Shown piece after piece: positions 1 to 64,000 of a stretch of 64,000 bases of DNA. The DNA comes from Candidatus Gastranaerophilaceae bacterium (GTDB lineage: Bacteria; Cyanobacteriota; Vampirovibrionia; Gastranaerophilales; Gastranaerophilaceae), in NCBI GenBank assembly GCA_041678605.1, contig JBAYNW010000001.1, forward strand, positions 13,947 to 77,946, given 5' to 3'. The position numbers and the translations under genes are program-made. Within the stretch, counting starts at the first letter, position 1. The number at the start of each line of letters is the position of its first letter. Under the pieces are notes generated by a model. The model was not told where the DNA came from. It did no database searches and worked only from the letters and a program-made list of their open reading frames with translations.

Positions 1-2
1 CT

Positions 3-806
3 GAAAAAAAACTTAAAGAGCAGATTAATCTTGTTGATGTTGTGATTGAGGTTCTTGATGCGAGAATTCCATTGAGCAGCTGTTATACAAATATTAAATC
101 CCTGCTGGGCGAAAAACCCCGCCTGATTTTGCTTAACAAGGCAGATTTGACCGAAGAACACGAACTTAAAAATTGGATAAAAATCATTGAAAAGCTTTCA
201 GGCTGTCCTGTTTTGACCAGCGATGCCAAAAATTCTAAAAATTTGGATAAAATTGTAAGCAAAGCAGTCGAACTTAGCGAGCCTCGGATTCAAAAGTTAA
301 TGCAAAAGGGGCTTTTACACCGTGCGGCACGTGTTATGGTCGTCGGAATGCCGAATGTCGGCAAGTCCAGCATCATTAATAAATTAACAAAAACTTCCAA
401 AACGAAAGTCGGAGCCAAGGCAGGAGTTACCCGTCAGCAGCAGTGGGTAAAAATTAACCCTAAACTCGATTTGCTCGACACGCCCGGAATTATTCCAATG
501 AAACAGGAAGATCAGCAAAGAGCAAGAAAACTTGCGTTTGTGAATTCCGTTTCTGAAAACGCCTACGAAAGCGAAGCGGTTGCAAAAGAATTGTTGAAAA
601 TTTTGGAAGGCAAATACGGCATGAAAGTTAGAGCTTATTACTCTTTAAACGGGAACGACGAGTTGACGGTGGAAAATATCTCAAAAGCGAGAAACTGGAT
701 TGTAAAAGGTGCTTTGCCCGATATTGAACGCACCTCACAATTTGTACTGTGCGATTTTCGCACAGGTAAAATGGGGAAATTTATTTTGGACGAAGTGACC
801 GAGTAG
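3..806 (+). CDS. rbgA: ribosome biogenesis GTPase A (RbgA/YlqF), 5' end cut by window edge
   Basis: Frame is open from nt 3. Circularly permuted GTPase motif order: LLNKADL (G4), then GMPNVGKSSIINKL (P-loop), then LLDTPGI (G3). Also the DVVIEVLDARIP motif. Confidence 0.85.
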   Translation, partial: EKKLKEQINLVDVVIEVLDARIPLSSCYTNIKSLLGEKPRLILLNKADLTEEHELKNWIKIIEKLSGCPVLTSDAKNSKNLDKIVSKAVELSEPRIQKLMQKGLLHRAARVMVVGMPNVGKSSIINKLTKTSKTKVGAKAGVTRQQQWVKINPKLDLLDTPGIIPMKQEDQQRARKLAFVNSVSENAYESEAVAKELLKILEGKYGMKVRAYYSLNGNDELTVENISKARNWIVKGALPDIERTSQFVLCDFRTGKMGKFILDEVTE

Positions 807-888
807 GTTGGGCTTTTGTTTGACCCCCTCCCCCCCCCCTGAAGGGCGAGGGTTTGGGGTGGGGGGTTAAAATTTGCCCAACAACATA
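803..888. repeat. poly-C/poly-G palindromic miniature element (GTAGGTTGGGC ... GGTTTGGGGTGGGGGG ... GCCCAACAACAT)
   Basis: The same termini and G/C core recur inside rsgA (54977-55100). Related cores occur at 1478-1512, 2544-2583, 2725-2761 and 62431-62507. Confidence 0.65.
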
Positions 889-896
889 AGGCTAAT

Positions 897-1772
897 ATGA
901 CTAAATCAAATAATTTATTCGAATTTGAAAGAAATTTTTCTGCTTGTTCCACCCTTGAGGGGGAACCGACATTGTGTAAAAATTTCGAAGGGGAGAGAAA
1001 AACAATAGTAATCGGCACAGACGAAGCAGGCCGGGGTCCCGGTGCGGGCGGCGTTTTTGCAAGTGCGGTTTATTTTCCTGACCCAAATAAGGAACTGATA
1101 AAAAAACTTGCCTTCCTTAATGATTCTAAAAAGCTTTCAAAGAAAAAGAGAGAAGAACTGTATGAAATAATCATTGAAAACGCAATCCATTCGACCGTTT
1201 GCGTAGAAGTTGAAGAAATAGAAAAAATAAATATCTTGAATGCATCTTTAAAGGCAATGAAATTGGCTGTTGAAAATGTCATAAACGAGATGCAAAGCTG
1301 CATAGATGCAAAGACGCAAAGCGACGCAACTCTTGTTGAGAAAAGAAACTTAGAGATGTGTCATTGCGAGGAGCGAGGCACGAGCGACGCGGCAATCCAA
1401 AAAAAATCTTCTCACCTCTCACCTCTCACTTCTCACATTTTGGTCCTTGTTGATGGAAACAAGTTAATTAAAAACTTCCCCTCGCCCCTTGGGGGAGAGG
1501 GCAGGGTGAGGGTTAATATAACTCAAAAGTTTATAATCAAGGGCGACTCAAAGTCCGCAAGCATTGCGGCGGCAAGTATTTTGGCAAAAGTTTCACGTGA
1601 CAGATATATGAAGGAACTTGGCAAAAAATTTCCGCAGTACAACTGGGGGCAAAACGCAGGATATTTGACGGCAGAACATTTAGATGCTATTGATAAATAT
1701 GGACTAACACCAATTCACAGGAAAAGTTTTTTGAGGAAACACAACGCAAAGCAACTAAGCCTTTTGAATTGA
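897..1772 (+). CDS. rnhB: ribonuclease HII, with in-frame repeat insertions
   Basis: Motifs GTDEAGRGPGAGGVFASAV, LNDSKKLS, VDGN, KGDSKSASIAAASILAKVSRD and NAGY..AEH. True start is uncertain because the N-terminal 35 aa are repeat-derived. Confidence 0.85.
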   Translation: MTKSNNLFEFERNFSACSTLEGEPTLCKNFEGERKTIVIGTDEAGRGPGAGGVFASAVYFPDPNKELIKKLAFLNDSKKLSKKKREELYEIIIENAIHSTVCVEVEEIEKINILNASLKAMKLAVENVINEMQSCIDAKTQSDATLVEKRNLEMCHCEERGTSDAAIQKKSSHLSPLTSHILVLVDGNKLIKNFPSPLGGEGRVRVNITQKFIIKGDSKSASIAAASILAKVSRDRYMKELGKKFPQYNWGQNAGYLTAEHLDAIDKYGLTPIHRKSFLRKHNAKQLSLLN

Positions 1773-1794
1773 TGGTCCAAAGCCCATCCTACTT

Positions 1795-2157
1795 CTATTT
1801 ATACTTTTTAGATAATATATCGAGCCATCCATTCAGTGCATCAAATGGCGTAAGGCTTGAAGTTTCTTTACCTTTTACAGAGGGCATAAGGTCCTCTAAT
1901 AGTTCAACATGCGACTTAGTCTCCCCTTTTGTTATTTGAACTTCAAGAGGTATATCATTTCCTTCTATCCAGGTATAAATCCAATCACAATTTACACCTT
2001 GAGCTTTTTTAAACAAAAAATCTTTTTGTTCTTTTAAAATAATATTGCTCGTATCATATATTCTCAAAACAGCATTGAAAGTTGGCTGCTTTATATTTTT
2101 ATTTTGACCTTTGTTTAAAGATACGGAATTATACTTAGCTTGTGGAATTGATAACAT
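1795..2157 (-). CDS. hypothetical protein (orphan family with shared upstream motif)
   Basis: 120-aa ORF. N-terminus has ..KQPTFNAVLRIY.., resembling ..QASFGSVNLVQV.. of ORF 39792-40412. Upstream motif pair at 2178-2193 and 2226-2241. Confidence 0.5.
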   Translation of the reverse strand: MLSIPQAKYNSVSLNKGQNKNIKQPTFNAVLRIYDTSNIILKEQKDFLFKKAQGVNCDWIYTWIEGNDIPLEVQITKGETKSHVELLEDLMPSVKGKETSSLTPFDALNGWLDILSKKYK

Positions 2158-2291
2158 ATGTTTCCTTCATTTTCTAATATATTTAATATAAACCTTCTAA
2201 AGAGATTTTGTGCTAGCTCTGAAAATTTATTTACATAAATTCACATTGAAGAATAAGAATATTCTTGATAGAATTAATTTAGCGAGGAAAA

Positions 2292-3920
2292 ATGCAGTAC
2301 AATTCAATTAACTATGTGCCAAAAATAGAACCTGACAGTCTGGAAGTGCTTTCTTTGATTTACACGCCGGGCGTCGGGCATGCGTGTATGAAAATTAAGG
2401 AACAGGCGGGGCTTTCTTACGTTTATACCAACCGTGAAAATTCCGTTGCGGTTTTGTCCTTTGATTACGAAAAATCTCTCAAGCGGGCGATATTCCTAAA
2501 AAGTACGCTTAATATTGACGCATATCCGTTTGAAGCCAATATACCCTCCCCCCTTGAGGGTGAGCGAAGCTCTGGTGGGGAGCTTCAAGGTGTAATCAAA
2601 CTAGTAGTTGAAAATATTTCCCCAAATTTTTGCGGAATTGACTTGACGCTGATTACAGATGAAGTAAAAAATATTGAGTTTGATGTCGAAATTCCTGTTT
2701 TGAAAAGCACTTGTGCCGGAAATACCCCCCACCCCAACCCTCCCCCTCAAGGGGGGAGGGAGCAAACCGCGGCCGTTGAACCTATTCCAAAATCGGGTGT
2801 CGACATAATGGATTTTTTCAAACCATTTTCAAAAAATATTTTTCAATTTGATATAAATCAGCTTGAGGGTGATTTTAAAGAGCAGGCACTTTATTTAAGA
2901 GAAAAGGCAGGCGGAGTGATTGAAAGCCAATTAAGCGAAGAACCTTTCGTTTACCCTCCTGTTGCGATAATTTCTGACGGCTCGGCCGTGCTGGGGTTTG
3001 GAAATATCGGTCCGGAAGCCGGTCTTCCCGTGATGGAAGGGAAGGCAGTAATTTTCAAATCACTCGGTGGCGTAAACGCAATACCGCTTTGTCTTAAAAC
3101 CCAAAAATCCGGGGAAATAATAAAAATTGTGCAGGCTTTAAAAAATTCTTTCTCAGGCATAAATCTTGAGGATATTTCTGCACCAAGATGTTTTGACATT
3201 GAAAAGGAATTGATTAAAACCCTTGATATTCCCGTATTTCATGATGACCAGCATGGAACTGCGATTGTTGTTTTGGCAGCACTTTTGAACTCACTTACTC
3301 TTGCAAAGAAAAAGATTGCCAAAGTAAAAATAGTTTTTTCAGGTGCAGGAGCGGCAGCACAGGCGGTTTCCAAATTACTTATGAAAGCAGGGGCGAAAGA
3401 TATAATCCATGTTAATAAAAACGGAATAGTTAACGAAAACTCCGCTCAGGGAGATAATTATCTTAAAGAGTTAGCCAAAGTGACCAATAAAGAGGGTTTG
3501 GAAGGAAAACTGGAGGATGCACTTAAAGGAGCTGATGTTTTTATCGGGCTTTCGGCAGGTGGAGTTTTGAAGTCGGAATTTATCAAACAAATGGCCGAAA
3601 GCCCGATAATCTTTGCTCTGGCAAACCCGACTCCTGAAATCATGCCAAATGAAGCAAAGGCGGCAGGGGCATTTATTGTAGCAACCGGTCGGAGTGATTT
3701 TGATAACCAGATTAACAATTCACTCGTTTTTCCCGGACTATTCAGAGGGGTTTTGGATAACGGGATTAAAAAAATCACGGACGAAATCAAACTCGGATGT
3801 GCAATCGCACTTGCCTCGCTTATAAAAGACGAGGATTTAAGCCCGACAAACATCTTGCCGAATGCACTTGACCCGAGAGTTGTTTTGGCGGTTGCAAGCC
3901 GATTGGCTGAGTTTACCTGA
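2292..3920 (+). CDS. NAD(P)-dependent malic enzyme (short type) with a 169-codon insertion
   Basis: Motifs LIYTPGVG, SDGSAVLGFGNIGPEAGLPVMEGKAVIFK, INLEDISAPRCF, PVFHDDQHGTAIV, FSGAGAAAQA, ALANPTPEI and NNSLVFPG. Confidence 0.85.
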   Translation: MQYNSINYVPKIEPDSLEVLSLIYTPGVGHACMKIKEQAGLSYVYTNRENSVAVLSFDYEKSLKRAIFLKSTLNIDAYPFEANIPSPLEGERSSGGELQGVIKLVVENISPNFCGIDLTLITDEVKNIEFDVEIPVLKSTCAGNTPHPNPPPQGGREQTAAVEPIPKSGVDIMDFFKPFSKNIFQFDINQLEGDFKEQALYLREKAGGVIESQLSEEPFVYPPVAIISDGSAVLGFGNIGPEAGLPVMEGKAVIFKSLGGVNAIPLCLKTQKSGEIIKIVQALKNSFSGINLEDISAPRCFDIEKELIKTLDIPVFHDDQHGTAIVVLAALLNSLTLAKKKIAKVKIVFSGAGAAAQAVSKLLMKAGAKDIIHVNKNGIVNENSAQGDNYLKELAKVTNKEGLEGKLEDALKGADVFIGLSAGGVLKSEFIKQMAESPIIFALANPTPEIMPNEAKAAGAFIVATGRSDFDNQINNSLVFPGLFRGVLDNGIKKITDEIKLGCAIALASLIKDEDLSPTNILPNALDPRVVLAVASRLAEFT

Positions 3921-5283
3921 ACTTTTTCATCGCATTCATCACTTGAGCCATGTTTGGTTTCCCCTTGCCGCCTTTGAGATTGTCGGTCATGCCGGACATT
4001 CCTTTCATCATGGTACGCATTTGCTCAAATTGTTTGATAAAAATATTTATATCATGCAGAGAAATACCGCTGCCTTCGGCAATCCGTTTTTTGCGGCCGG
4101 AATTAATCAATTGCGGGTTTGCCCTTTCTTCAGGCGTCATACTGGAAATAAAAACTTCAATTCTCTTAAACTGTTTTTCGCCCTGATGGGAAATCAAATC
4201 CTTATCTTCCCTTTTTAAATTAGGAATCGGGAGCATTCCAAGGATTTGGTCGATTGAGCCGAACATTTTCATCTGTTTTTGCATTTTTAAAAAATCGTCA
4301 AAAGAAAATTCGGCTTTTCGCATTTTCTTTTCAAGTTCAAGTGCTTCTTTCTCGTCAAAAACTTCCTGAGCTCTTTCAACGAGCGAAACAATATCGCCCA
4401 TTCCTAAAATTCTTGTCGCCATCCGCTCAGGGTAGAAATCTTCCAATGCGTTCAGTTTTTCACCGGTACCTGTTAATTTAATCGGTTTTTTTGTGCAATG
4501 AACCACGCTTAAGGCCGACCCGCCGCGTGAATCACCGTCCAGTTTGGTTAAAACAAGTCCCGTAAGGCTGAGCTGTGCGTCAAAGTTTTCTGCGACATTC
4601 ACGGCCTCCTGACCGGTCATTGCATCAATTACGAGAAGCTTTTCCTGTGGAGCGAAAATTCTGTCGATGAGCAAAAGTTCGGCCATCATGTCGGTATCAA
4701 TTTGCAAACGCCCTGCCGTGTCAAGGATTAAGGTGTTAAATCCGTTTTCTTTTGCGTAAGATATTGCATTTTGAACAATTTTTTGAACATCTTTGGAATT
4801 TTCGTCTGAAAAGACTTCGACGCCGATTTGCTGTCCCAAAGCCTGTAATTGCTTTATAGCAGCAGGACGGTAAATATCACATGCTACTAAAAGCGGGTTT
4901 CTGCCTTCTTTTTTTAGTTTCACGGCAAGTTTTGCCGATGATGTGGTTTTCCCTGACCCCTGAAGTCCCAGCATCATAATAATATTAGGATGTCCGTCAA
5001 GATTGAGCGGAGAAAGCTCACGCCCCAAAAGTTCCACGAGTTCATCGTGGACAATTTTGACAAGCTGTTGAGAAGGATTGACGCCCTTTAACACCTCTTC
5101 GCCTTCGGCTTTGTCCTTAATGTTTGAGATAAATGCTTTTACCACACGCAAATTAACATCCGCCTCCAAAAGTGCACGGCGGATTTCCCTCAGGGCTTCT
5201 TGCATATTGTCTTCGGTCAAAGCACCGCTTGAAGACGTTTTTCTGATTATATCCTGTAATCTGTCTGATAAAGAGTCGAACAT
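3913..5283 (-). CDS. ffh: signal recognition particle protein Ffh
   Basis: MFDSLSDRLQ N-terminus, GLQGSGKTTSSAKLA P-loop, DTAGRLQ, TKLDGDSRGG, and a Met-rich M domain at the C-terminus. Confidence 0.95.
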   Translation of the reverse strand: MFDSLSDRLQDIIRKTSSSGALTEDNMQEALREIRRALLEADVNLRVVKAFISNIKDKAEGEEVLKGVNPSQQLVKIVHDELVELLGRELSPLNLDGHPNIIMMLGLQGSGKTTSSAKLAVKLKKEGRNPLLVACDIYRPAAIKQLQALGQQIGVEVFSDENSKDVQKIVQNAISYAKENGFNTLILDTAGRLQIDTDMMAELLLIDRIFAPQEKLLVIDAMTGQEAVNVAENFDAQLSLTGLVLTKLDGDSRGGSALSVVHCTKKPIKLTGTGEKLNALEDFYPERMATRILGMGDIVSLVERAQEVFDEKEALELEKKMRKAEFSFDDFLKMQKQMKMFGSIDQILGMLPIPNLKREDKDLISHQGEKQFKRIEVFISSMTPEERANPQLINSGRKKRIAEGSGISLHDINIFIKQFEQMRTMMKGMSGMTDNLKGGKGKPNMAQVMNAMKKFR

Positions 5284-5325
5284 ATTTTAATTTTACTATA
5301 AAAAAAGTCGTATTATAATAGTCTT

Positions 5326-6237
5326 ATGTTCAGGTTAGAAAAATTTATGGGAAGAAGAGTTTTGAAATCATCTCTATTGGATGATTTCGGCGTTGCTGCG
5401 TTTTTTACAACGAGAGATTTGCCGCTGAAATCAGGCGAAAGAGAAGATTTGATTGAAGAAGTCGAAAACAACAAACGCCTTGTTTGCGAAGGACTTGGTA
5501 TCCCTGCAGAAAACCTCATAATTCCTGTTCAAACTCACAGCGACAATGTAAGATGTATAGGGGCAAAGACGCATAGAAGCGTAGAAAATTTAAACATTTC
5601 AGCCTTTCAGCCTTTCAGCCCTTCAACCCTGGAAAACAACGACGCACTTATAACTGACCGGCCACAAATTGCACTGGCACTAAATTTTGCCGATTGCGTT
5701 CCGATTATTTTTTACGACCCGATTAAAAAAGCTGCCGCAGCGGCTCATGCCGGCTGGCGTGGAACAGCGGCAAAAATCGGCCCAAAAACAGTCAAAAAAA
5801 TGGCTGAAAATTTTGGTTCAAAACCTGAAGACATAATTGCACTTATCGGCCCGGCAATCGGAAAATGCTGTTTTGAAGTGGGAGAAGATGTTAAAGAAAA
5901 ACTGCTCGTCTCTGCGTCACTGCGAGGCTTAAAATGTAAAAATCAGCCAAAGTCGTCCACCGAAGCAGTCTGTCCAAAAGACAATGCCGGCAAGATTGCT
6001 TCGGTGGGTATTTCAAGCCCAGCCGATAATCAATGCCTCGCAATGACGGTTTGTGATAACAATAATATTGATTTAAAACAGATTAACAAACTTCAACTAT
6101 TAGCCATTGGGGTAAGAAAAATAGATTTATGCGAGTATTGCACTTCTTGCAGAACTGATTTATTCTTTTCTTATAGAAAAGAAAACGGCAATACCGCCAG
6201 ACATTCGGCAGTTATAATGATAAGAAATGAGAGATAA
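5326..6237 (+). CDS. pgeF: peptidoglycan editing factor PgeF / YfiH (DUF152 laccase-domain) with two in-frame repeat insertions
   Basis: Motifs VQTHSDNV, NFADCVPI, AHAGWRGT, GPAIGKCCFEVG and LFFSYRKENGNTARH. Confidence 0.8.
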   Translation: MFRLEKFMGRRVLKSSLLDDFGVAAFFTTRDLPLKSGEREDLIEEVENNKRLVCEGLGIPAENLIIPVQTHSDNVRCIGAKTHRSVENLNISAFQPFSPSTLENNDALITDRPQIALALNFADCVPIIFYDPIKKAAAAAHAGWRGTAAKIGPKTVKKMAENFGSKPEDIIALIGPAIGKCCFEVGEDVKEKLLVSASLRGLKCKNQPKSSTEAVCPKDNAGKIASVGISSPADNQCLAMTVCDNNNIDLKQINKLQLLAIGVRKIDLCEYCTSCRTDLFFSYRKENGNTARHSAVIMIRNER

Positions 6238-7546
6238 AATGACAACAATAGTAGAAAAACTACAAACAATAAGCGACGTAATGGGCGATTTAATAAATTT
6301 TGTTCAGACGAACAAAGAACTTGAGCCTGACTTCAAGGAATATTTGAGTACTATAGGCCTTAAAAAAGTTATGCCTTCGCAGGTTCAAGCAATCTGCCTG
6401 CCCTACATTTTTGAGAGAAATATAGATTCAAAAAATATTATAGAAATCTTTCTGGAAAAAGCCAAAAAGACGACAAAATATGCAAGAGCCATTCTCAAGG
6501 GGCTTACAAGCTCGGTTTCTTCAATATTTGAGGTTAAAAAAATCCTCAAAAACGGGTTTGAACTGTATAATTTGGTTAATGAAAAAACCTACAGCGTAAT
6601 TTCTCTGGTAAAAATGACGCACTTTAGAGGCGTTGGCATCGGGCAGTACGTTATTGCAAGAATTTTTGAGTTTGAAGAGGAATATTATCTGCTTGAAATA
6701 TCGAACGTTTTGGCCGCCAACAGAAAAGACGAGGCGATGCGTTATGCTATCGCAAAAATAATTCAATCCCCCGAGCTTGTTTACAAAGATAACAGCGAGA
6801 AACAAAAAGAAATTGAAAAACAGGTTAAAAAATTGCACAAAAAATTTCTGGAGTGCTTTGGAAAAGATGAAGTTATAACCACAAACAAGCTGGCAGACGA
6901 CGTTATTGGGATATTTAACGATTTTTCCGAAAAAAACGAAAAAGTCGTCCAAGAAGTAATAGACAAAAAAATTCAGGCCCTTGATGAATATAAATTTTTC
7001 GCCGTAGAGGAGTTTAATAATTCCTACGAAAACTTTTTGGAGAATTCCCTTGGCGGGTTTTCCGCACACAAAGAAACCTACGATGTGGGAATAATTTTTG
7101 ACGAAGAACTCGGGCTTTGTGCTGTGCCTTTTTACAAAACCTTTTGTAAATTATTTGAGGAGAAAGATTATAAAAAAATCGAAAATTACGATAAATGTTT
7201 AGAGCATTTCTTGCTTACAGACGGGATTTCTGCGAATTTGCTCAAAAGAGTCGAGGCAAAATCCCCCAATTTTATGAAAGTGATAAACAAAATTTATTCA
7301 ACAGACATGACCTTTGATGAACTGCTTGAAAAGTACAAACCGCAGTACTTGAAGGAGAAAATCTTTTCCTCAACAACTGTACTGTATGAATCAAAAACTT
7401 TTGCAAAAACTCTCGGCTACATTGAGGAAGAGGAGAAGGATAAATGCAAACCTAAATTTGATGCGGCAAATATCGGCAGAAACGAACTCTGCCCATGCGG
7501 CAGCGGTAAAAAATATAAAAGATGCTGTATGACAGCGTTTGCGTAA
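6227..7546 (+). CDS. hypothetical protein with C-terminal SEC-C metal-binding motif
   Basis: C-terminal CPCGSGKKYKRCC. The rest is unrecognised. Overlaps the pgeF stop by 11 nt; an alternative ATG lies at 6239. Confidence 0.6.
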   Translation: MRDKMTTIVEKLQTISDVMGDLINFVQTNKELEPDFKEYLSTIGLKKVMPSQVQAICLPYIFERNIDSKNIIEIFLEKAKKTTKYARAILKGLTSSVSSIFEVKKILKNGFELYNLVNEKTYSVISLVKMTHFRGVGIGQYVIARIFEFEEEYYLLEISNVLAANRKDEAMRYAIAKIIQSPELVYKDNSEKQKEIEKQVKKLHKKFLECFGKDEVITTNKLADDVIGIFNDFSEKNEKVVQEVIDKKIQALDEYKFFAVEEFNNSYENFLENSLGGFSAHKETYDVGIIFDEELGLCAVPFYKTFCKLFEEKDYKKIENYDKCLEHFLLTDGISANLLKRVEAKSPNFMKVINKIYSTDMTFDELLEKYKPQYLKEKIFSSTTVLYESKTFAKTLGYIEEEEKDKCKPKFDAANIGRNELCPCGSGKKYKRCCMTAFA

Positions 7547-7597
7547 GAGGATGCGGAAAAGTTTATCGTGTTATAATAGAATCGAAAAGGTGAAGCA

Positions 7598-8344
7598 TTG
7601 GCTGAAGAAAATAACAAATTAAAACTTTCATTAGCACATTTATATCCGGAATTGCTCAATATTTACGGAGATTTTGGCAATGTTTTGACAATAAAAAACC
7701 GCTGCGAATGGCGGAATATTGAGGTCGAAATTACTCAAATAAATATCGGTGACAAAATTGACCCCGAAAAATTCGATTTTTATTTTATCGGGGGCGGTCA
7801 AGATAAGCAGCAGATTGAAGTTGCAAGGGAATTACAGCTGCAAAAAGATAATCTGCATGCTTCAATGAATTCAGGTGCGGTTTTTCTGGGAATTTGCGGA
7901 GGATATCAGCTTTTCGGTAATTATTACCAGCCTCATAACGGTGCAAGATTAATGGGGATAGGGCTTTTGGACGCTTATACTCTGGCAGGCGAAAGAAGGT
8001 TTATAGGAAACGTTACCGCAAAAACAGATTTCACCATGCCCAGAACCCTTGTCGGGTTTGAAAATCACAGCGGATTGACGTATATAAAAGGCGAGACCAA
8101 GCCGCTTGCAACGGTGGAAATCGGTGCCGGCAACAATGGAGAAGACAAAACAGAAGGTGCAAGGTTTAAGAATGTTTTCGGGACTTATCTGCACGGTTCG
8201 TTTTTACCGAAAAACCCCCATTTCGCAGACTTTTTAATAAAACTTGCACTTGAAAAACGTTATAAAGACAACATTGAACTCCCAAAATTAAATGATGAAC
8301 TTGAACTTCAGGCACACATGGCTTTGATTAACAAACAGTATTGA
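7598..8344 (+). CDS. gatD: lipid II isoglutaminyl synthase glutaminase subunit GatD (CobQ-type GATase)
   Basis: TTG start. Motifs LAHLYPELLNIYGDFGN, FIGGGQDKQQ, ICGGYQLFG, GFENHSG, GNNGEDKTEG and GTYLHGSFLPKNP match the GatD pattern. Confidence 0.8.
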   Translation: MAEENNKLKLSLAHLYPELLNIYGDFGNVLTIKNRCEWRNIEVEITQINIGDKIDPEKFDFYFIGGGQDKQQIEVARELQLQKDNLHASMNSGAVFLGICGGYQLFGNYYQPHNGARLMGIGLLDAYTLAGERRFIGNVTAKTDFTMPRTLVGFENHSGLTYIKGETKPLATVEIGAGNNGEDKTEGARFKNVFGTYLHGSFLPKNPHFADFLIKLALEKRYKDNIELPKLNDELELQAHMALINKQY

Positions 8345-8345
8345 G

Positions 8346-8574
8346 CTTGCGGAAAAATTAAAAATTTTTCTCGCAATCTCCACTGTCCGGCTTTCATCCT
8401 TACCGCCGGCTGTCTTGAAAGCTCGCATTAAACGGGTCTGCAACGCCGCCGCCTACGCGTCGCCGTTTCGCCCTCTGCTCGCTTTCGCTGTCCCGCAGCC
8501 GGTAAGGATTTAGCACTTCCTAGGTCGGATTTGAAAAAGTTCTAAAAATTGTCATTTTTAGACTTTTTCCGCAT
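8346..8574. other. GC-rich structured intergenic element (candidate ncRNA or MITE-like element)
   Basis: Outer 10-bp complement TGCGGAAAAA (8348-8357) / TTTTTCCGCA (8564-8573). Inner complement ATCCTTACCGCCGGCTG (8396-8412) / CAGCCGGTAAGGAT (8496-8509). GC content is far above the flanks. Confidence 0.3.
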
Positions 8575-8605
8575 CCTCATTAGTTTTCATGATAAAATTA
8601 TTCCT

Positions 8606-9628
8606 ATGAGCAAGAAAAAGATTTTCGCATTATTTATAAGCCTGGCGTTTTTGGGGCTGATTTTTTACAAAATCGATTGGATGAAATTACTCCAAACTTT
8701 TGAGATGTTTGATTTAAAAAAACTGTGGATGATTGTCCCTATCTATATTTCAACGCTTTATTTGCGTGGAATTCGTTGGAAATCTCTGCTTTTGGACAAC
8801 CCTAAATACAGTGCTTACCATTTGGGTGCGGTTTTCACGGTCGGAAGCATGCTCAATATATTTCTGCCCGCAAGAGCCGGCGACGTTTACAGAGCGTACT
8901 ATCTCGGGGAAAATAAGCAAGAAAAAAAAATGAAGCTTTTTGGCTCGATTATTCTGGAGAGGACGCTGGATGGAATTTGCGTATTTTTAATCCTGCTTTT
9001 TGCAATTCTCGCCTACTCAAAACAGCAATGGATAATGAATTTGGCGTACCTGATAGGAATTTTATTTGTAGGAAGTTTTATAATTTTTTACCTGATTTTT
9101 AAATTTAATAAAGTTGATTTTATTTTTGAAAAATTAATTAAATTCAGCTCAAAGCTGCCTGACTTTTTTTCAAAACCGCTTATAAAAATACTTGAAAGTG
9201 CAAATGTCCACACAAACTCATTTATAGAGGGTTTTGAGGTCCTAAACAGCTTAAAATACAGCACTCAGGCTTTTATAATGAGTATAATAATCTGGCTAAT
9301 CGAGTGTTATGTGGTGTTTTTAATCATAAACAGCTTCCACATCAATCTCGGATTTTCGGCGGCACTTTTTGTAATCAGCCTAATCTCGTTTTCCACGATG
9401 ATACCATCAACTTCGGTGTTTTTGGGGCCTTATCAGTACGCATATATTTTGGCTCTGGGGATTTATAATGTCGATAAATCGACCGCACTTGCAATATCAA
9501 CGGTGCATCAAGGAATCTTGATGATAATACTGTCGATAATCGGCGGGTATTATTTGCTAAAGTTTAATTTTTCAATAAAAAATAAGACAGAAAAAAACAT
9601 TATTGACGAGACTATACTGCAGTCGTAA
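8606..9628 (+). CDS. lysylphosphatidylglycerol-synthase-TM-like (UPF0104/flippase-like) integral membrane protein
   Basis: Multi-pass TM protein with RGIRWKSLL and LPARAGDVYRAYYL motifs. ATG at 8606 is preferred over the TTG at 8549. Confidence 0.7.
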   Translation: MSKKKIFALFISLAFLGLIFYKIDWMKLLQTFEMFDLKKLWMIVPIYISTLYLRGIRWKSLLLDNPKYSAYHLGAVFTVGSMLNIFLPARAGDVYRAYYLGENKQEKKMKLFGSIILERTLDGICVFLILLFAILAYSKQQWIMNLAYLIGILFVGSFIIFYLIFKFNKVDFIFEKLIKFSSKLPDFFSKPLIKILESANVHTNSFIEGFEVLNSLKYSTQAFIMSIIIWLIECYVVFLIINSFHINLGFSAALFVISLISFSTMIPSTSVFLGPYQYAYILALGIYNVDKSTALAISTVHQGILMIILSIIGGYYLLKFNFSIKNKTEKNIIDETILQS

Positions 9629-9767
9629 CTTTAATCTTGCCATTGCCTTCCAGAATGATTTCTGTTTCCACGCCGTCGTTGGATATGACAAGTTTTGACT
9701 TATGAACCGTTTTATTATTTTCGTCTACAACATTGAATTCACTGACTTCTTTTATAACCATTGCCAT
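9612..9767 (-). CDS. possible small protein (51 aa)
   Basis: ATG preceded by GAAAGG. The ORF is below the cutoff of the supplied ORF track and has no recognisable domain. Confidence 0.25.
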   Translation of the reverse strand: MAMVIKEVSEFNVVDENNKTVHKSKLVISNDGVETEIILEGNGKIKVTTAV

Positions 9768-9954
9768 AGTTTTGCCTTTCTTTTGCTGTTCTATCTATAT
9801 TTAAGGAGTGTCTATACATATGATAACGCATTTTTAGGAAATTTCAACCCCTTTTTTCATATATGTTGTAAAACATGAACAAGAAAAAAATTGCTAAGGG
9901 TTGAAAAAAATGTTTACATAATTTACAATGAGTTTGTTAAAAAAAGGAGGAGCT

Positions 9955-10245
9955 ATGAACAACGAAGAAAAGAAAGAGAAAATGGAATTTTTGCAGCGGT
10001 TTTTTGCAAAAAGCTTTTTGGTAAGCTTTGTAATTTTGCTTATTGCAAGTTTGCTTTGCATACTTATGCATGACGCCCAGATGGCCATGGTCAACAAATA
10101 CTTCCCGATAGAAGCTGAAGACTTCAACTATCTTGTAATGCTTACTATGGGAATTTGGAAAATCTTAATTATCCAGTTTACACTGGTTCCGGCTCTTGTA
10201 ATCTGGTGCATGAGACATTGCTGCAAATGTAATTGCGGGAAATAG
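9955..10245 (+). CDS. small membrane protein with Cys-rich C-terminus (CMRHCCKCNCGK)
   Basis: Strong RBS AAGGAGG 7 nt upstream of the ATG at 9955. Two or three predicted TM segments. Confidence 0.5.
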   Translation: MNNEEKKEKMEFLQRFFAKSFLVSFVILLIASLLCILMHDAQMAMVNKYFPIEAEDFNYLVMLTMGIWKILIIQFTLVPALVIWCMRHCCKCNCGK

Positions 10246-10250
10246 GCTGA

Positions 10251-10928
10251 CTACCAGAATGCTCTTGGCATGAAGCGTTTGTAAATCCAGACGTCTACAT
10301 TGTCGTAGGTAAAATCAAAATCCGCCATAAGTTTTTCATCAACGCCGATTGCTCTAATCGGTATGTTGAGCTTTTTTGCTGCTTTTTTAACAATTTCATA
10401 ACCTCTGATTATATCTTCTTTGGTGGTTTCGTCGCCGAAATGAGTGTTCGAGATAATCCCTGAAAACTTTTTCCATACCCGCTTTTCAAGTCCCTGACTG
10501 AATTCAAAGTATTCAAGTATATTTTCGACAGAGGATGTTTCATATTTGGAGGCATTTATTACAAGATAAATTTTTAAATCTTTTTCATTTTCAATGTTAT
10601 TGATAATATCAAGAATATCAAGCCCTGATGCCCCGTACCCGACGTCAATAACAATATCGCCTTTAGCACTAAGACAATTCATCTGCAGGGGTGTAACGTA
10701 GCTTCCTGCCTCTCCAAGCCCGAAATAATCAAGCTGGGTTATGACATTAATCCCGTTTTTCTCAAGTTCGCCGGCGAGCGGCCTTAGAGTATAAGCCGGT
10801 TCCACGGTATCTAAATCGACAAGCGTAATTTTTTTATGCTGAAGAGCAAACTGCCTCGCCCTGTTGATTGCTGTTTCTGATTTTCCGCTGGCGTATGCCC
10901 CTGCGTATACTTCGACTGTTCTTGACAT
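10251..10928 (-). CDS. P-loop NTPase (MinD/CooC-like SIMIBI class), function unknown
   Basis: Walker A GAYASGKSE near the N-terminus, then LVDLD. RBS GGAGAGG lies before the ATG at 10928. Confidence 0.6.
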   Translation of the reverse strand: MSRTVEVYAGAYASGKSETAINRARQFALQHKKITLVDLDTVEPAYTLRPLAGELEKNGINVITQLDYFGLGEAGSYVTPLQMNCLSAKGDIVIDVGYGASGLDILDIINNIENEKDLKIYLVINASKYETSSVENILEYFEFSQGLEKRVWKKFSGIISNTHFGDETTKEDIIRGYEIVKKAAKKLNIPIRAIGVDEKLMADFDFTYDNVDVWIYKRFMPRAFW

Positions 10929-11074
10929 GACCTCTCCCTGCAAATTCTATTCAATCATAGCAAAAAAATAACATTTTTAACATAGTTATTCCCATTTTAC
11001 TATGTTTTTGGTAGAATTAATTAGCGATGTAGGGTGGGATTGCTATCCCGCCAATAAGACATAGAAAGAAAACA

Positions 11075-12850
11075 ATGATTAAAACAAAGTACAAAACAAG
11101 CAATTGCGGGGTATTAAACCTCAATAACTTAAACGAAGAATTTACGCTTTCGGGCTGGGCATCCTGCATCAGAGATTTGGGCGGAATTATTTTTGTGGAA
11201 TTAAGAGACAGAAGCGGCTTTTTTCAATTGGTTTCAGATCCGCAGGTTAACCCGCAGGTTCACAAAACTTTTGAAAAATTAAAAACAGAATTTGTTGTTA
11301 CGGTCAGGGGCAAAATCACCCGACGTCCCGAAGAAACTTACAACGAAAAACACGCCACCGGTCAGGTCGAAATGTATCCCGAGTTTATTGAAATCCTTTC
11401 CGAGGCTAAGGTTTTACCATTCGCACTTGAAGATGATAATGTATCGGAAGATATAAGGTTAAAATACCGTTATCTTGATATAAGACGCGAAAAGACTTTG
11501 AACAACCTGATTTTGCGTCATAAAATTGTTACCGCTGCGAGAAATTACTTGAACAAACAGGACTTTTTAGAGGTGGAAACACCGATTTTAATCAATACGA
11601 CACCTGAAGGGGCAAGAGATTATTTGGTTCCTTCAAGGGTTCAGGAGGGCAAATTTTATGCACTTCCGCAGTCACCTCAAATTTTCAAACAACTGCTGAT
11701 GGTGGGAGGAATCGAAAAATACTACCAAATCGCAAAATGCTTTAGGGATGAGGATTTGAGAGCTGACAGGCAGCCTGAATTCACTCAAATCGATCTGGAA
11801 ATGTCTTTTGTCGAACAGCAGGATGTAATCGAGCTTGTCGAAGGGCTTTTGGTTGATACTTTTAAGGAAGCAGGTGTTGAGATTAAGCCTCCGTTTATCC
11901 AAATGACTTACAAAGAGGCAATGGAGCGTTTTGGCTCGGACAAGCCCGACACACGTTTTGGACTGGAACTTTTTGACGTAACCGACATTATGCAAGCCTC
12001 GACTTTTGAGGCGTTCAAAGGCGTAATCGCCAACGGCGGGACAGTTAGAGCGATTAAAATTCCCGGAATTGCAAATTACTCAAGAAAAGATATGGACGAC
12101 GTAAGAAATTTAGCGATTTCTTTCGGTGCAAAAGGGCTTGCGTGGGTGACTTATATGGAAACAGGCGAAGTAAAATCACCTGTATTCAAGTTCTTAACGG
12201 AAGAGCAGATTGCCGAATTGCAGACACGCTCAGGTGCCGTCAAAGGCGATATCGTTTTCTTTGTGGCAGACAAACCGAACGTAGTTTTTGATGTTCTGGG
12301 AAGATTTAGGTTACATTTTGGTAAAAAGCTTGAAATGATTGACGAGAGTAGGCACAATTTACTCTGGATTGTTGATTTTCCTATGTTTGAATACTCTGAA
12401 GAAGAGCAAAGATATATGGCGAAACACCATCCGTTCACGTCACCTAATTTGGAAGATATTGACAAAATGGAAACAGACCCTGCAAACTGCCGTTCAATCG
12501 CCTATGATATAATTTACAACGGGGCAGAGCTGGGTGGCGGAAGCGTCAGAATTCACTCAAGCGAAGTACAGGAACGTGTATTTAAGGCGTTAGGATTTTC
12601 ACAGGAGGAAGTCCAAAAGAAATTCGGATTTATGGTAAATGCTTTCAAATACGGAACACCTCCTCATGCCGGTCTGGCAATCGGCTTGGACAGGCTTGTG
12701 GCACTTCTGGCAAGAACAGAGTCCATTCGTGACGTGATTGCGTTCCCTAAAAATTCAAGTGCCAAGTGTCTTATGACAGACGCACCCGCGGAAGCTTCCT
12801 TGCTTCAGATGAGAGAATTGCACCTGAAAAGCACTGTGACAAAACGTTGA
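11075..12850 (+). CDS. aspS: aspartate--tRNA ligase
   Basis: Motifs GWASCIRDLGG.IFVELRDRSG, FRDEDLRADRQPEFTQIDLEMSF, GGGSVRIH and GLAIGLDRLV. Confidence 0.95.
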   Translation: MIKTKYKTSNCGVLNLNNLNEEFTLSGWASCIRDLGGIIFVELRDRSGFFQLVSDPQVNPQVHKTFEKLKTEFVVTVRGKITRRPEETYNEKHATGQVEMYPEFIEILSEAKVLPFALEDDNVSEDIRLKYRYLDIRREKTLNNLILRHKIVTAARNYLNKQDFLEVETPILINTTPEGARDYLVPSRVQEGKFYALPQSPQIFKQLLMVGGIEKYYQIAKCFRDEDLRADRQPEFTQIDLEMSFVEQQDVIELVEGLLVDTFKEAGVEIKPPFIQMTYKEAMERFGSDKPDTRFGLELFDVTDIMQASTFEAFKGVIANGGTVRAIKIPGIANYSRKDMDDVRNLAISFGAKGLAWVTYMETGEVKSPVFKFLTEEQIAELQTRSGAVKGDIVFFVADKPNVVFDVLGRFRLHFGKKLEMIDESRHNLLWIVDFPMFEYSEEEQRYMAKHHPFTSPNLEDIDKMETDPANCRSIAYDIIYNGAELGGGSVRIHSSEVQERVFKALGFSQEEVQKKFGFMVNAFKYGTPPHAGLAIGLDRLVALLARTESIRDVIAFPKNSSAKCLMTDAPAEASLLQMRELHLKSTVTKR

Positions 12851-12854
12851 TTGG

Positions 12855-13084
12855 GGGTAAATGGGAAAGGGAAACAGGAAAAGGTGGAAACGGTGAGACG
12901 TGAGAGGTGAGACGTGAGAAGAGAAACGGGAAACGGGAAAGGAAATTGGGAATTGGGAATTGGGAATTGGTAATTGAACCGTTCGACCATTCAACCATTC
13001 AACCATTCAGCCTTTAAGCCTTTCGACTTATCAACTCCCTTAATCACTTCGTAAAAAGCCTTTCAACTGTTCAACCTTTCAACC
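12855..13084. repeat. composite heptanucleotide (STRR-like) repeat array, forward orientation
   Basis: Successive tandem 7-mers GTGAGAC/GTGAGAG, GAAACGG, GGGAATT/GGTAATT, TTCAACC/TTCGACC, CTTAAGC and CTTATCA, then CTTAATCACTTCGTAAAAAGCC. Confidence 0.9.
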
Positions 13085-13090
13085 AAGATT

Positions 13091-13990
13091 ATGCAAGTAT
13101 TCAATGAAATAAATAAAAATAAAGGATTTTCTTTGGCGTTTGGATTTTTCGACGGGGTACATATCGGACATCAAGCGGTAATTAAGAGTGCTGTGAATTA
13201 CGCAAAAAAAAATGGCTGTAAATCAGCTATAATAACATTTCAAGACCATCCTTGCTGTTTTTTCTACCACGTTAAGCCAAAATACCTTATAAGAAAGCAC
13301 GACAAAATTAAATTTTTTGAAGATTTGGGCGTGGATTACCTCTATTTTCTTAAGTTTGACGAATATTTGGCGATGATGGACGCTTCCGAATATTTAAAAG
13401 ACGTTATCATAAAAAACTTTGCCCCGTCGGCTATTTCAACGGGGTTTAACTATTTTTTCGGAGCAAAAAAATCAGGAGATGTTAATTATCTAAAAAAGAT
13501 GCAGGAAGAATTAAATTACAAATATTTTGAAACTCCGCCTGTTCTCTACGATTCTGAGATTGTGAGCAGTACAAGAATTCGTGAGGATTTAACTTTGGGC
13601 AACGTGGAACTTGTAAATTCCATGCTGGGGTATGAATATTTTTTGGAAGAAACCGTTATTGAAGGCGAAAAACTCGGCGGTGAATTGGGATTCAAAACAG
13701 CTAACCTCGTTTACCCTGACAATCTTGTTGAAATCGGCCGCGGAGTTTACAAAGTCAGAGCAGAATATAACGGTAAAAGTTTTGATGCAATAGCCAATTA
13801 CGGAATTCGCCCGACCATCGGGAATAAAGAAACTCCGATTTTGGAAGTTCATATTCTAAATTTCGACAAAAATATTTACGGTGAAAAAATCAAAGTCACA
13901 TTCCTAAAAAAAATCAGAGATGAGAAGAAATTCCATTCGCTTGACGAATTAAAAGAACAAATAAGACAAGATATTAGCTCAACAAAGTAG
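13091..13990 (+). CDS. ribF: bifunctional riboflavin kinase / FAD synthetase
   Basis: FGFFDGVHIGHQ, SSTRIR and GFKTANL motifs; about 300 aa. Confidence 0.9.
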   Translation: MQVFNEINKNKGFSLAFGFFDGVHIGHQAVIKSAVNYAKKNGCKSAIITFQDHPCCFFYHVKPKYLIRKHDKIKFFEDLGVDYLYFLKFDEYLAMMDASEYLKDVIIKNFAPSAISTGFNYFFGAKKSGDVNYLKKMQEELNYKYFETPPVLYDSEIVSSTRIREDLTLGNVELVNSMLGYEYFLEETVIEGEKLGGELGFKTANLVYPDNLVEIGRGVYKVRAEYNGKSFDAIANYGIRPTIGNKETPILEVHILNFDKNIYGEKIKVTFLKKIRDEKKFHSLDELKEQIRQDISSTK

Positions 13991-14026
13991 GTGGGCCGTC
14001 AAGCCCAAACAATATAGGGTAAAAAA

Positions 14027-14998
14027 ATGAAAGTCGTCATACTCGGTTCAGGTCAAATGTTAACAAATTTAATCGCAGGGTGCATGGATGCAGGCTGCAA
14101 CATTGTTGGCGTTTTCAGGTATGAGAGGGTCAGATACCCACTAATAGACAGGCTTATTATTGATATCCTTAACCCGAGTAAAGAATACAACTACATAAAA
14201 GGCCACAAGTTATATGAAATCAAGGCACGGAGTGCAAATTCGGCAGAATTTAAAAAGGAAATCCTAAGGTTGAATGCCGATTTGATTTTGGTCGGAACCT
14301 GGGGAGAAAAAATTAAAAAAAGCATAATAGATTTGCCAAAATTTGCCACAATAAACGTTCATCCTGCACTTTTGCCCAAATATCGCGGGCCAAACCCTTA
14401 TCTGCAATCAATAAAACATCTGGAAAAAGAATCCGGCGTTACATTTCATCTTATGGATGAAAATTTCGACACAGGTGCAATTTTGCTCCAAAAAATCGTT
14501 AAAATCGAACCGGCCGATACAGGAAAAGAATTACGTGATAAAACGGCAACCGCCGCCAGAGAAGGTGTTTGCGAGCTTATTAACAACCTTGATACAGAAA
14601 TTATAATTCCAATCCCTCAAGATGAAAAACATTCAAGTTATTTCCCTCAAATAACAGAAAACGACGTTATGCTTGATTTTTCCAAGTCGGCAGAGGAAGT
14701 TTCAGCTCATATCAGGGGGTTTCACCCATGGTATAAATGTTATTTTGCCTATAATAAGCAGTTTTTCACCCCAAATCCTTATGAATTGGAAATAATATCG
14801 AAATCTTCTCATGTCTCGCATCTCACCTCTCACTCAGCCATTGTCGCAAAATCTGCAAAAGACAATTCAATAACCGTCTTATGTGGGGACGGGAAGCTTT
14901 TAAAAATGAATGACGTAAGATTATACGGGTTCTTAAACCGATTTTTCACCAAATTTTACATAAGGCACATAGTAAAAAACTCAAGCAAGGTCTGTTAA
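14027..14998 (+). CDS. formyltransferase family protein (Fmt-like)
   Basis: INVHPALLPKYRGPNPY and HLMDENFDTGAIL motifs. It lacks the typical Fmt N-terminal TQPD motif, so it is named only at family level. Confidence 0.7.
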   Translation: MKVVILGSGQMLTNLIAGCMDAGCNIVGVFRYERVRYPLIDRLIIDILNPSKEYNYIKGHKLYEIKARSANSAEFKKEILRLNADLILVGTWGEKIKKSIIDLPKFATINVHPALLPKYRGPNPYLQSIKHLEKESGVTFHLMDENFDTGAILLQKIVKIEPADTGKELRDKTATAAREGVCELINNLDTEIIIPIPQDEKHSSYFPQITENDVMLDFSKSAEEVSAHIRGFHPWYKCYFAYNKQFFTPNPYELEIISKSSHVSHLTSHSAIVAKSAKDNSITVLCGDGKLLKMNDVRLYGFLNRFFTKFYIRHIVKNSSKVC

Positions 14999-16588
14999 AT
15001 CAGGAATATTCGCCTTTGCTTTAATTTCTTTTACTTTATTTGCCATCTTAATTTTTTTATTTTCCAATTCTCTTTGTTTTCTGTAGCCGTAAACAACATA
15101 AATAAGCAGTCCTATCAGCAGCCAGAGCGGGAAAAGAAGCGAAGATGTTTTAAGCCTTCCCATTGAATAAATCATAAGTCCGCTGCAGGTCAATATTCCC
15201 AATATCGGGAAAAGCGGTGAAAACGGCACCCTAAATGGTCTGTGTCTGTCAGGGTCGGTTTTTCTCAAGACCAAAATGGCCGCACAAACAATTATAAACG
15301 AAGTAAATGTTCCGAAATTGCAAAGTTCTGCGGAAATATTTATATCCATAAATAATGACCCGACAATGACTATAAGCCCTGCGAGCCATGTTAAAATATG
15401 CGGGGTTCTGAATTTCCTGTGAATTTGTTTCATTGATTTAGGCAAAAATCCGTCCCTGCTCATTGCATAGAGAATTCTGGTTGTACCCAATTGATAAATC
15501 AGCAAAACAGAAGTCAGACCCGCCAATGCCCCGACCGAGATAAAGCCCGCAAGCCTGTTTTGGCCTACTACTCTCATCGCATGAGCAATCGGGGCTTGAA
15601 AATCTATCTGGCTGTAAGGCATCATTCCTGTTAAAACCAGTGCCACAACAATGTAGAGAATTGTGCAGATAACCAGAGTTCCGATAATCCCTATAGGCAA
15701 ATCTCTTTGAGGGTTTTTTGTTTCCTCCGCAGTGGTCGAAATTGCATCAAAACCTATGTAGGCAAAGAAAATTAAAAATGCACCCATAAATATACCATCA
15801 AATCCGTTAGGGGCGAAAGGAACCCAGTTTTCGGGTTTTACATAAAATATTCCGACCGCAACGAAAGAGAAAATTATCAAAAGGTTTATTGCAACCATAA
15901 CGCCTGCAAGTCTTGTTGATTCCTTAACCCCTCTCACCAAAATCGCTGTTATAAATATTACAATCAATATGGCGGGGATATTTACTGAAATCGGGATACC
16001 CAAAATGTGCGGAATAACAATATTCGGGTCTAAATGTTCTCTTTGGCAGATAATTGTCGCCGAACGGTAATCATTTATAAGCCATATAGGCGGATTTACC
16101 ACCCATGAAGGCAAGATGTGCGAAAAACCTTTGAGCAGCTGAAATAAATACCCCGTCCATGCACTTGCAACGGTAATATTTCCGATAGCATATTCAAGCA
16201 TCAAAATCCAGCCGACCATCCATGCCATAAATTCACCCATGGTTGCAAAAGTATATGTGTAAGCACTTCCGGCAACAGGAATCATTGACGCAAATTCAGA
16301 GTAACAGAGTGCCGCAAACACACAGGCAACAGCGGCAAAAATCATTGAAATAACAAGTGCCGGACCGGCACCTACGCCCTCAGGTCCTCCTTGAGCGGCT
16401 ATGCCGACGATAGTAAAAATTCCCGTCCCGACAACAGCACCAATTCCCAAAATTATTAAATCCCAAACAGTTAGGGTTTTGCTCAACTCAGATTTTTGTC
16501 CTTCTGCAATTAATTCATCAGGGCTTTTTATTTTAAACAATTTTGAGGATAAATCCTTCAGCTTAATTAATAACGGGTTGTTGTTCAT
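14981..16588 (-). CDS. APC-superfamily amino acid permease (CAT-like)
   Basis: About 12-14 TM segments. Motifs GAVVGTGIF and FFAYIGFDAISTTAEETKNPQRDLP. Confidence 0.85.
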   Translation of the reverse strand: MNNNPLLIKLKDLSSKLFKIKSPDELIAEGQKSELSKTLTVWDLIILGIGAVVGTGIFTIVGIAAQGGPEGVGAGPALVISMIFAAVACVFAALCYSEFASMIPVAGSAYTYTFATMGEFMAWMVGWILMLEYAIGNITVASAWTGYLFQLLKGFSHILPSWVVNPPIWLINDYRSATIICQREHLDPNIVIPHILGIPISVNIPAILIVIFITAILVRGVKESTRLAGVMVAINLLIIFSFVAVGIFYVKPENWVPFAPNGFDGIFMGAFLIFFAYIGFDAISTTAEETKNPQRDLPIGIIGTLVICTILYIVVALVLTGMMPYSQIDFQAPIAHAMRVVGQNRLAGFISVGALAGLTSVLLIYQLGTTRILYAMSRDGFLPKSMKQIHRKFRTPHILTWLAGLIVIVGSLFMDINISAELCNFGTFTSFIIVCAAILVLRKTDPDRHRPFRVPFSPLFPILGILTCSGLMIYSMGRLKTSSLLFPLWLLIGLLIYVVYGYRKQRELENKKIKMANKVKEIKAKANIPDLTDLA

Positions 16589-18170
16589 GAATACCTATTT
16601 CTTTTTCTTTTTCAAGTTTGGTCATTTCGGCTTTTCTATTCTTTTTGTAGCCATAGTGAAAATATATTAATGCCCCGAGTCCAATCCAAATTGGGAATAA
16701 AATGGCCGACGTAGTTAAAAACTGCATTGAATAAAGCATTAACCCGCCGCAGCAAACTATCCCGAGGATAGGAAAGAGTGGCGAAAACGGCACTCTGAAA
16801 GGCCTATGTCTATCAGGGTCAGTCTTCCTGAGAATCAAAACTGCCACACAAACAATTATAAACGAAGCAAATGTTCCAAAGTTGCATAACTCTGCCGCAA
16901 CATTCAAATCCAGTGTCAAAACCCCGATTATACAAATAATTCCGACAACCCATGTCAAAATATGCGGGGTGTGAAATTTTGGATGAAGTTTTTGAAGCCT
17001 TTTAGGAAGAAAATTATCTCTGCTCATAGCATACAAAATTCTCGTCGCAGCCAACTGCAAAACCAAAAGAACAGAGGTCAGACCGGCCAAAGAGCCTATT
17101 GAGATAAGCCCCGCTGCCCAGTTTTGTCCGGCAACATCCATAACGTAAGCCAAAGGTGCTTTCAAAAATCCGGCTGGAATAATTCCCCCGCTTGTTGACT
17201 GCATCCCGGTGAGAACCAGTGCAACCAGAACATAAACGATTGTCGTAACAACCAGCGAACCAATAATCCCTATCGGCAAATCTTTTTGAGGGTTTTTACA
17301 TTCTTCGGCAGTGGTTGAAAGTGCATCAAAACCTATGTATGCAAAGAAAATTATAAACGCACCCATAAACACGCCCTGAAATCCGTTAGGGGCGAAAGGT
17401 GCCCAGTTTCCGGGTTTCACGAAAAACGCTCCGACAACTACAAACAAGGCAATTACGGCAAGCTTTATAATAACCATAAATCCCGCCATTTTGGTAGAAT
17501 CTTTGGTCCCTTTAATTAAAATCATTGTGATTGCAAGAACAATAAAAATTGCAGGCAAATTGACACAAAATTGAATACCATGAAAGGAAGGAATAACAGT
17601 ACTCGGGTCCAAACCGCTATCAGTTAAGGTTTTTGTCGCCGTTCTCAAATCATTTACCAGCCAAACAGGCGGATTTGAAGCCCAATGGGGAAGAAAATGT
17701 TCAAACCCTTTTAAAAGCTGAATTAAATTATTTGACCATGCACAAGCTACCGCAATATATCCGATAGCGTATTCAAGCATTAGTATCCACCCAATCATCC
17801 ATGCGGCGAATTCGCCCAAAGTTGCGAAAGTATAGGTGTAAGCCCCGCCTGCAACAGGAATCATTGCCGCAAATTCCGAATAACAAAGTGCTGAAAATAC
17901 ACACACAAAAGCGGCTACAACCATTGAAACCATAAGAGCAGGTCCTGCTCCAACACTTTCAGGCCCGCCGGCGGCGGCAATTCCGACAACAGCAAAAATT
18001 CCGGAGCCTATAATGGCACCAATTCCAAGGATTATTAAATCCCATACGCCCAACGTTTTTTCAAGCCCTTCTTTTTTGGCATCGGCAAGCATATCATCGG
18101 GGTTTTTTGTCTTGACTAAATTTCTCAAAAATTGTTTTGATAAATTAGCTCTATGTGCATTTTTTGTCAT
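16563..18170 (-). CDS. APC-superfamily amino acid permease, tandem paralog
   Basis: Same length (535 aa) and collinear with ORF 14981-16588. FFAYIGFDALSTTAEECKNPQKDLP. Confidence 0.85.
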   Translation of the reverse strand: MTKNAHRANLSKQFLRNLVKTKNPDDMLADAKKEGLEKTLGVWDLIILGIGAIIGSGIFAVVGIAAAGGPESVGAGPALMVSMVVAAFVCVFSALCYSEFAAMIPVAGGAYTYTFATLGEFAAWMIGWILMLEYAIGYIAVACAWSNNLIQLLKGFEHFLPHWASNPPVWLVNDLRTATKTLTDSGLDPSTVIPSFHGIQFCVNLPAIFIVLAITMILIKGTKDSTKMAGFMVIIKLAVIALFVVVGAFFVKPGNWAPFAPNGFQGVFMGAFIIFFAYIGFDALSTTAEECKNPQKDLPIGIIGSLVVTTIVYVLVALVLTGMQSTSGGIIPAGFLKAPLAYVMDVAGQNWAAGLISIGSLAGLTSVLLVLQLAATRILYAMSRDNFLPKRLQKLHPKFHTPHILTWVVGIICIIGVLTLDLNVAAELCNFGTFASFIIVCVAVLILRKTDPDRHRPFRVPFSPLFPILGIVCCGGLMLYSMQFLTTSAILFPIWIGLGALIYFHYGYKKNRKAEMTKLEKEKEIGIHEQQPVIN

Positions 18171-18174
18171 CTGG

Positions 18175-19074
18175 TTATATTCCGGCCTTTTCTAATTTAC
18201 GACAGAGAGGAAATCCTAGTTTTTCCCTCTGCTCCACGTATAATCTAGCTACGGCAGCTGCCATAGTCCTAATTCTGTTTATAAAATTTATTCTTTCATC
18301 CTTGCTTATAACCCCTCTTGCGTCGAGCAAATTGAAGGTGTGCGAGCATTTCAAAACGTAATCATAAGCAGGCAAGACCAACTTCTCGTTAATACAATTG
18401 TCAACTTCTTTCTGATATAAGTCAAACATCTTGAATAATGAATCGGCAGATGAAACCTCAAAATTGTATTTGGACTGTTCAATTTCATTTTGCAAATAAA
18501 TTTCGCCGTATTTTAATTCTTTATTCCATAAAACGTCGTAGACCGAGTTTACATTTTGCAAATACATCGCAATTCTTTCCAGCCCATAGGTCAATTCCAG
18601 TGCCACAGGACGAATTTCAAGCCCGCCTACCTGCTGAAAGTAAGTAAATTGAGTAATTTCCATCCCGTCAAGCCAAACTTCCCAGCCAACACCTGCCGCA
18701 CCCAGAGTCGGAGATTCCCAGTTATCTTCAACAAATCTTACGTCATGTTTGGACAGATTAATCCCCATAGCTTCCAAGCTTTTCAAATAAAGCTCCTGAG
18801 CGTTATCGGGAGATGGTTTTAAGATAACCTGATATTGAAAATAATGCCCCAATCTGTTTGGATTTTCTCCATATCTTGCGTCAGTCGGGCGTCTGCAAGG
18901 TTCAACCATTGCAGTATTCCACGGCTCAGGACCCAGAGAACGCAAAAAAGTTGCGGGATTCATTGTAGAAGCACCTTTTTCGATATCATAAGGCTGCTGG
19001 ATTATACAACCGTAATCCGACCAGAATTTGGACAAATTTAATATTAATTCCTGAAAAGTAAGTGCTTGAGTCAT
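18175..19074 (-). CDS. glyQ: glycine--tRNA ligase alpha subunit
   Basis: [32 protein letters not shown] and YFQYQVI.KP motifs. Confidence 0.95.
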
Positions 19075-19232
19075 TTTTTATCCCAACTAACGTAGATTGT
19101 ACACCCTTTTTTTAAGTCGCTGTACTATTATAATAGTAACAATTAAAAAAAGCAATAAAATAGACTAAAAATATTAACTTATTTGACATTGTTTTGGTAT
19201 AATTGATATTATTTAGTAATCGGGAGCTAAAA

Positions 19233-19748
19233 ATGGCAGAAAAAATAATTATATTTTCAGGCAAGCAATATTCAGGCAAAGATACGGTTGCGAGGTTTTT
19301 ACTTAAACAAATGCCCGATTACAAGCGTTTTGCTATGGGCGATGTGATAAAGCTTGAATATGGGAAGCAAAAAGGTCTGACATACGAGGAAATCGAGAAA
19401 AATAAACCTGTTTATCGTCAGGATTTAATAGATTTGGGCAATTGGGGCAGAAGTGTCGACCCTGATTACTGGCTCAAAAAAATTATTTCCCAACCCGGAA
19501 AAATTATTGTAACGGATGTTCGTGTTTGGCATGAATACGAGATTTTCAAAGCTGCCGGAGCAATTGCGATAAGGGTTGAAGCTTCCCGTGAAGTTAGGGC
19601 AAAAAGAGGTGAGCTTATTGGGGAAAACGATGTAACCGAGATAGGCTTGGATAAAATAAAAGATTGGGATTATGTGATTGAAAATAATTCTGATTATGAG
19701 AGTTTGAAGAAAAAGTCACTGGAATTGGCTGAAGGGTTGAAGGGTTGA
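19233..19748 (+). CDS. P-loop kinase of the phosphomevalonate-kinase (animal type) / phage dNMP-kinase fold
   Basis: FSGKQYSGKDT P-loop, VTDVRVWHE, RVEASREVRAKRG and DWDYVIENNS. Collinear from memory with human PMVK (FSGKRKSGKDF ... VSDTRR ... DWVIEN). RBS GGGAG. Confidence 0.55.
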   Translation: MAEKIIIFSGKQYSGKDTVARFLLKQMPDYKRFAMGDVIKLEYGKQKGLTYEEIEKNKPVYRQDLIDLGNWGRSVDPDYWLKKIISQPGKIIVTDVRVWHEYEIFKAAGAIAIRVEASREVRAKRGELIGENDVTEIGLDKIKDWDYVIENNSDYESLKKKSLELAEGLKG

Positions 19749-19896
19749 AAGGTCGAAAGGCTTTTTACGAAGTGATTAAGTGACTGGGTGATTAAGTGAC
19801 TAAGTGCAACAAAAAAAATTAAAACTTTTCTTTTCCCGTTTCTCTTCTCACGTCTCACCTCTCACGTTTCCCCCTTTCCTTTTCCCGTTTCTTTCA
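19721..19896. repeat. composite heptanucleotide repeat array, reverse orientation
   Basis: GGTTGAA units, GGCTTTTTACGAAGTGATTAAGTGACTGGGTGATTAAGTGACTAAGTGCAAC, AAAAAAAATTAAAAC, CCCGTTTC and CTCACGT units. Confidence 0.9.
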
Positions 19897-19940
19897 CTTG
19901 CCCTATTCACTTATTAACTCTTTTATAGTACTATTTTTCT

Positions 19941-21320
19941 ATGGAAATAGCAGAAATTAAGAAAATATGGGAAGATGTTAAAGAGGAACTGGTTTCGACC
20001 ATTGTGCCTTCGTCTTACGAGCCATGGATTTTGCCTTTGGAGCCAATCGGGTTTGAAAATGGTGAGTTTTCAGTGCTTACCGGACAGTCTTTTGCTATTC
20101 AGGTCATAAGAAAAAACCATTATCAGCAAATTATTGATGCGTTTAAAAATGTTTTGGGGCATGAAGTCGAGTTCAAGATGATTTTTGACGAAGAATTGTC
20201 CGCAAAACTTAAAAAACAGATTGAAAAAGCTAAAAAAGTGGCCGAAAAATCCACAAAAGAAACAGCAATTGACAATCTTGCACAAATGCAGTCGTTTTCC
20301 AACTTAAATTTGAAATACAAGTTCGAAAATTTTGTTGTCGGCGAAAATAGCCGCTTTGCACAGGCTGCGGCAATGGCTGTCGCAAAAAATCCTTCAAAAA
20401 AATATAATCCCCTTTTTATTTACGGAGCTTCGGGACTTGGCAAAACTCACCTTATGCAGGCAATCGGGCATTATATCGTCTTTAATCACCCGAAATTAAA
20501 AGTCAGATACATTAAAACGGAAGATTTTACCAATGAATTGATTAATAACATCCGTCGAGGCGGCGATATAAATGAAAGAATGTCTAAATTCCGCCAAAAA
20601 TACCGGAATGTTGATGTTTTACTGCTTGACGATATTCAGTTTATTGAGTCCAAAGAACGCACGATGGAAGAGGTTTTTCATACTTTTGACAGCCTGCATA
20701 ACAATTCAAAACAGATTGTCATAACTTCAGACCGTCCGCCCAAAGATATTCCGACCCTGCCCGAAAGACTCAGAACCCGCTTCGAATGGGGCTTGATGGT
20801 TGATATTACACCTCCTGATTTCGAAACACGTGTGGCGATTTTGGCAAATTTGGCCGATGAAATCGGGATGAAAATATCTTCTGCGGTTTTGGATTTTGTC
20901 GCACAGAATTACTGCAAAAACGTCAGGGAGCTTGAAGGAGCGTTCAATAAAATAAGTGCTTATGCTAGTATCCAGAACGCCGAACTTGATTTGGATTCGG
21001 TTAAAAAGATTTTAAAATGCGATTGTAAGATAAGAAATATTGATATTGAGCATATCTCAAAAATTGTTTGTGAACATTTTGACGTGTCAGAAGTGGATTT
21101 GAAAAGTACCGCCAGAAACCAGAAAATTTCACACGCCAGACAAATAGCAGTGTATTTGACAAGGGAATTAACCCAGCTTAGTTTTGTGAACATAGCAAAT
21201 TTTTTCAACAAAAAACACCCGACGATTTTGTTTTCCTACGAAAAAATTAAGGAAGAAATCAAGACAGATAATAATCTAAACCGGATTATTTGTGATTTAA
21301 AAAAAGAAATCAAGGGATAA
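19941..21320 (+). CDS. dnaA: chromosomal replication initiator protein DnaA
   Basis: GASGLGKTHLMQAIGH, LLLDDIQF, SDRPPKDI and a C-terminal DNA-binding domain (ARQIAVYL). Confidence 0.95.
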   Translation: MEIAEIKKIWEDVKEELVSTIVPSSYEPWILPLEPIGFENGEFSVLTGQSFAIQVIRKNHYQQIIDAFKNVLGHEVEFKMIFDEELSAKLKKQIEKAKKVAEKSTKETAIDNLAQMQSFSNLNLKYKFENFVVGENSRFAQAAAMAVAKNPSKKYNPLFIYGASGLGKTHLMQAIGHYIVFNHPKLKVRYIKTEDFTNELINNIRRGGDINERMSKFRQKYRNVDVLLLDDIQFIESKERTMEEVFHTFDSLHNNSKQIVITSDRPPKDIPTLPERLRTRFEWGLMVDITPPDFETRVAILANLADEIGMKISSAVLDFVAQNYCKNVRELEGAFNKISAYASIQNAELDLDSVKKILKCDCKIRNIDIEHISKIVCEHFDVSEVDLKSTARNQKISHARQIAVYLTRELTQLSFVNIANFFNKKHPTILFSYEKIKEEIKTDNNLNRIICDLKKEIKG

Positions 21321-21397
21321 AAAAAAATTGCAAAAGACAAAAATTTACCATATCAAACTTTAATTAAAGAAATTATTCACAAAAATTTAGCCTAAAA

Positions 21398-22366
21398 TTA
21401 AACTTTAAACAAACACGAAAAGGCTCTTTTAAAGTCTATCCTGAAATAAGACAGCCGTATCTGCCAGATAAGGCGGTTTAAGTTTCGCCGGCCAAGGTTT
21501 TCGCTGAAAGCCTTGCGGTTTTTTAAGATAAAATTCAGGGTATCTTTTCTTATTTTTTTGTTGTTTTCAACATTAATTTTTGTTATTTCGTCGTTATTAT
21601 AGCGTTTGCAGCCGCAAACAACCTTTGAGCAGCCTGCGTTTTCTCCGTGTCTTCGATATCCGACCAATGGAGCATAAACAATTGCAGAGCCGCCAATCAG
21701 GTGTGCAAAATTCAGCAAAAATTTGTCCGGACAAATTTTCCAATTTTCAGGCGTATCATATCTCAAGAATAAATCCAATGCCGATTTCCTGAACATGTTT
21801 GCACTCATCGCCGACCAGTGCCATCCGCCGAAAGGAGCTTCCTTTAGCGTTAAAACCTTAAAGTCAACATTGTCAATATCAATTTTTAGCAAATCATCGA
21901 GCGATTTTAGTTCAAAATTCTTTTCCTTCTGGAAAGACGAAACAGAATAGGTTGTGTGGATTTCGTCGTTTTCGCCGATTTCAATCAATTGCCCCGAAAC
22001 AAAAGCCACACTTGAAGATAAATGCACCCTGATTAGAGTTTTGGCATAATCTTTCACCAAAATATCATCTGAATCGATAAAGCTTACAAATTGCCCGTTT
22101 GCGTGCAAAAGACCCGTTTGCATTGAAGCCATTTGGCCCTTGTTTTCCGTATTTTCAATTAGTTTAAGCGGTAAATGTTTATTGTGTTCGGCGAATTTCT
22201 TAATTTTTTCAACCGAATTATCATTCGATTTATCGTCAACAACAATTATTTCAATGTTTTCGTAGGACTGATTTTTAATACTTTCCAGCGTTTTAATTAC
22301 GTAATTTTCGTAATTAAATGACGTTACAATAAAACTTATTAGTGGTAATTTTAATAATTCTGTCAC
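21398..22366 (-). CDS. family 2 glycosyltransferase
   Basis: ISFIVTSFNYENY, IIVVDDKSNDNS and IDSDD motifs. Confidence 0.8.
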   Translation of the reverse strand: MTELLKLPLISFIVTSFNYENYVIKTLESIKNQSYENIEIIVVDDKSNDNSVEKIKKFAEHNKHLPLKLIENTENKGQMASMQTGLLHANGQFVSFIDSDDILVKDYAKTLIRVHLSSSVAFVSGQLIEIGENDEIHTTYSVSSFQKEKNFELKSLDDLLKIDIDNVDFKVLTLKEAPFGGWHWSAMSANMFRKSALDLFLRYDTPENWKICPDKFLLNFAHLIGGSAIVYAPLVGYRRHGENAGCSKVVCGCKRYNNDEITKINVENNKKIRKDTLNFILKNRKAFSENLGRRNLNRLIWQIRLSYFRIDFKRAFSCLFKV

Positions 22367-22404
22367 TTTTTGCCTTATGTTGTTGGGCCGGAAAATCCGA
22401 CTTA

Positions 22405-23442
22405 CTATTTACTATTAACTCGCTTATTATGAATTAAAGATGAAATTAACGCCAGCACGATAAAGGCTAATCCGATTAGACCCGTTAGAACCTCAGGAAC
22501 CTCCCTGAAGCTTGAGATTAGCATTATTACTGCCAATGCCCCGATTGCCCAGTGGGCACCATGTTCAAGATAAAGGTATTTGTTCAGAGTTTTCTTTTCG
22601 ACAAGCATAATTGTCAAAGACCTTACAAACATGGCTCCAATCGAAAGTCCGATTGTGATTATTAAAATGTCTTTGCTCAATGCAAAGGCACCCAAAACGC
22701 CGTCGAGTGAGAAAGAAGCATCAATTAATTCAAGATACAAAAATCCGATAAGCCCCGAGCCTCTTACTGTTTGGGCTATTAATTTTGTACTCTCATCCTC
22801 TTTTTTCTCAAGCCAGTGCGTCACTCCGTCGACCAGAAGATAAATTATGACCCCGCTGATACCTGACAAAATAACAAACAGTTTTTGTTCCGGATTAATG
22901 TGGGGCTGAATTACAAACAGTGCCAAAAGAGTTATGATGGTCTCTGCCCCGTTTATATTTCCGAAATATTGAAGTTTTTTTTCTAAATGCTTAATCCAGT
23001 GTGTTTCTTTTTTGTTATTGAAAAAATATGATAAAAACAGCATCATCAAGAATGTGCCGCCGAATGTAACAATCGGGGCGTGGGTTTGGTGAAGGTAATA
23101 TGCGTACTGGTTGGCGTTTGTGAGGGCAACTCTTATAACTTCAATCAGTCCGATTTGTGCAAACACCGAAACGACAAGGACGGGGAATAAAAACCTCATT
23201 CCAAAAACCGCAATAATAATCCCCCAGGTTAAAAATCGGCCCCTCCATTTTTCATTCATTTTTTCAAGTTTCATAGCGTTTATAACGGCGTTGTCAAAAG
23301 ACAAACTTACTTCCAAAACACTTAAGACAAGGACGATAAAGATGCTTACAAGTCCTGCCCCGGAGTGAATGTGTTCACCCCAAATGTAAGCTAATATAAT
23401 TCCAAATATCGTAACAATGTAAGAACCTACGAAATACTGCAT
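22405..23442 (-). CDS. TerC/DUF475-like integral membrane protein
   Basis: Multi-pass TM protein with the LSFDNAVINA motif. The ATG at 23442 has an AGAGG RBS. Confidence 0.55.
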   Translation of the reverse strand: MQYFVGSYIVTIFGIILAYIWGEHIHSGAGLVSIFIVLVLSVLEVSLSFDNAVINAMKLEKMNEKWRGRFLTWGIIIAVFGMRFLFPVLVVSVFAQIGLIEVIRVALTNANQYAYYLHQTHAPIVTFGGTFLMMLFLSYFFNNKKETHWIKHLEKKLQYFGNINGAETIITLLALFVIQPHINPEQKLFVILSGISGVIIYLLVDGVTHWLEKKEDESTKLIAQTVRGSGLIGFLYLELIDASFSLDGVLGAFALSKDILIITIGLSIGAMFVRSLTIMLVEKKTLNKYLYLEHGAHWAIGALAVIMLISSFREVPEVLTGLIGLAFIVLALISSLIHNKRVNSK

Positions 23443-23561
23443 TTTTGCCTCTTTTTGATAATTCATCCTGATTAATTATATCTTAACCGGTGAAATAAAG
23501 CAATTTTTTACATTTTGAAACTAATAAAAATTGTAGTATAATATAAAAAGGGAGAGTTTTA

Positions 23562-24728
23562 ATGTATAAAAAGATGTTTGCCAGAGTACTTATATTTGCT
23601 TATTTTTTAAGCAACTTATCGAACATCGCATATTGTGCATCGGTTGGCGATGTGTTTAAGGGCCATGCCGAAAAAACCGATAAAGCTCCTGAACAGAGCG
23701 AACTTTTTACGGGTAAAATAAATAATTTGGACAGAAAAGACATTTTAACAATGACTGTTTCACAGGTTATTGACGGGAGTTTTTCTCAAGAAGGTGATGA
23801 ATTTTTTGCGGAAGTAACCAGTGACGTTTCCGGAGAAGAAGGAGTTATAATCCCGACAGGGACGATTGCCCACGGGAAAATAAGGCAAACAACAGGCCCT
23901 CAAAGATTGGGACGTGACGGGTGGATAGATTTGGATTTTGACTACCTGATGACTCCTGACGGCAGAGAAATACCTATTGAAGGCCAAATGTCAACAAAGT
24001 TGCATACACTTAACGCTACTACAAAAATAGTCGCAACAGACCTCGGATATACCGCCGTAGGCGGTGTGGTCGGAGGGATTGTAGCACTCAACATGTTTGG
24101 GCTTGAAGCTGCTATAGCTTCTCAAGGATATACTGTAGCCGGAGGTGCCGCAGTTGGCGGGGTATTAGGACTCGGAGCCGCTTTGTACAGAAAAGGGAAA
24201 GATGTTTTGATTGCCCCGGGTGATGAAATAAGGGTAAAAATAAATACTTCCGTTCCCCTGCCGGTGTACAAAGAAACCGCCCTGCTTCAACATGAGATGC
24301 AATATGACGGACTGCAAATTAAAATTAACAACATAACTTACGAAAAAGACCCGTTTGATCAGTTAAACACGATTACTTTATCATTAACGATAACAAACAT
24401 GTCAAAACTTACTTTTTCAAGCTTTGATTTGGCACTCGTAAATGATTATAATTCTGTTTTTCAGCCGTCAATTTTTGGCGATACATCTTTGATGTTTAAG
24501 CAGATTAAACCGGGGGACAGCGTTGCGGGAAAAATTTCTTTTTCGGTTGACAACGTAAAACGCAAATTCTGGCTAACTTTTTATGACAGAAAAAACAGAA
24601 AACCTGTCGCAAAAATTTCCATTGACAATGCATATCGAAAAGTCTCAGACAAAACCAAAAAGCAAAATGAAAGATTATTCAAAAGGAAAGATTATTTAAA
24701 AGAAGCCGACCCGCTTGACGATATTTAG
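23562..24728 (+). CDS. hypothetical secreted/membrane protein with glycine-zipper segment
   Basis: N-terminal signal-like segment, a Gly-rich TM region (GGVVGGIVALN...GGAAVGGVLGLGAALY) and a beta-rich C-terminal domain. RBS GGGAGAG. Confidence 0.5.
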   Translation: MYKKMFARVLIFAYFLSNLSNIAYCASVGDVFKGHAEKTDKAPEQSELFTGKINNLDRKDILTMTVSQVIDGSFSQEGDEFFAEVTSDVSGEEGVIIPTGTIAHGKIRQTTGPQRLGRDGWIDLDFDYLMTPDGREIPIEGQMSTKLHTLNATTKIVATDLGYTAVGGVVGGIVALNMFGLEAAIASQGYTVAGGAAVGGVLGLGAALYRKGKDVLIAPGDEIRVKINTSVPLPVYKETALLQHEMQYDGLQIKINNITYEKDPFDQLNTITLSLTITNMSKLTFSSFDLALVNDYNSVFQPSIFGDTSLMFKQIKPGDSVAGKISFSVDNVKRKFWLTFYDRKNRKPVAKISIDNAYRKVSDKTKKQNERLFKRKDYLKEADPLDDI

Positions 24729-24792
24729 TCTTAATTTTATTTAATAATATATCATCTCAGGCTCTCTTATGATAGAATTATAAGGGGAGAGT

Positions 24793-26505
24793 TTGAATTT
24801 GGACGACAAATTAAGAAGATTTAAAACTTTTGATAAACGCCTGGGGTGCTGGCATGTTGTTTTTGCACTCTTTGCTGTTGCTCTTATCGTTTATTTGTTT
24901 TTAATTCAGGTGGTAGATATAAAAAGTTACCGCCTAAGAGCCAAAAGACAAAGAAGTTCAAGAACTTTTGTTATGCGGGGGGATATTTTTGACAGAAACG
25001 GGATAAAACTCGCGTCTGACAGGATTTATTATGACGCATATGCACATCCGGCAGATTATGACCATTCCCCCGAGGAATTGGCAAAAATATTGGCACCTTA
25101 TTTAAAAATCTCTACGGCGACTTTAGTCGAAAAGCTTTCGAAAACAGACACCGTTATAACATTAAAAAAAGATATTGACAGACCGACCGCACAGGCAATA
25201 AAAAAGCTGGGCTTAAGGGAAATAAGCCTGGGCAAGAAAAATACCAGAATTTATCCTCAGGGTTCAATGGCGTCGCATATTTTGGGATATTATAATTTTG
25301 ATGCGGATATAGCCTCAGGTGTCGAACTCACGGCAAAGGACCAGTTAGAACACGTTGAAAAGAATGTCCCGACAGAAAGAACACCGGATGGAAATATCAT
25401 TTACAGCTTTTCAACGGATCCTGTTGCGACTACTTCGCCTCTTAAGGGAAAAAGCCTTACTTTAACTATTGACACTGCAATTCAGCATATTTGCGAACAA
25501 GAACTTTACAGGATGGTTTTAAAAAGGCAAGCTCTCAGAGGTACGGTAATAGTAATGAATCCAAAGAACGGCGAAATCCTTGCTTATGCTGTTTATCCGT
25601 ATTATGACCCTAACAATTATAAAAATGCTTCGCAAATGCAAATAAAGAATTGGACACTGACGGATGTCTTTCCGCCCGGTTCTACTTTTAAAACAATAAC
25701 CGTCGCCTCTGCAATGGCTCTGGGCAAAATAAACCTTAACACAAAAATTTTGGACACAGGCAAAATAAAAGTAGGCTGGTGGGACATAAAAAATTATGAT
25801 TACTCAAGACGCCCGTATCCCGGATGGATAGGTCTTGAATACTTGTTTGAACATTCAAGCAACGTCGGTTCAATAAAAGTTGCTCAGACGATGTCCTCTC
25901 AGGAGTTTTATTCTATGCTGAAAAAATTTGGTCTGGGGGCAAAAACAGGAATAGATTTGCCGGGCGAATCCGTGGGCTTGCTGCCTAATTGGACGAAATG
26001 GGACAGTTCAACACATGCATCGATGGGATATGGTTATGGTGCGTCTGTAACTCCTATTCAAATGGTTTCTGCGGTTTCTGCCCTCGCAAACAACGGCGTC
26101 AGGGTTACCCCGCATGTTATTAAATACTCGCCGGAAGAAGCAGAAACAAAAATATTCTCAACACAGGTTATGACGCCGGAAACCGCCAGAAATATAACAA
26201 AACTTTTGACAGAAAGTGTTAACAATTCCAAAGCACCGATAAAGTTGGACAATTATAATATTGCCGCAAAGACAGGAACCTCCAAAAAACCTAAGGAAAA
26301 TGCGGCAGGATATTCAAATATGCTGTATACTTCAATAGTGGGTTATCTGCCTGCCTCAAACCCGCAAGTATTAATATATGTTCTGGTTGACTCGGCCTCA
26401 ACCGCAGGAGGTGAAGTTTGGGGAAGTACGGTTGCGGCACCGGTGTTCAAAGAAATTGCGAGTCAAACCGCAAGAATTTTAAATCTAAAACCGGATAAAC
26501 GATAA
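24793..26505 (+). CDS. ftsI: peptidoglycan D,D-transpeptidase (class B PBP, FtsI-like)
   Basis: N-terminal TM anchor; STFK, SSN and KTGT active-site motifs; located upstream of murE. Confidence 0.85.
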   Translation: MNLDDKLRRFKTFDKRLGCWHVVFALFAVALIVYLFLIQVVDIKSYRLRAKRQRSSRTFVMRGDIFDRNGIKLASDRIYYDAYAHPADYDHSPEELAKILAPYLKISTATLVEKLSKTDTVITLKKDIDRPTAQAIKKLGLREISLGKKNTRIYPQGSMASHILGYYNFDADIASGVELTAKDQLEHVEKNVPTERTPDGNIIYSFSTDPVATTSPLKGKSLTLTIDTAIQHICEQELYRMVLKRQALRGTVIVMNPKNGEILAYAVYPYYDPNNYKNASQMQIKNWTLTDVFPPGSTFKTITVASAMALGKINLNTKILDTGKIKVGWWDIKNYDYSRRPYPGWIGLEYLFEHSSNVGSIKVAQTMSSQEFYSMLKKFGLGAKTGIDLPGESVGLLPNWTKWDSSTHASMGYGYGASVTPIQMVSAVSALANNGVRVTPHVIKYSPEEAETKIFSTQVMTPETARNITKLLTESVNNSKAPIKLDNYNIAAKTGTSKKPKENAAGYSNMLYTSIVGYLPASNPQVLIYVLVDSASTAGGEVWGSTVAAPVFKEIASQTARILNLKPDKR

Positions 26506-26550
26506 GCGGAAAGGCACCTGTAAAACAATCAGGTGTAATGGTATAAAAAA

Positions 26551-28023
26551 ATGAGATTAGAAGAATTAATAGAAAAATTAAAATATGAACAACTGATAAA
26601 CTTTGAAGATGTCGAGATTACGGGGATTTCTTACAACTCAAAAACGACAAAATCGGGTGACATTTTTGTCTGCCTTGTCGGAGAACATTCAGACGGCCAC
26701 GAGTATTTTAAAAGTGCTGTGGAAAACGGTGCGAGAGCATTTTTAGTTGAAAAAAAACTGGACTGCCATCTTCCTCAGGTCGTTGTAAAGTCGACACGAC
26801 GCCAGATTGCCGATATAGCCGACAAATTTTACAATTCACCTTCAAAATCTCTTAATTTAATAGGAATTACTGGGACAAACGGAAAAACGACCGTTACGCA
26901 TTTAGTTCAGAAAATTTTAGAATCAAAGGGGAATGGTGAAAAATGTGCCTTAATAGGAACCTTGGGATATAAACTTTCATCAACGGACGGATACAAAGAG
27001 GCCAAGCACACAACGCCTCAGGCACCGGAACTTCAAGCCACGCTTGACCTGATTTGCAAAGCCGGAATTAAAAATGTTGTGATGGAGGTCAGCTCGCACG
27101 CACTTGAGCAAAACAGGGTCGGCGGCTGTGTTTACAACGGGGCGGTTTTGACCAATTTAACTCAGGACCACCTTGATTACCACGTCACTATGGACAACTA
27201 TTTTGAAGCAAAAGCAATTCTTTTTAAAAGCTTAAAAGCCGGTGATTTTGCCGTGATTAATGCAGATGATGAATATGCGAAAAGATTTTTGGACATAATC
27301 CCGCAGGGAGTGAAGGTTATTACTTACGGAATAAAGAATTCCGCAGATATTATGGCAAAAAACGTTGAGTTTTCGCTGAGTGGTGCAGAATTCACTCTCT
27401 TCTCAGACGAATTCGGCTCGACAGAGGTCAAACTGCACATGAATGGGATGTTCAGTGTTTACAACGTGCTTGCGGCACTTGCGGTCGGGCTTACACACGG
27501 TATAAATCTTAATCTATGCGTTAAGGCTTTGGAAAGCACAAGGGGCGTAGCCGGAAGATTTGAAGTTGTGTCCGAAAATCCGCTTGTAATCGTTGATTAT
27601 GCACATACGCCGGACGGGCTTAAAAATGTTTTGACAGCAGCGAGAGAAATTACGCCAAAAGCTTCCAAACTTATTTGTCTTTTCGGGTGCGGGGGCGACA
27701 GAGATACAACAAAACGCCCTCAAATGGGTGCAATAGCTGAAAGGCTCTCGGACAAAATTGTAATAACATCAGACAACCCGAGAAGCGAAGAGCCGCAGCA
27801 AATTATAACGGATGTTTTGGCGGGGCTGAAATCAATCAACACCCGGACTGTTTTTGTCGAGATAGACAGGAGAAAAGCCATCAAGCTTTTAAAAAATATT
27901 TGTGACAAAAACGATGTAGTGGTAATTGCGGGCAAGGGACATGAAGATTATCAGATTTTGAAGGACAGAACAATTCATTTTGACGACAGAGAAGAGGCCA
28001 AAAAAGTTTTTTTGGGGGGCTAA
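26551..28023 (+). CDS. murE: UDP-N-acetylmuramoyl-L-alanyl-D-glutamate--2,6-diaminopimelate ligase
   Basis: GITGTNGKTT, the DNPR motif typical of mDAP-adding MurE, and GKGHE. Confidence 0.9.
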   Translation: MRLEELIEKLKYEQLINFEDVEITGISYNSKTTKSGDIFVCLVGEHSDGHEYFKSAVENGARAFLVEKKLDCHLPQVVVKSTRRQIADIADKFYNSPSKSLNLIGITGTNGKTTVTHLVQKILESKGNGEKCALIGTLGYKLSSTDGYKEAKHTTPQAPELQATLDLICKAGIKNVVMEVSSHALEQNRVGGCVYNGAVLTNLTQDHLDYHVTMDNYFEAKAILFKSLKAGDFAVINADDEYAKRFLDIIPQGVKVITYGIKNSADIMAKNVEFSLSGAEFTLFSDEFGSTEVKLHMNGMFSVYNVLAALAVGLTHGINLNLCVKALESTRGVAGRFEVVSENPLVIVDYAHTPDGLKNVLTAAREITPKASKLICLFGCGGDRDTTKRPQMGAIAERLSDKIVITSDNPRSEEPQQIITDVLAGLKSINTRTVFVEIDRRKAIKLLKNICDKNDVVVIAGKGHEDYQILKDRTIHFDDREEAKKVFLGG

Positions 28024-28028
28024 AAGTC

Positions 28029-28808
28029 CTAAATAATATGTGAAAATGACAGGAAGTATTCGCTGATTACAGTCACAAGCATCGGCAAAATCCATACCAT
28101 AATTGCCGCACCTAACACCGGTTTAAAGAGGAAGCTCAATTGAAAAACGTTTACCTGCGGTGCGGTTTTGGAGATTATGCCGAGGATTATGTCCTGACCG
28201 AGTGTCGCCAGAAGCACCGGTGCGGCAATTTGCAGACCCATGTACAAAACGTTTGAAGTCATTTGAATTAGATATTCCATATTTACAATTTTTGCTAAGG
28301 GGATACTTGTCGCATAAATCGGAAAGATTTCAAAACTTCTCATAAATGCCTGAAAAAGCCAGTAAACGCCTCCGAGTTGAATAAATATCAAAATGGCAAA
28401 AACAGAAAAATATTTTTCCAAAATGGAAATTTGGCTCTGGGTGGTGGGGTCAAGCACCATTGCGGAAGATAACCCCATTTGCATATTTATCATATCCGCT
28501 CCGGCATCTATGGCAGAGAGTATTAATCTCGCCATATAACCAATCATAGCCCCAACAGCTACGTTCAAAACTATTGATAATATAAGTGAATTATTCACAG
28601 GCGGAACCGGAGGATGAAGAACGCCGGTCAAAGTAATTGTAAGAAGAAAAACGAACCCGATTTTCGCAAGCGACGGAATTTCTTTTCTGCTGAAAACAGG
28701 TGCCAGCAGCACAAATCCCAACATTCTTGCAAACACGATAATGCCCGCACCAAGTGCGGCATCAAAAGCCGGAAAAAGTTTTGCAATTTGTGTTATAAAA
28801 ACATCCAT
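28029..28808 (-). CDS. fliR: flagellar biosynthetic protein FliR
   Basis: 259-aa polytopic protein in fliP-fliQ-fliR order, with a FliR-like hydrophobic profile. Confidence 0.75.
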   Translation of the reverse strand: MDVFITQIAKLFPAFDAALGAGIIVFARMLGFVLLAPVFSRKEIPSLAKIGFVFLLTITLTGVLHPPVPPVNNSLILSIVLNVAVGAMIGYMARLILSAIDAGADMINMQMGLSSAMVLDPTTQSQISILEKYFSVFAILIFIQLGGVYWLFQAFMRSFEIFPIYATSIPLAKIVNMEYLIQMTSNVLYMGLQIAAPVLLATLGQDIILGIISKTAPQVNVFQLSFLFKPVLGAAIMVWILPMLVTVISEYFLSFSHII

Positions 28809-28831
28809 TTGTTATGTAAATCCTTTTAATA

Positions 28832-29282
28832 AGTGATTAAGTGACTAGGTGACTAAGTGATTAAGTGCAATTAAGTTTTTTTATCTAAATATTTTTTTAA
28901 TCCTGATGTTAAAGCACTAATTTTACCTAATTCATTCAGCAATACATCTAAATTATCTAAATATCCTAAATTTTTTGAAATAATCAATTGAGTTTCAAGT
29001 TCGGCAATTGACCCTAACGCAATATCTAGAAATCTTGAAGTTTCTCTAGCCGAGTATCTGGCACAACCCTCTGCAATATTTGAAGGAATAGAGATAACGC
29101 ATCTCCTAATTTGATTTGTTAAACTAAACATTTCATATTTAGGAAATTTATTTGTAATTAAATAAATTTTTGTTACGAAATTAATTGATTCTTTCCAAGC
29201 TTCTAAATCTTTATGATGCATCCTTATTTATATCCTTCTTTTTGTTGCACTTAGTCACTTAATCACCTAGTCACTTAGTTAC
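28832..29282. mobile_element. cassette: four-helix-bundle gene bounded by ~40-bp imperfect terminal inverted repeats of the CACTTAATCAC module
   Basis: Left AAGTGATTAAGTGACTAGGTGACTAAGTGATTAAGTGCAA (28832-28871). Right TTGCACTTAGTCACTTAATCACCTAGTCACTTAGTTACTT (29243-29282). About 36/40 complementary. Confidence 0.4.
28871..29221 (-). CDS. four-helix-bundle protein (23S rRNA intervening-sequence protein / Avd-like family)
   Basis: Motifs DLEAWKES, FPK.E.FSLTNQIRR...SIPSNIAEG and GS..ELETQL. Confidence 0.85.
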   Translation of the reverse strand: MHHKDLEAWKESINFVTKIYLITNKFPKYEMFSLTNQIRRCVISIPSNIAEGCARYSARETSRFLDIALGSIAELETQLIISKNLGYLDNLDVLLNELGKISALTSGLKKYLDKKT

Positions 29283-29287
29283 TTTTA

Positions 29288-29779
29288 TTACCTTCCCATT
29301 ATTTTTTTAGTTTCAACAAGATTAGGTTTTGGCATTTGTGTTTTTGGTGCGGGGGTATATTTCATGCCTTCCTCGGTTTGTTTCGAGAAATCAAACCTTT
29401 GAGAACCTTTCATTAGGTCTTTAAGATTAGCTTTATCCTTGATTTTATCCTTCATTTCCCCCTGAAAAGGACGGGTATACTTATAATATTCAGTCGGCAG
29501 GGCATAACTGTCGCTCTTTGGAACAACATCAAACGCCATCAAAAATCCTTCGTTCATCAAATTCGTGAGCAGTCGTACGTATCCGTAACCGCCTATTATA
29601 ATAACCAAAAATACGGCTAAAATTTTCGGAGCAGCCGCAATCGTTTGCTCCTGAACCTGAGTTACCGCCTGCAAAACCCCGATTACAAGTCCTACCAGTG
29701 CTGCTACCAGTACACAGGGCATGGATATCAGCAGCATAACCACAAAACCTCTTGCCATATATTCTACTAATAGTTCCAT
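29288..29779 (-). CDS. fliQ: flagellar biosynthetic protein FliQ with ~75-aa C-terminal extension
   Basis: The first ~88 aa match the FliQ pattern (LQAVTQVQEQTIAAAPKI). The rest is a Lys-rich tail. Confidence 0.8.
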   Translation of the reverse strand: MELLVEYMARGFVVMLLISMPCVLVAALVGLVIGVLQAVTQVQEQTIAAAPKILAVFLVIIIGGYGYVRLLTNLMNEGFLMAFDVVPKSDSYALPTEYYKYTRPFQGEMKDKIKDKANLKDLMKGSQRFDFSKQTEEGMKYTPAPKTQMPKPNLVETKKIMGR

Positions 29780-29876
29780 GTTTTATTTCCTTCTTTTTCT
29801 GTTTTTGTTTTGGATGAAATCCTGAACAAGTTCAGGAGGACACATTTATAAGGCTCGTTTTTCGCCAAGAGCTGCG

Positions 29877-30518
29877 TCAATTGTAGCTGCTAACAAGTCC
29901 TTGTACTATCAACGCCCAACCATCGACCGCAATAAAGATTAGGAGTTTGAACGGCAGTGAAATAATCGTCGGTGATAACATAAACATCCCCAACGCAAGC
30001 AGGATGTTTGCAACCACCAAATCCAGCACGATAAACGGAACGAAAATTATAAAACCGATTTCAAAAGAAGTTTTTAATTCGCTCGTGATAAATGCCGGTG
30101 CAACCTGCCAAATGGTTATTTCTTCCGGTGATTTTGGCGGATTTTTTTGCGAAAGCGACACGAAGAACTCCAAATCCTGCTGCCGCGTCTGTTTCATCAT
30201 GAATTCTTTTAAAGGTTTTGAACCCTCTTCAATTGCAAGCACAATATTCCCCGTTTTGTTGTACGGAACTTGCCCCATGTCATACATTTTTTGAAAGACA
30301 GGACCCATTGTGTAGAAAGTTAAAATCATCGACAAACCTATAATTACTATTGCCGGCGGAACCTGCTGCGTGCCGAGTGCGGTTTTTAGCATTGAAAACA
30401 CTATGACAAATCTCAAAAAGCTTGTCATGCAGCTAAAAACGAATGGCAAAAGTGAAAATACACTCATTACCACCAACATTTGTATGACCGGATTCATATC
30501 CTTTAAAACAGATTCCAT
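29877..30518 (-). CDS. fliP: flagellar biosynthetic protein FliP
   Basis: MTSFLRFVIVFSMLKTALGTQQVPP and GLSMILTFYTMGPV motifs. Confidence 0.85.
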   Translation of the reverse strand: MESVLKDMNPVIQMLVVMSVFSLLPFVFSCMTSFLRFVIVFSMLKTALGTQQVPPAIVIIGLSMILTFYTMGPVFQKMYDMGQVPYNKTGNIVLAIEEGSKPLKEFMMKQTRQQDLEFFVSLSQKNPPKSPEEITIWQVAPAFITSELKTSFEIGFIIFVPFIVLDLVVANILLALGMFMLSPTIISLPFKLLIFIAVDGWALIVQGLVSSYN

Positions 30519-30531
30519 ATTTATTCCTCTT

Positions 30532-30948
30532 TTATATTACACTTAGCTTCTTTGCCAACTCTCTCATCATCGGTCCCTTTTTTGAACGTTCTTTTTCAAA
30601 ATCTATTATCGAGGCAAATTCCCCCAGACTTTCTATCCCGTCAAAACTACTCAGTTCTGAACTTTTATCTTCTCTAAGAGGCTTCGATTCTTTTTCGAAA
30701 TCCTTGCCCAGCCTTGCAATTAAAGCAGTTCTGTCAATATCGGCGGCGATTAAAAATCTTTCATTCTCCGCATTTATCACATAGAGTGTCTTTCTAGGAG
30801 ACAGGCTCATTGACTCCTCTATATTTAACATCCCTGATTTTTTGGAAAAACATTTGTTAGAAAATGTTTTGAACACAAAAAGTGCAAGAAAAATTACACC
30901 TATCATTGCAAGTGTGTATACTAAAAAACTAACTAAGTATCCTGTCAT
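30532..30948 (-). CDS. FliO/FliZ-like single-pass flagellar export protein
   Basis: One N-terminal TM helix. Assignment rests on position immediately upstream of fliP, so it is positional only. Confidence 0.45.
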   Translation of the reverse strand: MTGYLVSFLVYTLAMIGVIFLALFVFKTFSNKCFSKKSGMLNIEESMSLSPRKTLYVINAENERFLIAADIDRTALIARLGKDFEKESKPLREDKSSELSSFDGIESLGEFASIIDFEKERSKKGPMMRELAKKLSVI

Positions 30949-30984
30949 TTTGCCTCCCCGTTATTTTTACTGTTTACCGTTTCC

Positions 30985-32157
30985 TCAAATGTCCTGATCA
31001 TCAAGCTCGAAATCGCTGTAATCGAACTCTTCATCCGCTTTGCTGTTGCTTTCGCTCTCTTGAGGTTCTTGCTGTTGTGCTTCGGTTTCTTCTCCGGAAT
31101 TTTCGGTCTGCACCTGAGTTATTTGTTCCGCCTGATTTTTTTCAGAGGCAAAAACCTCATCCACCCTCACTCCGTAGCGGTCGTTAACAATTACCAGTTC
31201 GCCTTTTGCGATGGTTTTGTTTTCCACTTTTAGAAAAATTTTGTTGTTATAAACCGAACTTATATCCACGACAAGACCCTGTTCAATATTTTTCAGTTCT
31301 CCGAGAGTTATTTTTACTTTTTCAAACTCTGCACCCATCTCGACCTGAATATTGTCCCATAAGTCTTTAGATAAAGCATTTTCTTCCATGTTATGTCCTC
31401 CGTTGTTGTTGGCTGATGTTATTAGACCCGGATTGGGGCTGACCTTAAAATCTTGTTCGTAATCTTCATAAATGAGCTTCATTGAGTGAATGTCACTGTT
31501 TTCGAAAACAACTATGTCCTCTTTTTCCAAATTTTTTAATTCTTTTAGCAAGAATTTTGTAGTCCCGACTTTTATGTTCACCGGCAATTTGCTTGTTTTG
31601 AAATCCGAAACATCAAATTTTTCACTCTCCACTTTGACGGCCTCGGGGGATAGTAAAACCTGCGGCAGAGAAACTATTAATTTTGCTCCGTTATCCGATT
31701 CTTTTTCTTTGATAAAGAAGGTTAAATGAATTGTGTCCATGTTCTTTCTTTTTGGGGACTTAGGGACAGACGAAGTCAAAAACTTTGAGATACTGTTATA
31801 CAAATAATCGTTGAATGAGCTTATTATCTTTGCTTCCAGCTCAGTTACATTCGTCAAATTAAATTTTTCATTTTTGCCCAAAATTTTGTCCAGAATAATT
31901 TTGACTGCATTTTCCGAACACCTTAAGAAAACTTCATGCTGCTTATCTACACGGATTTTGGTTACAAAATAATCGTCGCCTTGAAACAAAACATTCATAT
32001 TTTTGCTCACGGATATTAACTTGAAAGAAGAAAGCCCCGAGAAAAAATCGTCGCCTGCCGTTTGTATTGACGGCAAAAAAGTTTGGTAAAACCAGTTGTA
32101 CTGGTCGTACAGCTCATCTTTTAAAATTATTTTTGCTTCAGTTTTAACTTCACTCAA
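30985..32157 (-). CDS. flagellar motor switch protein of the FliM/FliN (SpoA domain) family with acidic C-terminal tail
   Basis: C-terminal SpoA-like segment LGELKNIEQGLVVDI......IFLKVENKTIAKGELVIVNDRYGVRVDEV. TTG start. No LSQEEID CheY-binding motif seen. Confidence 0.6.
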   Translation of the reverse strand: MSEVKTEAKIILKDELYDQYNWFYQTFLPSIQTAGDDFFSGLSSFKLISVSKNMNVLFQGDDYFVTKIRVDKQHEVFLRCSENAVKIILDKILGKNEKFNLTNVTELEAKIISSFNDYLYNSISKFLTSSVPKSPKRKNMDTIHLTFFIKEKESDNGAKLIVSLPQVLLSPEAVKVESEKFDVSDFKTSKLPVNIKVGTTKFLLKELKNLEKEDIVVFENSDIHSMKLIYEDYEQDFKVSPNPGLITSANNNGGHNMEENALSKDLWDNIQVEMGAEFEKVKITLGELKNIEQGLVVDISSVYNNKIFLKVENKTIAKGELVIVNDRYGVRVDEVFASEKNQAEQITQVQTENSGEETEAQQQEPQESESNSKADEEFDYSDFELDDQDI

Positions 32158-32263
32158 ATTCTATCCCCGTCCCAAATTAAAGCTCAATCCCCAATGATAG
32201 AATAAGGCTTACAAGCAGATATCACATCAACTATTTGCTGTATTTATGGTTGTTTAAATTGAC

Positions 32264-32348
32264 GAAGGAAGAGGAAACGGTGAGACGTGAGAGGGAAGAC
32301 GTGAGAAGAGAAACGAGAAGCTTTGAGGTTCAGAAGGTTAGAGGTTTA
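32264..32348. repeat. short heptamer array (GTGAGAC/GAAACG/GGTT units)
   Basis: GAAACGGTGAGACGTGAGAGGGAAGACGTGAGAAGAGAAACGAG ... GAGGTTCAGAAGGTTAGAGGTTTAG. Confidence 0.75.
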
Positions 32349-32379
32349 GTAATATAAACCAAACTTCCCGTTTCCCCCG

Positions 32380-33141
32380 TCAATAACTCATCTGCCAGCC
32401 TTCGTCGATGATTCTGCCGATACAATAGGAACCGGATTTATTTGTTCCGCCGTTATATCCGTCGTTACAAAGCTTGTTGGATTTCCAGTAGGTAAGTTTA
32501 GCCCCGCCAACGGGATATAATGCAGGGCCATTATCATTGACAATCCTAAAGTAAAATATATCGCGACCAAAAGCATTTGGTTTTTTGAGCCCGTTTACAT
32601 CAATATAAACACTTGCCATACATACTTTTGTCAGAGAATCAGCTGAACCGCTGCAACCTAAATATGGGGTTTTGCCAAGAAAAACCGACATACCATCCGC
32701 TGTTATAAACCTGTAATAAGATGTCCAATCATATCCACTTGAAGTGTTAGTGCCATCAAAATTTAGTGCTATTGTATTTGAAAAACAGCCTGAGGTTGTC
32801 GTATCACAATTCTTTGCCACATTAAAATAAGCAGCTATCTTATCGCCCATAGTTTTTGCATCGGCCGAATCAAAGAAGCAGCTTAAATCACCTATGCATC
32901 CTGAATCTGCGGCCATCTGGATTAATGCCTGATTCCACAAGGAGTAAGCTTTTCTCACGCCTGCGACGTATCCTACTTTTTGGGATTCGGCAATCAGTCC
33001 CGGAATCATAAGCCCTGCGACCACGCCGATAATGCCGATTGTGACTAAAACTTCGGCGAGAGTGAAGGCGAGTGAGCGAAAGAAAACTCCCTGCTGTTGG
33101 GCTTGCCAGCCCAACCTACTTTGTTTTTTATCGGATTTCAT
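32380..33141 (-). CDS. prepilin-type N-terminal cleavage/methylation domain protein (pilin/pseudopilin-like)
   Basis: FTLAEVLVTIGIIGVVAGL class III signal region. C-terminal IDVNG.KKPN..GRDIF motif shared with ORF 57501-58193. Confidence 0.7.
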   Translation of the reverse strand: MKSDKKQSRLGWQAQQQGVFFRSLAFTLAEVLVTIGIIGVVAGLMIPGLIAESQKVGYVAGVRKAYSLWNQALIQMAADSGCIGDLSCFFDSADAKTMGDKIAAYFNVAKNCDTTTSGCFSNTIALNFDGTNTSSGYDWTSYYRFITADGMSVFLGKTPYLGCSGSADSLTKVCMASVYIDVNGLKKPNAFGRDIFYFRIVNDNGPALYPVGGAKLTYWKSNKLCNDGYNGGTNKSGSYCIGRIIDEGWQMSY

Positions 33142-33168
33142 AAATCTTTTCCTTCCAAAGCTTCATTT

Positions 33169-33205
33169 TGCTAGTACCACTAGTTGTAACCCATGCTAGT
33201 ATAGC
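33169..33205. promoter_or_regulatory. candidate operator in divergent XRE/prepilin intergenic region
   Basis: Direct repeat TGCTAGTA (33169-33176 and 33194-33201). Small palindromes CTAGTACCACTAG and GCTAGTATAGC. Confidence 0.3.
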
Positions 33206-33218
33206 TAACAATTAGGAA

Positions 33219-33434
33219 ATGGACAAGGAATATTTACAAAAATTTGCAAACAATCTGAAAAAAATTAGGAACAAAAAAGGCCTAAAACAAGACGACTTAG
33301 CTGTTTCGGATGAAATTTCGCGTTCCATGATAAGTCTGGTTGAGACGGTAAAAACAGACCTCACCGTTACCAAGGTAAAAATAATTGCCGATGCCCTTGG
33401 TGTAAACCCCAAGGAGTTATTTGATTTTGATTAG
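33219..33434 (+). CDS. XRE-family helix-turn-helix transcriptional regulator
   Basis: LKKIRNKKGLKQDDLA....ISRSMISLVE HTH pattern; 71 aa. Confidence 0.75.
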   Translation: MDKEYLQKFANNLKKIRNKKGLKQDDLAVSDEISRSMISLVETVKTDLTVTKVKIIADALGVNPKELFDFD

Positions 33435-33441
33435 CCGCAGT

Positions 33442-33801
33442 TTAGCCATAACGTTTGATTAATGCTTCATTGATGAGGTGGGAAACTGAAACACCCTCGT
33501 CTTCAGACTTTTTTAAAAGTTTTAAATGCATAGACTTGGAAGTCCTGACGTTAATTTTTCCGTTCGCCTTGCTTTCATCAATTAAAACAGGCTCAACGCC
33601 ATCTTCCAAAAGAGTTTCTACGTATAATTCAAGAGCTTCCTTAATGTTTTTTTCAGCTTCTTCAATCGTATCTCCGCCGGAATAGCAGGAAATACCCTCA
33701 ACTCTGGCGGCATAGCCTTCGGATGGGACATACTCAAATTCAAACTTCCAAGGTAAGCTTAAATAATATTCTTTTGTTTTTAATTCTTTTTTGTCATTCA
33801 T
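33442..33801 (-). CDS. hicB: HicB-family antitoxin (no adjacent HicA)
   Basis: YAARVEGISCYSGGDTIEEAEKNIKEALELYVE HicB fold pattern, plus a C-terminal ribbon-helix-helix-like segment (MHLKLLKKSEDEGVSVSHLINEAL). Confidence 0.7.
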   Translation of the reverse strand: MNDKKELKTKEYYLSLPWKFEFEYVPSEGYAARVEGISCYSGGDTIEEAEKNIKEALELYVETLLEDGVEPVLIDESKANGKINVRTSKSMHLKLLKKSEDEGVSVSHLINEALIKRYG

Positions 33802-33829
33802 AATATTTCTCCCATGCGTTTAATGCATC

Positions 33830-34576
33830 TTACTCCAATTTTTGTAAAATATCGTCTGAAATGTCAAAATTTGAATAGACGTTTTGAACGTCGTCGTGTT
33901 CTTCAATCTTTTCCAAAAGTTTTAAAATCTGCCCTGCTGTTTTTTCGTTCGTAACTTCAATATTATTCTGGGGCAATCTCGTTAATTCGGCGTTTGAACT
34001 TTTGAATCCCTCTTTCTCAAGCCCCTCAACCACTTTTTGGAAATTTTCAACAGAAGTCACAACCTTATATTCTTCATCCTCTTCCTGAATATCGTCCGCA
34101 CCCAACTCGACCGCGGCCTCAAAAAGTTTTTCGAAATCAACCGATTTTTCAAAAGAAACCGCTCCAACTGGTTTAAACATCCAGCCCACACAGCCGTTTT
34201 CGCCCAAATTTCCGTTGAATTTGGTGAAATAACTCCTGATATCGCCAGCCGTTCTGTTTCTGTTATCTGTCAACGCCTCAATAAAGATAGCCACGCCGCC
34301 CGCTCCGTAACCTTCATAAGTCAGCTCCTCAAAGTTTTCACTGCCCGAAAGCCCCGCACCTTTTTCGATTGCACGTTTAATATTATCGGCAGGAAGCCCC
34401 GCCGCTTTCGCCTTTTCTATCGCAGTTCTTAACCTGAAATTCGAACCGGCATCAGCTCCGCCCATCTTGGCAGAAACCATTAATTCTCTCGAATACTTCT
34501 GAAACACAACCGCTCTGGCCGAATCCACCTTCGCCTTTTTATGTTTAATCGTTGACCACTTTGAATGTCCTGACAA
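33830..34576 (-). CDS. YebC/PmpR family DNA-binding transcriptional regulator
   Basis: MSGHSKWSTIKHKKAKVD, NFRLRTAIEKAKAAGLPADNIKRAIEKG. Confidence 0.9.
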   Translation of the reverse strand: MSGHSKWSTIKHKKAKVDSARAVVFQKYSRELMVSAKMGGADAGSNFRLRTAIEKAKAAGLPADNIKRAIEKGAGLSGSENFEELTYEGYGAGGVAIFIEALTDNRNRTAGDIRSYFTKFNGNLGENGCVGWMFKPVGAVSFEKSVDFEKLFEAAVELGADDIQEEDEEYKVVTSVENFQKVVEGLEKEGFKSSNAELTRLPQNNIEVTNEKTAGQILKLLEKIEEHDDVQNVYSNFDISDDILQKLE

Positions 34577-34630
34577 TTCTTCGCCTCCTGTTAACTTGTT
34601 CGCTTACTCCCCATTTTAAACTAAACACAG

Positions 34631-35782
34631 CTATTTGCAAAACTTTTTTGTAACTTTGCATGCGAGGGCAAAGTACAAAACGCAAAGTCCGACTAAGACC
34701 CAAAAATCGCCCTGAACTTGGTGAAAGACGGCACCCATCTGGTTTACCCTTGTCAGTCCATCCATTGTAGCCGTTGCAGGAATGAATTTTGAGCCGGCAA
34801 TCAGCCACAATGGCATAGACTCTTTTGGCCAGACAAAACCGGGTAAAAATATCATCGGCAAAGATGTTACAACAAGAATTAAGAGCGAATTTTCTCTTTC
34901 CGTGTAAAAATATACCAACGCTTGTGCCAAAAACGCAACAGACAGGAAAAACGGGATTAAAAGTAAGTACAATAACCCGATATTATAGGTCATTTCGTAC
35001 ACAAACAGGCTCGGGTAGATTAAGAAACAAAATATCGAGTAAAACAAATAAAGCGAAATATATGCCATGCTTTTGCCCAAAACTATTTCCACAGGGTTGT
35101 TTGAATATTCACAAAATGCTTTTGAGACGCCATTATTAAGCCTTTCTCTCACAGTTCCGCCCAAAAGGCCGGCTCCGACAAGCATTGTTTGCTGCAAAAT
35201 CAAAATCAGAACCAGCGGGTAAATGTAGTTTTCATAACTTCCCGCAGGGTTATAAAGCGGAATCTGGATAAATTCAAACGGAAGTTTTACGCTCATAGCC
35301 TGCTGTTTGCTGAATCCCTTTTTCATAAACTTGCCTATCTCAAGCTTTGCCCCCAATGATGATGCCGTTGTTAAAATTCCTGTTGAAACCTGTTTATACA
35401 CAATTAAATAAGCACTGTCCTCAAATGAGGCAATGTAAGAGTTTCCGCCTCTGAAAATATCTTTTTCGAAATCTTCCGGAATGACAATATAGGCTCTGAT
35501 TTTGTTGGCATAGAATTCTGTTTTGGCTTCGTTCACGTCTATCGGACGGCTTGCAATCTTTATAAATTCGTTGCTGTCTAAATCCCTTATCAATTCCCTT
35601 GAAAGTGAACTGTTGTCAAAATCAACCACCCCGATAGGAACATCCCTCAATATCTGGTTAGCAAACGGAATTGTGTAAAACAGCGAATACATAAACACCC
35701 CGATTACCATAATCAAAAGCGAACCCGGATCTTTCAGCATCGTAATAAATTCATTTTTCCAAATTTTAAGTATATTTTTCAT
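34631..35782 (-). CDS. ABC-2 type transporter permease (YhhJ-like)
   Basis: N-terminal TM, large periplasmic loop, C-terminal 5-TM block. The ATG at 35782 overlaps the upstream stop as ATGA. Confidence 0.7.
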   Translation of the reverse strand: MKNILKIWKNEFITMLKDPGSLLIMVIGVFMYSLFYTIPFANQILRDVPIGVVDFDNSSLSRELIRDLDSNEFIKIASRPIDVNEAKTEFYANKIRAYIVIPEDFEKDIFRGGNSYIASFEDSAYLIVYKQVSTGILTTASSLGAKLEIGKFMKKGFSKQQAMSVKLPFEFIQIPLYNPAGSYENYIYPLVLILILQQTMLVGAGLLGGTVRERLNNGVSKAFCEYSNNPVEIVLGKSMAYISLYLFYSIFCFLIYPSLFVYEMTYNIGLLYLLLIPFFLSVAFLAQALVYFYTERENSLLILVVTSLPMIFLPGFVWPKESMPLWLIAGSKFIPATATMDGLTRVNQMGAVFHQVQGDFWVLVGLCVLYFALACKVTKKFCK

Positions 35783-36948
35783 ATTTTGTACCATTGTTTT
35801 TCGTCTTGTGCGTGTTTTTTCAATAACGGCAAAAATGCCGCCCCGAAAAGTGCAAGCAGAATCAGCCACCGAATATAAACCATGTCAAATACAGGCGGAA
35901 TTTCCCTTAAGGATTGGTCAATCAACAAGCTTATATAAGGTCTTAAGGGAAGTAAGGCACTATAAAATTTCGCAAACGCCGGCATGGCAATCGCCGGATA
36001 AGTCATGCCGGCAAAAGTAAATCCCAAAGATGTGTAAAAAGCCCCGCAGCTGAACGACAGCCTCAAGTTTGAGGTGATTGCCACAAACATAATTCCGATA
36101 AGCTGATACGCAAGGATAAACAGAAGAGTCCCAAACGCTAAAAATATGATACTCCCCTTAAAAGGAGCTCCATAACCCAGAAAATATATCAGGTACACAA
36201 GTCCCGAAACAATCATGAAATTTAAAATATAAGGTGTCAATTTACCGAAAATGCCGGTTAAAATGGAGCCGCCGGCTGTTTCCATCCACTCTTTTGTAGT
36301 GCCTTCCTTAAATTCAATTCCTACTGCCCAGATTGCCAAAAAGGCGATTAGGATTTGGAAAGTATGGACAAAAGCCGCAAGCGAAAGAAAGTAAGAGTAA
36401 TTCAAATATGGATTTGAGCGGACATGTTCATCCACTCTTATCAGATTTATCCTTGATAGTGCAACATCCTTCGGTAAGCCCTTTTTCATCTGAATTTTGG
36501 CGTTTACCCCCACCATAACGGTTTGAACGGCCATGGTCACGTCTTTGGTTATAATTCCGCCTATCAAAAGCAGTTGGTTGTTATAGTAATAGACCAGCTT
36601 CGGGTAAGTTCCCCTGTAAATATCTCTTGTAAAATCCCTTGGAATAACAAGAAGGGCATAGGTTTGCCCGCCGACAATCAGCTGACGGCCTTCCTCAAGG
36701 CTGGTCACATGATATTTGACTTCGCAGGTTGGCGTTGCGTCCACCATTCGGGCAATTTTTCTTGACAGACTTGAATTGTCCTGATCTAAAACGGCAATCG
36801 GCAGATTTTTGGGAGAACCTTCCTTGAAAGTTTCGCCTAGTATAAAACAAATAACCAGAGGCACAACAAACATAATAACCAAAAGCACAGGCTTTTTGAA
36901 AATCTTTCCAAACTCTCGTTTTGCCACGTTAATGAATGTATTCGCCAT
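35779..36948 (-). CDS. ABC-2 type transporter permease (YhhJ-like), paralog
   Basis: Same architecture as the downstream gene. No ATPase gene is adjacent. Confidence 0.7.
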   Translation of the reverse strand: MANTFINVAKREFGKIFKKPVLLVIMFVVPLVICFILGETFKEGSPKNLPIAVLDQDNSSLSRKIARMVDATPTCEVKYHVTSLEEGRQLIVGGQTYALLVIPRDFTRDIYRGTYPKLVYYYNNQLLLIGGIITKDVTMAVQTVMVGVNAKIQMKKGLPKDVALSRINLIRVDEHVRSNPYLNYSYFLSLAAFVHTFQILIAFLAIWAVGIEFKEGTTKEWMETAGGSILTGIFGKLTPYILNFMIVSGLVYLIYFLGYGAPFKGSIIFLAFGTLLFILAYQLIGIMFVAITSNLRLSFSCGAFYTSLGFTFAGMTYPAIAMPAFAKFYSALLPLRPYISLLIDQSLREIPPVFDMVYIRWLILLALFGAAFLPLLKKHAQDEKQWYKI

Positions 36949-37291
36949 TTTCTCCCCTATATTGCTTCATAAATCAATTGTAACACTAAAAAACCGGCAT
37001 CCACAGTCCGGCAAAAGCCATGCTTTCCTCTCGGCATAGTTTGGTTATTTTTGGTTTTTTGTCCGGACATGGTACGAAATTTGCCAAGCCTCAGATTTGT
37101 TAAGTTTTATTAAGATAAGGTACGCATTTTAAAAATGGTGTAAAATACAGTATATGATGGGTTTTTGAGAAGTGAGGGTTTATTTTTTCAAAAAATAATT
37201 ATATAATTTCTTAATAAACTAGCAAAAAAAATTCCGGGCATGTTTTATAACATAATAAATAGGTAAATACAAAAAGAAACGGGTAAAGATT

Positions 37292-37645
37292 ATGAGAGAA
37301 GTTAAAAACAACGTGGAGATTGGGAAAGCCCAAAAATCTGATTTAAGAACCGCCAAGGGGACGAAGGCAGAACCTCAATTTTGCGGTGAATTTGAGGAAG
37401 AATCAAGCATAAAAGATTTTTCCAACCCAAAAGCTGAAGCATTGGGCCGTTCACAAGTCAGCAAAACTGACAACGTAGAAAAAGACGTTGCTTTTGGTAA
37501 GGCTCATCCTGAGACAATAGAGCGTGCAGATAAACTCTTTGCTCTTGCGTTTAAAGGGCTTCGGGCTGCCGGAGATCCGGATGCTTATGAAAAAGCTTGT
37601 GCTATTTCGACCTCTTCTGATGCAAGAGATTTGCTTTCCAAGTAA
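37292..37645 (+). CDS. hypothetical protein
   Basis: 117-aa hydrophilic ORF with no recognisable domain. Confidence 0.4.
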   Translation: MREVKNNVEIGKAQKSDLRTAKGTKAEPQFCGEFEEESSIKDFSNPKAEALGRSQVSKTDNVEKDVAFGKAHPETIERADKLFALAFKGLRAAGDPDAYEKACAISTSSDARDLLSK

Positions 37646-37746
37646 ACAGAATTTCCTTGACGTAATATTTATTACAAAATATTACAAAAATGCTTAAGAA
37701 AATAAATTCGTTTTAACATCTCTTAACATTACACTTGTATTTTTGA

Positions 37747-37793
37747 TATATATGTGATATATTAAATATATATGTGATATATTAAATATATAC
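37747..37793. repeat. tandem 20-bp duplication ATATATGTGATATATTAAAT x2.3 upstream of the sigma factor gene
   Basis: Two exact copies at 37747-37766 and 37767-37786, followed by a partial third. Confidence 0.85.
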
Positions 37794-37918
37794 GTTACTT
37801 AAAAATGCCCCATTTATTCCCGTTTGAGCGGTATTTTCCGTACGCCGAAAAAGTATCTTTTAAGGGCGTTAGTTGTGATGAATAATTTTACGAGAATGTG
37901 AAAGTAGGAGTTTTATTT

Positions 37919-38833
37919 ATGAAAAACGAAAAAATTAAGATGAGAAAGACTTCAAGGCTGACAAATCCGGCAAGAAACAGTGTTTTGCAGAGCAGCAGTG
38001 ATGATTTGCTGACATGTTATTTGAGAGAAATTTCGGGCTATCCGGCATTAAGTGCTGCCGAAGAAAAAGAAATTGCAAAGCGTGCAAAAGAAGGCGATAA
38101 ACAGGCCAAAAAACAGCTTGTCAGGGCAAATTTGAAACTGGTAATAACAATTGCCAGAAAGGCTATCCACATATCCAGAATTCCCATGATTGACCTAATT
38201 CAGGAGGGAAATTTGGGATTGATGATTGCGGTTGAAAAATTTAATTACAAACTCGGATACAAGTTTTCGACTTACGCAAGCTGGTGGATAAAACAATCAA
38301 TGTTTAAGGCTATTTCAGAGCAATCGCATTGCATGAAAATTCCTGTTTACATTCAGGAAACCCTGTCCAAATTCTCTAAAATTAAAGCTGAGATGGAGCG
38401 TCAGTACAACTGTCAGGTAAAGACATGCGATGTCGCAAAAAAAATGAACATACCTGCGGATAAAATTGATTCCTATCTTTCCGCATACTCCAAAACAATC
38501 TCAATAGAGGGCGGTTTTGATACAGACAGCGGGAAGGAAATAAGCGTAGCCGACATTTTGGAAGATGAAAAATCCTGTGTTCAGTCAAATGTGGAGTTTG
38601 AACACTTGCACAAAGATATTGAAATCGTAGTTTCGACGTTAAAAGAAAGGGAGCAGGATGTCGTCAGAATGCGTTACGGGCTGGGCGAATTTGCGAGGCA
38701 AACTCTTGAAGAAATCGGAAATATTTACGGCGTGACAAAAGAATGTATCCGCCAAACAGAATTGAGAGCCTTAAAAAAAATGCGTTCTTCGGCATTCGGG
38801 CAGGATGTCTTGTCTTGCTATATCAATGAGTAA
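37919..38833 (+). CDS. RNA polymerase sigma-70 family factor (RpoD-like, short)
   Basis: Region 2 LIQEGNLGLMIAVEKFNYKLGYKFSTYASWWIKQS; region 4 LEEIGNIYGVTKECIRQTELRALKKM. AGGAG RBS before the ATG at 37919. Confidence 0.85.
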   Translation: MKNEKIKMRKTSRLTNPARNSVLQSSSDDLLTCYLREISGYPALSAAEEKEIAKRAKEGDKQAKKQLVRANLKLVITIARKAIHISRIPMIDLIQEGNLGLMIAVEKFNYKLGYKFSTYASWWIKQSMFKAISEQSHCMKIPVYIQETLSKFSKIKAEMERQYNCQVKTCDVAKKMNIPADKIDSYLSAYSKTISIEGGFDTDSGKEISVADILEDEKSCVQSNVEFEHLHKDIEIVVSTLKEREQDVVRMRYGLGEFARQTLEEIGNIYGVTKECIRQTELRALKKMRSSAFGQDVLSCYINE

Positions 38834-38840
38834 ACAGGTA

Positions 38841-39232
38841 TCGAAAGGCTTAAGGGCTTAAGGGCTTTTTACGAAGTGATTAAGTGACTGGGTGATTAAG
38901 TGATTAAGTGCAATAATGCTTCGCAAATTTTTAAAAAACAGGGAACGGGGGGCAGGGAAGGGAATTTCTTGTCGTTGCGAGGAGAAACAAAGTTTCGACG
39001 AAGCAATCCAAAAAATTGCCTCATTATTCCTGAAAGGCTTTTTACGAAGTGATTAAGTGACTGGGTGATTAAGTGATTAAGTGCAACAAAAAAATTAAAA
39101 CTTTTCTTCTCACGTCTCACCTCTCACGTCTCACGTTTTCCCAATTCCCAATTCCCAATTCCCAATTTCCTTTTCCCGTTTCCCGTTTCTCTTCTCACGT
39201 CTCACGGTTTCCCCCATTTTCCATTTCCATTT
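38841..39232. repeat. composite repeat block (reverse orientation) containing two direct copies of the ~50-nt CACTTAATCAC module
   Basis: GGCTTTTTACGAAGTGATTAAGTGACTGGGTGATTAAGTGATTAAGTGCAA occurs near 38862 and 39036, followed by CTCACGT, CCCAATT and CCCGTTT heptamer runs. Confidence 0.9.
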
Positions 39233-39315
39233 GTAAATATTCTTTATATAATTAGTAGCTTTTTATTTTTTTTGTAGCATAATGTAGGAGTTACACAAAA
39301 TATGGAAAGAAAACA

Positions 39316-39618
39316 ATGTACGAACAAAACTACGAAAACCAACAACTACAGTGTGTTGAATGTGGAAAAATCTTTGAATTTCTAGCAGAAGATCAAGAAT
39401 TTTACGCAAAGAAAGGCTATTCAGCTCCGAAAAGATGTCCTGAATGCCGCGAAAACAGAAAAGCAAGAAGTAACAACTCAAGAGGGGGCGGGTACAGAGA
39501 AAAAAGAGAATATCCTGTAACCTGTGCAGCTTGCGGTTGTGAAACTACAGTGCCTTTCAAACCAAGCAACGACAGACCAGTGTTCTGTTCTGACTGCTAC
39601 AAAAAAGGACAACAATAA
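39316..39618 (+). CDS. zinc-ribbon protein (two CxxC...CxxC units)
   Basis: CVECGKIFEF....RCPECRENRKA and CAACGCETTVPF.....FCSDCYKK. Confidence 0.7.
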   Translation: MYEQNYENQQLQCVECGKIFEFLAEDQEFYAKKGYSAPKRCPECRENRKARSNNSRGGGYREKREYPVTCAACGCETTVPFKPSNDRPVFCSDCYKKGQQ

Positions 39619-39701
39619 CTGAAAATCTAAAATTTTAAAACACAGAAATTAATCTGTTAATATAATTTAGAAAAAATCGGTTTATATTTGAAACTTTTAA
39701 A

Positions 39702-39726
39702 AACCTCACGTAAGTGGGGTTTTTTG
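39702..39726. terminator. bidirectional rho-independent terminator between convergent genes
   Basis: AAAACCTCAC-GTAA-GTGGGGTTTTTT: a 6-bp GC-rich stem flanked by an A-run and a T-run. Confidence 0.6.
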
Positions 39727-39791
39727 TAATGTAGAAATAAAAATAGCGGGTTTTAAAAATTAAACCCACTATTTAAATTTATTTTATATTT

Positions 39792-40412
39792 TCAGTATTC
39801 AATTTGTTCAAATACTTTTGGCAACTGGGATAAATCATCTATAACAAATTTATGGACCGGTTGCCCTTCAAGGATTGGATTAAGTTGTTCACTAAGAAGT
39901 TGGTTTAATCTTGCAGCAGCCCAAGTTCCTTCCACTTTAGATTTTTCACCGCTTGAAACTTTTTGTAATCCTTCGTTAATAACTTTTTTCGTTAATGCAA
40001 ATATATTTTTTGCGAACAATAAATGACTTGCTCCATCTTTTTGTTCTTTTGTAAGAACTGTGAATGAGTGGTGGCTTTGACTTAATGGTTCTGCAATAGG
40101 AATACCAGTATTTCGACTCAACCAAGAAGTAGAATAACCTCCAATTTTTTTTAATTCTTCTGCAATATTGGCATATCCAGGTTGCTCAAGATATACAACA
40201 GTCTTATTAAATTTTTTACCTAAGCCGCATAAACTTAATACTGTTCCTAATTTACTATTAACTTCATTGGTTACTTTAATGGTTGCATTATTAAATTGTT
40301 TACTTACAGCAACTAAATCTTCAGGATTTTTAAAAGCTTTTCTTGACACTTGAACTAAATTCACACTTCCAAAACTTGCTTGATTGTTATTTTGCACTGG
40401 GGTAACATTCAT
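39792..40412 (-). CDS. hypothetical protein (orphan family with shared upstream motif)
   Basis: 206-aa ORF with RBS AAAGGAG. N-terminus MNVTPVQNNNQASFGSVNLVQV. Confidence 0.55.
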   Translation of the reverse strand: MNVTPVQNNNQASFGSVNLVQVSRKAFKNPEDLVAVSKQFNNATIKVTNEVNSKLGTVLSLCGLGKKFNKTVVYLEQPGYANIAEELKKIGGYSTSWLSRNTGIPIAEPLSQSHHSFTVLTKEQKDGASHLLFAKNIFALTKKVINEGLQKVSSGEKSKVEGTWAAARLNQLLSEQLNPILEGQPVHKFVIDDLSQLPKVFEQIEY

Positions 40413-40682
40413 TTTAATTTCTCCTTTACGTTATATGTTACTTACTAAAATTACATTGATGTTTATATAAAGTCCGTAAAGGAAAAATTTTACCCTTTTG
40501 GAAAAATTATTTACAAAAATTAATACTCAACATTTTTACGCTTAAAATTTTACTCCGATTTTCAGAGAGTTAGGCAACTTAGATATACAAATACCACAAG
40601 TAACAACTCAGGTAAAAATGCAAACAAGTCTTGCATCATTGTGAGGAGGTAAATGTTCTGACCTATGCTAAAGAGCGTTCGA

Positions 40683-40818
40683 GTCATTGCGAGGGGTGGG
40701 TTTCCGGCTATGCATAGATTGTCCACCGAAGCAATCTATCTTATGTTTGTACATTGGCAAGATTGCTTCGAAATGCAAACCTCTTTGTGTGTCTACAAGT
40801 TTCATGCCTCGCAATGAC
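40683..40818. repeat. palindromic miniature element GTCATTGCGAGG ... GCCTCGCAATGAC
   Basis: Terminal 12-13-bp inverted repeats. Internal CCACCGAAGCAATC / GATTGCTTCG pair. Related copies at 5915-6049, 56017-56110 and 57003-57096; half copies at 1360-1398, 38975-39025 and 46637-46685. Confidence 0.8.
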
Positions 40819-40889
40819 GCGGCAGTGTAAGTTTTAAGTGTGTTTATTTCTTGCCGACTTGAGTTATTACCTGTTACAACCCTTGTTAA

Positions 40890-42098
40890 TTATACTTTAA
40901 CTGCCGGTGACGTATTTATAAATTTGTCGAGGTGGCTGTATTTTGAATAGGACCCTTCAGGGTCGCGTCTTATCGCTTCAATTTCGTTACGGATGCTCAC
41001 AAAAAGTTCCGCCAAATTAGGGTCAAACTGTGTTCCCGAGCAGGTTCTTATCTCTTTAATAGCTTCCTCGTGCGAAAGAGCCTTTCTATAAGAGCGGTCG
41101 GAAGTCATGGCATCATAAGTGTCAGCGATTGCAATAATTCTGGACGAAATCGGAATTTGCTCTCCTGAAAGCCCTTCAGGATAACCTCTTCCATCGTACC
41201 GTTCGTGGTGGGATTTTAGCCAATTTGAAATTAGTTTAAGTTTTTCGATTCCGCTAACCAATTTTCCCCCAAGTGCAGGGTGGGTCTTTATAACCTCATA
41301 TTCTTCAATTGTCAGCTTTCCCGGTTTTAGAAGAATTTTCTCGGGAATAGCTATTTTGCCAATGTCGTGCAAAAGTCCCGTTGTTTCTATTTCTTCCAAT
41401 AAATCGTCCGAAAGGTTCAAGTGTTTTGCCAGAGCCAGAGAGTACAAAGTTACTCTCATTGAGTGGCCGAGGGTATACTTATCTTTTGCATCCAGTGCGT
41501 AGGCAATAGATTTTATTGTCTTGTAAAATAATTCCGACAAATCCCGCAAAATCTGCGTTCTGGAAGTGCTGATTTCGTATTTCTTAATCCCGCTTTCCAC
41601 AATCATGCATAATTGTTCAGGTTCAAACGGTTTCAAAATGTATTGAAAAAGGTGGCATTCATTTATTGCTTCTACCAGTATATCTATGTTTGAGTAGCCG
41701 GTTAGTAATATCTTTACGATATCAGGGTATTTTTCATATATCCTTTTAAAAAGTTCTGTTCCTTCCATAATGGGCATTTTTTGGTCAGAAACTATCAGCG
41801 AAATCTCTTTCCCGTGTTCCTCAAGTATATCGAGAGCTTCCCGGCCGCTTGAGGCCAAAAGGACATTATACTTATTCTTGAATATCCTCTGAAGCAGGTC
41901 CAGATTGCTTTTTTCATCATCAACAGCAAGAATTGTATGCTTTTTGTCTTCGCCTTTTGACAAAAGAATGTGTTCTAAATCTGAACTAATGGTTTTGTTA
42001 AAGTAATTTTTACTCAATAACCTGTCCTTTTTCACTACCACTAAAGGAATAACGACATAAAAACGATTTTCTTTAAGATTGTAGCACAATTGTAACAA
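40890..42098 (-). CDS. response regulator with HD-GYP (c-di-GMP phosphodiesterase-type) output domain
   Basis: Receiver ILAVDDEKSNLDLL...SDQKMPIMEG. HD-GYP motifs GLLHDIGK and HHERYDGRGYPEGL. Start codon uncertain. Confidence 0.8.
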   Translation of the reverse strand: MLQLCYNLKENRFYVVIPLVVVKKDRLLSKNYFNKTISSDLEHILLSKGEDKKHTILAVDDEKSNLDLLQRIFKNKYNVLLASSGREALDILEEHGKEISLIVSDQKMPIMEGTELFKRIYEKYPDIVKILLTGYSNIDILVEAINECHLFQYILKPFEPEQLCMIVESGIKKYEISTSRTQILRDLSELFYKTIKSIAYALDAKDKYTLGHSMRVTLYSLALAKHLNLSDDLLEEIETTGLLHDIGKIAIPEKILLKPGKLTIEEYEVIKTHPALGGKLVSGIEKLKLISNWLKSHHERYDGRGYPEGLSGEQIPISSRIIAIADTYDAMTSDRSYRKALSHEEAIKEIRTCSGTQFDPNLAELFVSIRNEIEAIRRDPEGSYSKYSHLDKFINTSPAVKV

Positions 42099-42157
42099 AA
42101 ATTCAAATAGAATTAATTAGTTCAGCATGACGTATTTACTTTTTGTGTCAACAGACC

Positions 42158-43396
42158 CTAGTTCTTTTCTTCCTCAATCATTTTAGCCAAAACCATTTTC
42201 GCTTTGCGAAGTTGGACATCATTTCTGTTAAATATATCTTTTTCAGTCAATTTCACTTCAATGTCGGGAGCTATACCCTTTTTATTAATATCATGCCCCG
42301 CAGGAGTCAAATATTTTGCGATTGTTAAATTCAATCCTGTTTCATTGGGCATTGGGATAATTTTTTGAACCATTCCTTTTCCAAACGTTTTTGTCCCGAT
42401 TAATGTCGCCTTGTGATAATCTTTCAAAGCCCCCGATAATATTTCACTCGCACTTGCAGATGCCCCGTCAACCAGTACCAGCATAGGTTTATCTACAACA
42501 TATTCGGTTTCTTGTGCGTAAATGTCTTTCTTGTAACCGTTTCTGCCGACTATACTGACCAGAGTTCCTTTGTTGATGAACATGTTCGCTATGAAAACAG
42601 CATTGGGTAACAATCCGCCGGTATTTCCTCTTAAATCTATTATAAGCCCCTTTGTGTTGTTTGTTTTTTCAAGTGCGTCTATAAATTCACTTGAAGTCGT
42701 ATTCCCGATAAAGCTTAAAACCTGTATATATCCTATGTTTTTGTCAATAGAGCTTTTTACGGTTTTAATTTTTATTTCCTTTCGTATTATTTTTTTTGTT
42801 ATTAATCCCTTTTTTCTTAAAACGGTAATTTTTACAACAGTATTTTCCGGCCCTCTCACCAAATCCGCAACTTCGGAAGCTTTCATTCCCGAAATTTCTT
42901 TTCCGTTGACTTTCAGAATTATATCCCCGCTTTTAAGCCCCGCAAAAAATGCCGGAGTGGACTCAATTACACTCACAACATAAGTTTTTCCGCCCAAAGA
43001 AGATATATTAACCCCGATGCCCGTGATTTTTGAATCTATCGAAGTGTTTTGCTCCGCATAATTTTTTTTATCCAAATATCTGGAGTACGGGTCGTCCAAG
43101 CTTTCCAGCATAGTACCTATCGCAACGTTAGCATCGTCATCATTCTTTATTTTGCCGCGATAATGGCTCTCCCACCTGCTCCAGTCTTGCCCGTTCAAAG
43201 AGGAATCATAAAAATTCTTTTTAACGATTTTCCAGGTTCTGTTGAATAAAGTTTGAGAATTTACATGCTCTTTATTGACTAATTCCTGAGTGTTCGTAAT
43301 AGTTGAATTTGTGACAAAATCCCCCATCAGAATTTTATTGAAAATAAAAAGTGCCAGTACTAATAAAATAAATATAATAAATTGTTTTTTCTTCAT
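42158..43396 (-). CDS. ctpA: carboxyl-terminal processing peptidase (S41 family)
   Basis: PDZ segment GIGVNISSLGG.....GLKSGDIILKVNG. Motifs DLRGNTGGLL and LVDGASASASEILSGALKD...ATLIGTKTFGKG. Confidence 0.85.
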   Translation of the reverse strand: MKKKQFIIFILLVLALFIFNKILMGDFVTNSTITNTQELVNKEHVNSQTLFNRTWKIVKKNFYDSSLNGQDWSRWESHYRGKIKNDDDANVAIGTMLESLDDPYSRYLDKKNYAEQNTSIDSKITGIGVNISSLGGKTYVVSVIESTPAFFAGLKSGDIILKVNGKEISGMKASEVADLVRGPENTVVKITVLRKKGLITKKIIRKEIKIKTVKSSIDKNIGYIQVLSFIGNTTSSEFIDALEKTNNTKGLIIDLRGNTGGLLPNAVFIANMFINKGTLVSIVGRNGYKKDIYAQETEYVVDKPMLVLVDGASASASEILSGALKDYHKATLIGTKTFGKGMVQKIIPMPNETGLNLTIAKYLTPAGHDINKKGIAPDIEVKLTEKDIFNRNDVQLRKAKMVLAKMIEEEKN

Positions 43397-43464
43397 TTTT
43401 AACTCTTCTCTCAATAACATTTAATACCAACATTTGTTTTTTTTCAATAGCCTTATAGAGAATA

Positions 43465-43708
43465 GTGAAGGAGAAGGGGGGAAAGTGAGACGTGAGAGGT
43501 GAGACGGGAAACGGAAATTGGTAATTGGTAATTGGGAATTGGGAATTGGTAATTGAACCGTTCGACCCTTCAACTTATCGACTCATCGACTTATCGACTT
43601 ATCAACTTATCAACTAGAAAACGGGAAAAGAAAAGTTTTAATTTTTTTGTTGCACTTAGTCACTTAATCACCCAGTCACTTAATCACTTCGTAAAAAGCC
43701 TTTCAGCC
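43465..43708. repeat. composite heptanucleotide repeat array, forward orientation
   Basis: GTGAGAC, GAAACGG, GGTAATT/GGGAATT, TTCGACC and CTTATCGA runs, then GTTGCACTTAGTCACTTAATCACCCAGTCACTTAATCACTTCGTAAAAAGCC. Confidence 0.9.
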
Positions 43709-44872
43709 TCATTTATACACTTCAACGTATTTTGGATTAACGGCCAGCCATTTGAAAGATTGCGGCGATGTGTCGGGGATATCAATAACGAAAGTTCCGC
43801 CGTATCGGCCTCTTACAAATCTCAAATAACCTTCATTTGCAAGATTGTTCAAAGCCTTTCGGATAGTATTCGGGCTTAAGTCGAGTTCTTTTGACAATTC
43901 CATGATGGAAGGCAATTTTGAACCGATTTCATAATTCTGTGCAATCAAGGCCTTAATATGATTTTGGGTTTTTTCGTAGTTGTAAAATGCTGTTTCCTGA
44001 GCCGAGGCAAAAATTGATGTTTCTTTTTTAGGGGAAAGAATATTTTCACCGGGCATCTTTATAACAGTTGTGCCGTACCGGCCCCTGCGTGCGAGTAAAA
44101 TTCCCTTTTTAATTAAAGATTTAAGTGCATCATGAATTGTTTTTATGCTTACTTTTAATTCGGCGGACAACCGCTCGTGAGCAGGTAATTTGTCACCTAC
44201 GTTCAATTTTTTTGTAATATATTTTTCCAAGTCTTTTTCAACTTTTTCAACCAGAGTAACGTTATCTGAAATATCCAATTTTGTCCTCGGCATTGAAAAA
44301 TTATCCGACGCAAGAATCCATCTGGCTTCGTTTGACATCTTAAATTTGTGTTCAAGAATTCTCATGGAGCACAAAGCCTCCAAAGCAAGCCTTGTGGTGT
44401 TTGGAGAAATCCCTATTGAAGTTGCCAAAACCCTTGAAGAAGGGAGTTTTTGGCCTATCTTTATTTTTTTGTCAATAATATATTTTTTGATTAAATCAAC
44501 GCAAATATCTCTTTTGGAAGTCAATTTTCTGAGGGTGGAAGTGGATTTTTTCCAATTTCTTACCATGGTGCCGATACACTGCTTTGATTCTACATGCCCC
44601 TTGTCCTCAACATATCTGAATGCGTTTTGCATTGTTCCGATACTCACACCCAAATGATATGCCAAATCTGCCTTTTGAGGCAGCAGGTCGGTTTCTTTTA
44701 TTTTCCCCGCCTTAAAATCGGCTTCAATCCAATCAATCAGCCAATTTGCGACCACCATGGCCTTTGATTCAAAAATATTTTTTAAATCAGGAAACGGGAC
44801 AGAAACATCTTTAACACTGAGTTTTCTGAGATTATTTTTATCCAATAACAAGAATTCATCTGTTTTTTTCAC
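43709..44872 (-). CDS. protein with four tandem GntR-type winged-helix HTH domains
   Basis: Four repeats of the pattern (G/D)xKLPSxxxL(A/S)xxLxVSxxTxxxALxxLxxxGxL: LPQKADLAYHLGVSIGTMQNAF, LPSSRVLATSIGISPNTTRLAL, LPAHERLSAELKVSIKTIHDAL, LPSIMELSKELDLSPNTIRKAL. Confidence 0.7.
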   Translation of the reverse strand: MKKTDEFLLLDKNNLRKLSVKDVSVPFPDLKNIFESKAMVVANWLIDWIEADFKAGKIKETDLLPQKADLAYHLGVSIGTMQNAFRYVEDKGHVESKQCIGTMVRNWKKSTSTLRKLTSKRDICVDLIKKYIIDKKIKIGQKLPSSRVLATSIGISPNTTRLALEALCSMRILEHKFKMSNEARWILASDNFSMPRTKLDISDNVTLVEKVEKDLEKYITKKLNVGDKLPAHERLSAELKVSIKTIHDALKSLIKKGILLARRGRYGTTVIKMPGENILSPKKETSIFASAQETAFYNYEKTQNHIKALIAQNYEIGSKLPSIMELSKELDLSPNTIRKALNNLANEGYLRFVRGRYGGTFVIDIPDTSPQSFKWLAVNPKYVEVYK

Positions 44873-44991
44873 GATTAGCCTCCACGCTTCAAACTAATTA
44901 TACAGTTAATATAAAAAAACAAGCAACTTTTTTTTGCTAGCAAACGCCAAAACCTTTACAAATCTTAAGGTTGGCAGAACATAGAATAAGT

Positions 44992-45233
44992 TTATGAGTC
45001 GATGAGTCGAAAGGTTAATTTTTCAGTGTCGTTGCGAGGAGAAACAGTGAGACGTGAGAGGTGAGACGTGAGAAGAGAAACGGGAAACGGGAAAGGAAAT
45101 TGGGAATTGGGAATTGGTAATTGAGAACAGAACCCTTCGACCATTCAACTCTTCGACCTTTCAACCCTTCAGCCTTTAAGCCCTTAAGCCCTTCGACTTA
45201 TCAACCCTTCAACTTATCGGCTTAATCACTTCG
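44992..45233. repeat. composite heptanucleotide repeat array, forward orientation
   Basis: Same module order as 12855-13084. Its 3' end supplies the stop codon of ORF 45226-45687. Confidence 0.9.
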
Positions 45234-45687
45234 ATTTACCTATTCCAAAGGCTTCTTGAAGCAAGAAAATTCCGCCGTAGGCTATAAGCCCCGCTCCGCA
45301 AAATTTTGAGAAAATCTGTTTCCCGCCTCTTTTGCCGAAGAAGGTCCCGATTGCTAGTCCGAAAGGAATAACTTCGCTTACGAGCATTGAGGCAAAGCCT
45401 TTGCCGTAGCCGGCAATATTTGTGAAGAAGCCGGTCAAATTTTCATCAAGAGAGTATTTAAACAATTCTTTTTTAACGCCTGCCTCAACAGTACTAGGGC
45501 TGTCAAGCTTCATATCATCCAAATAGCGTTCTGTTAAGCCTGTTGCTTTGTGATTTTTTTCATAGGCACTGGCTTTAATTTTGCCGGCAATGTGAGAATC
45601 GTAGGCAATTAAGCCCAAAGTTGCGGCTCCTAAAGTTTGAGTCAAAACATTTGCTATTTTTATAGTTTTAATATTCGGAATTTTCAT
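45226..45687 (-). CDS. hypothetical membrane protein
   Basis: 153 aa, three to four hydrophobic segments, no recognisable domain. Confidence 0.45.
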   Translation of the reverse strand: MKIPNIKTIKIANVLTQTLGAATLGLIAYDSHIAGKIKASAYEKNHKATGLTERYLDDMKLDSPSTVEAGVKKELFKYSLDENLTGFFTNIAGYGKGFASMLVSEVIPFGLAIGTFFGKRGGKQIFSKFCGAGLIAYGGIFLLQEAFGIGKSK

Positions 45688-45690
45688 AAA

Positions 45691-46359
45691 TTATTCCTTT
45701 TTGGTTTCTTTTTCAGGTTTTTCCTTGACCTCAAATTCCTTTTGCATCGGATTGCCTGACATTTTCAATAAAATATTTGAAGCTTTCAGTGAATCTTCAC
45801 CGTAGCCCGTTTTTTGTTTTTGGATATCTTTAAGAAGTTTTACAGAAGTGTCATTGCCTGTTGCCAATCTGGATTCCAGAGCCGCCATAGCTATAAATTT
45901 AACAGGTTGAGAAGGGTCTTGAAGCATTTTATTGACCAAAGCATTCAATGCAGGGTCATTTTTTCTGCTGTCATCTTCCTGAAGTCTTGCCAAAACCTCT
46001 TTTGCACCCATTAGCCGTACATCTTTGTTCTGGTTATTCAAATAACCTTCCAGTGTTTTTACGTAATCATCCGTGAGCTGAACCACTTCACGCTTTTCTG
46101 TTTTTTTCTTCTCTGGTACTTGTGCCGGTGCGGATTGAACCGGAGCCGGAGTTGTAGGCTGAGCAAGGTTTTGCGTATAGTAACTTGCAGGATAGCTCGG
46201 ATTTGTAGAGTAATTCGCCGCATTAACCGTTGATGCGGGAACACTTGCACCGGGTGCCGCAACTGAAGGATTAAATATCTGAATATTTACTCCCGAATAA
46301 TTCGGTACCTGAACGTTTTGAGCTTGTCCAACCATATCTGCCATAAACTTACCTTTCAC
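45691..46359 (-). CDS. hypothetical protein: Pro/Ala-rich N-terminal half and HEAT-like C-terminal half
   Basis: ORF stop lies 3 nt upstream of the start of ORF 45226-45687. VRLMGAKEVLARL...VKFIAMAALESRL helical repeats. Start at 46359 (GTG) or 46344 (ATG). Confidence 0.5.
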   Translation of the reverse strand: MKGKFMADMVGQAQNVQVPNYSGVNIQIFNPSVAAPGASVPASTVNAANYSTNPSYPASYYTQNLAQPTTPAPVQSAPAQVPEKKKTEKREVVQLTDDYVKTLEGYLNNQNKDVRLMGAKEVLARLQEDDSRKNDPALNALVNKMLQDPSQPVKFIAMAALESRLATGNDTSVKLLKDIQKQKTGYGEDSLKASNILLKMSGNPMQKEFEVKEKPEKETKKE

Positions 46360-46432
46360 TACTTATCTAAATAAAGTCTAAAACCATGAAATAATTGCCT
46401 TTTTTAGGAATTTTTTAAGAAATGTAACAATG

Positions 46433-46842
46433 GTTGGTTGGCTTTTTGCGAAGTGATTAAGGGAGTTGATAAGTCGAAAAGGCTTAAGGGCTTAAAGGGT
46501 GAAGGGTTGAAGGGTTGAAGGGTCGAATAGCTTTTTACGAAGTGATTAAGTGACTGGGTGATTAAGTGATTAAGTTCAATAATGCTTCGCAAATTTTTAA
46601 AAAACAGGGAACGGGGGCAGGGAAGGGAATTTCTTGTCGTTGCGAGGAGAAACAAAGTTTCGACGAAGCAATCCAAAAAATTGCCTCATTATTCCTGAAA
46701 AGCTTTTTACGAAGTGATTAAGTGACTGTGACCGGGTTGAACGGTCGAACGGTTCAATTACCAATTCCCAATTACCAATTCCCAATTTCCTTTCCCGTTT
46801 CCCGTTTCTCTTCTCACGTCTCACTTCCCTCCTGTCCCCTTT
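46433..46842. repeat. composite repeat block, reverse orientation, with a near-identical copy of the 38862-39087 unit
   Basis: 46529-46728 matches 38862-39087 with about 4 differences. Flanked by GGTTGAA, CCAATT and CCCGTTT heptamer runs. Confidence 0.9.
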
Positions 46843-46869
46843 TTCGGCTAACTGTTATATAATAATTAA

Positions 46870-47175
46870 ATGCAGAATTCAGAATTTATTAAAAGCAGGC
46901 CGCAGAGGCTTTGTAAGATGTGCGGGAAATGCCCAGAGGGTTATCCGCTTTCCATTTGGGATAAAATGCCTGAAGGTTGCGGATTTGAAGGTTGGCTTTT
47001 TCAAAAAAAAGAAGAAATAAAACAAAAAATCCGCAAACAAAAAGAACTTTTGTTGTCGCTTGAGGTTATGGTAAAAACAGTAACTCCCGAGCAGGCTGAA
47101 AAATTAAGCGAAAGCATAAAAAAAATTAAAAAAACAATAGAAAGTTATGCAAAATACGGCTCCGAAAATTGGTAG
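46870..47175 (+). CDS. hypothetical small protein with CxxCxxC motif and coiled-coil tail
   Basis: 101 aa; CKMCGKCPEG....GCGFEGW, then a Lys/Glu-rich helix. Confidence 0.45.
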   Translation: MQNSEFIKSRPQRLCKMCGKCPEGYPLSIWDKMPEGCGFEGWLFQKKEEIKQKIRKQKELLLSLEVMVKTVTPEQAEKLSESIKKIKKTIESYAKYGSENW

Positions 47176-47181
47176 AAAGAC

Positions 47182-47580
47182 AAGGGCTTAAAAAGTGAGA
47201 CGTGAGATGTGAGACGTGAGAAGAGAAACGGGAAACGAGAAAGGAAATTGGGAATTGGTAATTGGAAACAGAACCTTTCGACCATTCAATTTAGTGACTT
47301 AAATTCAGATCCCGCATCAGAATGAATAACAAAAGTCAACCGCCATACCCTAAGCAGTGCGGGATGACAATAAAGTGAAAAGGTAATTGGAAATTGGCAA
47401 TTGGGAATTGGTAATTGAACCGTTCGACCCTTCGACCCTTCGACTTATCAACTAGAAGACGGGAAACGGAAAGTTTTAATTTTTTTGTTGCACTTAATCA
47501 CTTAATCACCCAGTCACTTAATCACTTCGTAAAAAGCCCTTCGACCTTTCAACCCTTCACCCCTTAAGCCCTTAAGCCCT
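47182..47580. repeat. double composite heptanucleotide array (two forward units separated by a TCCCGCA/TGCGGGA palindromic unit)
   Basis: Unit 1 at 47182-47300; palindromic unit at 47309-47366; unit 2 at 47380-47580, ending at the stop codon of the NarL-type regulator. Confidence 0.9.
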
Positions 47581-48308
47581 TATACCAATCCCTCGCGGAC
47601 TGCCTTAACTGCCGCCTGTACTCTGTCATTTACGCACATTTTTTGCAAAATCGAGCAAACGTGAGCTTTCGCTGTGTGAACGCTTACAATTAATTCTTTT
47701 GCAATTTCCGTATTGCTTTTTCCCATGACAAGATGTTTTAAAACTTCACATTCTCTTTCTGTCAGAGGAACTCGGCCGGTGGCCCCCGTTTTTGACGGCA
47801 AAAGACTTGTGTTTTCAGGTTTAGGGAAAGCGTTTAATGCTATCTGTGCTACTTGCGGGTCAATCCAGCAAACACCATTTGCAACATCTCTAACCACGTC
47901 GGCAAGTTTCACCGGATCAATGTCCTTAAGGCAATATCCGTGGGCTCCTGACGCAAGTGCCGCTATAACTTCCTCTTCCCTGTCGTGAGAAGTAAGTGCT
48001 ATGATTTTTGTTTCGGGCAGTATTTCTTTTACCTTAATTGTTGCTTCTATTCCATTCATCTCCGGAAGTCCCAAATCCATCAAAACTACATCGGGTTTAA
48101 ATTTGGCTATAAGTTCCAGCCCTGCTGCAGCATTGTCACACTCGGCAATAACATTTATATCTTTGTTCGAATTTAACGCACACCGCAATCCCACTCTTGT
48201 TAATTTAAAATCTTCAACAATTATAACGTTTAATGCTTTTATTTTTGTACTGTCATTTTCGGCAGGCTTATGTTTGTGCTTCGATGAAGCAGTTTTTGTT
48301 TCGCTCAT
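47580..48308 (-). CDS. NarL/FixJ-family response regulator (LuxR-type HTH)
   Basis: Receiver VIIVEDFKLTRVGL...DLGLPEMNG. HTH LTERECEVLKHLVMGKSNTEIAKELIVSVHTAKAHV. No histidine kinase is adjacent. Confidence 0.85.
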   Translation of the reverse strand: MSETKTASSKHKHKPAENDSTKIKALNVIIVEDFKLTRVGLRCALNSNKDINVIAECDNAAAGLELIAKFKPDVVLMDLGLPEMNGIEATIKVKEILPETKIIALTSHDREEEVIAALASGAHGYCLKDIDPVKLADVVRDVANGVCWIDPQVAQIALNAFPKPENTSLLPSKTGATGRVPLTERECEVLKHLVMGKSNTEIAKELIVSVHTAKAHVCSILQKMCVNDRVQAAVKAVREGLV

Positions 48309-48562
48309 TGTTCTCTCCTGATTTTTTTAACGGACTTAATATTTTTAGATGAATTATAAGGTTTTACTCTTTGATTTAATAATACTTTTGACACCTTGTA
48401 TATTACCCAATCAAGCGTCAAACATGGACTAAATTAAATTGCCCAACCGGGTATATATACTTTAACAATATTGAGTATATGCCTACCGGAGACGAAGGGA
48501 ATTGGCAGTCTTCACCGGTTTATTTAAAAGGTTGGTTTCGTTAAGTTTTATGACTTAATTTG

Positions 48563-48703
48563 CTAATTATTGCTTGACTCCGACAAAAAAAGTTGTTTTA
48601 TTAAGTCACAGTAAACATTAATTTCTTCCTTTACAGTATCAATCCCCTTTATTAAATCCTTTATTTCAAGGATTATTTTTTCATTTTCCAAATTATTTAT
48701 CAT
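48563..48703 (-). CDS. possible small protein (46 aa)
   Basis: ATG-initiated helical ORF (MINNLENEKIILEIKDLIKGID...) upstream of the response regulator. Below the ORF-track cutoff and without domain support. Confidence 0.2.
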   Translation of the reverse strand: MINNLENEKIILEIKDLIKGIDTVKEEINVYCDLIKQLFLSESSNN

Positions 48704-48869
48704 TTCACATACCCCTAATTAAAAAACAATTCACCCCTATAGGTTTCTTTTCGGCAGAAATGATTGAAAACTTTATGGAAAAATGTGCTTTTGTAACAAA
48801 GATTAATATTGGCGAACAGCTCACTCTATCATTTTTTTGGTATTATGGAATAAAAGCGAGGAAAAAACA

Positions 48870-50132
48870 ATGACAACACAAATTATAGAAGCCAAAAACG
48901 GCCGAATAACACCCGAAATGTTTGCAGCAGCAGAGAAAGAAGGGCTTTCAAAACAGGAAATTCTTGAAAAAGTCGCATCCGGCAGGGTGGTTATTTTAAA
49001 GAATAATAGAAGAGAAAACGTTGTGCCTACTGCAGTCGGCGAAGGAACAACGGTTAAAATCAACGCCAATATAGGAACTTCTCTTGAGCGTTCCTCAATT
49101 GAAGAAGAATTAGACAAGGTAAAGATTATAGAGGCGACCGGTGCTGACGTTTTAATGGATTTATCCACAGGTGATAACATTGACGAAACAAGAAAACAAA
49201 TTATTGCCGCAACAAATCTTCCAATCGGCACTGTGCCTATGTATCAGGCAGGGAAAGAGGCTCTGGATATACATAGGGATTTGGCAAAACTTTCCAAAGA
49301 AAAGCTTTTTTCTGACATAGAAAAACAATGCAAAGACGGAATTGATTTTATAACCGTTCACTGCGGCGTGACGAAGTTTGTGGTTGACCAGTTACAAAAG
49401 CAGGGCAGAGTTACAAATGTTGTATCCAGAGGCGGCTCAATGCTTGCCTGTTGGATTAGGGCAACCGGCATGGAAAATCCTTTGTATGAATATTACGACG
49501 AACTGCTGGAACTTGTAAGAGAATATGATTGCACATTGTCTCTTGGTGACGGCCTAAGGCCCGGTTGTACGGCTGATGCAGGCGATAGAGCTCAGGTGGC
49601 TGAAACATTAATTTTGGGGGAATTGGTGCAGCGTGCAAGAGCGGCGGGTGTTCAAACGATGGTTGAAGGCCCCGGGCATGTGCCTTTGAACAAAATTGCC
49701 TCAATGATTGAAACAATAAAAGTTCTTACGGATTATGCACCTTTATATGTCCTCGGGCCTTTGGTTACAGATATTGCACCGGGCTATGACCACATAACTT
49801 CCGCTATCGGCGGAACTCTGGCGGCGTATCATGGAGCTGATTTCCTGTGTTATGTAACTCCGGCCGAACACCTCGGCTTACCCGATGTTAAGCAGGTACG
49901 AGAAGGAATTATCGCATCAAAAATATCGGCACATGCGGCTGATTTGGCGAGAGGGAATAAAAAGGCACTGGAACAGGATTTGCAGATGTCTATTGCAAGA
50001 AAAAATCTCGATTGGGAAGGGCAAAGACAGTACGCAATTGACAAATGTGTTTTTGAAAAAATCGATCAAGGCAAGCCATGCACTATGTGCGGCCAATACT
50101 GCAGCATGAAAATTTTTAAGGAATATTTTTAA
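48870..50132 (+). CDS. thiC: phosphomethylpyrimidine synthase ThiC
   Basis: VKINANIGTS, DLSTG, VPMYQA, TVHCGV, SRGGS and C-terminal CTMCGQYCS. GAGGA RBS before the ATG at 48870. Confidence 0.9.
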   Translation: MTTQIIEAKNGRITPEMFAAAEKEGLSKQEILEKVASGRVVILKNNRRENVVPTAVGEGTTVKINANIGTSLERSSIEEELDKVKIIEATGADVLMDLSTGDNIDETRKQIIAATNLPIGTVPMYQAGKEALDIHRDLAKLSKEKLFSDIEKQCKDGIDFITVHCGVTKFVVDQLQKQGRVTNVVSRGGSMLACWIRATGMENPLYEYYDELLELVREYDCTLSLGDGLRPGCTADAGDRAQVAETLILGELVQRARAAGVQTMVEGPGHVPLNKIASMIETIKVLTDYAPLYVLGPLVTDIAPGYDHITSAIGGTLAAYHGADFLCYVTPAEHLGLPDVKQVREGIIASKISAHAADLARGNKKALEQDLQMSIARKNLDWEGQRQYAIDKCVFEKIDQGKPCTMCGQYCSMKIFKEYF

Positions 50133-50153
50133 AATTGTCGTGAAAAAGGCTAC

Positions 50154-51575
50154 CTAAAAAGCGGAACAGACAATTTGTTTGTCCATTCCGTTTTTTTGAT
50201 TAAATTGAGTTGTTATTTTTTTCTCTGTTTTTTTGGCTTCGGCAGCTTCTTTTTCCAAGTTTGCCTCAGCTTTTTCAATTATTTTGGCTAATTGGTTTTG
50301 AGTTTCGTCATCTGCTTGGCCTGCAACATCAAGCAGTTTATCCAACAGTTTGGTATCGCCGCTTTTGCGTGTAAGAGTATACAGGTCATTGCTATTTTTT
50401 AAAAGGAACTCGCCTATTGGTATCTGTTCCAAAGTCCCAACTACACGAAGGGCTTTAACGGCAACTTCCGGCTGACTGTTTTCCATAGCACTCTTGAATA
50501 TTTTCAAGCCATGTTTTGAGCAGAACTCACCTCTTGGCTCCTGCTTAAGTTTGGTTGCCGCAAAACTAAGAAAATCCTTTACCGTGTCTGTCTTTCCTTG
50601 TTTCAATAAATTACCGGCAACCTCAGCTCCTTTGTCAAGATAAATTTTTGCCGTGTCATCACCAAAGGATAAGAGCTTGCCCATAATCATTCTTGAAAGT
50701 GAGTGTGCTGAATAAAGAGCATCAAGTCCATCTCTGAGGAATATTTCCTTTTGTACCTCAGGTTTCAAAGTTTCTATTTGCCTCCAAGTCTCTGATTGAG
50801 AATCTCTGGCAATCGATTTTTCAAATTCCCAAGGTTTATCGTTAACGTTACCCGCTTCAATAAATGGCTTTAATCCGAATTTTTTGTAAAAACCTTCTTT
50901 ATGCTCGCCTGCTTCTTCAATCATTTTAGAAAACATCATAATTCGTTTATAATTATAATAAAAGTTTTTCGAATTTGAATTTTTAAATAAAGAGGAAAGT
51001 AAACTATAATTGTTTACAATAGCTTCTCCTTTTGCTTTAGGACTAATAAGTTTAGCCATGTCAAGGTACTGATATATTAGTTCACTTGTATCTCTTTTAT
51101 TAAAATCTAAATTTTTCCAAACATTGCCATGTTCTCTTGCAAAGAAAGCTTCTTTAATTTCCTCATTTTTAATTTTATAAGACACGTCGAACAAAAAATT
51201 ATGTGTACTAAATTTCTTGTCTAGAATTTCCCAGTCGTTATATGAAGGGTTCTTTTTTGTAAAAATACCTAAAACATCTGTTTTCTTGTCCAACAAAACT
51301 TTTCTTAATATATCGTCTGGAAGGTTTAAAAGTTTTTCTATATTTTCTAAATCTTTCCAATAGGTTGTACTTTCAGAAATATTTTTAAAAAATTCTTTGG
51401 CTGCATCGGCAATAATTTTGGAATTTTTCGATGCCATTCCGAAAGATACGCAATCTCCGTAATTCGGAAGGGAATTATTTTGTACCTGAGTTTGAGCCTG
51501 AGGGTTTGAGTTCATCTTTGTGCTGTTTGTTTGATTTAAACCGTAATGACGGTTTTGAATAGACTGTACTTGCAT
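50154..51575 (-). CDS. hypothetical protein (orphan family with shared upstream motif)
   Basis: 473-aa mostly helical ORF. Q/N-rich N-terminus ending in LPNYGDCVSFGM. Confidence 0.55.
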   Translation of the reverse strand: MQVQSIQNRHYGLNQTNSTKMNSNPQAQTQVQNNSLPNYGDCVSFGMASKNSKIIADAAKEFFKNISESTTYWKDLENIEKLLNLPDDILRKVLLDKKTDVLGIFTKKNPSYNDWEILDKKFSTHNFLFDVSYKIKNEEIKEAFFAREHGNVWKNLDFNKRDTSELIYQYLDMAKLISPKAKGEAIVNNYSLLSSLFKNSNSKNFYYNYKRIMMFSKMIEEAGEHKEGFYKKFGLKPFIEAGNVNDKPWEFEKSIARDSQSETWRQIETLKPEVQKEIFLRDGLDALYSAHSLSRMIMGKLLSFGDDTAKIYLDKGAEVAGNLLKQGKTDTVKDFLSFAATKLKQEPRGEFCSKHGLKIFKSAMENSQPEVAVKALRVVGTLEQIPIGEFLLKNSNDLYTLTRKSGDTKLLDKLLDVAGQADDETQNQLAKIIEKAEANLEKEAAEAKKTEKKITTQFNQKNGMDKQIVCSAF

Positions 51576-51714
51576 TGTTTTATCCTTTCTTCTCTAAAAT
51601 AAAATATAGACCCCTTTGATAACTCTATTAATGTTTATACAAAACCCGTAAAAATATTTTTTGCGGGTAAAGTCAAAATATTTACAAAAATTAACAATTA
51701 GTTTAAAAAATAAC

Positions 51715-51985
51715 AGCTCAGCAGAAATCAAGTGAGGCTGAAACTCTTTAGTAATAGGTGTTCGTGCCTCCTCCTTCCTTGCGGAGGAGGATAGAATTTC
51801 AACGCGAGGTACGAGCGTATGAAATTCTTGGTGGAGGGTGAAAAGCGGATTGTGATTACGTTTTCCCTCACCCGCTTTTCTAACGTTCGCGGCTCCACCG
51901 CTCACATTGAAAAGACGGCCTCCCCGCAAGGAGGATGCAATTGGCACGTTAAATCACGACTTACGACCATGTTAAATTCTGCTGA
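51715..51985. ncRNA. candidate structured RNA (or complex palindromic element), class unknown
   Basis: Six nested/adjacent helices readable by eye (details in findings). GC-rich against AT-rich flanks. Lies in a 515-nt gap with no credible CDS. Confidence 0.3.
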
Positions 51986-52091
51986 CCTGTTACACCGAGA
52001 AAACGAAATATTAATAAATTGCAAAAAGGTTAAAAATTTACAACTCTTATACAGTTTGAAAGGTCAAAGACCTTTGTTAGTATTGAAATCT

Positions 52092-53444
52092 TTAAACCAG
52101 CCCTTTTCGTGCGTAGTAGTCTTCAATAAATCCAGTATTAAAGTTGCCGGAGATAAAGACATCATCTTCAATTATATCCTGATGGAAAGGAATTGTTGTT
52201 TCAATGCCTGTGACGACATATTCTTTTAATGCTCTGTACATCCTTCTGCGGGCTTCCTGCCGATTTCTGCCCCAGCAGATAAGTTTTCCTATCATTGAAT
52301 CGTAATATGGCGGAATCGAGTATCCGGGGTATGAGTGCGAATCCACTCTGACGCCAAAGCCCCCCGGTGCAACGTATCCGTCGATTTTGCCCGGACACGG
52401 CATAAAATCTTTGTCGGGATTTTCCGCATTAATTCTGCACTCAATGGCATGTCCTCTTAACAAAACATCTTTTTGCGTAAACCCGAGTTTTTCACCCGCC
52501 GCGATTAAAATCTGTTCCCTGACAATATCAATATTTGAAATCATTTCGGTAACGCAGTGTTCAACTTGAATACGCGTGTTCATTTCCATAAAATACCATT
52601 TTTTGTCGTTATCCATTAAGAATTCTATTGTTCCGGCACCTTCATACTTAATTGCTTTTGCTGCACGGACGGCTGCTTTCCCCATTTCCTTCCTTATTTT
52701 TTCGTCAATCGCCGGAGACGGAGCTTCTTCAATCAGTTTTTGGTGACGACGCTGGATTGAGCAATCTCTTTCACCGAGATGAACAACATTTCCAAAGCTG
52801 TCGCCCAGAATTTGAACCTCAATGTGTCTGGGATTTTCCAGATATTTTTCTATATAGACATTCGGGTTGCCAAAGGCGTTTTGGGCTTCTTGCCGGCACA
52901 TATTCATCATGCCTTCGAGTTCGCTCTCTTTTCTGACAATTCTCATGCCTTTTCCGCCGCCGCCCGCCGTTGCTTTAATTATAATAGGATATCCCGCTTT
53001 TTTTGCAAATGCTTTGGCTTCGTCAACTGTTTTTACCAAATCTGTTCCGGGCGTCACGGGTACTTTGTGTTCAGCCATGGTTTTTCTTGCGGTGGCTTTG
53101 TCGCCCATCTTTCTCATTGCATCCGCCGAAGGGCCTACAAATTTTATTCCGTGTTGGGTACAAATGTCAACAAAGTCGGCTCTTTCCGCCAAAAATCCGT
53201 AGCCCGGATGGATTGCATCCGCACCGCACATCATTGCGGTTGAAATTATAGCAGGGATGCTTAAATAACTTTTTGTGCTTTGAGCAGGCCCTATGCAATA
53301 CGCCTCTGTCGCCAAACTTACGTGCAAAGACTGAGCGTCGGCTTGAGAATACACGGCAACTGTCGGAATTCCTAATTCTCTGCATGCCCTTATTACCCTA
53401 ACGGCGATTTCTCCGCGATTGGCTACTAATACCTTTTTGAACAT
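52092..53444 (-). CDS. accC: acetyl-CoA carboxylase biotin carboxylase subunit
   Basis: MFKKVLVANRGEIAVRVIRACRELGI, GGGGKGMRIV and EMNTRIQVEH. Confidence 0.95.
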   Translation of the reverse strand: MFKKVLVANRGEIAVRVIRACRELGIPTVAVYSQADAQSLHVSLATEAYCIGPAQSTKSYLSIPAIISTAMMCGADAIHPGYGFLAERADFVDICTQHGIKFVGPSADAMRKMGDKATARKTMAEHKVPVTPGTDLVKTVDEAKAFAKKAGYPIIIKATAGGGGKGMRIVRKESELEGMMNMCRQEAQNAFGNPNVYIEKYLENPRHIEVQILGDSFGNVVHLGERDCSIQRRHQKLIEEAPSPAIDEKIRKEMGKAAVRAAKAIKYEGAGTIEFLMDNDKKWYFMEMNTRIQVEHCVTEMISNIDIVREQILIAAGEKLGFTQKDVLLRGHAIECRINAENPDKDFMPCPGKIDGYVAPGGFGVRVDSHSYPGYSIPPYYDSMIGKLICWGRNRQEARRRMYRALKEYVVTGIETTIPFHQDIIEDDVFISGNFNTGFIEDYYARKGLV

Positions 53445-53476
53445 TTTTTGTTATCCCTCAATATTTATTGTATTTA

Positions 53477-53550
53477 GGTGAAAAGGTGAATGGGTGAACG
53501 GATTAAAGGTTATTAAACTTTTCACCCTTTCAGCCTTTAAGCCTTTCAAC
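53477..53550. repeat. opposed heptamer runs (GGTGAA units vs TTCACC/TTCAGCC units) forming an imperfect hairpin
   Basis: GGTGAAAAGGTGAATGGGTGAACGG ... TTCACCCTTTCAGCCTTTAAGCCTTTCAAC between accB and accC. Confidence 0.7.
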
Positions 53551-53568
53551 TAAAAAAGCTTCGCTTTT

Positions 53569-54015
53569 TTACTCTACGTACATCAAAACTTGTCCGAATT
53601 CAACGGGCTGGCCGTCTTCGACACAAATCTCGGCCACTTTTCCTGAAACATCCGACTCTATTTCGTTCATCAATTTCATTGCTTCAATTATACAAACGAC
53701 ATCTCCGTCAGAAATGGCTGAACCAATTTCCACAAAAGGCTTTGAATCAGGTGAAGGCGATTTATAGAAAGTTCCTACCATCGGAGAAGTTATCGGTTTG
53801 CCTTTTTTGACTTCAACCGGAGTACAAACAAAAGCTTCGGAAGTTCCTGCCCCTTGAAGCGTGGAAGCCGAAACAATTGAAGGTGCGGCTCCGGATACGA
53901 TTCCTTTTTCCTTCTTAAGCACTATTTCCTTGTCGCCTTCTTTTAATGAAAGTTCCGTTAAGCCGTTTTTGTTTAGCAAATCTGCTAATTCCTGTATGTG
54001 TTTTTTGTCAATCAT
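53569..54015 (-). CDS. accB: acetyl-CoA carboxylase biotin carboxyl carrier protein
   Basis: [11 protein letters not shown] biotinyl-lysine motif; 148 aa. Confidence 0.9.
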
Positions 54016-54040
54016 TTTCTCTATTCCTCACTTTTTCAAA

Positions 54041-54109
54041 GGAAATAGTAAATAGGAAATGGTAAATAGATAGCTAATTTCTATTCCCTATTCCCTATTT
54101 TCTATTCAC
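54041..54109. repeat. opposed heptamer runs (AAATAGG units vs CTATTCC units) forming an imperfect hairpin
   Basis: GGAAATAGTAAATAGGAAATGGTAAATAG ... CTATTCCCTATTCCCTATTTTCTATTCAC between efp and accB. Confidence 0.7.
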
Positions 54110-54113
54110 TTTA

Positions 54114-54671
54114 TTAACATCTATCTAAATATTCATTAGTTCTTGTATCAACTCTGATTTTATCACCGTTTTGAACAAAGAAAGGAACATTTACAACTGC
54201 ACCTGTTTCCATTGTAGCACGTTTTGTCCCGCCCTGTGCGGTGTTGCCTTTTTCGGCAGGCGGTGTGTCAACTACTTCCAATTCAACCTGCATAGGCATG
54301 TCCACCCCGATAACTTTGCCGTCGTGAAGCAATACAGAAAGGTTCATGTTCTCTTTTAAATATTTCATGCCATCTCCGATCTGAGCTTCAGACAATGAAA
54401 TTTGCTCGTAATTTTCGCTGTCCATCATAACAAATTCTTTACCTTCTTTGTACAGATATTGCATACCTCGTCTGTCTAACATCGCTCTGGCAACCTTTTC
54501 ACCCGCTCTGAAGGTTTTTTCGACGACCTGACCTGTTTCAACGTTTTTCAATTTTGTTCTGACAAAAGCCGCTCCTTTGCCCGGTTTCACGTGCAAAAAT
54601 TCAACAACTGCCCAAAGCCCATGGTCTAATTCCAACGTTAAACCTGTTTTTAAATCATTTACCGAAATCAT
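54114..54671 (-). CDS. efp: elongation factor P
   Basis: MISVNDLKTG......VEFLHVKPGKGAAFVRTKLKNV. Confidence 0.95.
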   Translation of the reverse strand: MISVNDLKTGLTLELDHGLWAVVEFLHVKPGKGAAFVRTKLKNVETGQVVEKTFRAGEKVARAMLDRRGMQYLYKEGKEFVMMDSENYEQISLSEAQIGDGMKYLKENMNLSVLLHDGKVIGVDMPMQVELEVVDTPPAEKGNTAQGGTKRATMETGAVVNVPFFVQNGDKIRVDTRTNEYLDRC

Positions 54672-54819
54672 GTCCTGCTCCTGTTAATCTATTCTGATAT
54701 TTTTTGATAATATCATAAAAAAGTCAAATTTCAAAATTGCTTAACATTTCTTGCTTGGAAATCCAAATTGGTATATTATTATTAAAGTTACGGGAATAAG
54801 AAACAGGGAACAGGAAACG

Positions 54820-55992
54820 GTGAAGGGACAAATATTTAAGATACATTCGGATTTTTATTACGTAAATTCAGGAAACGAGGTTTACGAGTGTAAGGTGCGT
54901 GAAGTTTTAAAAAAACAAAAAGAAAAGATTTTGGTCGGAGATTTTGTAGATATTTCAGAGATAAATGCTCGTCAAAGTAGGTTAGGCTATTGTCCGGCTC
55001 CATCCCCCCTTGAGGGAAGGACTCCGCTCTGTCGATTGAGTATCGACAGAGATGGAGGGAAAGGTTTGGGGTGGGGGGCTTCCAAAATTGCCCAACAGCA
55101 AAAAACTGCTGTTATAGAAAAAATCTTACCCAGAAAAAATTTCTTAACCCGTCCGAGTGTCGCAAACGTTGAGCAGGTCGTAATAGTTTCTTCGATTAAA
55201 GAGCCTGATTTGGACTTTGAACAGCTTAACAGGTACATTGCACTTGCAAAATACCATAAGATTAAAACAAAACTGTGCTTTAATAAAAATGATTTGTCGG
55301 AAGATGACACAATTATTGAAAAAATCTTTGAAATTTACGAACCGCTTGGATTTGAAATAGTTTTCACATCTGCTTTAGAAAAACTCGGAATAGAAGATTT
55401 TGTGGAACTTTTGGGAAATAAAATCACTGTTTTTTGCGGAAATTCAGGCGTGGGCAAATCGAGTTTGATAAACTCGATTTGCCCCGATTTAAATATAAAA
55501 ACAAAAGAAGTTAGCGAAAAGACAAGCCGTGGGGTTCACACGACAAGACATTGTGAGATAATCACGATAGGAAACAGTAAATCGAAAACAGGAAACAGAA
55601 GCCTCTCACTTACAAAAATTATCGATACTCCGGGATTCAGCAATGTAAAATTTGATTTTTTAATGCCTGATGACATTGATGAACTTTTTGACGAAATAAA
55701 AAAATACAAATCAAATTGTAAATTCAAGGACTGTCTGCATATCCAAGAGGAAGGCTGCGAAGTTCTTGAACACATCGATGAAATTGACATTTCAAGATAT
55801 CAGAGTTATCTTTCTTTTGTTGAGGAGGCAAAGGACTTTAAAGAAAAAGTAAAACGTCAGGGTACAAAAAAGGAAACCTCGCAAAAAGAAGGTTTGAACA
55901 GACAGGTTGCAAAAATCAGCACCCGCAAACGCCAGTCCGCCAGAAATACTCTAAAACAAAATATTTATAAGGATTTGGAAGAAGACGAATAA
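54820..55992 (+). CDS. rsgA: ribosome small subunit-dependent GTPase A with in-frame repeat insertion
   Basis: VKGQIFKIHSDFYYV OB-fold start (GTG at 54820; the ORF is open from TTG at 54751). Motifs NVEQVVIV, FNKNDL, GNSGVGKSSLIN, IIDTPGF and the zinc motif C.F.DC.H..E.GC. Confidence 0.85.
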   Translation: MKGQIFKIHSDFYYVNSGNEVYECKVREVLKKQKEKILVGDFVDISEINARQSRLGYCPAPSPLEGRTPLCRLSIDRDGGKGLGWGASKIAQQQKTAVIEKILPRKNFLTRPSVANVEQVVIVSSIKEPDLDFEQLNRYIALAKYHKIKTKLCFNKNDLSEDDTIIEKIFEIYEPLGFEIVFTSALEKLGIEDFVELLGNKITVFCGNSGVGKSSLINSICPDLNIKTKEVSEKTSRGVHTTRHCEIITIGNSKSKTGNRSLSLTKIIDTPGFSNVKFDFLMPDDIDELFDEIKKYKSNCKFKDCLHIQEEGCEVLEHIDEIDISRYQSYLSFVEEAKDFKEKVKRQGTKKETSQKEGLNRQVAKISTRKRQSARNTLKQNIYKDLEEDE

Positions 55993-56122
55993 GTAAATGC
56001 CAACATCAAGCAAGTCGTTGCGAGGAGTGAGCTTGCGAGCGACGTGGCAATCCAAAACAGTACATAATCCTTCTTGGATTGCTTCGGCTAAAGCCTCGCA
56101 AAGACATAATTTGCAAACGCCA
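55955..56122. repeat. left copy of 168-nt direct repeat (rsgA 3' end plus palindromic CGTTGCGAGG element)
   Basis: Differs from 56941-57108 at 2 positions. Confidence 0.9.
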
Positions 56123-56222
56123 ATCAGCCAGAAATGTTCAAAAGCAGAATCTTTATAAGGATTTGGACGTTTAATTGAATTTTTTAAAAAAATGGGTTAT
56201 AATTATTTAAAAGAGGTTAAAT

Positions 56223-56537
56223 ATGGATCTTTCTAAAGTCATAAAAGAATTAAATTTACGCATAAAAGAAAAGTATCCCGATTTTCGCGGGTCTTATCTG
56301 TACGGTTCTCGTGCAAGAGGTGATTATCGAGAAGACAGTGACATAGACATTGTTTTGGTTTTTGAAAAAACACATTCTTATGATGAAGAAGCAGAAATTC
56401 ATAGTATTGTTGCAGACTTAAACTGCAAATACGACATTGTGATTATTGGAATTCCTTACACAAAAAGACAGCTTAAAAAGAATTATGTCTTTCATAATGA
56501 GGTAGTGTTTAAAGGGATTTATTATGAAGCAGCATAA
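56223..56537 (+). CDS. nucleotidyltransferase-domain protein (MNT/MntA-type antitoxin-like)
   Basis: YLYGSRARGDYREDSDIDIVLVF signature. Confidence 0.8.
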   Translation: MDLSKVIKELNLRIKEKYPDFRGSYLYGSRARGDYREDSDIDIVLVFEKTHSYDEEAEIHSIVADLNCKYDIVIIGIPYTKRQLKKNYVFHNEVVFKGIYYEAA

Positions 56538-56913
56538 AGAATTGTTAGTAAAAAATTCTATGAAAAAAGCTGATGAAGCATTGACTGACGCCCAAAGTAA
56601 TTTAAGTCTTACTTTAAAACAAAATCGCAATTATTATGCTGTATTTTATATAGTTTTGGCCTTAGCTTATTTGGATGATTTTCAAACAGGTAAACACCAT
56701 CAACTTATGGGCTGGTTTAATAGGGAGTATATTTATAAAAATAAGATTTTTGGCGATAAATTAAAAACTATTTACCAAACATTAATTGCCAACAGAGAAA
56801 AATTTGATTATAGCGTCATGGAAACGCCTAAAGAAGAAACTGTTAAAAAAGGTTTTGAAGATGCGAAATTTTTCGTTCAAACGGTAAAAGAATATATTTT
56901 GAAAAGACTATAG
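56524..56913 (+). CDS. HEPN-domain protein (toxin-like partner of MNT)
   Basis: Overlaps the upstream NTase gene by 14 nt. Helical, with an R-E-K-F-D-Y (RxxxDY) motif typical of MNT-associated HEPN. Confidence 0.7.
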   Translation: MKQHKELLVKNSMKKADEALTDAQSNLSLTLKQNRNYYAVFYIVLALAYLDDFQTGKHHQLMGWFNREYIYKNKIFGDKLKTIYQTLIANREKFDYSVMETPKEETVKKGFEDAKFFVQTVKEYILKRL

Positions 56914-56940
56914 GCAGATAATCAGCCAGAAACGTCCAGA

Positions 56941-57108
56941 AACAAAATATTTATAAGGATTTGGAAGAAGACAAATAAGTAAATGCCAACATCAAGCAAG
57001 TCGTTGCGAGGAGTGAGTTTGCGAGCGACGTGGCAATCCAAAACAGTACATAATCCTTCTTGGATTGCTTCGGCTAAAGCCTCGCAAAGACATAATTTGC
57101 AAACGCCA
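56941..57108. repeat. right copy of 168-nt direct repeat
   Basis: Differs from 55955-56122 at 2 positions. Confidence 0.9.
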
Positions 57109-57189
57109 GTCCGCCAGAAACGTCAAAAAGTTTGCAGGAAAATTATAAAATTGTCTCAAGCAAAGGGTTGTAACCCTTTATTTGTGTTT

Positions 57190-57390
57190 TTAATCAGAAT
57201 ATTGAAACAATTCTTGCGTATTGCATTCCAATGCCCAGCAAATTTTGTTTAAAGTCTCAAAATCAACCCCTTTAGTTTTATTATAATAAAGATTTGAAAT
57301 AGTGTTATAATTTAACCCTGTCATCTGGCTAAGTTCTGCTATTTTTAACCTTTTAATTCCCATAATTATGGATAGTCTATTTTTAATCAT
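57190..57390 (-). CDS. XRE/Cro-C1 family helix-turn-helix regulator
   Basis: MIKNRLSIIMGIKRLKIAELSQMTGLNYNTISNLY HTH pattern. The ORF is open to 57429, but the ATG at 57390 fits the family. Confidence 0.7.
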   Translation of the reverse strand: MIKNRLSIIMGIKRLKIAELSQMTGLNYNTISNLYYNKTKGVDFETLNKICWALECNTQELFQYSD

Positions 57391-57427
57391 AAATTTGATT
57401 GTAACATTTTGTTCTTTACATGTTGAC

Positions 57428-57449
57428 ATATCTTATTATAATAAGATAT
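57428..57449. promoter_or_regulatory. perfect 22-bp palindrome ATATCTTATTATAATAAGATAT, candidate operator
   Basis: Lies in the divergent XRE/prepilin intergenic region, adjacent to a TTGACA hexamer (57423-57428). Confidence 0.4.
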
Positions 57450-57500
57450 CGTTTACTATGGTAAGAACTTTCTTTAATATTTTTTAACATAGAGGCAACT

Positions 57501-58193
57501 TTGAAAAAATTAATTATAAAAAACAAAATTAAATCACTAAAATCGTTTACTTTAGCCGAAACACTGATTACATTATTGATAATCGGGATTGTGGCAATTC
57601 TTACGATAAAATCATTGATTAGCTATACAAGCGACCTTGAAATCAGATCTTCATGGAAAAAAGATTTTTCAACCTTAAGTCAGGCAATTCAGCTCCTGAG
57701 AAATGATAATGGTGGAACTTTACTCGGTTTGTGTGCTGGTGGTGATCACACTTGTTTTAAAAATGCTCTTGCTCCATATTTAAGTTATTTAAAAGCTTGT
57801 GATATGTCTTCCAGTACAACCCAGCCTGGCGGATGCTGGCATATCTATAATGGAGACGGTACTTTTCAGGCAAAATATTTAAGTGGTGATGCCGTTACTA
57901 CATCTCATTGGCTTATTTCCCCCGCGGGATTTGTTCTTAAAAATGGTCATCTCTTATATATTTCTTGGTATAAATCAGATTGTAAAGAGACAGGATATGG
58001 CCCGAACGCTCTCTCTTGTGGATATATATCGGTCGATGTTAATGGTTTTAAAGGCCCTAATACTGTAGGTAAAGATATATTTGAAACATCCGTCAGGGCA
58101 GATGTTTTAAAACCTATTGGCTCGATGGATGACAACTTTAACAATTCTTGTTCAGGAGCCGGCTATGGCTGTGCTGCTAAATATTTAGAATAG
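57501..58193 (+). CDS. prepilin-type N-terminal cleavage/methylation domain protein (pilin/pseudopilin-like)
   Basis: FTLAETLITLLIIGIVAIL signal region and VDVNGFKGPNTVGKDIF motif. TTG start. Confidence 0.7.
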   Translation: MKKLIIKNKIKSLKSFTLAETLITLLIIGIVAILTIKSLISYTSDLEIRSSWKKDFSTLSQAIQLLRNDNGGTLLGLCAGGDHTCFKNALAPYLSYLKACDMSSSTTQPGGCWHIYNGDGTFQAKYLSGDAVTTSHWLISPAGFVLKNGHLLYISWYKSDCKETGYGPNALSCGYISVDVNGFKGPNTVGKDIFETSVRADVLKPIGSMDDNFNNSCSGAGYGCAAKYLE

Positions 58194-58280
58194 AAGAATA
58201 AATTTATGGTTATGCAATAAGCATTGAGCAAGGTGGGTTCCCTAACCCACTTTTATGGTAAGATTATTTTCGTGAGTGAC

Positions 58281-59144
58281 ATGAAAAAACTTATTAAATT
58301 AATCGACGAAAACTTGGACAAGTTATTGCCCGTGCAATACCCGCAAGAGATTTTTGAATCCATGCGTTACAGCGTTTTGGCCGAAGGCAAAAGGCTTCGT
58401 CCTGTCTTGTGTCTTGAGGCGGCAAGAGTTTTCGGCGGAAAAATCGAGGACGCAATTCCTACTGCGTGTGCAATCGAAATGCTCCACGCCCAAAGCTTAA
58501 TACATGACGATTTACCCTGTATGGACAACGACGATTACAGGCGGGGAAAATTGACCAACCACAAGGTCTTTGGCGAGGCCGTGGCGGTTTTGGCAGGCGA
58601 CGCACTGTTAACTTTTGCTCCTCAGCTTATAATCCAAAAAAGCAATTTGCCTTCTGAAATAAAATTAAGACTTTTGGAAGAATATTGTATTGCGGCCGGA
58701 GCCTACGGGCTTATTGCCGGACAGGCTGTGGATATAGAATCCGAAGGTAAAGAAATTTCACCTGAAACTCTTGAATTTATTCACACGCACAAAACCGCCG
58801 ACCTTTTTAAATTAGCACTCAAGGCGGGGGCGATTATTGCAGGTGCGGGCGAAGAAAAAATTTCTGCAATGGAAAATTTCGGACAAAACCTCGGGTTTGC
58901 GTTTCAAATTTGTGACGATATTTTGGATGAAACTTCAACATTTGAAGAACTCGGTAAAACTCTTGGTAAGGATAAAGCTGCACAAAAACCTACATATACG
59001 GCAATTTTTGGGCTGGAAAAGGCCCGCACGGAAGTGATTTGCCTTTTGGATAATACTTGTGGTATAATGGCAAAACACGGTATCCAATCCGGCGTTTTCT
59101 GTGAGATAATCGACGGGATAAAAGAAAGGGCGACTAAGTGTTAG
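58281..59144 (+). CDS. polyprenyl diphosphate synthase (FPP/GGPP synthase type)
   Basis: LIHDDLPCMDNDDYRRGK (first DDxxD) and FQICDDILD (second DDxxD). Confidence 0.85.
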   Translation: MKKLIKLIDENLDKLLPVQYPQEIFESMRYSVLAEGKRLRPVLCLEAARVFGGKIEDAIPTACAIEMLHAQSLIHDDLPCMDNDDYRRGKLTNHKVFGEAVAVLAGDALLTFAPQLIIQKSNLPSEIKLRLLEEYCIAAGAYGLIAGQAVDIESEGKEISPETLEFIHTHKTADLFKLALKAGAIIAGAGEEKISAMENFGQNLGFAFQICDDILDETSTFEELGKTLGKDKAAQKPTYTAIFGLEKARTEVICLLDNTCGIMAKHGIQSGVFCEIIDGIKERATKC

Positions 59145-59605
59145 CAAAAGCGGATATTTTAAACACGGGGTATGAAGTTTTATTGACAGCCTTATTTGCG
59201 GCTTGTATTGCTCAGATAATGAAATTTATCTTGCATCTGATTTTTGAAAAGAAAATTAATTTTAAAATTTTTACAACAACGGGCGGCATGCCCAGTTCAC
59301 ATTCTGCTTCTGTCGTTAGTTTATCAACTTCTGTCGGGCTTATTACGGGATTTGATTCCATATCTTTTGCTATTGCAACCGGATACGCACTTATTGTAAT
59401 GTATGACGCAGCAGGTTTAAGGCGTGCTTCGGGCAAAATGGCTGTTTGCCTGAATAAGATTATGGATGATTTTTACAAGCACGATGTTCAATCGGTCGGC
59501 GGGAAACTTAAAGAACTCCTCGGCCACACTCCCGTTGAAGTTTTTGCCGGTGCCATTTTTGGTGCTTTATACGCTTATTATATGCATTTTATGGTTTTGC
59601 AGTAA
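59138..59605 (+). CDS. divergent PAP2 / DUF212 family membrane protein
   Basis: GGMPSSHSASV, YDAAGLRR and GHTPVEV motifs. GTG start overlaps the upstream stop. Confidence 0.75.
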   Translation: MLAKADILNTGYEVLLTALFAACIAQIMKFILHLIFEKKINFKIFTTTGGMPSSHSASVVSLSTSVGLITGFDSISFAIATGYALIVMYDAAGLRRASGKMAVCLNKIMDDFYKHDVQSVGGKLKELLGHTPVEVFAGAIFGALYAYYMHFMVLQ

Positions 59606-59681
59606 AATTTTATTTACAATTTCGTCATTTTCCGTTATTTAGTGCTAAAATACCGTTAGGGATATAACTGAGGATTTTTAG

Positions 59682-61268
59682 GTGAGAAGTAATCGTATAA
59701 AATATTGTTTTATTTCGTTTTGCATTTTGTTAATAGGGGTGCAGTTTGTTCTTGCAGGTGAAACTTTTCAGAATAACCTGCTTAAGGCCGACCTTTATCA
59801 GACCCCGTCCGGCGGAGTTAAGGTAACTTTGTACACCGGCAAACCTTACAATGACAACGTCGTTGTCAATAAAAAAAGTGACTTTGAATATGTTATTCTG
59901 ATGCCTGAAACCTCAAATTCTTTGACGGCAAAACCATCGTTAACATCCGTGGCAGATACGGTTAAAGGCATTGAGATTAAGACACAGCAGTACGAAAATC
60001 AGGTTAAGGGCTACACTAAGATAGTCATTTCAACCGCAAAACCCGTTGAAATAACCACACAAGTCCAAACTTTGGCCGTTTCTGACTATAAATTAAGTGA
60101 AAAGGATTACAAAGAATTGCTCTCCCAATCGGCGAAGAAGGCCACCGCTCCGGTTAAAAAAGAAGCGATTAAATCTGTCCAAAAACCAAAACCAGCCACA
60201 ATAAAGATAGGCACACCCGTTTTGGTTCAAAAAACAATGAAAAAGTTCACCTCCGCAAAAAAAACAGCCACGGCTAAACCTGTTTCAAAACCGGTTTCAG
60301 CTGCTGCTCACAAAACAATAGAAAAACCTCAAAAACAACCTGCACTGCAGCAACCTGAAGTTCAACCCGCATTGGTAGAAGAAAAGGCTCCGGCTTTGGT
60401 TGAAGAGCCGAAAATTGAAAGCGAAGCTACGGCTCCGATTCCTGAAAAAATTGCAGAAATACCCCAGCCCGTGGGAAGAATTCAGAAATACAAAAATATA
60501 ATAAAAAATAATCTTTATGCCGTTTTAGGCGTGATTTTTGCAATTTTTGTTTTACTGCTTTTGGGTGCGAGAAGGATGACCAAAAATATTAATAAACAGA
60601 AAGAAGATTTTATAAGCCATTTGGAAGAAAAGCCTTTACCGGTTAGGAATTATTCAGAAAAAATCAATGATAATATGAACTGGAGAGAAAAATTTCAGAC
60701 TTACGTTGAAGCCACACAGGCTTCTGACGGGGACGTGCAGAAAGATGAAAATATCCGGAATACTCAGGATTTGGATGAATTATTTGCTGACGAAGTCCCC
60801 GATATTTCTGAAGAAAAAACCGAAAATGAAACGATATCCTCACTTGATGAATTGGGAGAAATGTTTGAACAGGACAATGCCGACGAACAGGACTTTTCAA
60901 TAGAAGAACTTTTGGGTGAAGAAGAAGAGAAAGAAGAAATCGGAGAAGAAGTAGAAGAAGAAAACCTTTCAGCCCTTCAGCCTTCCGGCCCTTCTGCCGA
61001 AGAAGATGAATTTATCAAATCAGAATTTGCCATTGATGACGATAAAGGATTCTATCTGGTTGATTTTGAAGATGCAACAGCACTTGTCGGACATATAGCG
61101 GAAGAAATTTTTATTCTGAAACGCTTTGATGAGAAGGTCAGAGGCAGTCTGCAAGCCAGATTAGACGAGAAAAAAGGAACCAGCACCAGTTATATGACAA
61201 AGGTAGGCGGTTTTAGAGGGCTTGTTGAGGTAACGCCTGATAATATGAATTTGTTAATTGAACTGTAA
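59682..61268 (+). CDS. hypothetical single-pass membrane protein with Pro/Lys-rich linker and very acidic cytoplasmic region
   Basis: Signal/TM at the N-terminus, a central TM (LYAVLGVIFAIFVLLLLG) and an E/D-rich segment. GTG start. Confidence 0.5.
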   Translation: MRSNRIKYCFISFCILLIGVQFVLAGETFQNNLLKADLYQTPSGGVKVTLYTGKPYNDNVVVNKKSDFEYVILMPETSNSLTAKPSLTSVADTVKGIEIKTQQYENQVKGYTKIVISTAKPVEITTQVQTLAVSDYKLSEKDYKELLSQSAKKATAPVKKEAIKSVQKPKPATIKIGTPVLVQKTMKKFTSAKKTATAKPVSKPVSAAAHKTIEKPQKQPALQQPEVQPALVEEKAPALVEEPKIESEATAPIPEKIAEIPQPVGRIQKYKNIIKNNLYAVLGVIFAIFVLLLLGARRMTKNINKQKEDFISHLEEKPLPVRNYSEKINDNMNWREKFQTYVEATQASDGDVQKDENIRNTQDLDELFADEVPDISEEKTENETISSLDELGEMFEQDNADEQDFSIEELLGEEEEKEEIGEEVEEENLSALQPSGPSAEEDEFIKSEFAIDDDKGFYLVDFEDATALVGHIAEEIFILKRFDEKVRGSLQARLDEKKGTSTSYMTKVGGFRGLVEVTPDNMNLLIEL

Positions 61269-61286
61269 ATTCGTGAGAGGTGAGAA

Positions 61287-62687
61287 GTGAGAGGTGAGAG
61301 GAAATTATTAATATTTATCGCCCTTATTACCTTGCTTTTAACTGGTTGCATTAAAAAAGATTCCCGAACGGTCATTCAATTCGCAACATGGGGTTCGCAA
61401 TCGGAAGTTGCAATTTTGAAACCGATTTTGGCCGAATTTGAAAGGGAAAATCCTGATGTAAAAGTTGATTTAATACATATTCCGCAGAATTATTTCCAAA
61501 AAATTCACCTGCTTTTTGCGTCAAATTTGGCTCCTGACGTGATTTTTATAAACAACTTATATCTGCCAGTTTATGCCAATGCCGGCGTGTTGCAGGAGTT
61601 GAAAAGCCGAACAGTTGAAAAGCCGATAAGTTTGACTGTTTCAAAGAAAAACCATTCAACCTTTCGACCATTCAACCATTCAATTTTTTATAATAAGGCA
61701 TTGGATGCACTATCTTATGACGGAAAGCTTTACGCCATTCCCCGAGATGTTTCAAACCTTGTAATTTACTACAACAAAGACCTTTTTGACAAATACAAAG
61801 TGCCATACCCTAAAGCAAATTGGACGTTTAAGGATTTTTTAGCTGTGGCTCAAAGGCTTACCAAAGACACAAATAACGACGGCAAAAGGGATATTTGGGG
61901 TGTAAGTTTTGAGGAAGATCCGCCGTTGTTTTATTTGCCTTATTTAATGTCAGAAGGCGGCGGGGTTTTGTCGGACGATTTGAAAACTTTGATAATAGAT
62001 ACACCGCAGAGCCAAAAAGGGCTTAGGTTTTATGCCGATTTAAGAAATAAGTACCACGTGGCACCGACAAAGGCCGAGAGTGCGAGTGCGACCATGGCTC
62101 AATTGTTTTTGCAAGGAAAGCTTGCGATGCAGGTTTCGGGGCGTTGGCTTGTGCCAAAATACAGGGAAGATGCGAAATTTAATTGGGATGTGATTAATTT
62201 CCCAAGAGGGGATAAGGGCAGTGTTGTTCCGCTTGACGCTTCAGGCTGGGCAATTTCAAAAAGTTCTAAGCATAAGGAAGAGGCGGCAAAGCTGGTTGAA
62301 TTTTTGGCGTCAAAAAAAAGTATTGAGAAATTTACCCGAAGCGGGCTGATTGTACCTGCGAGAGTTGATGTTGCGGAGGGCGAATTTTTAGATAGAGATA
62401 GTGCAATTAAAAATTGTTCCTCTTATTTGACCCCCCACCCTTACCTTACCTCTCAACCCAAAGATACTCAATCTTTGGATTTCGGCAGAGTCCCTCAAGG
62501 GGGGAGGAAGAACCCATATAATGTAAGATTTTGCAGACCAAAAAGCGAAAGAGTTTTCATTGACGTAATCAAAACCTCAAAACCCACTCCGGTTTCGGTT
62601 GATTACAGTGAAATTCAGGACGAACTGCAAGAAAAAACGAATTATTTGTTTAATTTAAACACTAATGCTTGTCATGTTTTGAATTAA
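61287..62687 (+). CDS. ABC transporter extracellular solute-binding protein (family 1, sugar type) lipoprotein with in-frame repeat insertions
   Basis: Lipobox LLLTGC. Motifs IQFATWGS and LAPDVIFINN, plus a family-1 SBP pattern throughout. Confidence 0.75.
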   Translation: MRGERKLLIFIALITLLLTGCIKKDSRTVIQFATWGSQSEVAILKPILAEFERENPDVKVDLIHIPQNYFQKIHLLFASNLAPDVIFINNLYLPVYANAGVLQELKSRTVEKPISLTVSKKNHSTFRPFNHSIFYNKALDALSYDGKLYAIPRDVSNLVIYYNKDLFDKYKVPYPKANWTFKDFLAVAQRLTKDTNNDGKRDIWGVSFEEDPPLFYLPYLMSEGGGVLSDDLKTLIIDTPQSQKGLRFYADLRNKYHVAPTKAESASATMAQLFLQGKLAMQVSGRWLVPKYREDAKFNWDVINFPRGDKGSVVPLDASGWAISKSSKHKEEAAKLVEFLASKKSIEKFTRSGLIVPARVDVAEGEFLDRDSAIKNCSSYLTPHPYLTSQPKDTQSLDFGRVPQGGRKNPYNVRFCRPKSERVFIDVIKTSKPTPVSVDYSEIQDELQEKTNYLFNLNTNACHVLN

Positions 62688-63945
62688 ATTTGTCCAAAAG
62701 AGGTTGGAAATTGAGCCTTTTCGGAGATTTTAATTTTGAGGTGTCTAAGATTATTGCACCCTTTGAAGCATTTTTCAAAGTTTCTTTGATTACATCAGGG
62801 TACCATTCATATCCAGGTAACTCTTTATTATTAATCTTATTTATAACTACATCTATGTATTTCTGAGCGTTTTTAGGCATATCCGGATGTGCCGATTCTA
62901 TCCACTTATGCATGGGTATACTCATTCTTGGGTTGTTATCTCCAGCACACTCTGTAATGCAGTTGCCCGGTTCATCTTCACCAGCCAACCCTTCAATCGG
63001 CTTTAGAGGAAATACATGTTCATTTGTTGAAACAGATGTGGAAATCAATCTCTGTGAAATTTCCTGTGGAGTTCTATAAATTTTGCCATTAGAGTTTTTC
63101 CTGTAGGTTTTGCCTGAATATTTTACTACAAAAGCACTTAGATTATTTTGAGAAGTCGGGATAGATGATGCTATTTCGAGAATTTTATCAATTTTATCAA
63201 TTTTGGGAAAAGGGTTTGTAACTGCATATAGGATTGCAAGAAATTTTTTTCTTTTAAAAGGATCTTCATCATTTTCTTCAATTATCAAAGCCTTATTTTC
63301 ATCTACTAAATTCTTAATCTTGTTTCTGATTTGATAAGGTAAATCATCCGCCATCGAATGGACTTCATCTAATATTTTAAATTGCTTCGTTTTCAAAATT
63401 TCCATATGTTCCGGCCGCATTAAGAGCAACAATTCTTGCAGTGATTTTTGCGGAGATTTTAAACTTAAATCTTTAAGCTGTTTAAAAATTTCATGCTCTA
63501 TATCATGCATGTTGGATTCAAATGGATTTAAAATATCTATCAATTTTTTATTATATTCTTTATTCGGTAACGTTCTATAACAACCATAAAAGTTCTTAAA
63601 TATTTCAGGAGGGTCGTTGATTTTTTCTAACAAATTATCAAACGTAGAATTTTGCTCCTTAACATTGAAGTTTTCAATATTTTTCAAGACATTCTTTTCG
63701 TGCTGATTCATTTTTTTTCTTATTTTTTTTAAACTATCAATGACAAAATCGGCCGAAAGCGGTTCTTCCTTTAAAGGCCAAATTATTGAATAGAACTTAC
63801 TTTTCGAAATCATAATTTTTCCACAACAAGGGCATGGAATATTCTCCATTTTTTCAAATGGTAAGCTTATACCAAACGTTGTTGTAGGCTTACATAATAT
63901 GGCATAGTTGGGAATATCCCTTATTGAAAGTTTTCTCAAAGGCAT
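62662..63945 (-). CDS. hypothetical protein with N-terminal CPCCG zinc knuckle
   Basis: 427-aa ORF. The frame stays open upstream towards the window end, so the start is uncertain. Confidence 0.45.
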   Translation of the reverse strand: MPLRKLSIRDIPNYAILCKPTTTFGISLPFEKMENIPCPCCGKIMISKSKFYSIIWPLKEEPLSADFVIDSLKKIRKKMNQHEKNVLKNIENFNVKEQNSTFDNLLEKINDPPEIFKNFYGCYRTLPNKEYNKKLIDILNPFESNMHDIEHEIFKQLKDLSLKSPQKSLQELLLLMRPEHMEILKTKQFKILDEVHSMADDLPYQIRNKIKNLVDENKALIIEENDEDPFKRKKFLAILYAVTNPFPKIDKIDKILEIASSIPTSQNNLSAFVVKYSGKTYRKNSNGKIYRTPQEISQRLISTSVSTNEHVFPLKPIEGLAGEDEPGNCITECAGDNNPRMSIPMHKWIESAHPDMPKNAQKYIDVVINKINNKELPGYEWYPDVIKETLKNASKGAIILDTSKLKSPKRLNFQPLLDKFNSKHDKH

Positions 63946-64000
63946 GGCAGAAGGAGCCGTTTGGCAAGCTTTAGCCTGAGAATTGCACGGCTGATTGTAT

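Follow-up and report, generated by a model that had tools for sequence, protein, structure and literature searches.

Short repeat DNA in frame at three sites of an RNase HII gene from a Gastranaerophilales-type bacterium

To our knowledge, selfish DNA that sits in frame within essential genes is a textbook matter only for the RPEs of Rickettsia. The STRR heptamers of cyanobacteria, reportedly the subject of work by Mazel in 1990 and by Vioque in 1997, are said to be found even within the gene for RNase P RNA in heterocystous cyanobacteria. Small dispersed repeats (SDRs), named in PMC3116915 and said to have been described by Elhai and colleagues in 2008, are reported from Nostoc. We know of no sequence relation between these SDRs and the elements that we describe below, and of no description in which SDRs repeatedly colonize the same hot spots of conserved enzymes in frame. 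The RPEs are selfish DNA inserted in frame in Rickettsia protein-coding genes (Ogata et al., 2000, as relayed in PMC10969869), and REP and REPIN elements are mobilized by RAYT (Y1) transposases (PMC3116915).

Here we describe an RNase HII gene, rnhB, that carries short repeats in frame. It lies in a window of 64,000 nucleotides from a Candidatus Gastranaerophilaceae bacterium (GCA_041678605.1, JBAYNW010000001.1:13947-77946), and bare coordinates are positions in this window. The genome (G000; 1.77 Mb in 58 contigs, 37.6% G+C, 97% complete) is that of a non-photosynthetic, as yet uncultured relative of cyanobacteria of the Gastranaerophilales type (Melainabacteria). Its named relatives are Gastranaerophilales or Melainabacteria MAGs, with MAGs from lakes as the closest species representatives.

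The locus resembles Rickettsia RPEs in that members of dispersed families lie in frame in unrelated housekeeping genes, that the host genes look functional and that the insert positions fit the fold. In-frame family members were found in rnhB, pgeF, rsgA, a malic enzyme gene, a solute-binding protein gene and others. The analogy with RPEs, which had been drawn for this locus before, holds for behavior but not for membership since, compared by size, those in rnhB measure 35-46 nt or form tandem arrays of 7- to 8-mers, whereas RPEs (Rickettsia families 1-10) are ~100-150 bp long. Also unlike RPEs, several unrelated families occupy one gene, three loops have been struck repeatedly across orthologs, and the host is a melainabacterium rather than an obligate intracellular alphaproteobacterium.

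As with STRRs, we found tandem heptanucleotide arrays that are dispersed, mainly intergenic and occasionally tolerated at a variable position in a functional gene. They differ from STRRs in their unit, TCTCACN, in their non-photosynthetic Gastranaerophilales-like host, and in their strictly strand-biased placement within protein-coding frames. The hairpin units of the CATTGCGAGG family are reminiscent of REP/REPINs, as they occur both as inverted doublets (135 nt) and as singlets in a genome with two RAYT-like genes, and insertions tend to fall within or beside existing elements, as with REPs. However, REPs are extragenic by definition, whereas many copies here are intragenic and translated, and no cognate RAYT was found. 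MITEs are marked by terminal inverted repeats and a target-site duplication; the 135-nt form has inverted ends, and the rnhB junctions showed no duplication. With Nostoc SDRs, the elements share a length below 50 nt, dispersal, the cyanobacterial phylum and nesting in other repeats. Our literature searches found no paper on in-frame repeats in Melainabacteria, and searches by repeat sequences (CATTGCGAG, LRFARND and others) returned only primers.

The rnhB gene and its inserts

rnhB occupies positions 897-1772 of the plus strand and encodes 291 amino acids in 876 nt, with the frame open throughout. Its product matches Pfam RNase_HII (PF01351) with an E-value of 1.6e-36 and 126.5 bits (curated cut-off 25.8), in two stretches that are split by an insert. 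The solved RNase HII structures of E. coli and T. maritima in the PDB likewise match in two blocks (query 36-127 and 204/210-279). In 48 homologs, D42, E43, G45-R46-G47, D76-S77-K78, D186, D217 and Y256 are invariant. These include the catalytic residues D42/E43 (1020-1025), D186 (1452-1454) and D217 (1545-1547), as well as GRG, DSK and the conserved Tyr, which we take, after T. maritima RNase H2 (3O3F), to be the substrate motifs.

We compared 212 ungapped codons of rnhB with those of three orthologs (L101, L102 and L103). Differences per nonsynonymous site were few (pN 0.10-0.14) compared to those per synonymous site (pS 0.68-0.89; saturated), and dN/dS was about 0.05-0.06 where computable, values that indicate strong purifying selection on the core. 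An AF2 model made from the 48-sequence alignment had a pLDDT of 80 overall and >90 in the core, with low confidence limited to the inserts (residues 18-30, where pLDDT was <50; 150-180; and 190-200). In the model, the conserved helix 105-130 is prolonged to residue 153. Foldseek aligned the model to E. coli RNase HII (7UWE_C) with an E-value of 2e-15 and a target TM of 0.84, and the RNase HII fold, together with its C-terminal helical domain, is predicted to be kept.

We detected neither an RNase HI (PF00075) nor a second RNase HII/HIII (PF01351) locus in the 97%-complete genome, and rnhB appears to be its sole RNase H. An independent contig from a single-run Logan assembly (L104, SRR6484787) was 100% identical over 1460 nt, all inserts included. 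RNase HII enzymes cut duplex DNA on the 5' side of an embedded ribonucleotide, and, judging from its sequence, the protein is probably produced and active. An earlier note on this DNA had read the ORF as an RNase HII, which the Pfam match confirms, with a frame open through the repeats that it listed, and had left the choice between inserts in tolerated loops and a gene in decay. The invariant motifs, low dN/dS, retained fold and status as sole RNase H, together with orthologs that are insert-free or otherwise filled, favor the tolerated loops; decay is not supported.

A protein alignment of rnhB with 18 relatives from the same family or order, together with the insert-free ortholog L103, delimits three regions with extra sequence: the N-terminal tail before strand 1, the stretch between the long helix and the D186 strand, and the stretch between the D186 and D217 strands. 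Relative to L103, rnhB has 19 additional codons at the N-terminal site, 44 at site 2 and 12 at site 3, and the inserts make up 27% of its length. At site 2, where the long helix is connected to the VDGN strand, 54 residues separate ENVI from LVDG, compared with 10 in L103, and the segment EMQSC...SPLTSH is missing or much shortened in the 18 relatives.

The earlier note had proposed three different repeats in rnhB, with about 50 extra codons between LKAMKLAVENV and LVDGN. The extra codons are present, measured at the 44 given above, and the modules are five at three sites; the N-terminal insert had been overlooked. This insert, STLEGEPTLCKNFEGER (about 945-998, plus strand, ~54 nt; segment SACSTLEGEPTLCKNFEGER), is a double hairpin, rich in G/C, that belongs to the PLEGGPK..FEGG family, and a copy resembling it is found at C5:13750. 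The insert is missing in L101, L102, L103 and most relatives, and its peptide family recurs at the N-terminus or hot spot 2 in 12 homologs.

Site 2 begins with a degenerate array of four RYGCAAAG octamers on the plus strand (1290-1321; ATGCAAAG CTGCATAG ATGCAAAG ACGCAAAG; translated MQSCIDAKTQ). The GCAAAGA-like repeats seen earlier are this array; they have a tandem period of 8 nt rather than 7 nt and are not a dispersed element, as we found no copies in G000 outside rnhB. The array is common to rnhB orthologs as MQRxKDAKMQ, and MQRxKDAK occurs in 11 of 116 homologs. At the same position, the empty site of L103 reads GATGCAAAAAAT, which is a possible slippage seed for the array. A 31-nt plus-strand spacer follows (1322-1352; SDATLVEKRNL), with no repeat match and no other copy in the genome. 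Since a counterpart, SDMALSEERAL, is present in the homolog P0002, the spacer predates the split of the rnhB and P0002 lineages.

The remainder of site 2, also on the plus strand, consists of a hairpin unit and a heptamer array. The unit, GTCATTGCGAGG...GACGCGGCAATCC (1360-1398; CHCEERGTSDAAIQ), resembles other copies over ~1353-1402. It had been described as a half copy of the CATTGCGAGG...GCAATCC element; the position stands, but the copy is a complete solo unit, half only relative to the 135-nt doublet. It is followed at 1399-1441 by A8 (1399-1406), TCT, four TCTCACN heptamers (1410-1437) and TTTT (KKSSHLSPLTSHI), so that there is one heptamer more than the three first counted. At site 3, the poly-C/poly-G hairpin PSPLGGEGRVRV (1478-1512, plus strand; residues 195-206) lies between the strands of D186 and D217. 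This element was correctly placed from the start, and its 12 codons are missing in all 18 of the family and order relatives.

The peptides at the insert junctions are ..NLEMCHCEER.., ..KKSSHLSPLTSH.. and ..NFPSPLGGEGR... The site-2 modules measure 32, 31, 46 and 43 nt. As no length is divisible by 3, their build-up needed either compensating steps or composite insertion. Comparison of the rnhB junctions with the empty sites of L101-L103 revealed no target-site duplications. An Rfam scan of 800-4000 returned just two sub-threshold chance matches, and the five modules do not fold appreciably better than shuffled sequences (poly-C/G hairpin, -8.9 kcal/mol, z -1.15).

Repeats also lie just upstream of rnhB. 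The spacer after the ylqF stop (~803-880) consists of a TAGGTTGGGC hairpin and then a poly-C/poly-G element, and an ORF on the minus strand (638-1018) is a probable by-product of these stop-poor upstream repeats.

Repeat families in the genome and in other genes

The CATTGCGAGG hairpin, heptamer and poly-C/G modules of rnhB belong to dispersed families of 24-74 copies or arrays, numbers far above chance expectation. The CATTGCGAGG...GCAATCC family has 39 exact CATTGCGAGG seeds in the genome, versus 0 for a reversed-pattern control. The rnhB unit is identical at 37 of 39 positions to intergenic copies at C11:15171 and C36:14922. Elsewhere, the family takes a 135-nt form made of two inverted units, in which the paired seeds are spaced by ~122 nt (C1:54630/54752 and C29:22452/22574 are examples). 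In rnhB, the unit stands alone. The GTCATTGCGAGG family was present in 20 of 41 order-level relatives. It is patchy but abundant in both the order and the class, with as many as ~100 copies per genome, and is near background in photosynthetic cyanobacteria.

Arrays of at least three TCTCACN units occur 74 times in the genome, in the same tct...tttt context, and the A-run before the heptamers in rnhB is also usual for this family. While 49 of the arrays are intergenic, 17 lie inside long open frames, and all 17 are co-oriented with the frame (2^-17, ~8e-6). The intragenic arrays all read TCTCAC on the coding strand because the other strand gives TGA stops. Read in any of the three frames of one strand, the heptamer yields the peptide SHLSPLT. 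Among 41 genomes, such arrays were restricted to G000 and to G023 and G012, its two closest relatives. The poly-C/G element of rnhB is a diverged member of a ~38-nt family, CTCCCTCCCCCCTTGAGGGGGAGGGTTGGGGTGGGGGG, with 24 CCTTGAGGGGG seeds in the genome, 14 of them inside long open frames. For the hairpin elements (the CATTGCGAGG unit and poly-C/G), five of six frames are stop-free.

We mapped repeats genome-wide using k=14 and a GC filter; a map with k=12, which flagged 30% of positions in this AT-rich genome, was discarded. The map contained 629 repeat segments, 99 of which lay well within long open frames (68 of 1481), and these within-ORF segments include paralogous pilin-like genes, which are not mobile repeats. 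By this measure, the inside of genes takes in ~75% of the genome but holds 99 of 629 segments, 13 of the 39 CATTGCGAGG seeds and 17 of the 74 heptamer arrays, so that most repeat families are depleted within genes.

Several other genes in the window contain repeats in frame, and for four of them (pgeF, rsgA, the solute-binding protein and malic enzyme), Pfam confirmed the identity. In the malic enzyme ORF (2292-3920), poly-C/poly-G hairpins lie at 2544-2560 and 2723-2762 (PSPLEGE; NTPHPNPPPQGGREQ), and the Pfam match to the N-terminal domain is split in two. The pgeF/YfiH-family ORF (5302-6234; Cu-oxidase_4, E 1e-62) contains an 8-nt tandem array at 5597-5630 (SAFQPFSPSTL) and, at ~5915-6049, a reverse-oriented CATTGCGAGG doublet (..IASVG..CLAMT). 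A repeat occupies 55003-55147 of rsgA (54745-55989; PSPLEGR...GLGWGAS), and the SBP_bac_1 solute-binding ORF (61284-62684) has repeats at 61639-61696 and 62470-62533 (octamers, HSTFRPFNHS; a PQGGR hairpin). Many matches of repeats within ORFs derive from a large family of prepilin-type paralogs (..FTLAEVLITLGIIGVVAGLMIP..CIGDLSCFFDSAD..; for example, 32383-33162, minus strand), the upstream frames of which traverse heptamer and CATTGCGAGG repeats.

The genome encodes two RAYT-like Y1 transposases (Y1_Tnp), at C2:15831-16193 on the minus strand and C11:47622-47969 on the plus strand. The C11 gene is bracketed by REPIN-like GGTGCGTTC..GTAGGGTG doublets, of which there are ~9 mostly local copies. 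A TAGGTTGGGGTTTCTACCCCAAC hairpin precedes the C2 gene, and another copy lies in frame within it (..DDVGVETPTYGY..). The REP TAGGTTGGGG..CCCCAAC, which is found at a RAYT and also sits in frame inside its RAYT gene, encodes SR[VL]G[LF]L..Q, a peptide that 21 orthologs carry at hot spot 2. We rejected RAYT as a demonstrated mobilizer of the rnhB elements, as both genes are flanked by other REP families, and a cognate RAYT for the CATTGCGAGG and poly-C/G elements was not found in the 97%-complete genome. The rnhB elements may nonetheless be mobile.

Inserts at the same sites in orthologs

Empty sites in related genomes, which the earlier note had named as a check, were found. In L103, an ortholog of 212 amino acids, none of the three sites is filled, and the gene order rplS-ylqF-rnhB-malic enzyme is the same. 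L102 (229 amino acids), with the same synteny, has as its insert only a clean array of four ATGCAAAG units, in the position of the rnhB octamers. The insert of L101 (243 amino acids), which is on a contig too short for a synteny check, consists of AAATGGA x3, followed by one CATTGCGAGG unit, an A-run and four TCTCACN heptamers.

We searched 5.8 billion proteins and found homologs of 212-305 amino acids that are 55-67% identical to rnhB overall, or 61-81% identical when inserts are excluded. Among 116 parsed homologs, which were chosen by similarity to the query with its inserts included, 42 have an insert at the N-terminus, 75 at hot spot 2 and 34 at hot spot 3, while 30 have none. The inserted peptides correspond to about a dozen recurring repeats in translation, including CHCEE..AIQ, PLEGGPK..FEGG, SPLxGEG, SHLSPLTSH, SRVGLLSHQQ, LCDPEINSGRR and HSE..AEES..AQHD. 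One family can occupy different sites: CHCEE..AIQ is at the N-terminus in 12 homologs and at hot spot 2 in 6. The closest homolog, P0002 (67% identical), keeps part of the composite, with octamers, spacer and CHCEE. In a member of another family of the same order (L004, G027:C346), hot spot 2 holds a low-complexity insert of ~40 residues rich in K, T and N (..TYKTHTKNYKTYTKTNKPEEKSGKKSG..), which is an independent event in a more distant lineage.

On a FastTree phylogeny of 190 conserved core columns, insert states were barely more clustered than when shuffled (hot spot 3, 23 changes versus a mean of 29.7), a result on which we do not lean, given the weak tree and the sample.

The hairpin, A-run and heptamer block (1353-1442) is identical to the same junction of L101 at 73 of 80 positions (~90%), with 27 of 27 in the heptamers. 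The flanking gene is 73% identical between the two, with saturated synonymous sites, and the excess in the block has a P-value of ~5e-5. Thus, the block is more conserved than expected of a neutral passenger inherited by descent. The hairpin unit of rnhB is closer to intergenic copies of its own genome than to the unit of L101. The similarity of the two blocks could stem from gene conversion, from insertions that recur at a preferred site or from a constraint on the DNA itself.

Origin and meaning of the inserts

We consider it probable that rnhB is a working RNase HII gene in which three permissive regions have been colonized by short repeat DNA. The colonizing DNA would be of the kinds found in intergenic spaces, that is, hairpin miniature elements together with tandem 7- to 8-mers that resemble STRRs. 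Such repeats may persist in rnhB when they are stop-poor, add a net length that is a multiple of three and fall where the extra, probably disordered, peptide spares the fold and the active site. Insertions elsewhere, out of frame or with the heptamers on the opposite strand would be purged by selection. A loop that holds repeat DNA could then act like a small intergenic mosaic in which modules are gained, swapped and lost, so that orthologs would differ at the three shared sites. The inserts themselves would be neutral or slightly deleterious passengers. We suggest that the hairpins may have spread by a RAYT/REPIN-like or other single-strand hairpin mechanism and the tandem arrays by slippage or recombination. 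The pattern bears the signature of selection filtering stop-poor repeat insertions, not of a special property of rnhB.

It is unlikely, in our assessment, that the inserts have instead been co-opted, either as peptides that serve the enzyme (a helical extension beyond residue 130, loops rich in Pro/Gly), for instance in partner binding or regulation, or as DNA or RNA hairpins for regulation, recombination or replication. Co-option would fit the conservation of block 1353-1442 relative to L101 beyond neutral expectation, the prolongation of the conserved helix through residues 131-153 in the AF2 model, and the retention of octamers, spacer and CHCEE in P0002, at 67% identity. However, 30 of the 116 close homologs are insert-free, and the others have unrelated peptides in these positions. 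The same sequences are also ordinary intergenic repeats, and those in rnhB have low pLDDT, fold no better than shuffles and match no Rfam family.

Colonization of a working gene also accounts better for the data than two readings to which we give still less weight. A load of five modules in 876 nt, amounting to 27% of the length, is extreme for this genome and would suit a decaying pseudogene that is still open by chance. We consider this very improbable, as the frame is open, all catalytic and substrate motifs are invariant, core dN/dS is ~0.05, the gene is the sole RNase H in a 97%-complete genome, and dozens of orthologs with comparable insert loads retain their frame. That the inserts are an artifact of assembly or binning, with repeats collapsed or chimerically joined, is scarcely credible. 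Short repeats are known to cause misassembly, and this MAG abounds in them, but the single-run assembly of SRR6484787 is identical over 1460 nt, L101 has the same arrangement of hairpin, A-run and heptamers at the same site in another sample, and a chimera would rarely preserve the frame three times.

Returning to colonization by repeats, we can extend it into a more speculative proposal, which we regard as possible but doubtful. The freshwater melainabacterial clade may contain at least 10 repeat families that have become "coding-compatible", being poor in stops and tolerated in translated form, and that use a few permissive loops of essential enzymes as harbors, with rapid turnover and homogenized copies. 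Gene conversion or repeated site-preferring insertion would keep the copies alike. Homogenization would explain how the rnhB block remains ~90% identical to that of L101 despite saturated synonymous sites. If this is correct, rnhB orthologs would amount to insertion scanning carried out by nature in replicate, and would provide a clock of how repeats come and go.

For annotation and for models of protein families, the inserts carry a warning, since the Pfam match is split and CHCEE..AIQ, SPLxGEG and SHLSPLTSH give spurious similarity between unrelated proteins. For the biology of these bacteria and of the enzyme, the finding extends RPE-like behavior to another phylum and to many unrelated, smaller elements, including STRR-like heptamers. 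Because three loops of one small enzyme have been struck in more than 80 of 116 orthologs, the pattern is replicated, and it provides a natural map of the tolerance of RNase HII for 12-50 extra residues. The orthologs form a data set in which the gain, loss and homogenization of miniature repeats can be measured against a conserved scaffold, and they offer a handle on how STRR-type and hairpin repeats spread.

Follow-up and report, generated by a model that had tools for sequence, protein, structure and literature searches.

A CGTC-tagged palindromic repeat and octamer runs lying in frame within the loops of PgeF in a Gastranaerophilaceae genome

How a conserved enzyme gene can carry a palindromic repeat and short tandem repeats within its reading frame, and whether anything in the repeats themselves favours such an arrangement, is the question raised by pgeF (yfiH) of a Candidatus Gastranaerophilaceae bacterium. 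The gene lies in a window of 64 000 nt, by which we mean the whole stretch of DNA that was analysed (G000:C1:13947-77946), from a metagenome-assembled genome of 1.77 Mb in 58 contigs with 37.6% G+C. A sequence-only reading of the window had described a heptamer run and a palindromic element of exactly 135 nt, or 45 codons, in pgeF, and had taken length and frame as a sign of selection against frame-breaking insertions. Both repeats do lie in frame, free of stops, within an otherwise intact and conserved pgeF. The explanation that we consider very probable is passive insertion of a selfish palindromic repeat into a permissive loop of PgeF, with frame-breaking insertions being purged. The features concerned are listed in Table 1.

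Table 1. Position of pgeF, of the repeats in its two loops and of related elements in the window
Feature	Position	Strand	Remarks
pgeF/yfiH gene	5326..6237	+	303 codons plus stop, intact; ORF list, Pfam, structure match
Octamer run A, loop 1, GCAAAGAC GCATAGAA GCGTAGAA	5563..5586	+	24 nt; encodes AKTHRSVE
Octamer run B, loop 1, TTTCAGCC (three times) and CTTCAACC	5597..5628	+	32 nt, period 8; encodes SAFQPFSPST
CGTC-tagged palindromic element, loop 2 of pgeF	5915..6048	- versus family consensus	nhmmer, covariance model
Left terminal inverted repeat GTCACTGCGAGG	5916..5927		pairs with 6036-6047 in consensus fold
Inner hairpin, CCACCGAAGCAGTCT (5957-5971) and AGATTGCTTCGGTGG (5993-6007)	5957..6007		21-nt loop; DNA fold
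Right terminal inverted repeat CCTCGCAATGAC	6036..6047		pairs with 5916-5927, one mismatch
Half element (CHCEERGTSDAAIQ) in rnhB	1360..1400	+	in frame (rnhB, window 897-1769), followed by TCTCACC heptamers
Intergenic full-length copy, same family	40683..40818	+	136 nt, embedded in larger composite repeat
92-nt sister-subfamily copies next to rsgA	56014..56105, 57000..57091	+ (first copy)	shared termini and inner-stem motif only

The product of the pgeF reading frame (303 amino acids, all 303 codons open) matches the Pfam family Cu-oxidase_4 (PgeF/YfiH, PF02578) with E = 1e-62 over profile positions 20-238 of 238, and also matches solved YfiH/YlmD structures by sequence. It was compared with its 120 closest public homologues, all of which are at most 66% identical to it (BLASTP). 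Every residue that is invariant in the family is kept, including the catalytic His-Cys-His (His64, Cys117 and His134, in QTHS, FADC and HAGW), which is invariant across all 120. An AlphaFold2 model based on the 120-sequence alignment had a mean pLDDT of 86.7 and a pTM of 0.85, with values above 90 in the core, and Foldseek matched it to 1t8h, 6dzd, 6t1b and 7fbg (YfiH/YlmD/PgeF) at E-values of 1e-21 to 1e-24. The sequence-only reading had proposed modelling PgeF with and without its insert; in the model with the insert, the YfiH core is confident but both inserts are poorly defined (pLDDT ~50–78 for residues 71-95 and 46–67 for residues 190-224, in the numbering of the called protein). The protein is presumably made and active.

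The palindrome in loop 2 is a genuine member of a repeat family (nhmmer E = 3.8e-27, minus strand; covariance model E = 9.5e-27), but the length given to it earlier does not hold: it measures 132 nt between its terminal repeats (5916-6047), or 134 nt with the flanking C/G, and it encodes 44 codons rather than 45. The argument from exactly 135 nt therefore rests on a boundary error. A CGTC tag is found at 5915-5918 and its complement at 6045-6048. The inner stem is 15 bp long, and the inner hairpin is the most conserved block of the element family. Folded as DNA, the pgeF copy reaches −22.8 kcal/mol (z = −4.7). Translation of the plus strand gives 44 stop-free codons (5917-6048, SLRG...LAMT); IASVGISSPADNQCLAMTVCDNNNIDLK is an example of a peptide that the block would yield if expressed.

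The genome-wide survey of copies that had been called for, carried out with an nhmmer profile and the covariance model, returned ~35 loci in the host genome: ~13 full copies of 130–137 nt, ~12 copies of a 117-nt subfamily, and fragments. Across the family, the 12-bp terminal repeat (invariant) and the inner stem CCACCGAAGCAATCT/AGATTGCTTCG are conserved; the arms between the terminal and inner stems are unpaired, and only one pair shows a compensatory change. Outside the host, the family was found in only 6 of 40 relatives (G012, G008, G035, G023, G029 and G025), a patchy presence that is typical of mobile or expanding repeats. Concerning the other copies in the window that had been assigned to the same family, the assignment is correct for the one at 40683-40818, but those next to rsgA share only termini and inner-stem motif with the family and so represent a sister subfamily, whose ~90-nt members have the form GTCRTTGCGAGG...GGCAATCCAA-loop-TTGGATTGCTTCG...CCTCGCAAWGAC. 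No direct repeat indicative of target-site duplication was seen beside any of 13 copies. Intergenic copies sit in larger composite repeats and their flanks are themselves repeat modules; since the flanks are repeated and target-site duplications are absent, the unit of movement is uncertain.

Is the length of the element then a trait that conserves the reading frame? Among the ten further full copies, lengths of 130, 136 and 137 nt occur, none of them divisible by 3, and pgeF holds the only full copy whose length is. Length modulo 3 was accordingly rejected as a property of the element, and with it the idea that the length is frame-conserving by design. As to stops, 14 of the 60 copy-by-frame combinations of full copies other than that in pgeF are stop-free (~23%); the probability of 44 open codons is ~0.11. 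With ~23% of frames stop-free and one length class in three preserving frame, ~8% of genic insertions would pass. No full copy has diverged further than that in pgeF, which has 65% identity to the consensus (nine of the ten others have 82–89% and one has 71%); such divergence would fit an old copy evolving under different constraints.

The octamer runs in loop 1, which follows QTHSDNV, are repeats of another kind. The run of TTCAGCC/TTCAACC reported earlier exists, but its period is not 7: the 'heptamers' correspond to 7-nt cores repeated at intervals of 8 nt at 5597-5628, and TRF gave a period of 8 with 3.6 copies (families D1/D2 of the repeat search). Run B is among 63 runs of at least three TTYRRCCN units genome-wide, and the double octamer occurs 64 times in the genome against ~0.35 expected. 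Run A is the sole run of its strict pattern in the genome; a similar run is present in rnhB, and DAKTHRGIE, a peptide related to its product, occupies the same position in several PgeF homologues. At the shortest common length among the 120 homologues loop 1 has 13 residues; here it has 30. The length of TRF arrays modulo 3 was dropped as a measure because array boundaries are not insertion boundaries. The runs recall the STRR heptamers of cyanobacteria, in which short tandem units likewise make up interspersed mosaic arrays, in a genome of the cyanobacterial lineage. However, STRRs are tandem 7-nt units, and the loop-1 run, besides having a period of 8, is intragenic and translated.

When pgeF was compared with its counterparts in related genomes, in 36 of 40 of which the gene is present, the palindrome was missing from all 36. 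The proteins of these relatives match only residues 1-197 and ~244-301, and in none of the 36 does anything align to residues 198-243. The alignment contains one clean extra block, with flanks that are collinear with the orthologues: close homologues read KEKILAS-IDETAHSQ-VCTNNNID where the protein studied here reads KEKLLVS-A-(44 aa)-VCDNNNID. Loop 2 comprises 22–23 residues in 80 of the 120 homologues and 60 here, a net gain of 37 residues over the usual loop; as ~7 ancestral codons are missing, the event in pgeF was not a simple insertion. In two relatives, G012 and G008, the element family is present and the pgeF site is empty. These comparisons are between species; the PgeF protein cluster has two members, probably from one and the same sample.

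The site of the palindrome is a region of variable length in solved PgeF homologues, and the sequences of other homologues show how variable. Loop 2 is expanded in 40 of the 120, up to 82 residues, by at least eight unrelated types of peptide, most of which resemble sequence encoded by repeats (LPLTPTLSRKGRGG, PSPQPSPRRGEGE, VGVETPTY, AGGLVNPPYA, AWQNKSQTSKP and others); VGVETPTY matches a peptide encoded by a GTAG REP of the host genome. Loop 1 is expanded in most homologues, one of which bears a CGTC-type half element (CHCEEGNDEAIQ). In the nearest relative (G023; L002, G023:C26), the loop-1 insert is a heptamer mosaic (...KGKGEKGKAKMKNSSSLSSHLSPLTSHS...), with 41 other copies in that genome, at a place where the host has octamers. 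Repeatedly hit by unrelated repeats across genera, the two loops provide a natural map of insertion tolerance in the PgeF fold.

Might the inserted residues have acquired a role? The 44 repeat-encoded residues, or the octamer-encoded loop, could now be functional, for instance as an interaction surface or in the regulation of PgeF. The frame is still open although the copy is old and diverged, a helix is predicted by AlphaFold2 at residues 225-235 (called-protein numbering), partly within the palindrome insert, and it is the same two loops that are expanded in many homologues. Yet the insert is missing from every relative, homologues carry unrelated sequence at the site, and confidence of the model is low across the insert; moreover, that so many unrelated proteins bear insertions speaks against a specific function. 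We regard such exaptation as quite unlikely.

The distribution of repeats over the rest of the genome bears on passive insertion. Short repeats were defined as self-BLAST segments with at least four copies, and genes by a crude call from ORFs and codon usage. The 531 segments so obtained make up 4.2% of the genome; only 61 lie wholly inside putative genes (48 genes), although genes cover 83% of the genome. Short repeats are thus ~7-fold depleted in genes, and the gene-to-intergenic ratio would imply that ~3% of genic insertions survive. Selection against frame-breaking insertions, as proposed in the sequence-only reading, fits these numbers, although the 45-codon argument given for it does not hold. 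In 40 putative genes the repeat segment is at least 30 codons from either end. All of the 20 such hosts that were scanned have Pfam domains and are conserved genes; they encode MnmE, GcvP, an Fe-S/CCG protein, NFACT/RqcH, DNA polymerase I (PolA), a PD-(D/E)XK nuclease, CdhD, TsaD, a tRNA U5-methyltransferase, UvrD, a radical-SAM protein, MetRS (metG), a Mur ligase, BirA, UvrA, a metalloenzyme, fumarase, PheT, asparaginase II and a methyltransferase.

CGTC-type pieces also occur in frame within rnhB, uvrC, comEC and the gene for the CCA-adding enzyme. The complete in-frame copy in uvrC has 94 nt between its terminal repeats and lies within a net insertion of ~38 codons, a block that is absent in 14 of 14 relatives. 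Different genes read through the terminus in different frames, and all three are represented (SLRG/SLRE, CHCEE and VIAR). With three frames in use and lengths that are not divisible by 3, the in-frame state reflects survivorship and not the design of the element; it needs no special property of the element, and chance is adequate to account for it. A rough scan for genes split by repeats found none among the 5 of 10 candidates that were examined: two (C6:40665 and C35:8468) proved false on translation, the flanking frames being non-coding in one and the other lying between adjacent genes, and in the remaining three the frame does not change across the repeat (two pilin-like leaders and one long ORF).

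It could also be supposed that pgeF has been inactivated and that its open frame is a coincidence in a decaying gene. The gene is dispensable in E. coli, and the ~8% of random insertions that would keep frame without stops give coincidence some room. Against decay, all codons of the gene are open and the invariant residues of the family, catalytic ones included, are retained; the copy is the most diverged, which suggests an old insertion after which the gene has remained intact; and the same pattern is seen in the essential genes metG, pheT, polA and tsaD. This makes decay very improbable.

A still smaller chance, slight at best, attaches to an artefact by which a repeat would have been collapsed or mis-joined into pgeF during assembly. 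Repeats of the element family are indeed often at contig ends in the assembly. However, a 5.6-kb Logan contig from SRR6484787, assembled independently, encodes an identical PgeF protein with the same neighbouring genes, so that the insert is not the artefact of one assembler; a copy of unique sequence, 65% identical to the consensus, cannot have arisen by the collapse of consensus copies; and the flanks are collinear with those of the orthologues. Removal of the block after transcription or translation, for example by ribosomal bypassing or processing with the 12-bp terminal stem bringing the flanks together, so that the mature protein would be without it, has a strong hairpin potential as its sole support and can be practically dismissed, given that the open frame makes bypassing unnecessary, that neither intein or intron signatures nor an Rfam match were seen, and that half elements or pieces with other boundaries lie in frame in other genes.

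Under passive insertion into a permissive loop, a non-autonomous CGTC-tagged repeat, a long representative of the REP/RPE class of inverted repeats, would have inserted into the surface loop that PgeF has between the helix after GPAIGKCCFEVGEDV and the DLK...N..QL block. It would have survived there as the net change kept the frame, the frame used was stop-free and the loop tolerates extra residues. The 44 additional residues would be carried as a poorly ordered excursion, the enzyme core and the catalytic His-Cys-His remaining intact. The octamer runs after QTHSDNV may be pieces of the 7/8-nt mosaic repeats of the genome that were retained in the same way.

The closest precedents are the Rickettsia palindromic elements (RPEs), which are summarised in PMC10969869 and PMC1779305 as interspersed palindromes of 100–150 bp with lineage-specific proliferation (Ogata et al. 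2000, 2002), many copies of which lie in frame in unrelated housekeeping genes, including pheT, with host proteins that are apparently functional. The ends of RPEs carry a CGTC tag (PMC3733652). The element described here resembles them as an interspersed palindrome within ~100–150 bp (132 nt here), present at ~35 loci, in frame and stop-free in conserved genes and absent from orthologues. It differs in its host, a member of the Melainabacteria and thus of another phylum, with no evidence of an intracellular lifestyle; the likeness is one of architecture, behaviour and CGTC tag. In the host genome, moreover, several unrelated repeat classes (7/8-nt mosaics, GTAG REPs) behave alike.

RPE-4 and RPE-6 are included among the CGTC-tagged REPs, which form inverted dimers, are without a dedicated transposase and have been found inside uvrA/B/C/D, polA and tRNA synthetase genes (Di Nocera, De Gregorio & Rocco 2013; PMC3733652). 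CGTC tags at both ends, organization as an inverted dimer, lack of a dedicated transposase and intragenic copies are shared with our element, as are a consensus stem that starts with AT and, in the 90-nt subfamily, a ...AATCCA tail. In contrast, the REP families 1-4 of that study have a stem of 8–9 bp, a loop of 4–5 nt and a CCA tail (here: 12-bp terminal repeat, ~108 nt, 15-bp inner stem). The intragenic and supplementary tables of PMC3733652 list none of the peptides LAMT, ARND and HCEE; the element is therefore not one of its four families. CGTC repeats were not reported there from Cyanobacteria or Melainabacteria.

A further resemblance is to MITEs (ERIC, BOX and those of Anabaena; PMC10969869), which are likewise small and non-coding, with terminal inverted repeats (12 bp, with one mismatch, in pgeF) and occasional in-frame ORF fusion; unlike for MITEs, no target-site duplication was seen. 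An insertion sequence that shares its termini, and so might be its parent, did not come up among the motif pairs, PF01797 being the family searched for genome-wide. The REPIN/RAYT system differs in that the RAYT genes present here are not flanked by the palindrome. What we describe is the RPE or intragenic-REP phenomenon in a new lineage and not a new kind of system. It adds the non-photosynthetic sister group of cyanobacteria to the lineages with 'selfish DNA inside genes', alongside Rickettsia and some Proteobacteria, at a comparable density (~2–3% of genes, including those for DNA repair and translation). For annotators, it means that repeat-encoded blocks should be taken neither for domains nor for frameshift errors.

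What mobilises the palindrome was approached through its host genome. Two RAYT genes (Y1 transposase, PF01797) are present (C2:15690-16220, minus strand, and C11:47560-48120, plus strand; L058 and L059), both flanked by GTAG-tagged REPs that are unrelated to the CGTC palindrome. They are therefore REPtrons, and mobilisation of the palindrome by RAYT was rejected because their flanking REPs are unrelated to it. No partner transposase having come to light, the palindrome is assumed to be mobilised in trans or to spread through recombination or replication slippage. Its insertion would presumably be neutral or slightly deleterious. In a separate observation, the C2 RAYT gene has its own REP in frame, as DDVGVETPTYGY, and this peptide also occurs in loop 2 of PgeF homologues from other genera.

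Look-alikes were sought with the pattern TTGCGAG..AGCAATC..GATTGCTTC in one genome per species. At least 120 loci were found, ~13 being expected by chance in the whole collection (an estimate), in Bradyrhizobium and other Alphaproteobacteria, Rickettsiales, Chloroflexota, Patescibacteria, Bacteroidota, Ignavibacteria, Nostoc and others. Among the 158 matches listed, 130 also have the right-hand terminus, and the preceding base is C (CGTC) in 97 and T (TGTC) in 38. The palindrome CGTCATTGCGAG...GAAGCAATC(C)-loop-(G)GATTGCTTC...CTCGCAATGACG spans 75–115 nt and has near-identical termini in many phyla (L060-L139 and more). ORF clustering of the neighbours revealed no transposase enriched near the 120 cross-phylum copies covered, and neither the window nor 15 loci from other phyla contained an Rfam match at gathering score. 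A literature search by element sequence returned only chance primer matches or nothing, no searchable paper quoting the sequence, and one on Melainabacteria and repeats found nothing relevant. It is conceivable, if unlikely, that palindromes with termini CGTCATTGCGAG/CTCGCAATGACG around an inner stem GAAGCAATC/GATTGCTTC are all one ancient mobile element of many phyla that lacks its own transposase and drives loop evolution, more than being tolerated as junk; if so, this and other repeats of Gastranaerophilales would be a regular source of new surface loops and the two loops of PgeF recurrent acceptor sites.

Several other genes of the host deserve mention. In tmk (C8:43502-44125) and nrdD (C19:6094-8274), a CGTC-type element supplies the last residues and the stop (...ILCHCEE* and ...SSLREVSIANDAAIQKVC*, respectively). 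The gene for RNase HII (rnhB, 897-1769) contains, all in frame, AGATGCAA-type octamers, the half CGTC element and TCTCACC heptamers (SSHLSPLTSH), with a PSPLGGEGRVRV block further on, after the heptamers; the repeats lie between conserved blocks. A putative gene at 61287-62684 (C1:75233-76630) has two in-frame segments, an octamer run (KNHSTFRPFNHSI) and a ...LDFGRVPQGGRKN block. In a biotin-protein ligase (C36:6068-7402; L048), a DUF559 endonuclease-like domain (residues 237-341) is situated between the catalytic domain and BPL_C, and the same gene includes three tandem TPTPNPPPQGGRESAK repeat units in frame.

Finally, ~22 genes for type IV pilin-like proteins (...QP|AFTLAEVLI...), all outside the window, have in front of them a block of repeat modules (for example at C18:28687-29664, C11:55912-56800, C9:47940-48930 and C26:23360-24420) made up of a 117-nt CGTC-type element, modules of 48 and 78 nt, and heptamer or octamer runs. 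The block is open in the frame of the pilin for 41–113 codons in 19 of 21 genes (exceptions on C56 and C7), the lengths of its modules are all multiples of 3, and in many cases a TTG, five codons upstream, is the nearest start. The block may be a translated leader of some length or else a 5' UTR; all frames of the modules are poor in stops, so that the open pilin frame is compatible with both.

Follow-up and report, generated by a model that had tools for sequence, protein, structure and literature searches.

Ordered mosaics of 7- and 8-nucleotide repeats with a constant G-rich-to-C-rich polarity, a new form of STRR-type repeats in a Candidatus Gastranaerophilaceae genome

What are the composite arrays of very short repeats that recur along this DNA, and what keeps their modules in order? 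An earlier note had described tandem 7-mers in a fixed module order at a series of long and short sites in the window (the whole 64-kb stretch analysed here), and had proposed a composite mobile or recombinogenic family or a set of protein- or RNA-binding sites, possibly the mark of a cyanobacteria-related lineage. All seven long sites contain what was described, and so do the short ones with some corrections. The units at 54041-54109 are unrelated to the others, and this site forms a separate hairpin class together with 53477-53550. The site 54791-54822, within ORF 54751-55992 (RsgA GTPase, Pfam), is a weak one, with 1.9 copies and a TRF score of 40. Four sites within ORFs had been missed (1288-1436, 5597-5630, 60918-60998 and 61597-61683). 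Also overlooked were the 8-nt spacing in the right half of the elements, their G-then-C polarity, their anchoring at stop codons and the in-frame modules in genes.

The arrays are reproduced by independent assemblies of the same organism, which speaks against the assembly artefacts that the earlier note had considered. The ENA assembly ERZ27247350 is 99.985% identical to window positions 38935-52099 with zero differences inside tandem arrays, and Logan contigs of SRR6484787 are 100% identical to the window. The three assemblies agree base for base within arrays, and no array polymorphism was observed between assemblies of the same loci. Our sample comprised the 64 kb of the source genome and ~330 kb of metagenome loci from the same or another genome; these loci had no overlap with the window's unique DNA and no allelic duplicates among themselves.

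A full element consists of a G-rich tract with a 7-nt period followed by a C-rich tract with an 8-nt period, both phase-coherent. The description as tandem 7-mers thus holds only for the left-hand modules; the right-hand TTCAACC, CTTAAGC, CTTATCR and CACTTAAT repeat every 8 nt and keep a single register across the 50-nt unit of the earlier note. In the G-rich tract the module order is GTGAGAC, GAAACGG, GGGAATT, with units that drift stepwise from GTGAGAC through GTGAGAA, GAGAAAC, GGGAAAC and GAAATTG to GGAATTG. Period-7 arrays of GTGAGAC, GAAACGG and AATTGGG (2.6-5.7 copies) were found by TRF at every long site. The C-rich tract is made of xTTCRACC (including xTTCAACC), CCTTAAGC and ACTTATCR units; the last is followed by a fossilised block, GTTGCACT TAATCACT TAATCACC CAGTCACT TAATCACT TCGTAAAA AGCC, and then by further xTTCRACC. 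Within this tract lies a near-invariant core, GGGAAAAGRAAAGTTTTAATTTTTTT(T)GTTGCAC...CGTAAAAAGCC, present in 42 copies; the mean identity of core copies is 96.4%. This core is the conserved unit that had been put at ~50 nt, extended to ~80 nt. The 39-nt heart of the ~50-nt unit has six exact matches in the window, against 0.00 expected from 100 shuffles. Core copies at 40+ loci are almost the same in sequence and keep their junctions, with flanks that vary; the C-to-D junction GGTAATTGAACCGTTCGACC is conserved.

Module order across 89 arrays is strongly non-random, as had been claimed, and the arrays are strand-coherent. A regex census returned the strings B-A-B-C-D-F-H-D (12887-13085), A-B-C-D-F-G-H-D (43485-43709) and A-B-C-D-E-F (45000-45220). 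Over the window and 38 metagenome loci, which were chosen for core content and many of whose copies are non-independent, A was followed by B in 30/39 cases, C by D in 29/49, G by H in 54/58 and H by D in 34/51. Arrays occupy at least 19 sites in the 64 kb, and 89 were counted in 395 kb. By gene calls from a crude longest-ORF heuristic, 82% of array bases lie outside ORFs; the intergenic gaps that hold arrays have a median length of 404 nt vs 79 nt overall. The features of the window are collected in Table 1.

Table 1. Repeat arrays, hairpin elements and array-associated genes of the window. A/B/C, heptamers; D, octamers; rc(), reverse complement; in module strings a slash divides the G-rich from the C-rich tract; X and Y, hairpin units.
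Position	Strand	Feature	Composition and context
1288..1436	+	In-frame insertion, ~39 codons, in rnhB (897-1772)	AGATGCAA-type octamers, half copy of X, (TCTCACC)x4; octamer array begins from native codons GAG ATG CAA AG; insertion missing from L001 orthologue
5597..5630	+	D-type octamers, in frame	TTTCAGCC x4; Cu-oxidase_4 family gene (5326-6237)
12855..13084	+	Composite, full	B A4 B2 C5 / D4 F H D2; fills gap between aspS stop (12850) and ribF start (13091)
19721..19896	-	Composite, reversed	rc(D4 H G3), A-run, rc(B A A B); exact 39-nt core 19760-19798; overlaps last codons of ORF 19203-19748, upstream of dnaA (19941)
28829..28872	-	G-block (variant of the core's octamer part)	Left arm of inverted pair
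29240..29284	+	G-block	Right arm of inverted pair
32264..32348	+	Short array	B-A-A-B and GAAGSTTAGAGGTTY units; immediately 3' of pilin-like gene
32380..33141	-	Type IV pilin-like gene	Leader, then FTLAEVLVTIGIIG; paralogue family member
38841..39232	-	Composite, two cores (38864-38902, 39037-39075)	Half copy of X between (~38960-39030), then rc(A, C, B) tracts; after sigma-factor gene stop (38833); ENA contig breaks at 38935
40625..40830	+	Hairpin element X, full copy	Outer stem GTCATTGCGAGG/CCTCGCAATGAC, inner stem CGAAGCAATC/GATTGCTTCG; RNA z = -3.8
43465..43708	+	Composite, full	A3 B C6 / D F5, spacer, G3 H D; H end abuts stop of minus-strand GntR-family gene (43709)
44992..45233	+	Composite	rc(F)x2, X fragment (tgtcgttgcgaggag), followed by A4 B2 C4 / D, E, F tract
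46433..46842	-	Two reversed elements	46433-46575 (core 46530-46568) and 46702-46824; half X between, ~46625-46700
47182..47582	+	Two elements in succession	A4 B2 C3 D; then C5 D F spacer G3 H D E; core 47499-47537; small hairpin unit Y (~47300-47375) between elements; right end meets response-regulator stop (47580)
53476..53548		Hairpin, repeat-made arms	Arms (AGGTGAAA)n and (TTTCAGCC)n; in accB-accC gap; RNA z = -4.5, -3.8
54040..54109		Hairpin, repeat-made arms	Arms (AAATAGT)n and (CTATTCC)n; in efp-accB gap; RNA z = -5.5, -5.1; unit sequences differ from main family
56005..56115	+	Hairpin element X, full copy	RNA z = -2.7
56990..57100	+	Hairpin element X, full copy	Near-identical to 56005-56115
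60918..60998	+	(GAA)n then TTCAGCCC units	In frame, acidic linker of ORF 59682-61268; G-rich then C-rich
61273..61306	+	A-type array (GTGAGAG)x4	Between stop (61268) and solute-binding-protein gene; supplies GAGG-N6-GTG, likely ribosome-binding site and start codon at 61287
61597..61683	+	AGTTGAAAAGCCGAAA x2.2 then AACCATTC x4.2	Inside ORF 61287-62687; fold z = -1.2

The main family does not behave as structured RNA. Its arrays showed no fold beyond that of shuffles (z +0.38, -0.59, +0.35 and +0.12), and the core folds less well than its shuffles on both strands (z about +1.6); on this comparison a structured RNA, hairpin or MITE was rejected as the main family. Structure is confined to the separate X elements and the two small operon hairpins. 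No sigma-70 promoter or intrinsic terminator was found inside the arrays, and hairpin-plus-T-run terminators showed no enrichment (6 observed, 9.9 expected; 25 observed, 21.0 expected). No tRNA or tmRNA was found. Rfam gave no match at gathering thresholds and, at E <= 1, only a weak Chlorobi-1 match elsewhere.

The arrays also have a polarity. A purine-fraction scan was too insensitive and a generic GC-skew scan too noisy to measure it; a test on arrays defined by TRF worked. Among adjacent arrays, the G-rich one preceded the C-rich one 73 times against a single reverse case, with 47 distinct unit pairs, and this order holds across unrelated unit families and species. It is also followed at one locus in Fimbriimonadaceae and by the sole adjacent array pair in 150 kb of the Nostoc punctiforme plasmid pNPUN01. 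The array nearest a stop codon has its G-rich strand as the sense strand of the gene in 55 cases vs 6 (p = 5e-11), and 61 arrays abut stops, twice the number that abut starts (31). Before start codons there is no strand bias (18 vs 13), and the arrays have no orientation bias relative to genes. Constant polarity, with the G-rich tract first on either strand, thus places a G-rich sense strand right after stop codons, and it points to a link with transcription. Chi-like, replication-oriented sites were ruled out, as arrays of both orientations occur on one side of dnaA in the window.

Modules are also found within and around genes in two further arrangements. The inverted pair of G-blocks encloses a 23S_rRNA_IVP / bAvd-like gene (28871-29221, minus strand) between fliR and fliQ; the GTTGCAC ends of both arms point toward this gene, and the cassette is flanked by TTTTAAT and TTTTATT. 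Flagellar export genes are present in the window. The second arrangement concerns the multi-copy neighbour gene of the arrays, which was considered as a transposase and proved to be a type IV pilin instead. At least 11 paralogues occur in ~395 kb, at least 10 of them in the metagenome loci, and repeat modules build their flanks and leader codons. In 6/6 complete paralogues the leader is in frame and stop-free from a conserved start with a Shine-Dalgarno-like motif, with 31-100 codons made of X halves, rc(A/B/C) heptamers and D octamers before A/FTLAEV is reached. Length differences between paralogues are multiples of 3, with D units numbering 1 or 4 (24 nt apart). The pyrimidine-rich module strand has no stop codon in any frame, so the open leader frames are partly trivial. 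A TTG six codons before the mature end is a possible real start in four paralogues, in which case the upstream arrays would be 5' UTR. In close paralogues (at least 63% protein identity to that of the window), 5'-side arrays are antisense and 3'-side arrays sense, two gene-edge-overlapping arrays excepted. The paralogues flanked by some core copies are only 76-84% identical, vs 96.4% for the cores.

The host belongs to a cyanobacteria-related lineage, as had been suspected: its DnaA is 77-87% identical to those of Gastranaerophilales/Melainabacteria MAGs. The main repeat family was found only in the source organism or population. A core 20-mer had no exact match in 185,579 species-representative (GTDB) genomes, a core 21-mer was found in one metagenome only, with many matches near contig ends, and nhmmer detected no copies of the core or of X in loci of relatives. 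The relatives have the same array architecture with other unit sequences, and array turnover at orthologous sites is fast. In practice, the arrays break short-read assemblies of these genomes; for 57 cores matched by a relaxed pattern in the window and the loci, a contig end lies on the G side in 26 cases and on the H side in 3.

We regard the arrays as species- or population-specific mosaic satellite repeats of STRR/BIME-like type, growing by slippage and spreading by block copying, a reading to which we give about even credence. Tracts would arise and change length through slipped-strand tandem duplication, in some cases starting from native sequence. Entire blocks would then be copied elsewhere, probably by non-reciprocal recombination or gene conversion between arrays that share modules, or alternatively by some mobilising activity. 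Block copying would account for the fixed order, the conserved junctions and a near-identical ~80-nt core at dozens of differently flanked sites. In this respect the composite mobile family of the earlier note survives as dispersal, given a core that is nearly unchanged, junctions included, at 40+ loci; a transposon-like mechanism found no support, the copies read having no TIR or target duplication. Most array DNA would be a passenger, transcribed within untranslated regions and translated in frame in tolerant coding sequence. The polarity might stem from preferential expansion at places where R-loops can form with untranslated G-rich RNA, or from selection against the opposite arrangement. 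Strong purifying selection on a functional core could explain its near-identity equally well, and a purely passive model alone predicts neither the 73:1 polarity nor the 55:6 rule at stop codons.

These two ratios are what recommend an account of the composites as bidirectional transcription insulators, which we consider possible though on the unlikely side. RNA entering from either side would be G-rich and then, for ~100 nt, C-rich, G-poor and unstructured. The C-rich RNA would have Rho-loading composition, or the G-rich RNA would form R-loops that stall polymerase; sense transcripts would exit on a Rho-resistant G-rich tract, and antisense transcripts nearing the 3' end of a gene would be C-rich and terminated. 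Read by eye, the 8-nt tract on one strand and the reverse complement of the 7-nt tract on the other are C-rich and G-poor, with fold z >= ~0, and in this they resemble a rut site, which takes at least 70-80 nt of such unstructured RNA. The excess of arrays at stops over starts, the poor folding of the core on both strands and the lack of enrichment of hairpin-plus-T-run terminators also fit this account, and a symmetric device is expected to lack orientation bias relative to genes. Against it, tblastn with E. coli Rho turned up no homologue, with only weak matches (27-30% identity; E 6e-9 and 4e-7), in a small 876-kb sample, and to our knowledge Cyanobacteria lack Rho; we found no literature linking Melainabacteria to Rho or to such repeats. 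A C-then-G order would load Rho at least as well, so the array order is only half explained. Arrays also lie between co-transcribed genes (aspS-ribF) and within coding regions, and the sequence family is strictly species-specific. The unstructured strands suit another proposal as well, that the arrays are platforms for a protein binding single-stranded RNA or DNA every 7-8 nt (cold-shock-domain, S1-like or other), with post-transcriptional action on stability or translation. Their strict periodicity, the conserved unit variants, the near-invariant core and the C-rich tracts that sometimes directly precede start codons (13062-13084 before ribF) agree with it, and comparable binding has been proposed for TAACTGA repeats (PMC4679880) and Nostoc heptamers (bioRxiv 10.1101/2022.06.06.494920). 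We nevertheless find it quite improbable: strands are balanced before start codons, the arrays are without orientation bias relative to genes, and unit sequences differ completely between close relatives, so a binder would need rapid co-evolution.

The pilin genes suggest a narrower role, in which their array copies would act as contingency (phase-variation) switches: slippage would shift the frame and turn pilin paralogues on or off, and the shared flanking arrays would also promote recombination among them. Such switching, which we judge unlikely, would suit the units of 7 and 8 nt, not divisible by 3, that are read in frame in every complete prepilin leader, as well as the multiples of 3 by which paralogues differ, the antisense-5', sense-3' arrangement and the sheer number of paralogues. 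It is opposed by the trivial component of the open frames and by the possible proximal TTG start, and the fixed array orientation may just reflect duplication of a gene plus its flanks. Most arrays flank housekeeping genes (aspS, ribF, dnaA, efp, accBC), so the switch cannot explain the whole family. Conventional non-autonomous transposons (MITEs) or assembly artefacts are far less probable still. In their favour, the elements are multi-copy, short and intergenic, the IVP-like gene is bracketed by inverted ~45-nt G-blocks like a TIR cassette, and short-read contigs often terminate in arrays. The solo arrays inspected by reading, however, have no terminal inverted repeats or target duplications; apart from the G-blocks around the IVP-like gene, G-rich 7-mers at the left end face C-rich 8-mers at the right end without complementarity. 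Different copies end at different modules, the elements fold no better than shuffles, and no transposase was found among the ~30 of some 360 ORFs scanned against Pfam. An artefact is countered by the identity of the window, ENA and Logan assemblies within arrays.

Whichever model is adopted for this mosaic satellite DNA, it must explain two regularities, the G-before-C order and the G-rich sense strand at stops, and both are checkable in any complete cyanobacterial genome. DNA of the STRR kind in a non-photosynthetic sister lineage means that the propensity for it may predate the split or may rest on shared replication or transcription machinery. At the far end of what might be read from the data, with little probability in our estimation, the G-then-C design would be a direction-sensing gene-end code common to Melainabacteria and Cyanobacteria, possibly to others, and the prepilin-leader repeats would be frameshift switches. 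If that were true, antisense transcripts would be stopped at the C-rich tract and STRR-type repeats would gain a long-sought function. The lineage is an uncultured one of gut or groundwater, and the in-frame 7- and 8-nt repeats in its long prepilin leaders are a concrete phase-variation candidate.

Several known systems share parts of this design. BIMEs are likewise species-specific intergenic mosaics with a small motif vocabulary, preferred orders and hundreds of copies, often just after stop codons. They are composed of palindromic REP hairpins that alternate in orientation, and RAYT transposases are associated with REPs (see also PMC3116915). The main modules here are instead non-palindromic tandem repeats with fold z from -0.59 to +1.66, and what most resembles REPs is the separate family of X hairpins. 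The pneumococcal BOX element (boxA-(boxB)n-boxC) is also a modular intergenic repeat with a fixed order and a variable number of internal modules. BOX modules measure 45-59 nt, with stable stem-loops as their predicted fold, whereas the units here are of 7-8 nt and the strands unstructured. Elhai et al. are said to have described, in 2008, small dispersed repeats nested in Nostocaceae heptamer arrays, with units of ~21-27 nt and hairpin potential. These resemble the present elements in being very small, spread within one genome, associated with tandem heptamers and sometimes in frame in genes; the core here differs in being ~80 nt long and unstructured. In Neisseria opa genes, CTCTT repeats in the signal-peptide coding region switch the genes on and off. 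The pilin leaders share with them pyrimidine-rich repeats, with a unit that is not a multiple of 3, in the leader of multi-paralogue surface-protein genes, but they also hold non-repeat modules, their repeats recur at housekeeping loci, and no variation in repeat number was observed in them.

The closest relatives are the STRRs. The function of STRR and TAACTGA heptamer arrays is unresolved (PMC4679880; bioRxiv 10.1101/2022.06.06.494920). The present arrays share with STRRs tandem 7-nt units, many dispersed, mostly intergenic loci and the adjoining of several different arrays, and both occur within the cyanobacterial phylum in the broad sense. STRR tandem heptamers are a hallmark of some filamentous cyanobacteria, with decades of use as fingerprinting targets, and the units of STRR1-3 are CCCCAGT, TTGGTCA and CAACAGT. 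No unit here equals these; only CACCCAGT in the core shares 6/7 bases with STRR1. We know of no description of a polarity rule or a stop-codon rule for STRRs. The host, too, is different, a non-photosynthetic melainabacterium of a sister class and not a heterocystous filamentous cyanobacterium. Half of each element has an 8-nt period, and the modules have a fixed higher-order arrangement that includes a near-invariant ~80-nt core; these ordered 7- and 8-nt mosaics are a new form of STRR-type repeats.

Reading of 12700-13250 found the gap between its two genes completely filled with tandem short units, in the order GTGAGAC/GTGAGAG, GAAACGG, GGGAATT/GGTAATT, then xTTCAACC/xTTCGACC, CCTTAAGC, ACTTATCA and the motif CTTAATCACTTCGTAAAAAGCC. 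Tandem Repeats Finder recovered identical modules at each long site of an earlier note, which had claimed ordered heptamer (STRR-like) composite arrays at 14 or more sites; all long sites were also read directly. Together with a regex census of the window, in which module strings were strand-coherent and of a single order, and with 6 exact copies of the 39-nt heart of the ~50-nt unit against 0.00 expected, this confirmed ordered composites at the long sites. The heptamer description held for the G-rich left-hand modules (A, B and C; GTGAGAC, GAAACGG and GGGAATT types), but the right-hand modules (D to H) have an 8-nt period. Among the proposed short versions, 53477-53550 and 54041-54109 belong to a different structural class, hairpins, and 54791-54822 is a weak array; 4 more arrays, all within ORFs, were added.

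The same organism is represented in two further assemblies, an ENA contig and Logan contigs of run SRR6484787. The ENA contig is 99.985% identical to window 38935-52099, with neither of its 2 differences in a tandem array, and the Logan contigs are 100% identical, so the arrays are not peculiar to one assembly. Long arrays are frequent end points of short-read contigs.

Read in register, the left half of the element is a single uninterrupted 7-nt array with stepwise drifting units (GTGAGAC, GTGAGAG, GTGAGAC, GTGAGAA, GAGAAAC, GGGAAAC, GGGAAAG, GAAATTG, GGAATTG); the variant order is identical at 12893, 45047 and 47195 and reverse-complemented at 39108. The right half is a single uninterrupted 8-nt array, and the apparently unique unit is also in 8-nt register (GTTGCACT TAATCACT TAATCACC CAGTCACT TAATCACT TCGTAAAA AGCC). 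The C>D junction is conserved, as GGTAATTGAACCGTTCGACC or a GGGAATT variant in 12 of 28. The core of the element reaches ~80 nt (GGGAAAAGRAAAGTTTTAATTTTTTT(T)GTTGCAC...AAAAAGCC) and is near-invariant in 42 copies (mean pairwise identity of 40 cores, 96.4%), while its neighbours on either side differ between copies. Module order, for which a census had been proposed, was conserved rather than random, in the window and across 89 arrays from the window and the metagenome loci: A>B 30/39, B>C 24 or B>G 21, C>D 29, D>E 15 or D>F 21, G>H 54/58 and H>D 34/51. Such an organisation is that of a satellite built of higher-order repeats, with blocks copied from place to place within the genome.

Positions of module strings and neighbouring features in the window
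Feature	Position	Remark
Module string B-A-B-C-D-F-H-D	12887	regex census
Module string A-B-C-D-F-G-H-D	43485	regex census
Reverse-complemented module strings	19727, 38848, 46393-46825	regex census
Hairpin family X, copies	40625-40830, 56005-56115, 56990-57100	
Hairpin family X, half copies	~1358-1405, ~38960-39030, ~45025-45045, ~46625-46700	
Hairpin unit Y	47300-47375	between two array elements
~190-nt direct repeats	55950-56140, 56940-57130	one X hairpin each
Two-gene cassette	56223-56537, 56524-56913	flanked by the direct repeats
23S_rRNA_IVP / bAvd-like four-helix-bundle gene	28871-29221, minus strand	between fliR and fliQ
Inverted ~45-nt G-blocks	28829-29284	GTTGCAC ends point at IVP-like gene
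rnhB	897-1772	first insertion 1288-1436; second ~1476-1510
Type IV pilin-like gene	32380-33141	unannotated ORF
Possible small helix-turn-helix-like ORF	33219-33435, plus strand	
HicB-like antitoxin gene	33442-33801	adjoins pilin gene
Tandem amino-acid permease paralogues	14981-18170	2 x 535 aa, ~65% identical; pair kept in loci L002, L006, L008
20-nt AT-rich tandem repeat ATATATATGTGATATATTAA	37746-37792	x2.3, 100% match; ~100 nt upstream of sigma-factor gene (37898)

Arrays matched no Rfam family or tRNA. The main composites folded no better than dinucleotide shuffles (12851-13090, z = +0.38 and -0.59; 19715-19905, +0.35; 43460-43715, +0.12) and the core folded more poorly (z +1.66 and +1.60), which rules out a hairpin, MITE or structured RNA as the identity of the main family; the family is unstructured. 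In the efp-accB-accC operon, the two short composites are strong hairpins with repeat-made arms (z -3.8 to -5.5), as is the sole adjacent array pair found in 150 kb of a Nostoc punctiforme plasmid (z -9.4). No sigma-70-like promoters or intrinsic terminators were found within arrays, and terminator-like sites were not enriched anywhere in the window. A weak Chlorobi-1 sRNA match at 39698-39774 (24.3 bits where the gathering score is 50; E 0.021), adjoined by a 13-bp terminator-like hairpin (minus strand, 39774-39741), is probably due to chance.

Array bases are 82% intergenic, and array-bearing gaps are longer (median 404 vs 79 nt); no preference was found in array orientation relative to flanking genes. 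Of two neighbouring arrays with opposing G/C bias, the G-rich one leads, with a single exception (window 7:0; metagenome loci 63:1; Gastranaerophilales MAG L001 1:0; L007 1:0; Fimbriimonadaceae outgroup 1:0). The 73 cases are spread over 47 distinct unit pairs, and the lone exception is a seam joining two consecutive elements. The outgroup locus (L024 7450-7590, 67% GC) carries (GTGGTTT)n then (CCAACCA)n heptamer arrays, so the polarity may extend outside the cyanobacterial phylum. Since the G-then-C order is identical on both strands, a flanking gene is expected to have sense-strand G-rich repeats past its stop. As predicted, among arrays nearest a stop (within 60 nt, for ORFs no shorter than 150 aa) 55 of 61 were G-rich on the gene's sense strand (p = 5e-11). 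Genes were called by a longest-ORF heuristic, and many of the copies behind the polarity and stop counts share descent. Arrays before start codons had no strand bias (18 C-rich, 13 G-rich), and arrays adjoin stops twice as often as starts. Consistent with the stop-codon rule, in 25 of 57 cases a convergent gene has its stop 14-85 nt from the core's H end. The family is anchored at gene 3' ends with constant polarity.

Modules also lie inside genes, and are translated in some places. Compared with its L001 orthologue, rnhB has an in-frame insertion of ~39 codons made of AGATGCAA-type octamers, which start within the native codons GAG ATG CAA AG, a half X copy and (TCTCACC)x4. A second in-frame insertion, of 12 codons, includes the small palindrome CCCCTCGCCCCTTGGGGGAGAGGG; at the first site, L001 carries another small palindrome (GGTGGGAT...ATCCCACC), which suggests that insertions recur in this loop. 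A Cu-oxidase_4-family gene and an acidic linker also contain D-type octamers, in frame, and the A-type array 61273-61306 supplies GAGG-N6-GTG to a solute-binding-protein gene.

The pilin-like gene has at least 10 paralogues in the metagenome loci (76-84% nt identity), in which X halves, antisense A/B/C heptamers and D octamers make up the region from a conserved start with a Shine-Dalgarno-like motif to the mature A|FTLAEV end. Starts are of two types, TTG-AAA-AAT-TTT and, directly after an in-frame TAA, ATG-CTT-AAC-CGA; in some copies, however, translation may instead begin at a TTG closer to the mature end. All 6 complete copies are in frame without a stop (leaders of 31, 54, 68, 91, 93 and 100 codons), on a pyrimidine-rich module strand that is itself stop-free in all frames; a seventh, truncated by a contig end, is consistent with an in-frame leader. 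D units number 1 or 4, a 24-nt difference. In design, the leaders are candidate contingency loci.

Family X, without a match in Rfam, comprises 100-200-nt hairpins (z -2.7 and -3.8) in which both the outer stem (GTCRTTGCGAGG/CCTCGCAAYGAC) and the inner stem (CGAAGCAATC/GATTGCTTCG) are conserved. Copies are numerous in the Ga0172381 metagenome loci, half copies are embedded in arrays and pilin leaders, and in the relative L008 a CGAAGCAATC...GATTGCTTCG hairpin lies upstream of dnaA. Unit Y (cagATCCCGCAtcagaatgaataacaaaagtcaaccgccataccctaagcagTGCGGGATgac) has a near-identical copy at L030 1040-1105, and its right arm lies beside a core in L042. Both genes of the two-gene cassette have homologues together in L038 (64-70% aa identity). 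The IVP-like gene and its G-blocks, flanked by TTTTAAT and TTTTATT, look like a cassette of the intervening-sequence type whose inverted arms are long.

The window encodes DnaA, AspRS, RibF, GlyQ, EF-P, AccB/AccC, a sigma-70 factor and flagellar export FliR/FliQ/FliN. The suggested link of the repeats to a cyanobacteria-related lineage was correct: DnaA is 77-87% identical to that of MAGs labelled Gastranaerophilales, Melainabacteria or "Cyanobacteria bacterium". No link between Melainabacteria and such repeats was found in the literature searched. A core 20-mer had no exact match in 185,579 species, one genome each; a 21-mer matched 38 stretches, all in JGI metagenome Ga0172381 and many close to contig ends. 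These share no unique DNA with the window and may belong either to this genome or to a closely related one. Profile searches found neither core nor X hairpin in relatives' loci. L001 equals the window in short-period array density (28.6 vs 23.4 bases per kb) with different units (AAATAGG, AGATGCGT, TCACTGT, TTCACCYT), and its apt gene is flanked by the same composite, inverted; the architecture is not unique to the window's organism. Turnover at orthologous sites is rapid. In the 5' UTR of a dNMP-kinase-like gene, L002 carries AGTYGAAC units and L008 has purine-rich GGAAAAG-type repeats, where the window lacks an array; upstream of dnaA, a CTCACGC seed of 1.5-2 copies in L002 and L008 corresponds to an expanded TCTCACG tract in the window. 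In the relative L006 (5480-6320), the gap between the dNMP-kinase-like gene and dnaA, filled by a repeat array in the window, is taken up by a pilin-like gene (LAFTLAEVLITLGIIGVV) that ends 3' in a short array of GAAGYTYA-type octamers.

Arrays probably grow by slipped-strand duplication, given that tracts are phase-coherent, units drift stepwise and native codons have served as seeds. Spread would be by non-reciprocal recombination between module-sharing arrays, given ragged ends at different modules, cores more alike than the paralogous genes that they flank, and no obvious TIRs or TSDs in the copies read. The cause of the polarity needs to be tied to transcription. R-loops of untranslated G-rich RNA just past the stop could favour slippage, hence array expansion. 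A candidate alternative is selection for a direction-sensing insulator, G-rich in sense and, in antisense, C-rich, unstructured and suited to Rho loading; Rho was not found within the 876 kb of sequence searched.

We conclude that this melainabacterium harbours an STRR-type family of mosaic repeats that is specific to its species, of fixed higher-order structure and dispersed in blocks. What makes it useful is a pair of simple, transferable regularities together with a candidate design for phase variation, all testable by existing methods. Among the closest known kinds are the STRRs of cyanobacteria and further heptamer arrays, the function of which is under debate (PMC4679880; bioRxiv 10.1101/2022.06.06.494920), but the arrays differ from strict STRRs in unit sequence and host. 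Enterobacterial BIMEs and pneumococcal BOX elements are alike in mosaic logic, although palindromy and terminal repeats set BIMEs and MITEs apart from the arrays. For the pilin leaders, the closest known kind is the opa-type repeat.

Follow-up and report, generated by a model that had tools for sequence, protein, structure and literature searches.

An octamer-armed four-helix-bundle gene cassette at the fliQ/fliR junction of a Gastranaerophilaceae bacterium, probably of the intervening-sequence type

A gene of the PF05635 family lies between fliQ and fliR in the flagellar export operon of a Candidatus Gastranaerophilaceae bacterium, a gut-type relative of cyanobacteria that is uncultured, and is enclosed by two inverted arrays of octamers. 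The locus belongs to a window of 64,000 nucleotides (the whole stretch of DNA that was analyzed) from a genome of 1.77 Mb in 58 contigs with 37.6% GC, hereafter G000, which represents a flagellated lineage. The best explanation, and in our judgment the probable one, is a cassette of the intervening sequence (IVS) type that is co-transcribed with its operon and whose ~40-bp stem around the open reading frame (ORF) serves as a processing or structural site. According to this explanation, the PF05635 gene and its two inverted five-octamer arrays would have been inserted secondarily, as a unit, at the fliQ/fliR cistron junction, and the cassette would most likely be transcribed within the fliOPQR message. 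The arms are predicted to pair in the RNA, forming a stem of ~40 bp whose loop would contain the ORF together with its ribosome-binding site, while fliR would keep a separate ribosome-binding site located outside this stem. By analogy with known intervening sequences, such a stem may act as an RNase III site or a structural site separating the fliPQ portion of the message from the fliR portion (the genome has an RNase III gene at C22:25362-25739). Gene and arms would pass to descendants as one unit and would occasionally change site together, and the cassette may be selfish or mobile in nature.

The surrounding operon lies entirely on the minus strand (28029-32157) and comprises a fliN-type gene, fliO, fliP, fliQ, and fliR, all confirmed by Pfam (Table 1). 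The placement of a four-helix-bundle gene between fliR and fliQ, first proposed in the sequence-only reading, was confirmed by the PF05635 assignment and by the Pfam identification of its neighbors. The Bac_export_3 domain of FliQ covers residues 5-75 only and is followed by a C-terminal extension of ~85 amino acids, which is a feature of the lineage rather than an annotation error because the extension can be aligned along its entire length in most relatives across the order. No sigma-70-like promoter was detected upstream of the ORF inside the cassette, no terminator-like T tract was found at the cassette, and promoter-like or terminator-like matches across positions 27900-32400 were not in excess over shuffled sequences. 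Since neither a consensus promoter nor an intrinsic terminator was found in the cassette, which is in sense orientation within the operon, co-transcription appears to be the simplest reading.

Table 1. Features of the fliQ-fliR cassette and of the flagellar export operon, in window coordinates.
Feature	Position	Strand	Basis
Whole cassette, 454 nt (5' arm, leader, ORF, 3' arm)	28831..29284	minus	arms and ORF positions
5' arm (gene sense), five octamers AAGTAACT AAGTGACT AGGTGATT AAGTGACT AAGTGCAA	29245..29284	minus	inverted match, TRF
23-nt leader within the loop, Shine-Dalgarno-like GAAGGA 11 nt before ATG	29222..29244	minus	read from sequence
116-aa four-helix-bundle ORF	28871..29221	minus	PF05635, 2gsc match, model
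3' arm (gene sense) TTGCACTT AATCACTT AGTCACCT AGTCACTT AATCACTT	28831..28870	minus	inverted match, TRF
22-nt spacer with AAAGGA ribosome-binding site for fliR, outside the predicted stem	28809..28830	minus	read from sequence
fliR, 259 aa, intact, 81% identical to closest relatives	28029..28808	minus	PF01311
fliQ, 163 aa	29288..29779	minus	PF01313
fliP	29877..30518	minus	Pfam
fliO, upstream of fliP	30532-30948	minus	Pfam
fliN-type gene, upstream of fliP	30985-32157	minus	Pfam

The 116-aa protein is a member of the PF05635 / S23p / Xcc0516 family and has the four-helix-bundle fold. It matches the PF05635 23S_rRNA_IVP profile with an E value of 2.6e-34 (118.1 bits against a cut-off of 33.8) and covers positions 1-104 of the 106 in the profile, and its sequence also matches Xcc0516 (PDB 2gsc; E 8.6e-24). 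The AlphaFold model shows four helices with a mean pLDDT of 96.5 and superposes on 2gsc with a TM score of 0.92 and an rmsd of 0.8 at 43% identity, followed by BT_0352 (2rld). Both Xcc0516 and BT_0352 are stand-alone four-helix-bundle proteins, and they have the fold and the motif in common with the protein described here. The ORF is intact and contains the QxxRxxxSxxxNxxEG motif; R40, S44, N48, E51, and G52 are invariant among nine melainabacterial copies and correspond to the R-x3-S-x3-N-x2-E motif described for four-helix-bundle proteins of the 'S23 ribosomal protein family' (PMC3936711).

The arms are 40 nt each, 374 nt apart, and complementary at 36/40 positions (90%), which confirms the previously noted ~40-nt inverted copies with about 36/40 complementarity at 28832-28871 and 29243-29282, with coordinates shifted by only 1-2 nt. 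The arms had been regarded as heptamer arrays, a description that has to be revised because their tandem period is 8: the array consensus is TAAGTGAC / CACTTAGT, with five AAGTGAYT octamers per arm, and TRF reports 4.6 copies of period 8 at 29248-29284 and 4.8 copies of period 8 at 28830-28867. The 5' arm begins 3 nt past the fliQ stop codon and has the module plus the GCAACAAAAA tail in common with the genome-wide mosaic repeat, and the 3' arm abuts the TAA stop codon of the ORF. An odd unit variant (AGG...) occupies a mirrored position in the two arms, which points to mirrored copying and not to two independent arrays. The inverted local alignment of the flanks scored 61, above the mean of 16.9 and the maximum of 28 in 300 shuffles of both flanks and above the maximum of 38 in cross-locus controls. 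RNA folding of the minus strand over positions 28815-29300 predicts that the two arms pair into a ~40-bp stem enclosing the ORF, with a dG of -111 kcal/mol and a z score of -5.7.

Judged from sequence comparison, the cassette is a secondary insert at the fliQ/fliR junction. An empty site in relatives, which the sequence-only reading had proposed to look for in the fliR-fliQ spacing, was indeed found: the gap is bimodal in 29 relatives and measures only 1-54 nt in 11 of them. Removal of 28831-29284 from G000 leaves a fliQ-fliR spacer of 25 nt, inside this empty-site range. G023 is the only one of the 29 relatives with a PF05635 gene at this site, encoding a protein 59% identical to that of G000 between arms of GTGAAGR units, while 17/29 relatives, G011 included, carry an unrelated small signal-peptide ORF in the gap (L008, L009, L010, L013-L016, L021-L023, L027, L028, and L030-L034). 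Conversely, sites occupied in relatives have compact counterparts in G000, with 22 nt between groES and groEL and 85 nt between rimP and nusA. Filled and empty sites were seen only between genera.

Some additional observations concern these junctions. The signal-peptide ORFs between fliQ and fliR are 112-202 aa long and some match PF13629 T2SS-T3SS_pil_N (E 9e-7 to 1e-5); the four-helix-bundle cassette takes the place of this pil_N-type ORF in G000 and G023, and elsewhere in G000 only a distant match to it was observed (C17:7569-7763). The rimP-nusA spacer of G000 (C10:~30667-30753) harbors two short gene-less arrays, one of AGATGTA type and one of CATACCTC type, which are not mutually complementary, and G003 has a full cassette at the same junction.

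The PF05635 family is associated with inverted arrays of 7-8-nt units, both within the lineage and across phyla. Three stand-alone copies occur in G000 (on C1, which is the fliQ-fliR copy, on C8, and a broken one on C25), together with an additional weak Avd-like copy inside a diversity-generating retroelement (DGR) on C15, and seven good copies were found in five of 40 relatives. The gene is patchy, being present in 10/41 genomes, and the expectation of a highly multiplied family does not apply to G000, with its three stand-alone copies and one Avd-like DGR copy. All ten stand-alone copies lie between inverted tandem arrays of 7-8-nt units and all ten are co-oriented with the flanking housekeeping genes, the gene pairs identified being gyrB-adk, pepA-gpmI, groES-groEL, rimP-nusA, and secA-ychF. 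The units differ by locus (AAGTGAYT, AAATAGN, GGAAATA, GTGAAGR, GTGAGTA, GGTTATAA/GGGTGAAT, GTTGAARG, GATGCGTA, and AGCTAAGA). The proposed check for the same inverted module around each paralogue showed inverted arrays at every copy, with a locus-specific unit, and the idea of the CACTTAATCAC module as a terminus common to the paralogues was not supported, given that the three G000 copies (protein identity of at most 56%) have three different arm units. That an ordinary small gene came to lie among intergenic repeats or terminators by chance, conceivable in a genome as rich in short tandem arrays as G000, is extremely unlikely: this is contradicted by same-unit inverted arrays at 3/3 copies in G000 and 7/7 in relatives and by the flank score of 61 against a shuffle maximum of 28, and no terminator-like T tract accompanies the arms.

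The two other stand-alone copies of G000 have features of their own. The broken copy in pepA-gpmI (C25:24029-24401) has been split into two fragments by an internal deletion and a frameshift and retains 33-nt inverted arms of GGAAATA type that are 94% complementary; it may be a decaying cassette becoming a gene-less hairpin. The C8 copy has arms of AAATAGN arrays, and an inverted copy of its 5' arm, perfect over 28 nt, lies at a distance of 2.5 kb, beyond gyrB (C8:9286-9313 and 11800-11827), so that a housekeeping gene is likewise bracketed by the C8 array.

For the comparison across phyla, 80 loci from many phyla were taken, of which 75 were testable, and the 150 nt upstream of each gene were compared with the 150 nt downstream. 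Scores of the best inverted flank match had a median of 29, compared to 15 for the cross-locus controls, and exceeded 32 (approximately the 99th percentile of the controls) at 29/75 loci and the control maximum of 38 at 18/75. The arms were mostly of period 7, strict arrays were present in 44/150 flanks compared to 2/149 control windows, and 59 of 73 loci were co-oriented with both neighbors.

Several lines of evidence favor a cassette lineage composed of protein and unit that now and then changes site. The closest protein relative of the fliQ-fliR copy is the groES-groEL copy of G015, a member of another genus, which has nearly identical AAGTGAYT arms; between the two, the arms are ~86% identical and the ORFs 70%. 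In a tree of 86 proteins the G000 copy was sister to this G015 copy with support of 97/89, and not to the same-site copy of G023; in a smaller tree the support was 84/78, and an AU test did not reject a clade with the same-site copy of G023 (p 0.23). Arm 10-mers were common to 7/50 pairs with at least 60% protein identity in different genomic contexts, against 54/3359 more distant pairs (a rough Fisher p of 2e-5, the pairs being non-independent). Moreover, orthologous cassettes of Flavobacteriales and Acidobacteriota kept their unit (TTAGATTN and AGTACCN, respectively) at protein identities of ~62-74%.

The notion of a small non-autonomous mobile cassette is therefore supported in one part: empty junctions, the patchy distribution, and the same-arm relative elsewhere in G015 indicate that gene and arms were inserted as one unit. 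The other part found no counterpart in the data, as neither a transposase (HUH or other) nor an identical second copy was found for the fliQ-fliR cassette and the search for a target-site duplication gave nothing convincing, so that the words 'mobile' and 'non-autonomous' should be taken as inference. An AT-rich TAAAAG is present on both sides and overlaps the first unit, and similar flanks in G015 resemble a context of stop codon plus ribosome-binding site.

The cassette arms are also part of a larger repeat population. Together with its inner boundary GTGCAACAAAAA, the AAGTGAYT module is a regular component of a genome-wide mosaic repeat, and the cassette arm is a copy of this module. Pattern hits numbered 108 in G000, 17 in G015, 10 in G023, 7 in G001, and 3 in G012, with none in the 36 other relatives and none in any genome for the reversed-pattern control. 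A regular-expression search identified 124 module loci in G000, of which 58 have five units and 31 have four. Only four convergent pairs less than 700 nt apart exist among them, one being the fliQ-fliR cassette and the other three enclosing non-coding loops of 220-238 nt; the remaining loci are solo. Consequently, and considering that arrays are also abundant in the gene-less genome G012, the proposed role of the module as a general cassette terminus could not be upheld. The dominant module variant, AAGTGACTGGGTGATTAAGTG, differs from the cassette arms, and further module loci occur in the window at 19770, 38874, 39047, 43653, 46540, and 47491. The module probably breaks the assembly, since several contigs begin or finish in it. 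The window also contains a 101-aa ORF (46870-47175) bracketed, at 46478-47582, by nested inverted arrays of several units, with AAGGGTTG and AAGTGATT as outer arrays and CAATTAC/TTTCCCG vs GAGAAAC/AATTGGG as inner ones.

These observations bear on an alternative in which the arms are host repeats and the gene entered a hairpin already formed by the mosaic arrays of the lineage, or was captured by it, while the arrays would spread independently. The solo state of most module loci, with only four convergent pairs within 700 nt, and the three gene-less hairpins with the same arms agree with this alternative, as do the occurrence of the module in five genomes (G000, G015, G023, G001, and G012), two of them without a PF05635 gene, and the fact that all cassette arm units of the subclade come from a shared subclade repertoire. 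Besides, AATAG-type arrays (66 hits) and GTGAAGR arrays (11 hits) both peak in G012, a sister genus whose genome is 92% complete and lacks any PF05635 gene; an array is even found there directly 3' of the fliQ stop codon. The abundance of such arrays in a gene-less genome indicates that they are independent of the gene and persist and multiply without it. However, the copies of G003 and G031, genomes in which none of the three array types (AAGTGAYT, AATAG, and GTGAAGR) was found, still have their own inverted arrays, as does the copy of G017, a genome with just 3 GTGAAGR hits; relatedness of the arms follows that of the proteins even across sites; the association with arrays holds in many phyla; and the AGG... 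variant is mirrored in both arms. Overall, we regard the capture of the gene by host repeats as unlikely.

In a further alternative, the arms would not primarily form a stem but would be paired arrays of putative sites to which the encoded protein binds. By analogy with Xcc0516, this protein would be a pentamer (the closest solved structure, 2gsc, is a pentamer of four-helix bundles according to its title as cited in PMC3936711), and it would regulate itself or target its own cassette and the ~120 gene-less modules. Five units per arm, and the preference of genomic modules for five units (58/124) and then four (31), suit this possibility. Arm units are also conserved beyond the need for pairing (~86% vs 70% for the ORF between G000 and G015) and in the orthologous Flavobacteriales and Acidobacteriota cassettes, and transversions, which disrupt pairing, account for many of the mismatches between arms. 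Still, G012 is rich in arrays of these units although it has no PF05635 gene, and GTGAGAC and AATTGGG, the most abundant array families of G000, have no cognate gene. We regard the binding-site reading as improbable. Amplification of the arrays driven by a cognate gene was considered and rejected: it fits the AAGTGAYT counts (108 in G000 and 17 in G015) and fails for AATAG and GTGAAGR. The thriving arrays of the gene-less sister genus thus set a limit on claims that the protein drives the spread of the repeats. In its broadest form, PF05635 proteins and inverted 7-8-nt arrays would make up one system that colonizes transcribed junctions (rRNA helices and cistron boundaries), with the protein, a pentamer by analogy, reading its own unit; we give this view a small chance, and if it were true, part of the mosaic resembling cyanobacterial STRR repeats would consist of gene-less derivatives or extra binding sites.

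The IVS-type explanation, which we prefer, places the function of the arms in the transcript. Arm mismatches at 51 loci showed no G-U bias on the sense strand (35 sense vs 50 antisense, with 111 transversions), and the fliQ-fliR cassette itself has 1 sense vs 3 antisense mismatches. Duplex energies of the arms were not consistently better for the sense strand either, and neither arm mismatches nor duplex energies gave a sign of selection specifically on the sense RNA.

The structural resemblance of the protein to the Avd accessory proteins of DGRs raises another alternative, namely that the gene encodes such an accessory protein. A more distant fold match exists to DGR Avd (TM 0.79 to 4dwl), the bAvd profile matches weakly, with an E value of 1.9e-4 that falls short of the cut-off, and C15 contains a DGR-type reverse transcriptase. 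Nevertheless, the neighbors of the gene are fliQ and fliR, with no adjoining reverse transcriptase or template repeat, and the C15 DGR comes with an Avd-like ORF of its own, which lies immediately upstream of the reverse transcriptase and has no flanking arrays. An identity as DGR Avd is therefore very improbable and can be ruled out by the neighboring genes. The C15 element (C15:~42800-45100) includes the Avd-like ORF with one in-frame stop, repeated ...ARCVR... segments resembling template and variable repeats, and a reverse transcriptase (RVT_1, E 4.7e-17) that has one stop and is the sole DGR-type one found.

For thirty years, the 23S rRNA IVS with its S23p ORF has been an unexplained curiosity, and the STRR-type heptanucleotide repeats, which occur in cyanobacteria and other bacteria, likewise lack an explanation. 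The fliQ-fliR locus presents the IVS design within an mRNA operon of the ordinary kind, and its lineage permits a comparison of filled with empty sites. It allows three questions to be tested: whether RNase III cuts the stem and so uncouples the genes of the operon, whether the protein binds the repeat, and whether gene and arms move together.

Among known systems, the Avd proteins of DGRs (4dwl, 8ube) share the four-helix-bundle fold and are distant members of the same superfamily, but the fliQ-fliR gene lacks an adjoining reverse transcriptase and template or variable repeats, and the Avd-like ORF of C15 lacks arrays. REP/BIME elements with RAYT and MITEs resemble the cassette in being hairpin-forming intergenic repeats at operon junctions and in having terminal inverted repeats; they differ from it in that neither a transposase nor a convincing target-site duplication was identified for the cassette, and in that the arms vary between gene-bearing cassettes instead of forming many identical copies. 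The STRR heptanucleotide repeats of cyanobacteria and the GGGNATC heptamers of Xanthomonas and Nostoc (Rehm et al. 2015, PMC4692102) are also short tandem arrays of 7-8-nt units, each array having 4-5 copies; they are found preferentially between co-oriented ORFs and are transcribed, as the cassette presumably is. However, they have been described without an enclosed gene and read as G-quadruplex formers (PMC4692102), whereas the fliQ-fliR arrays are inverted, enclose a gene, and have a unit that is not rich in G tracts.

The closest known counterpart is the 23S rRNA IVS, of which ORF-bearing examples have been reported in Leptospira and Coxiella (Warrier et al. 2016, PMC4990558; Ralph & McClelland 1993, as cited there). 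The IVS of Coxiella burnetii contains an S23p ORF, a 28-bp stem, and tandem GACAGAT heptamers, and is cut by RNase III midway along the stem (Warrier et al. 2016, PMC4990558). In both cases a PF05635-family protein is encoded in the loop and terminal inverted repeats form a long stem, of 28 bp in Coxiella and a predicted ~40 bp at fliQ-fliR, and repeats occur in the region of the 5' arm, GACAGAT heptamers in the former and AAGTGAYT octamers in the latter. Both also run in the direction of a host transcript and depend on it, the cassette presumably so, and both have a patchy, horizontal-looking distribution. In contrast, the cassette is located at an mRNA operon junction rather than in a 23S rRNA helix, RNase III cleavage is demonstrated for the IVS and would apply to fliQ-fliR by analogy, and the cassette arms belong to a repeat family with 124 loci in its own genome. 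Full-text literature searches that combined the protein family with heptamer or inverted repeats turned up no description of operon-located cassettes, the nearest report being the Coxiella IVS paper. While the 23S IVS kind is already known, its operon-located, octamer-armed form, with an arm that belongs to a 124-copy genomic repeat family, is new.
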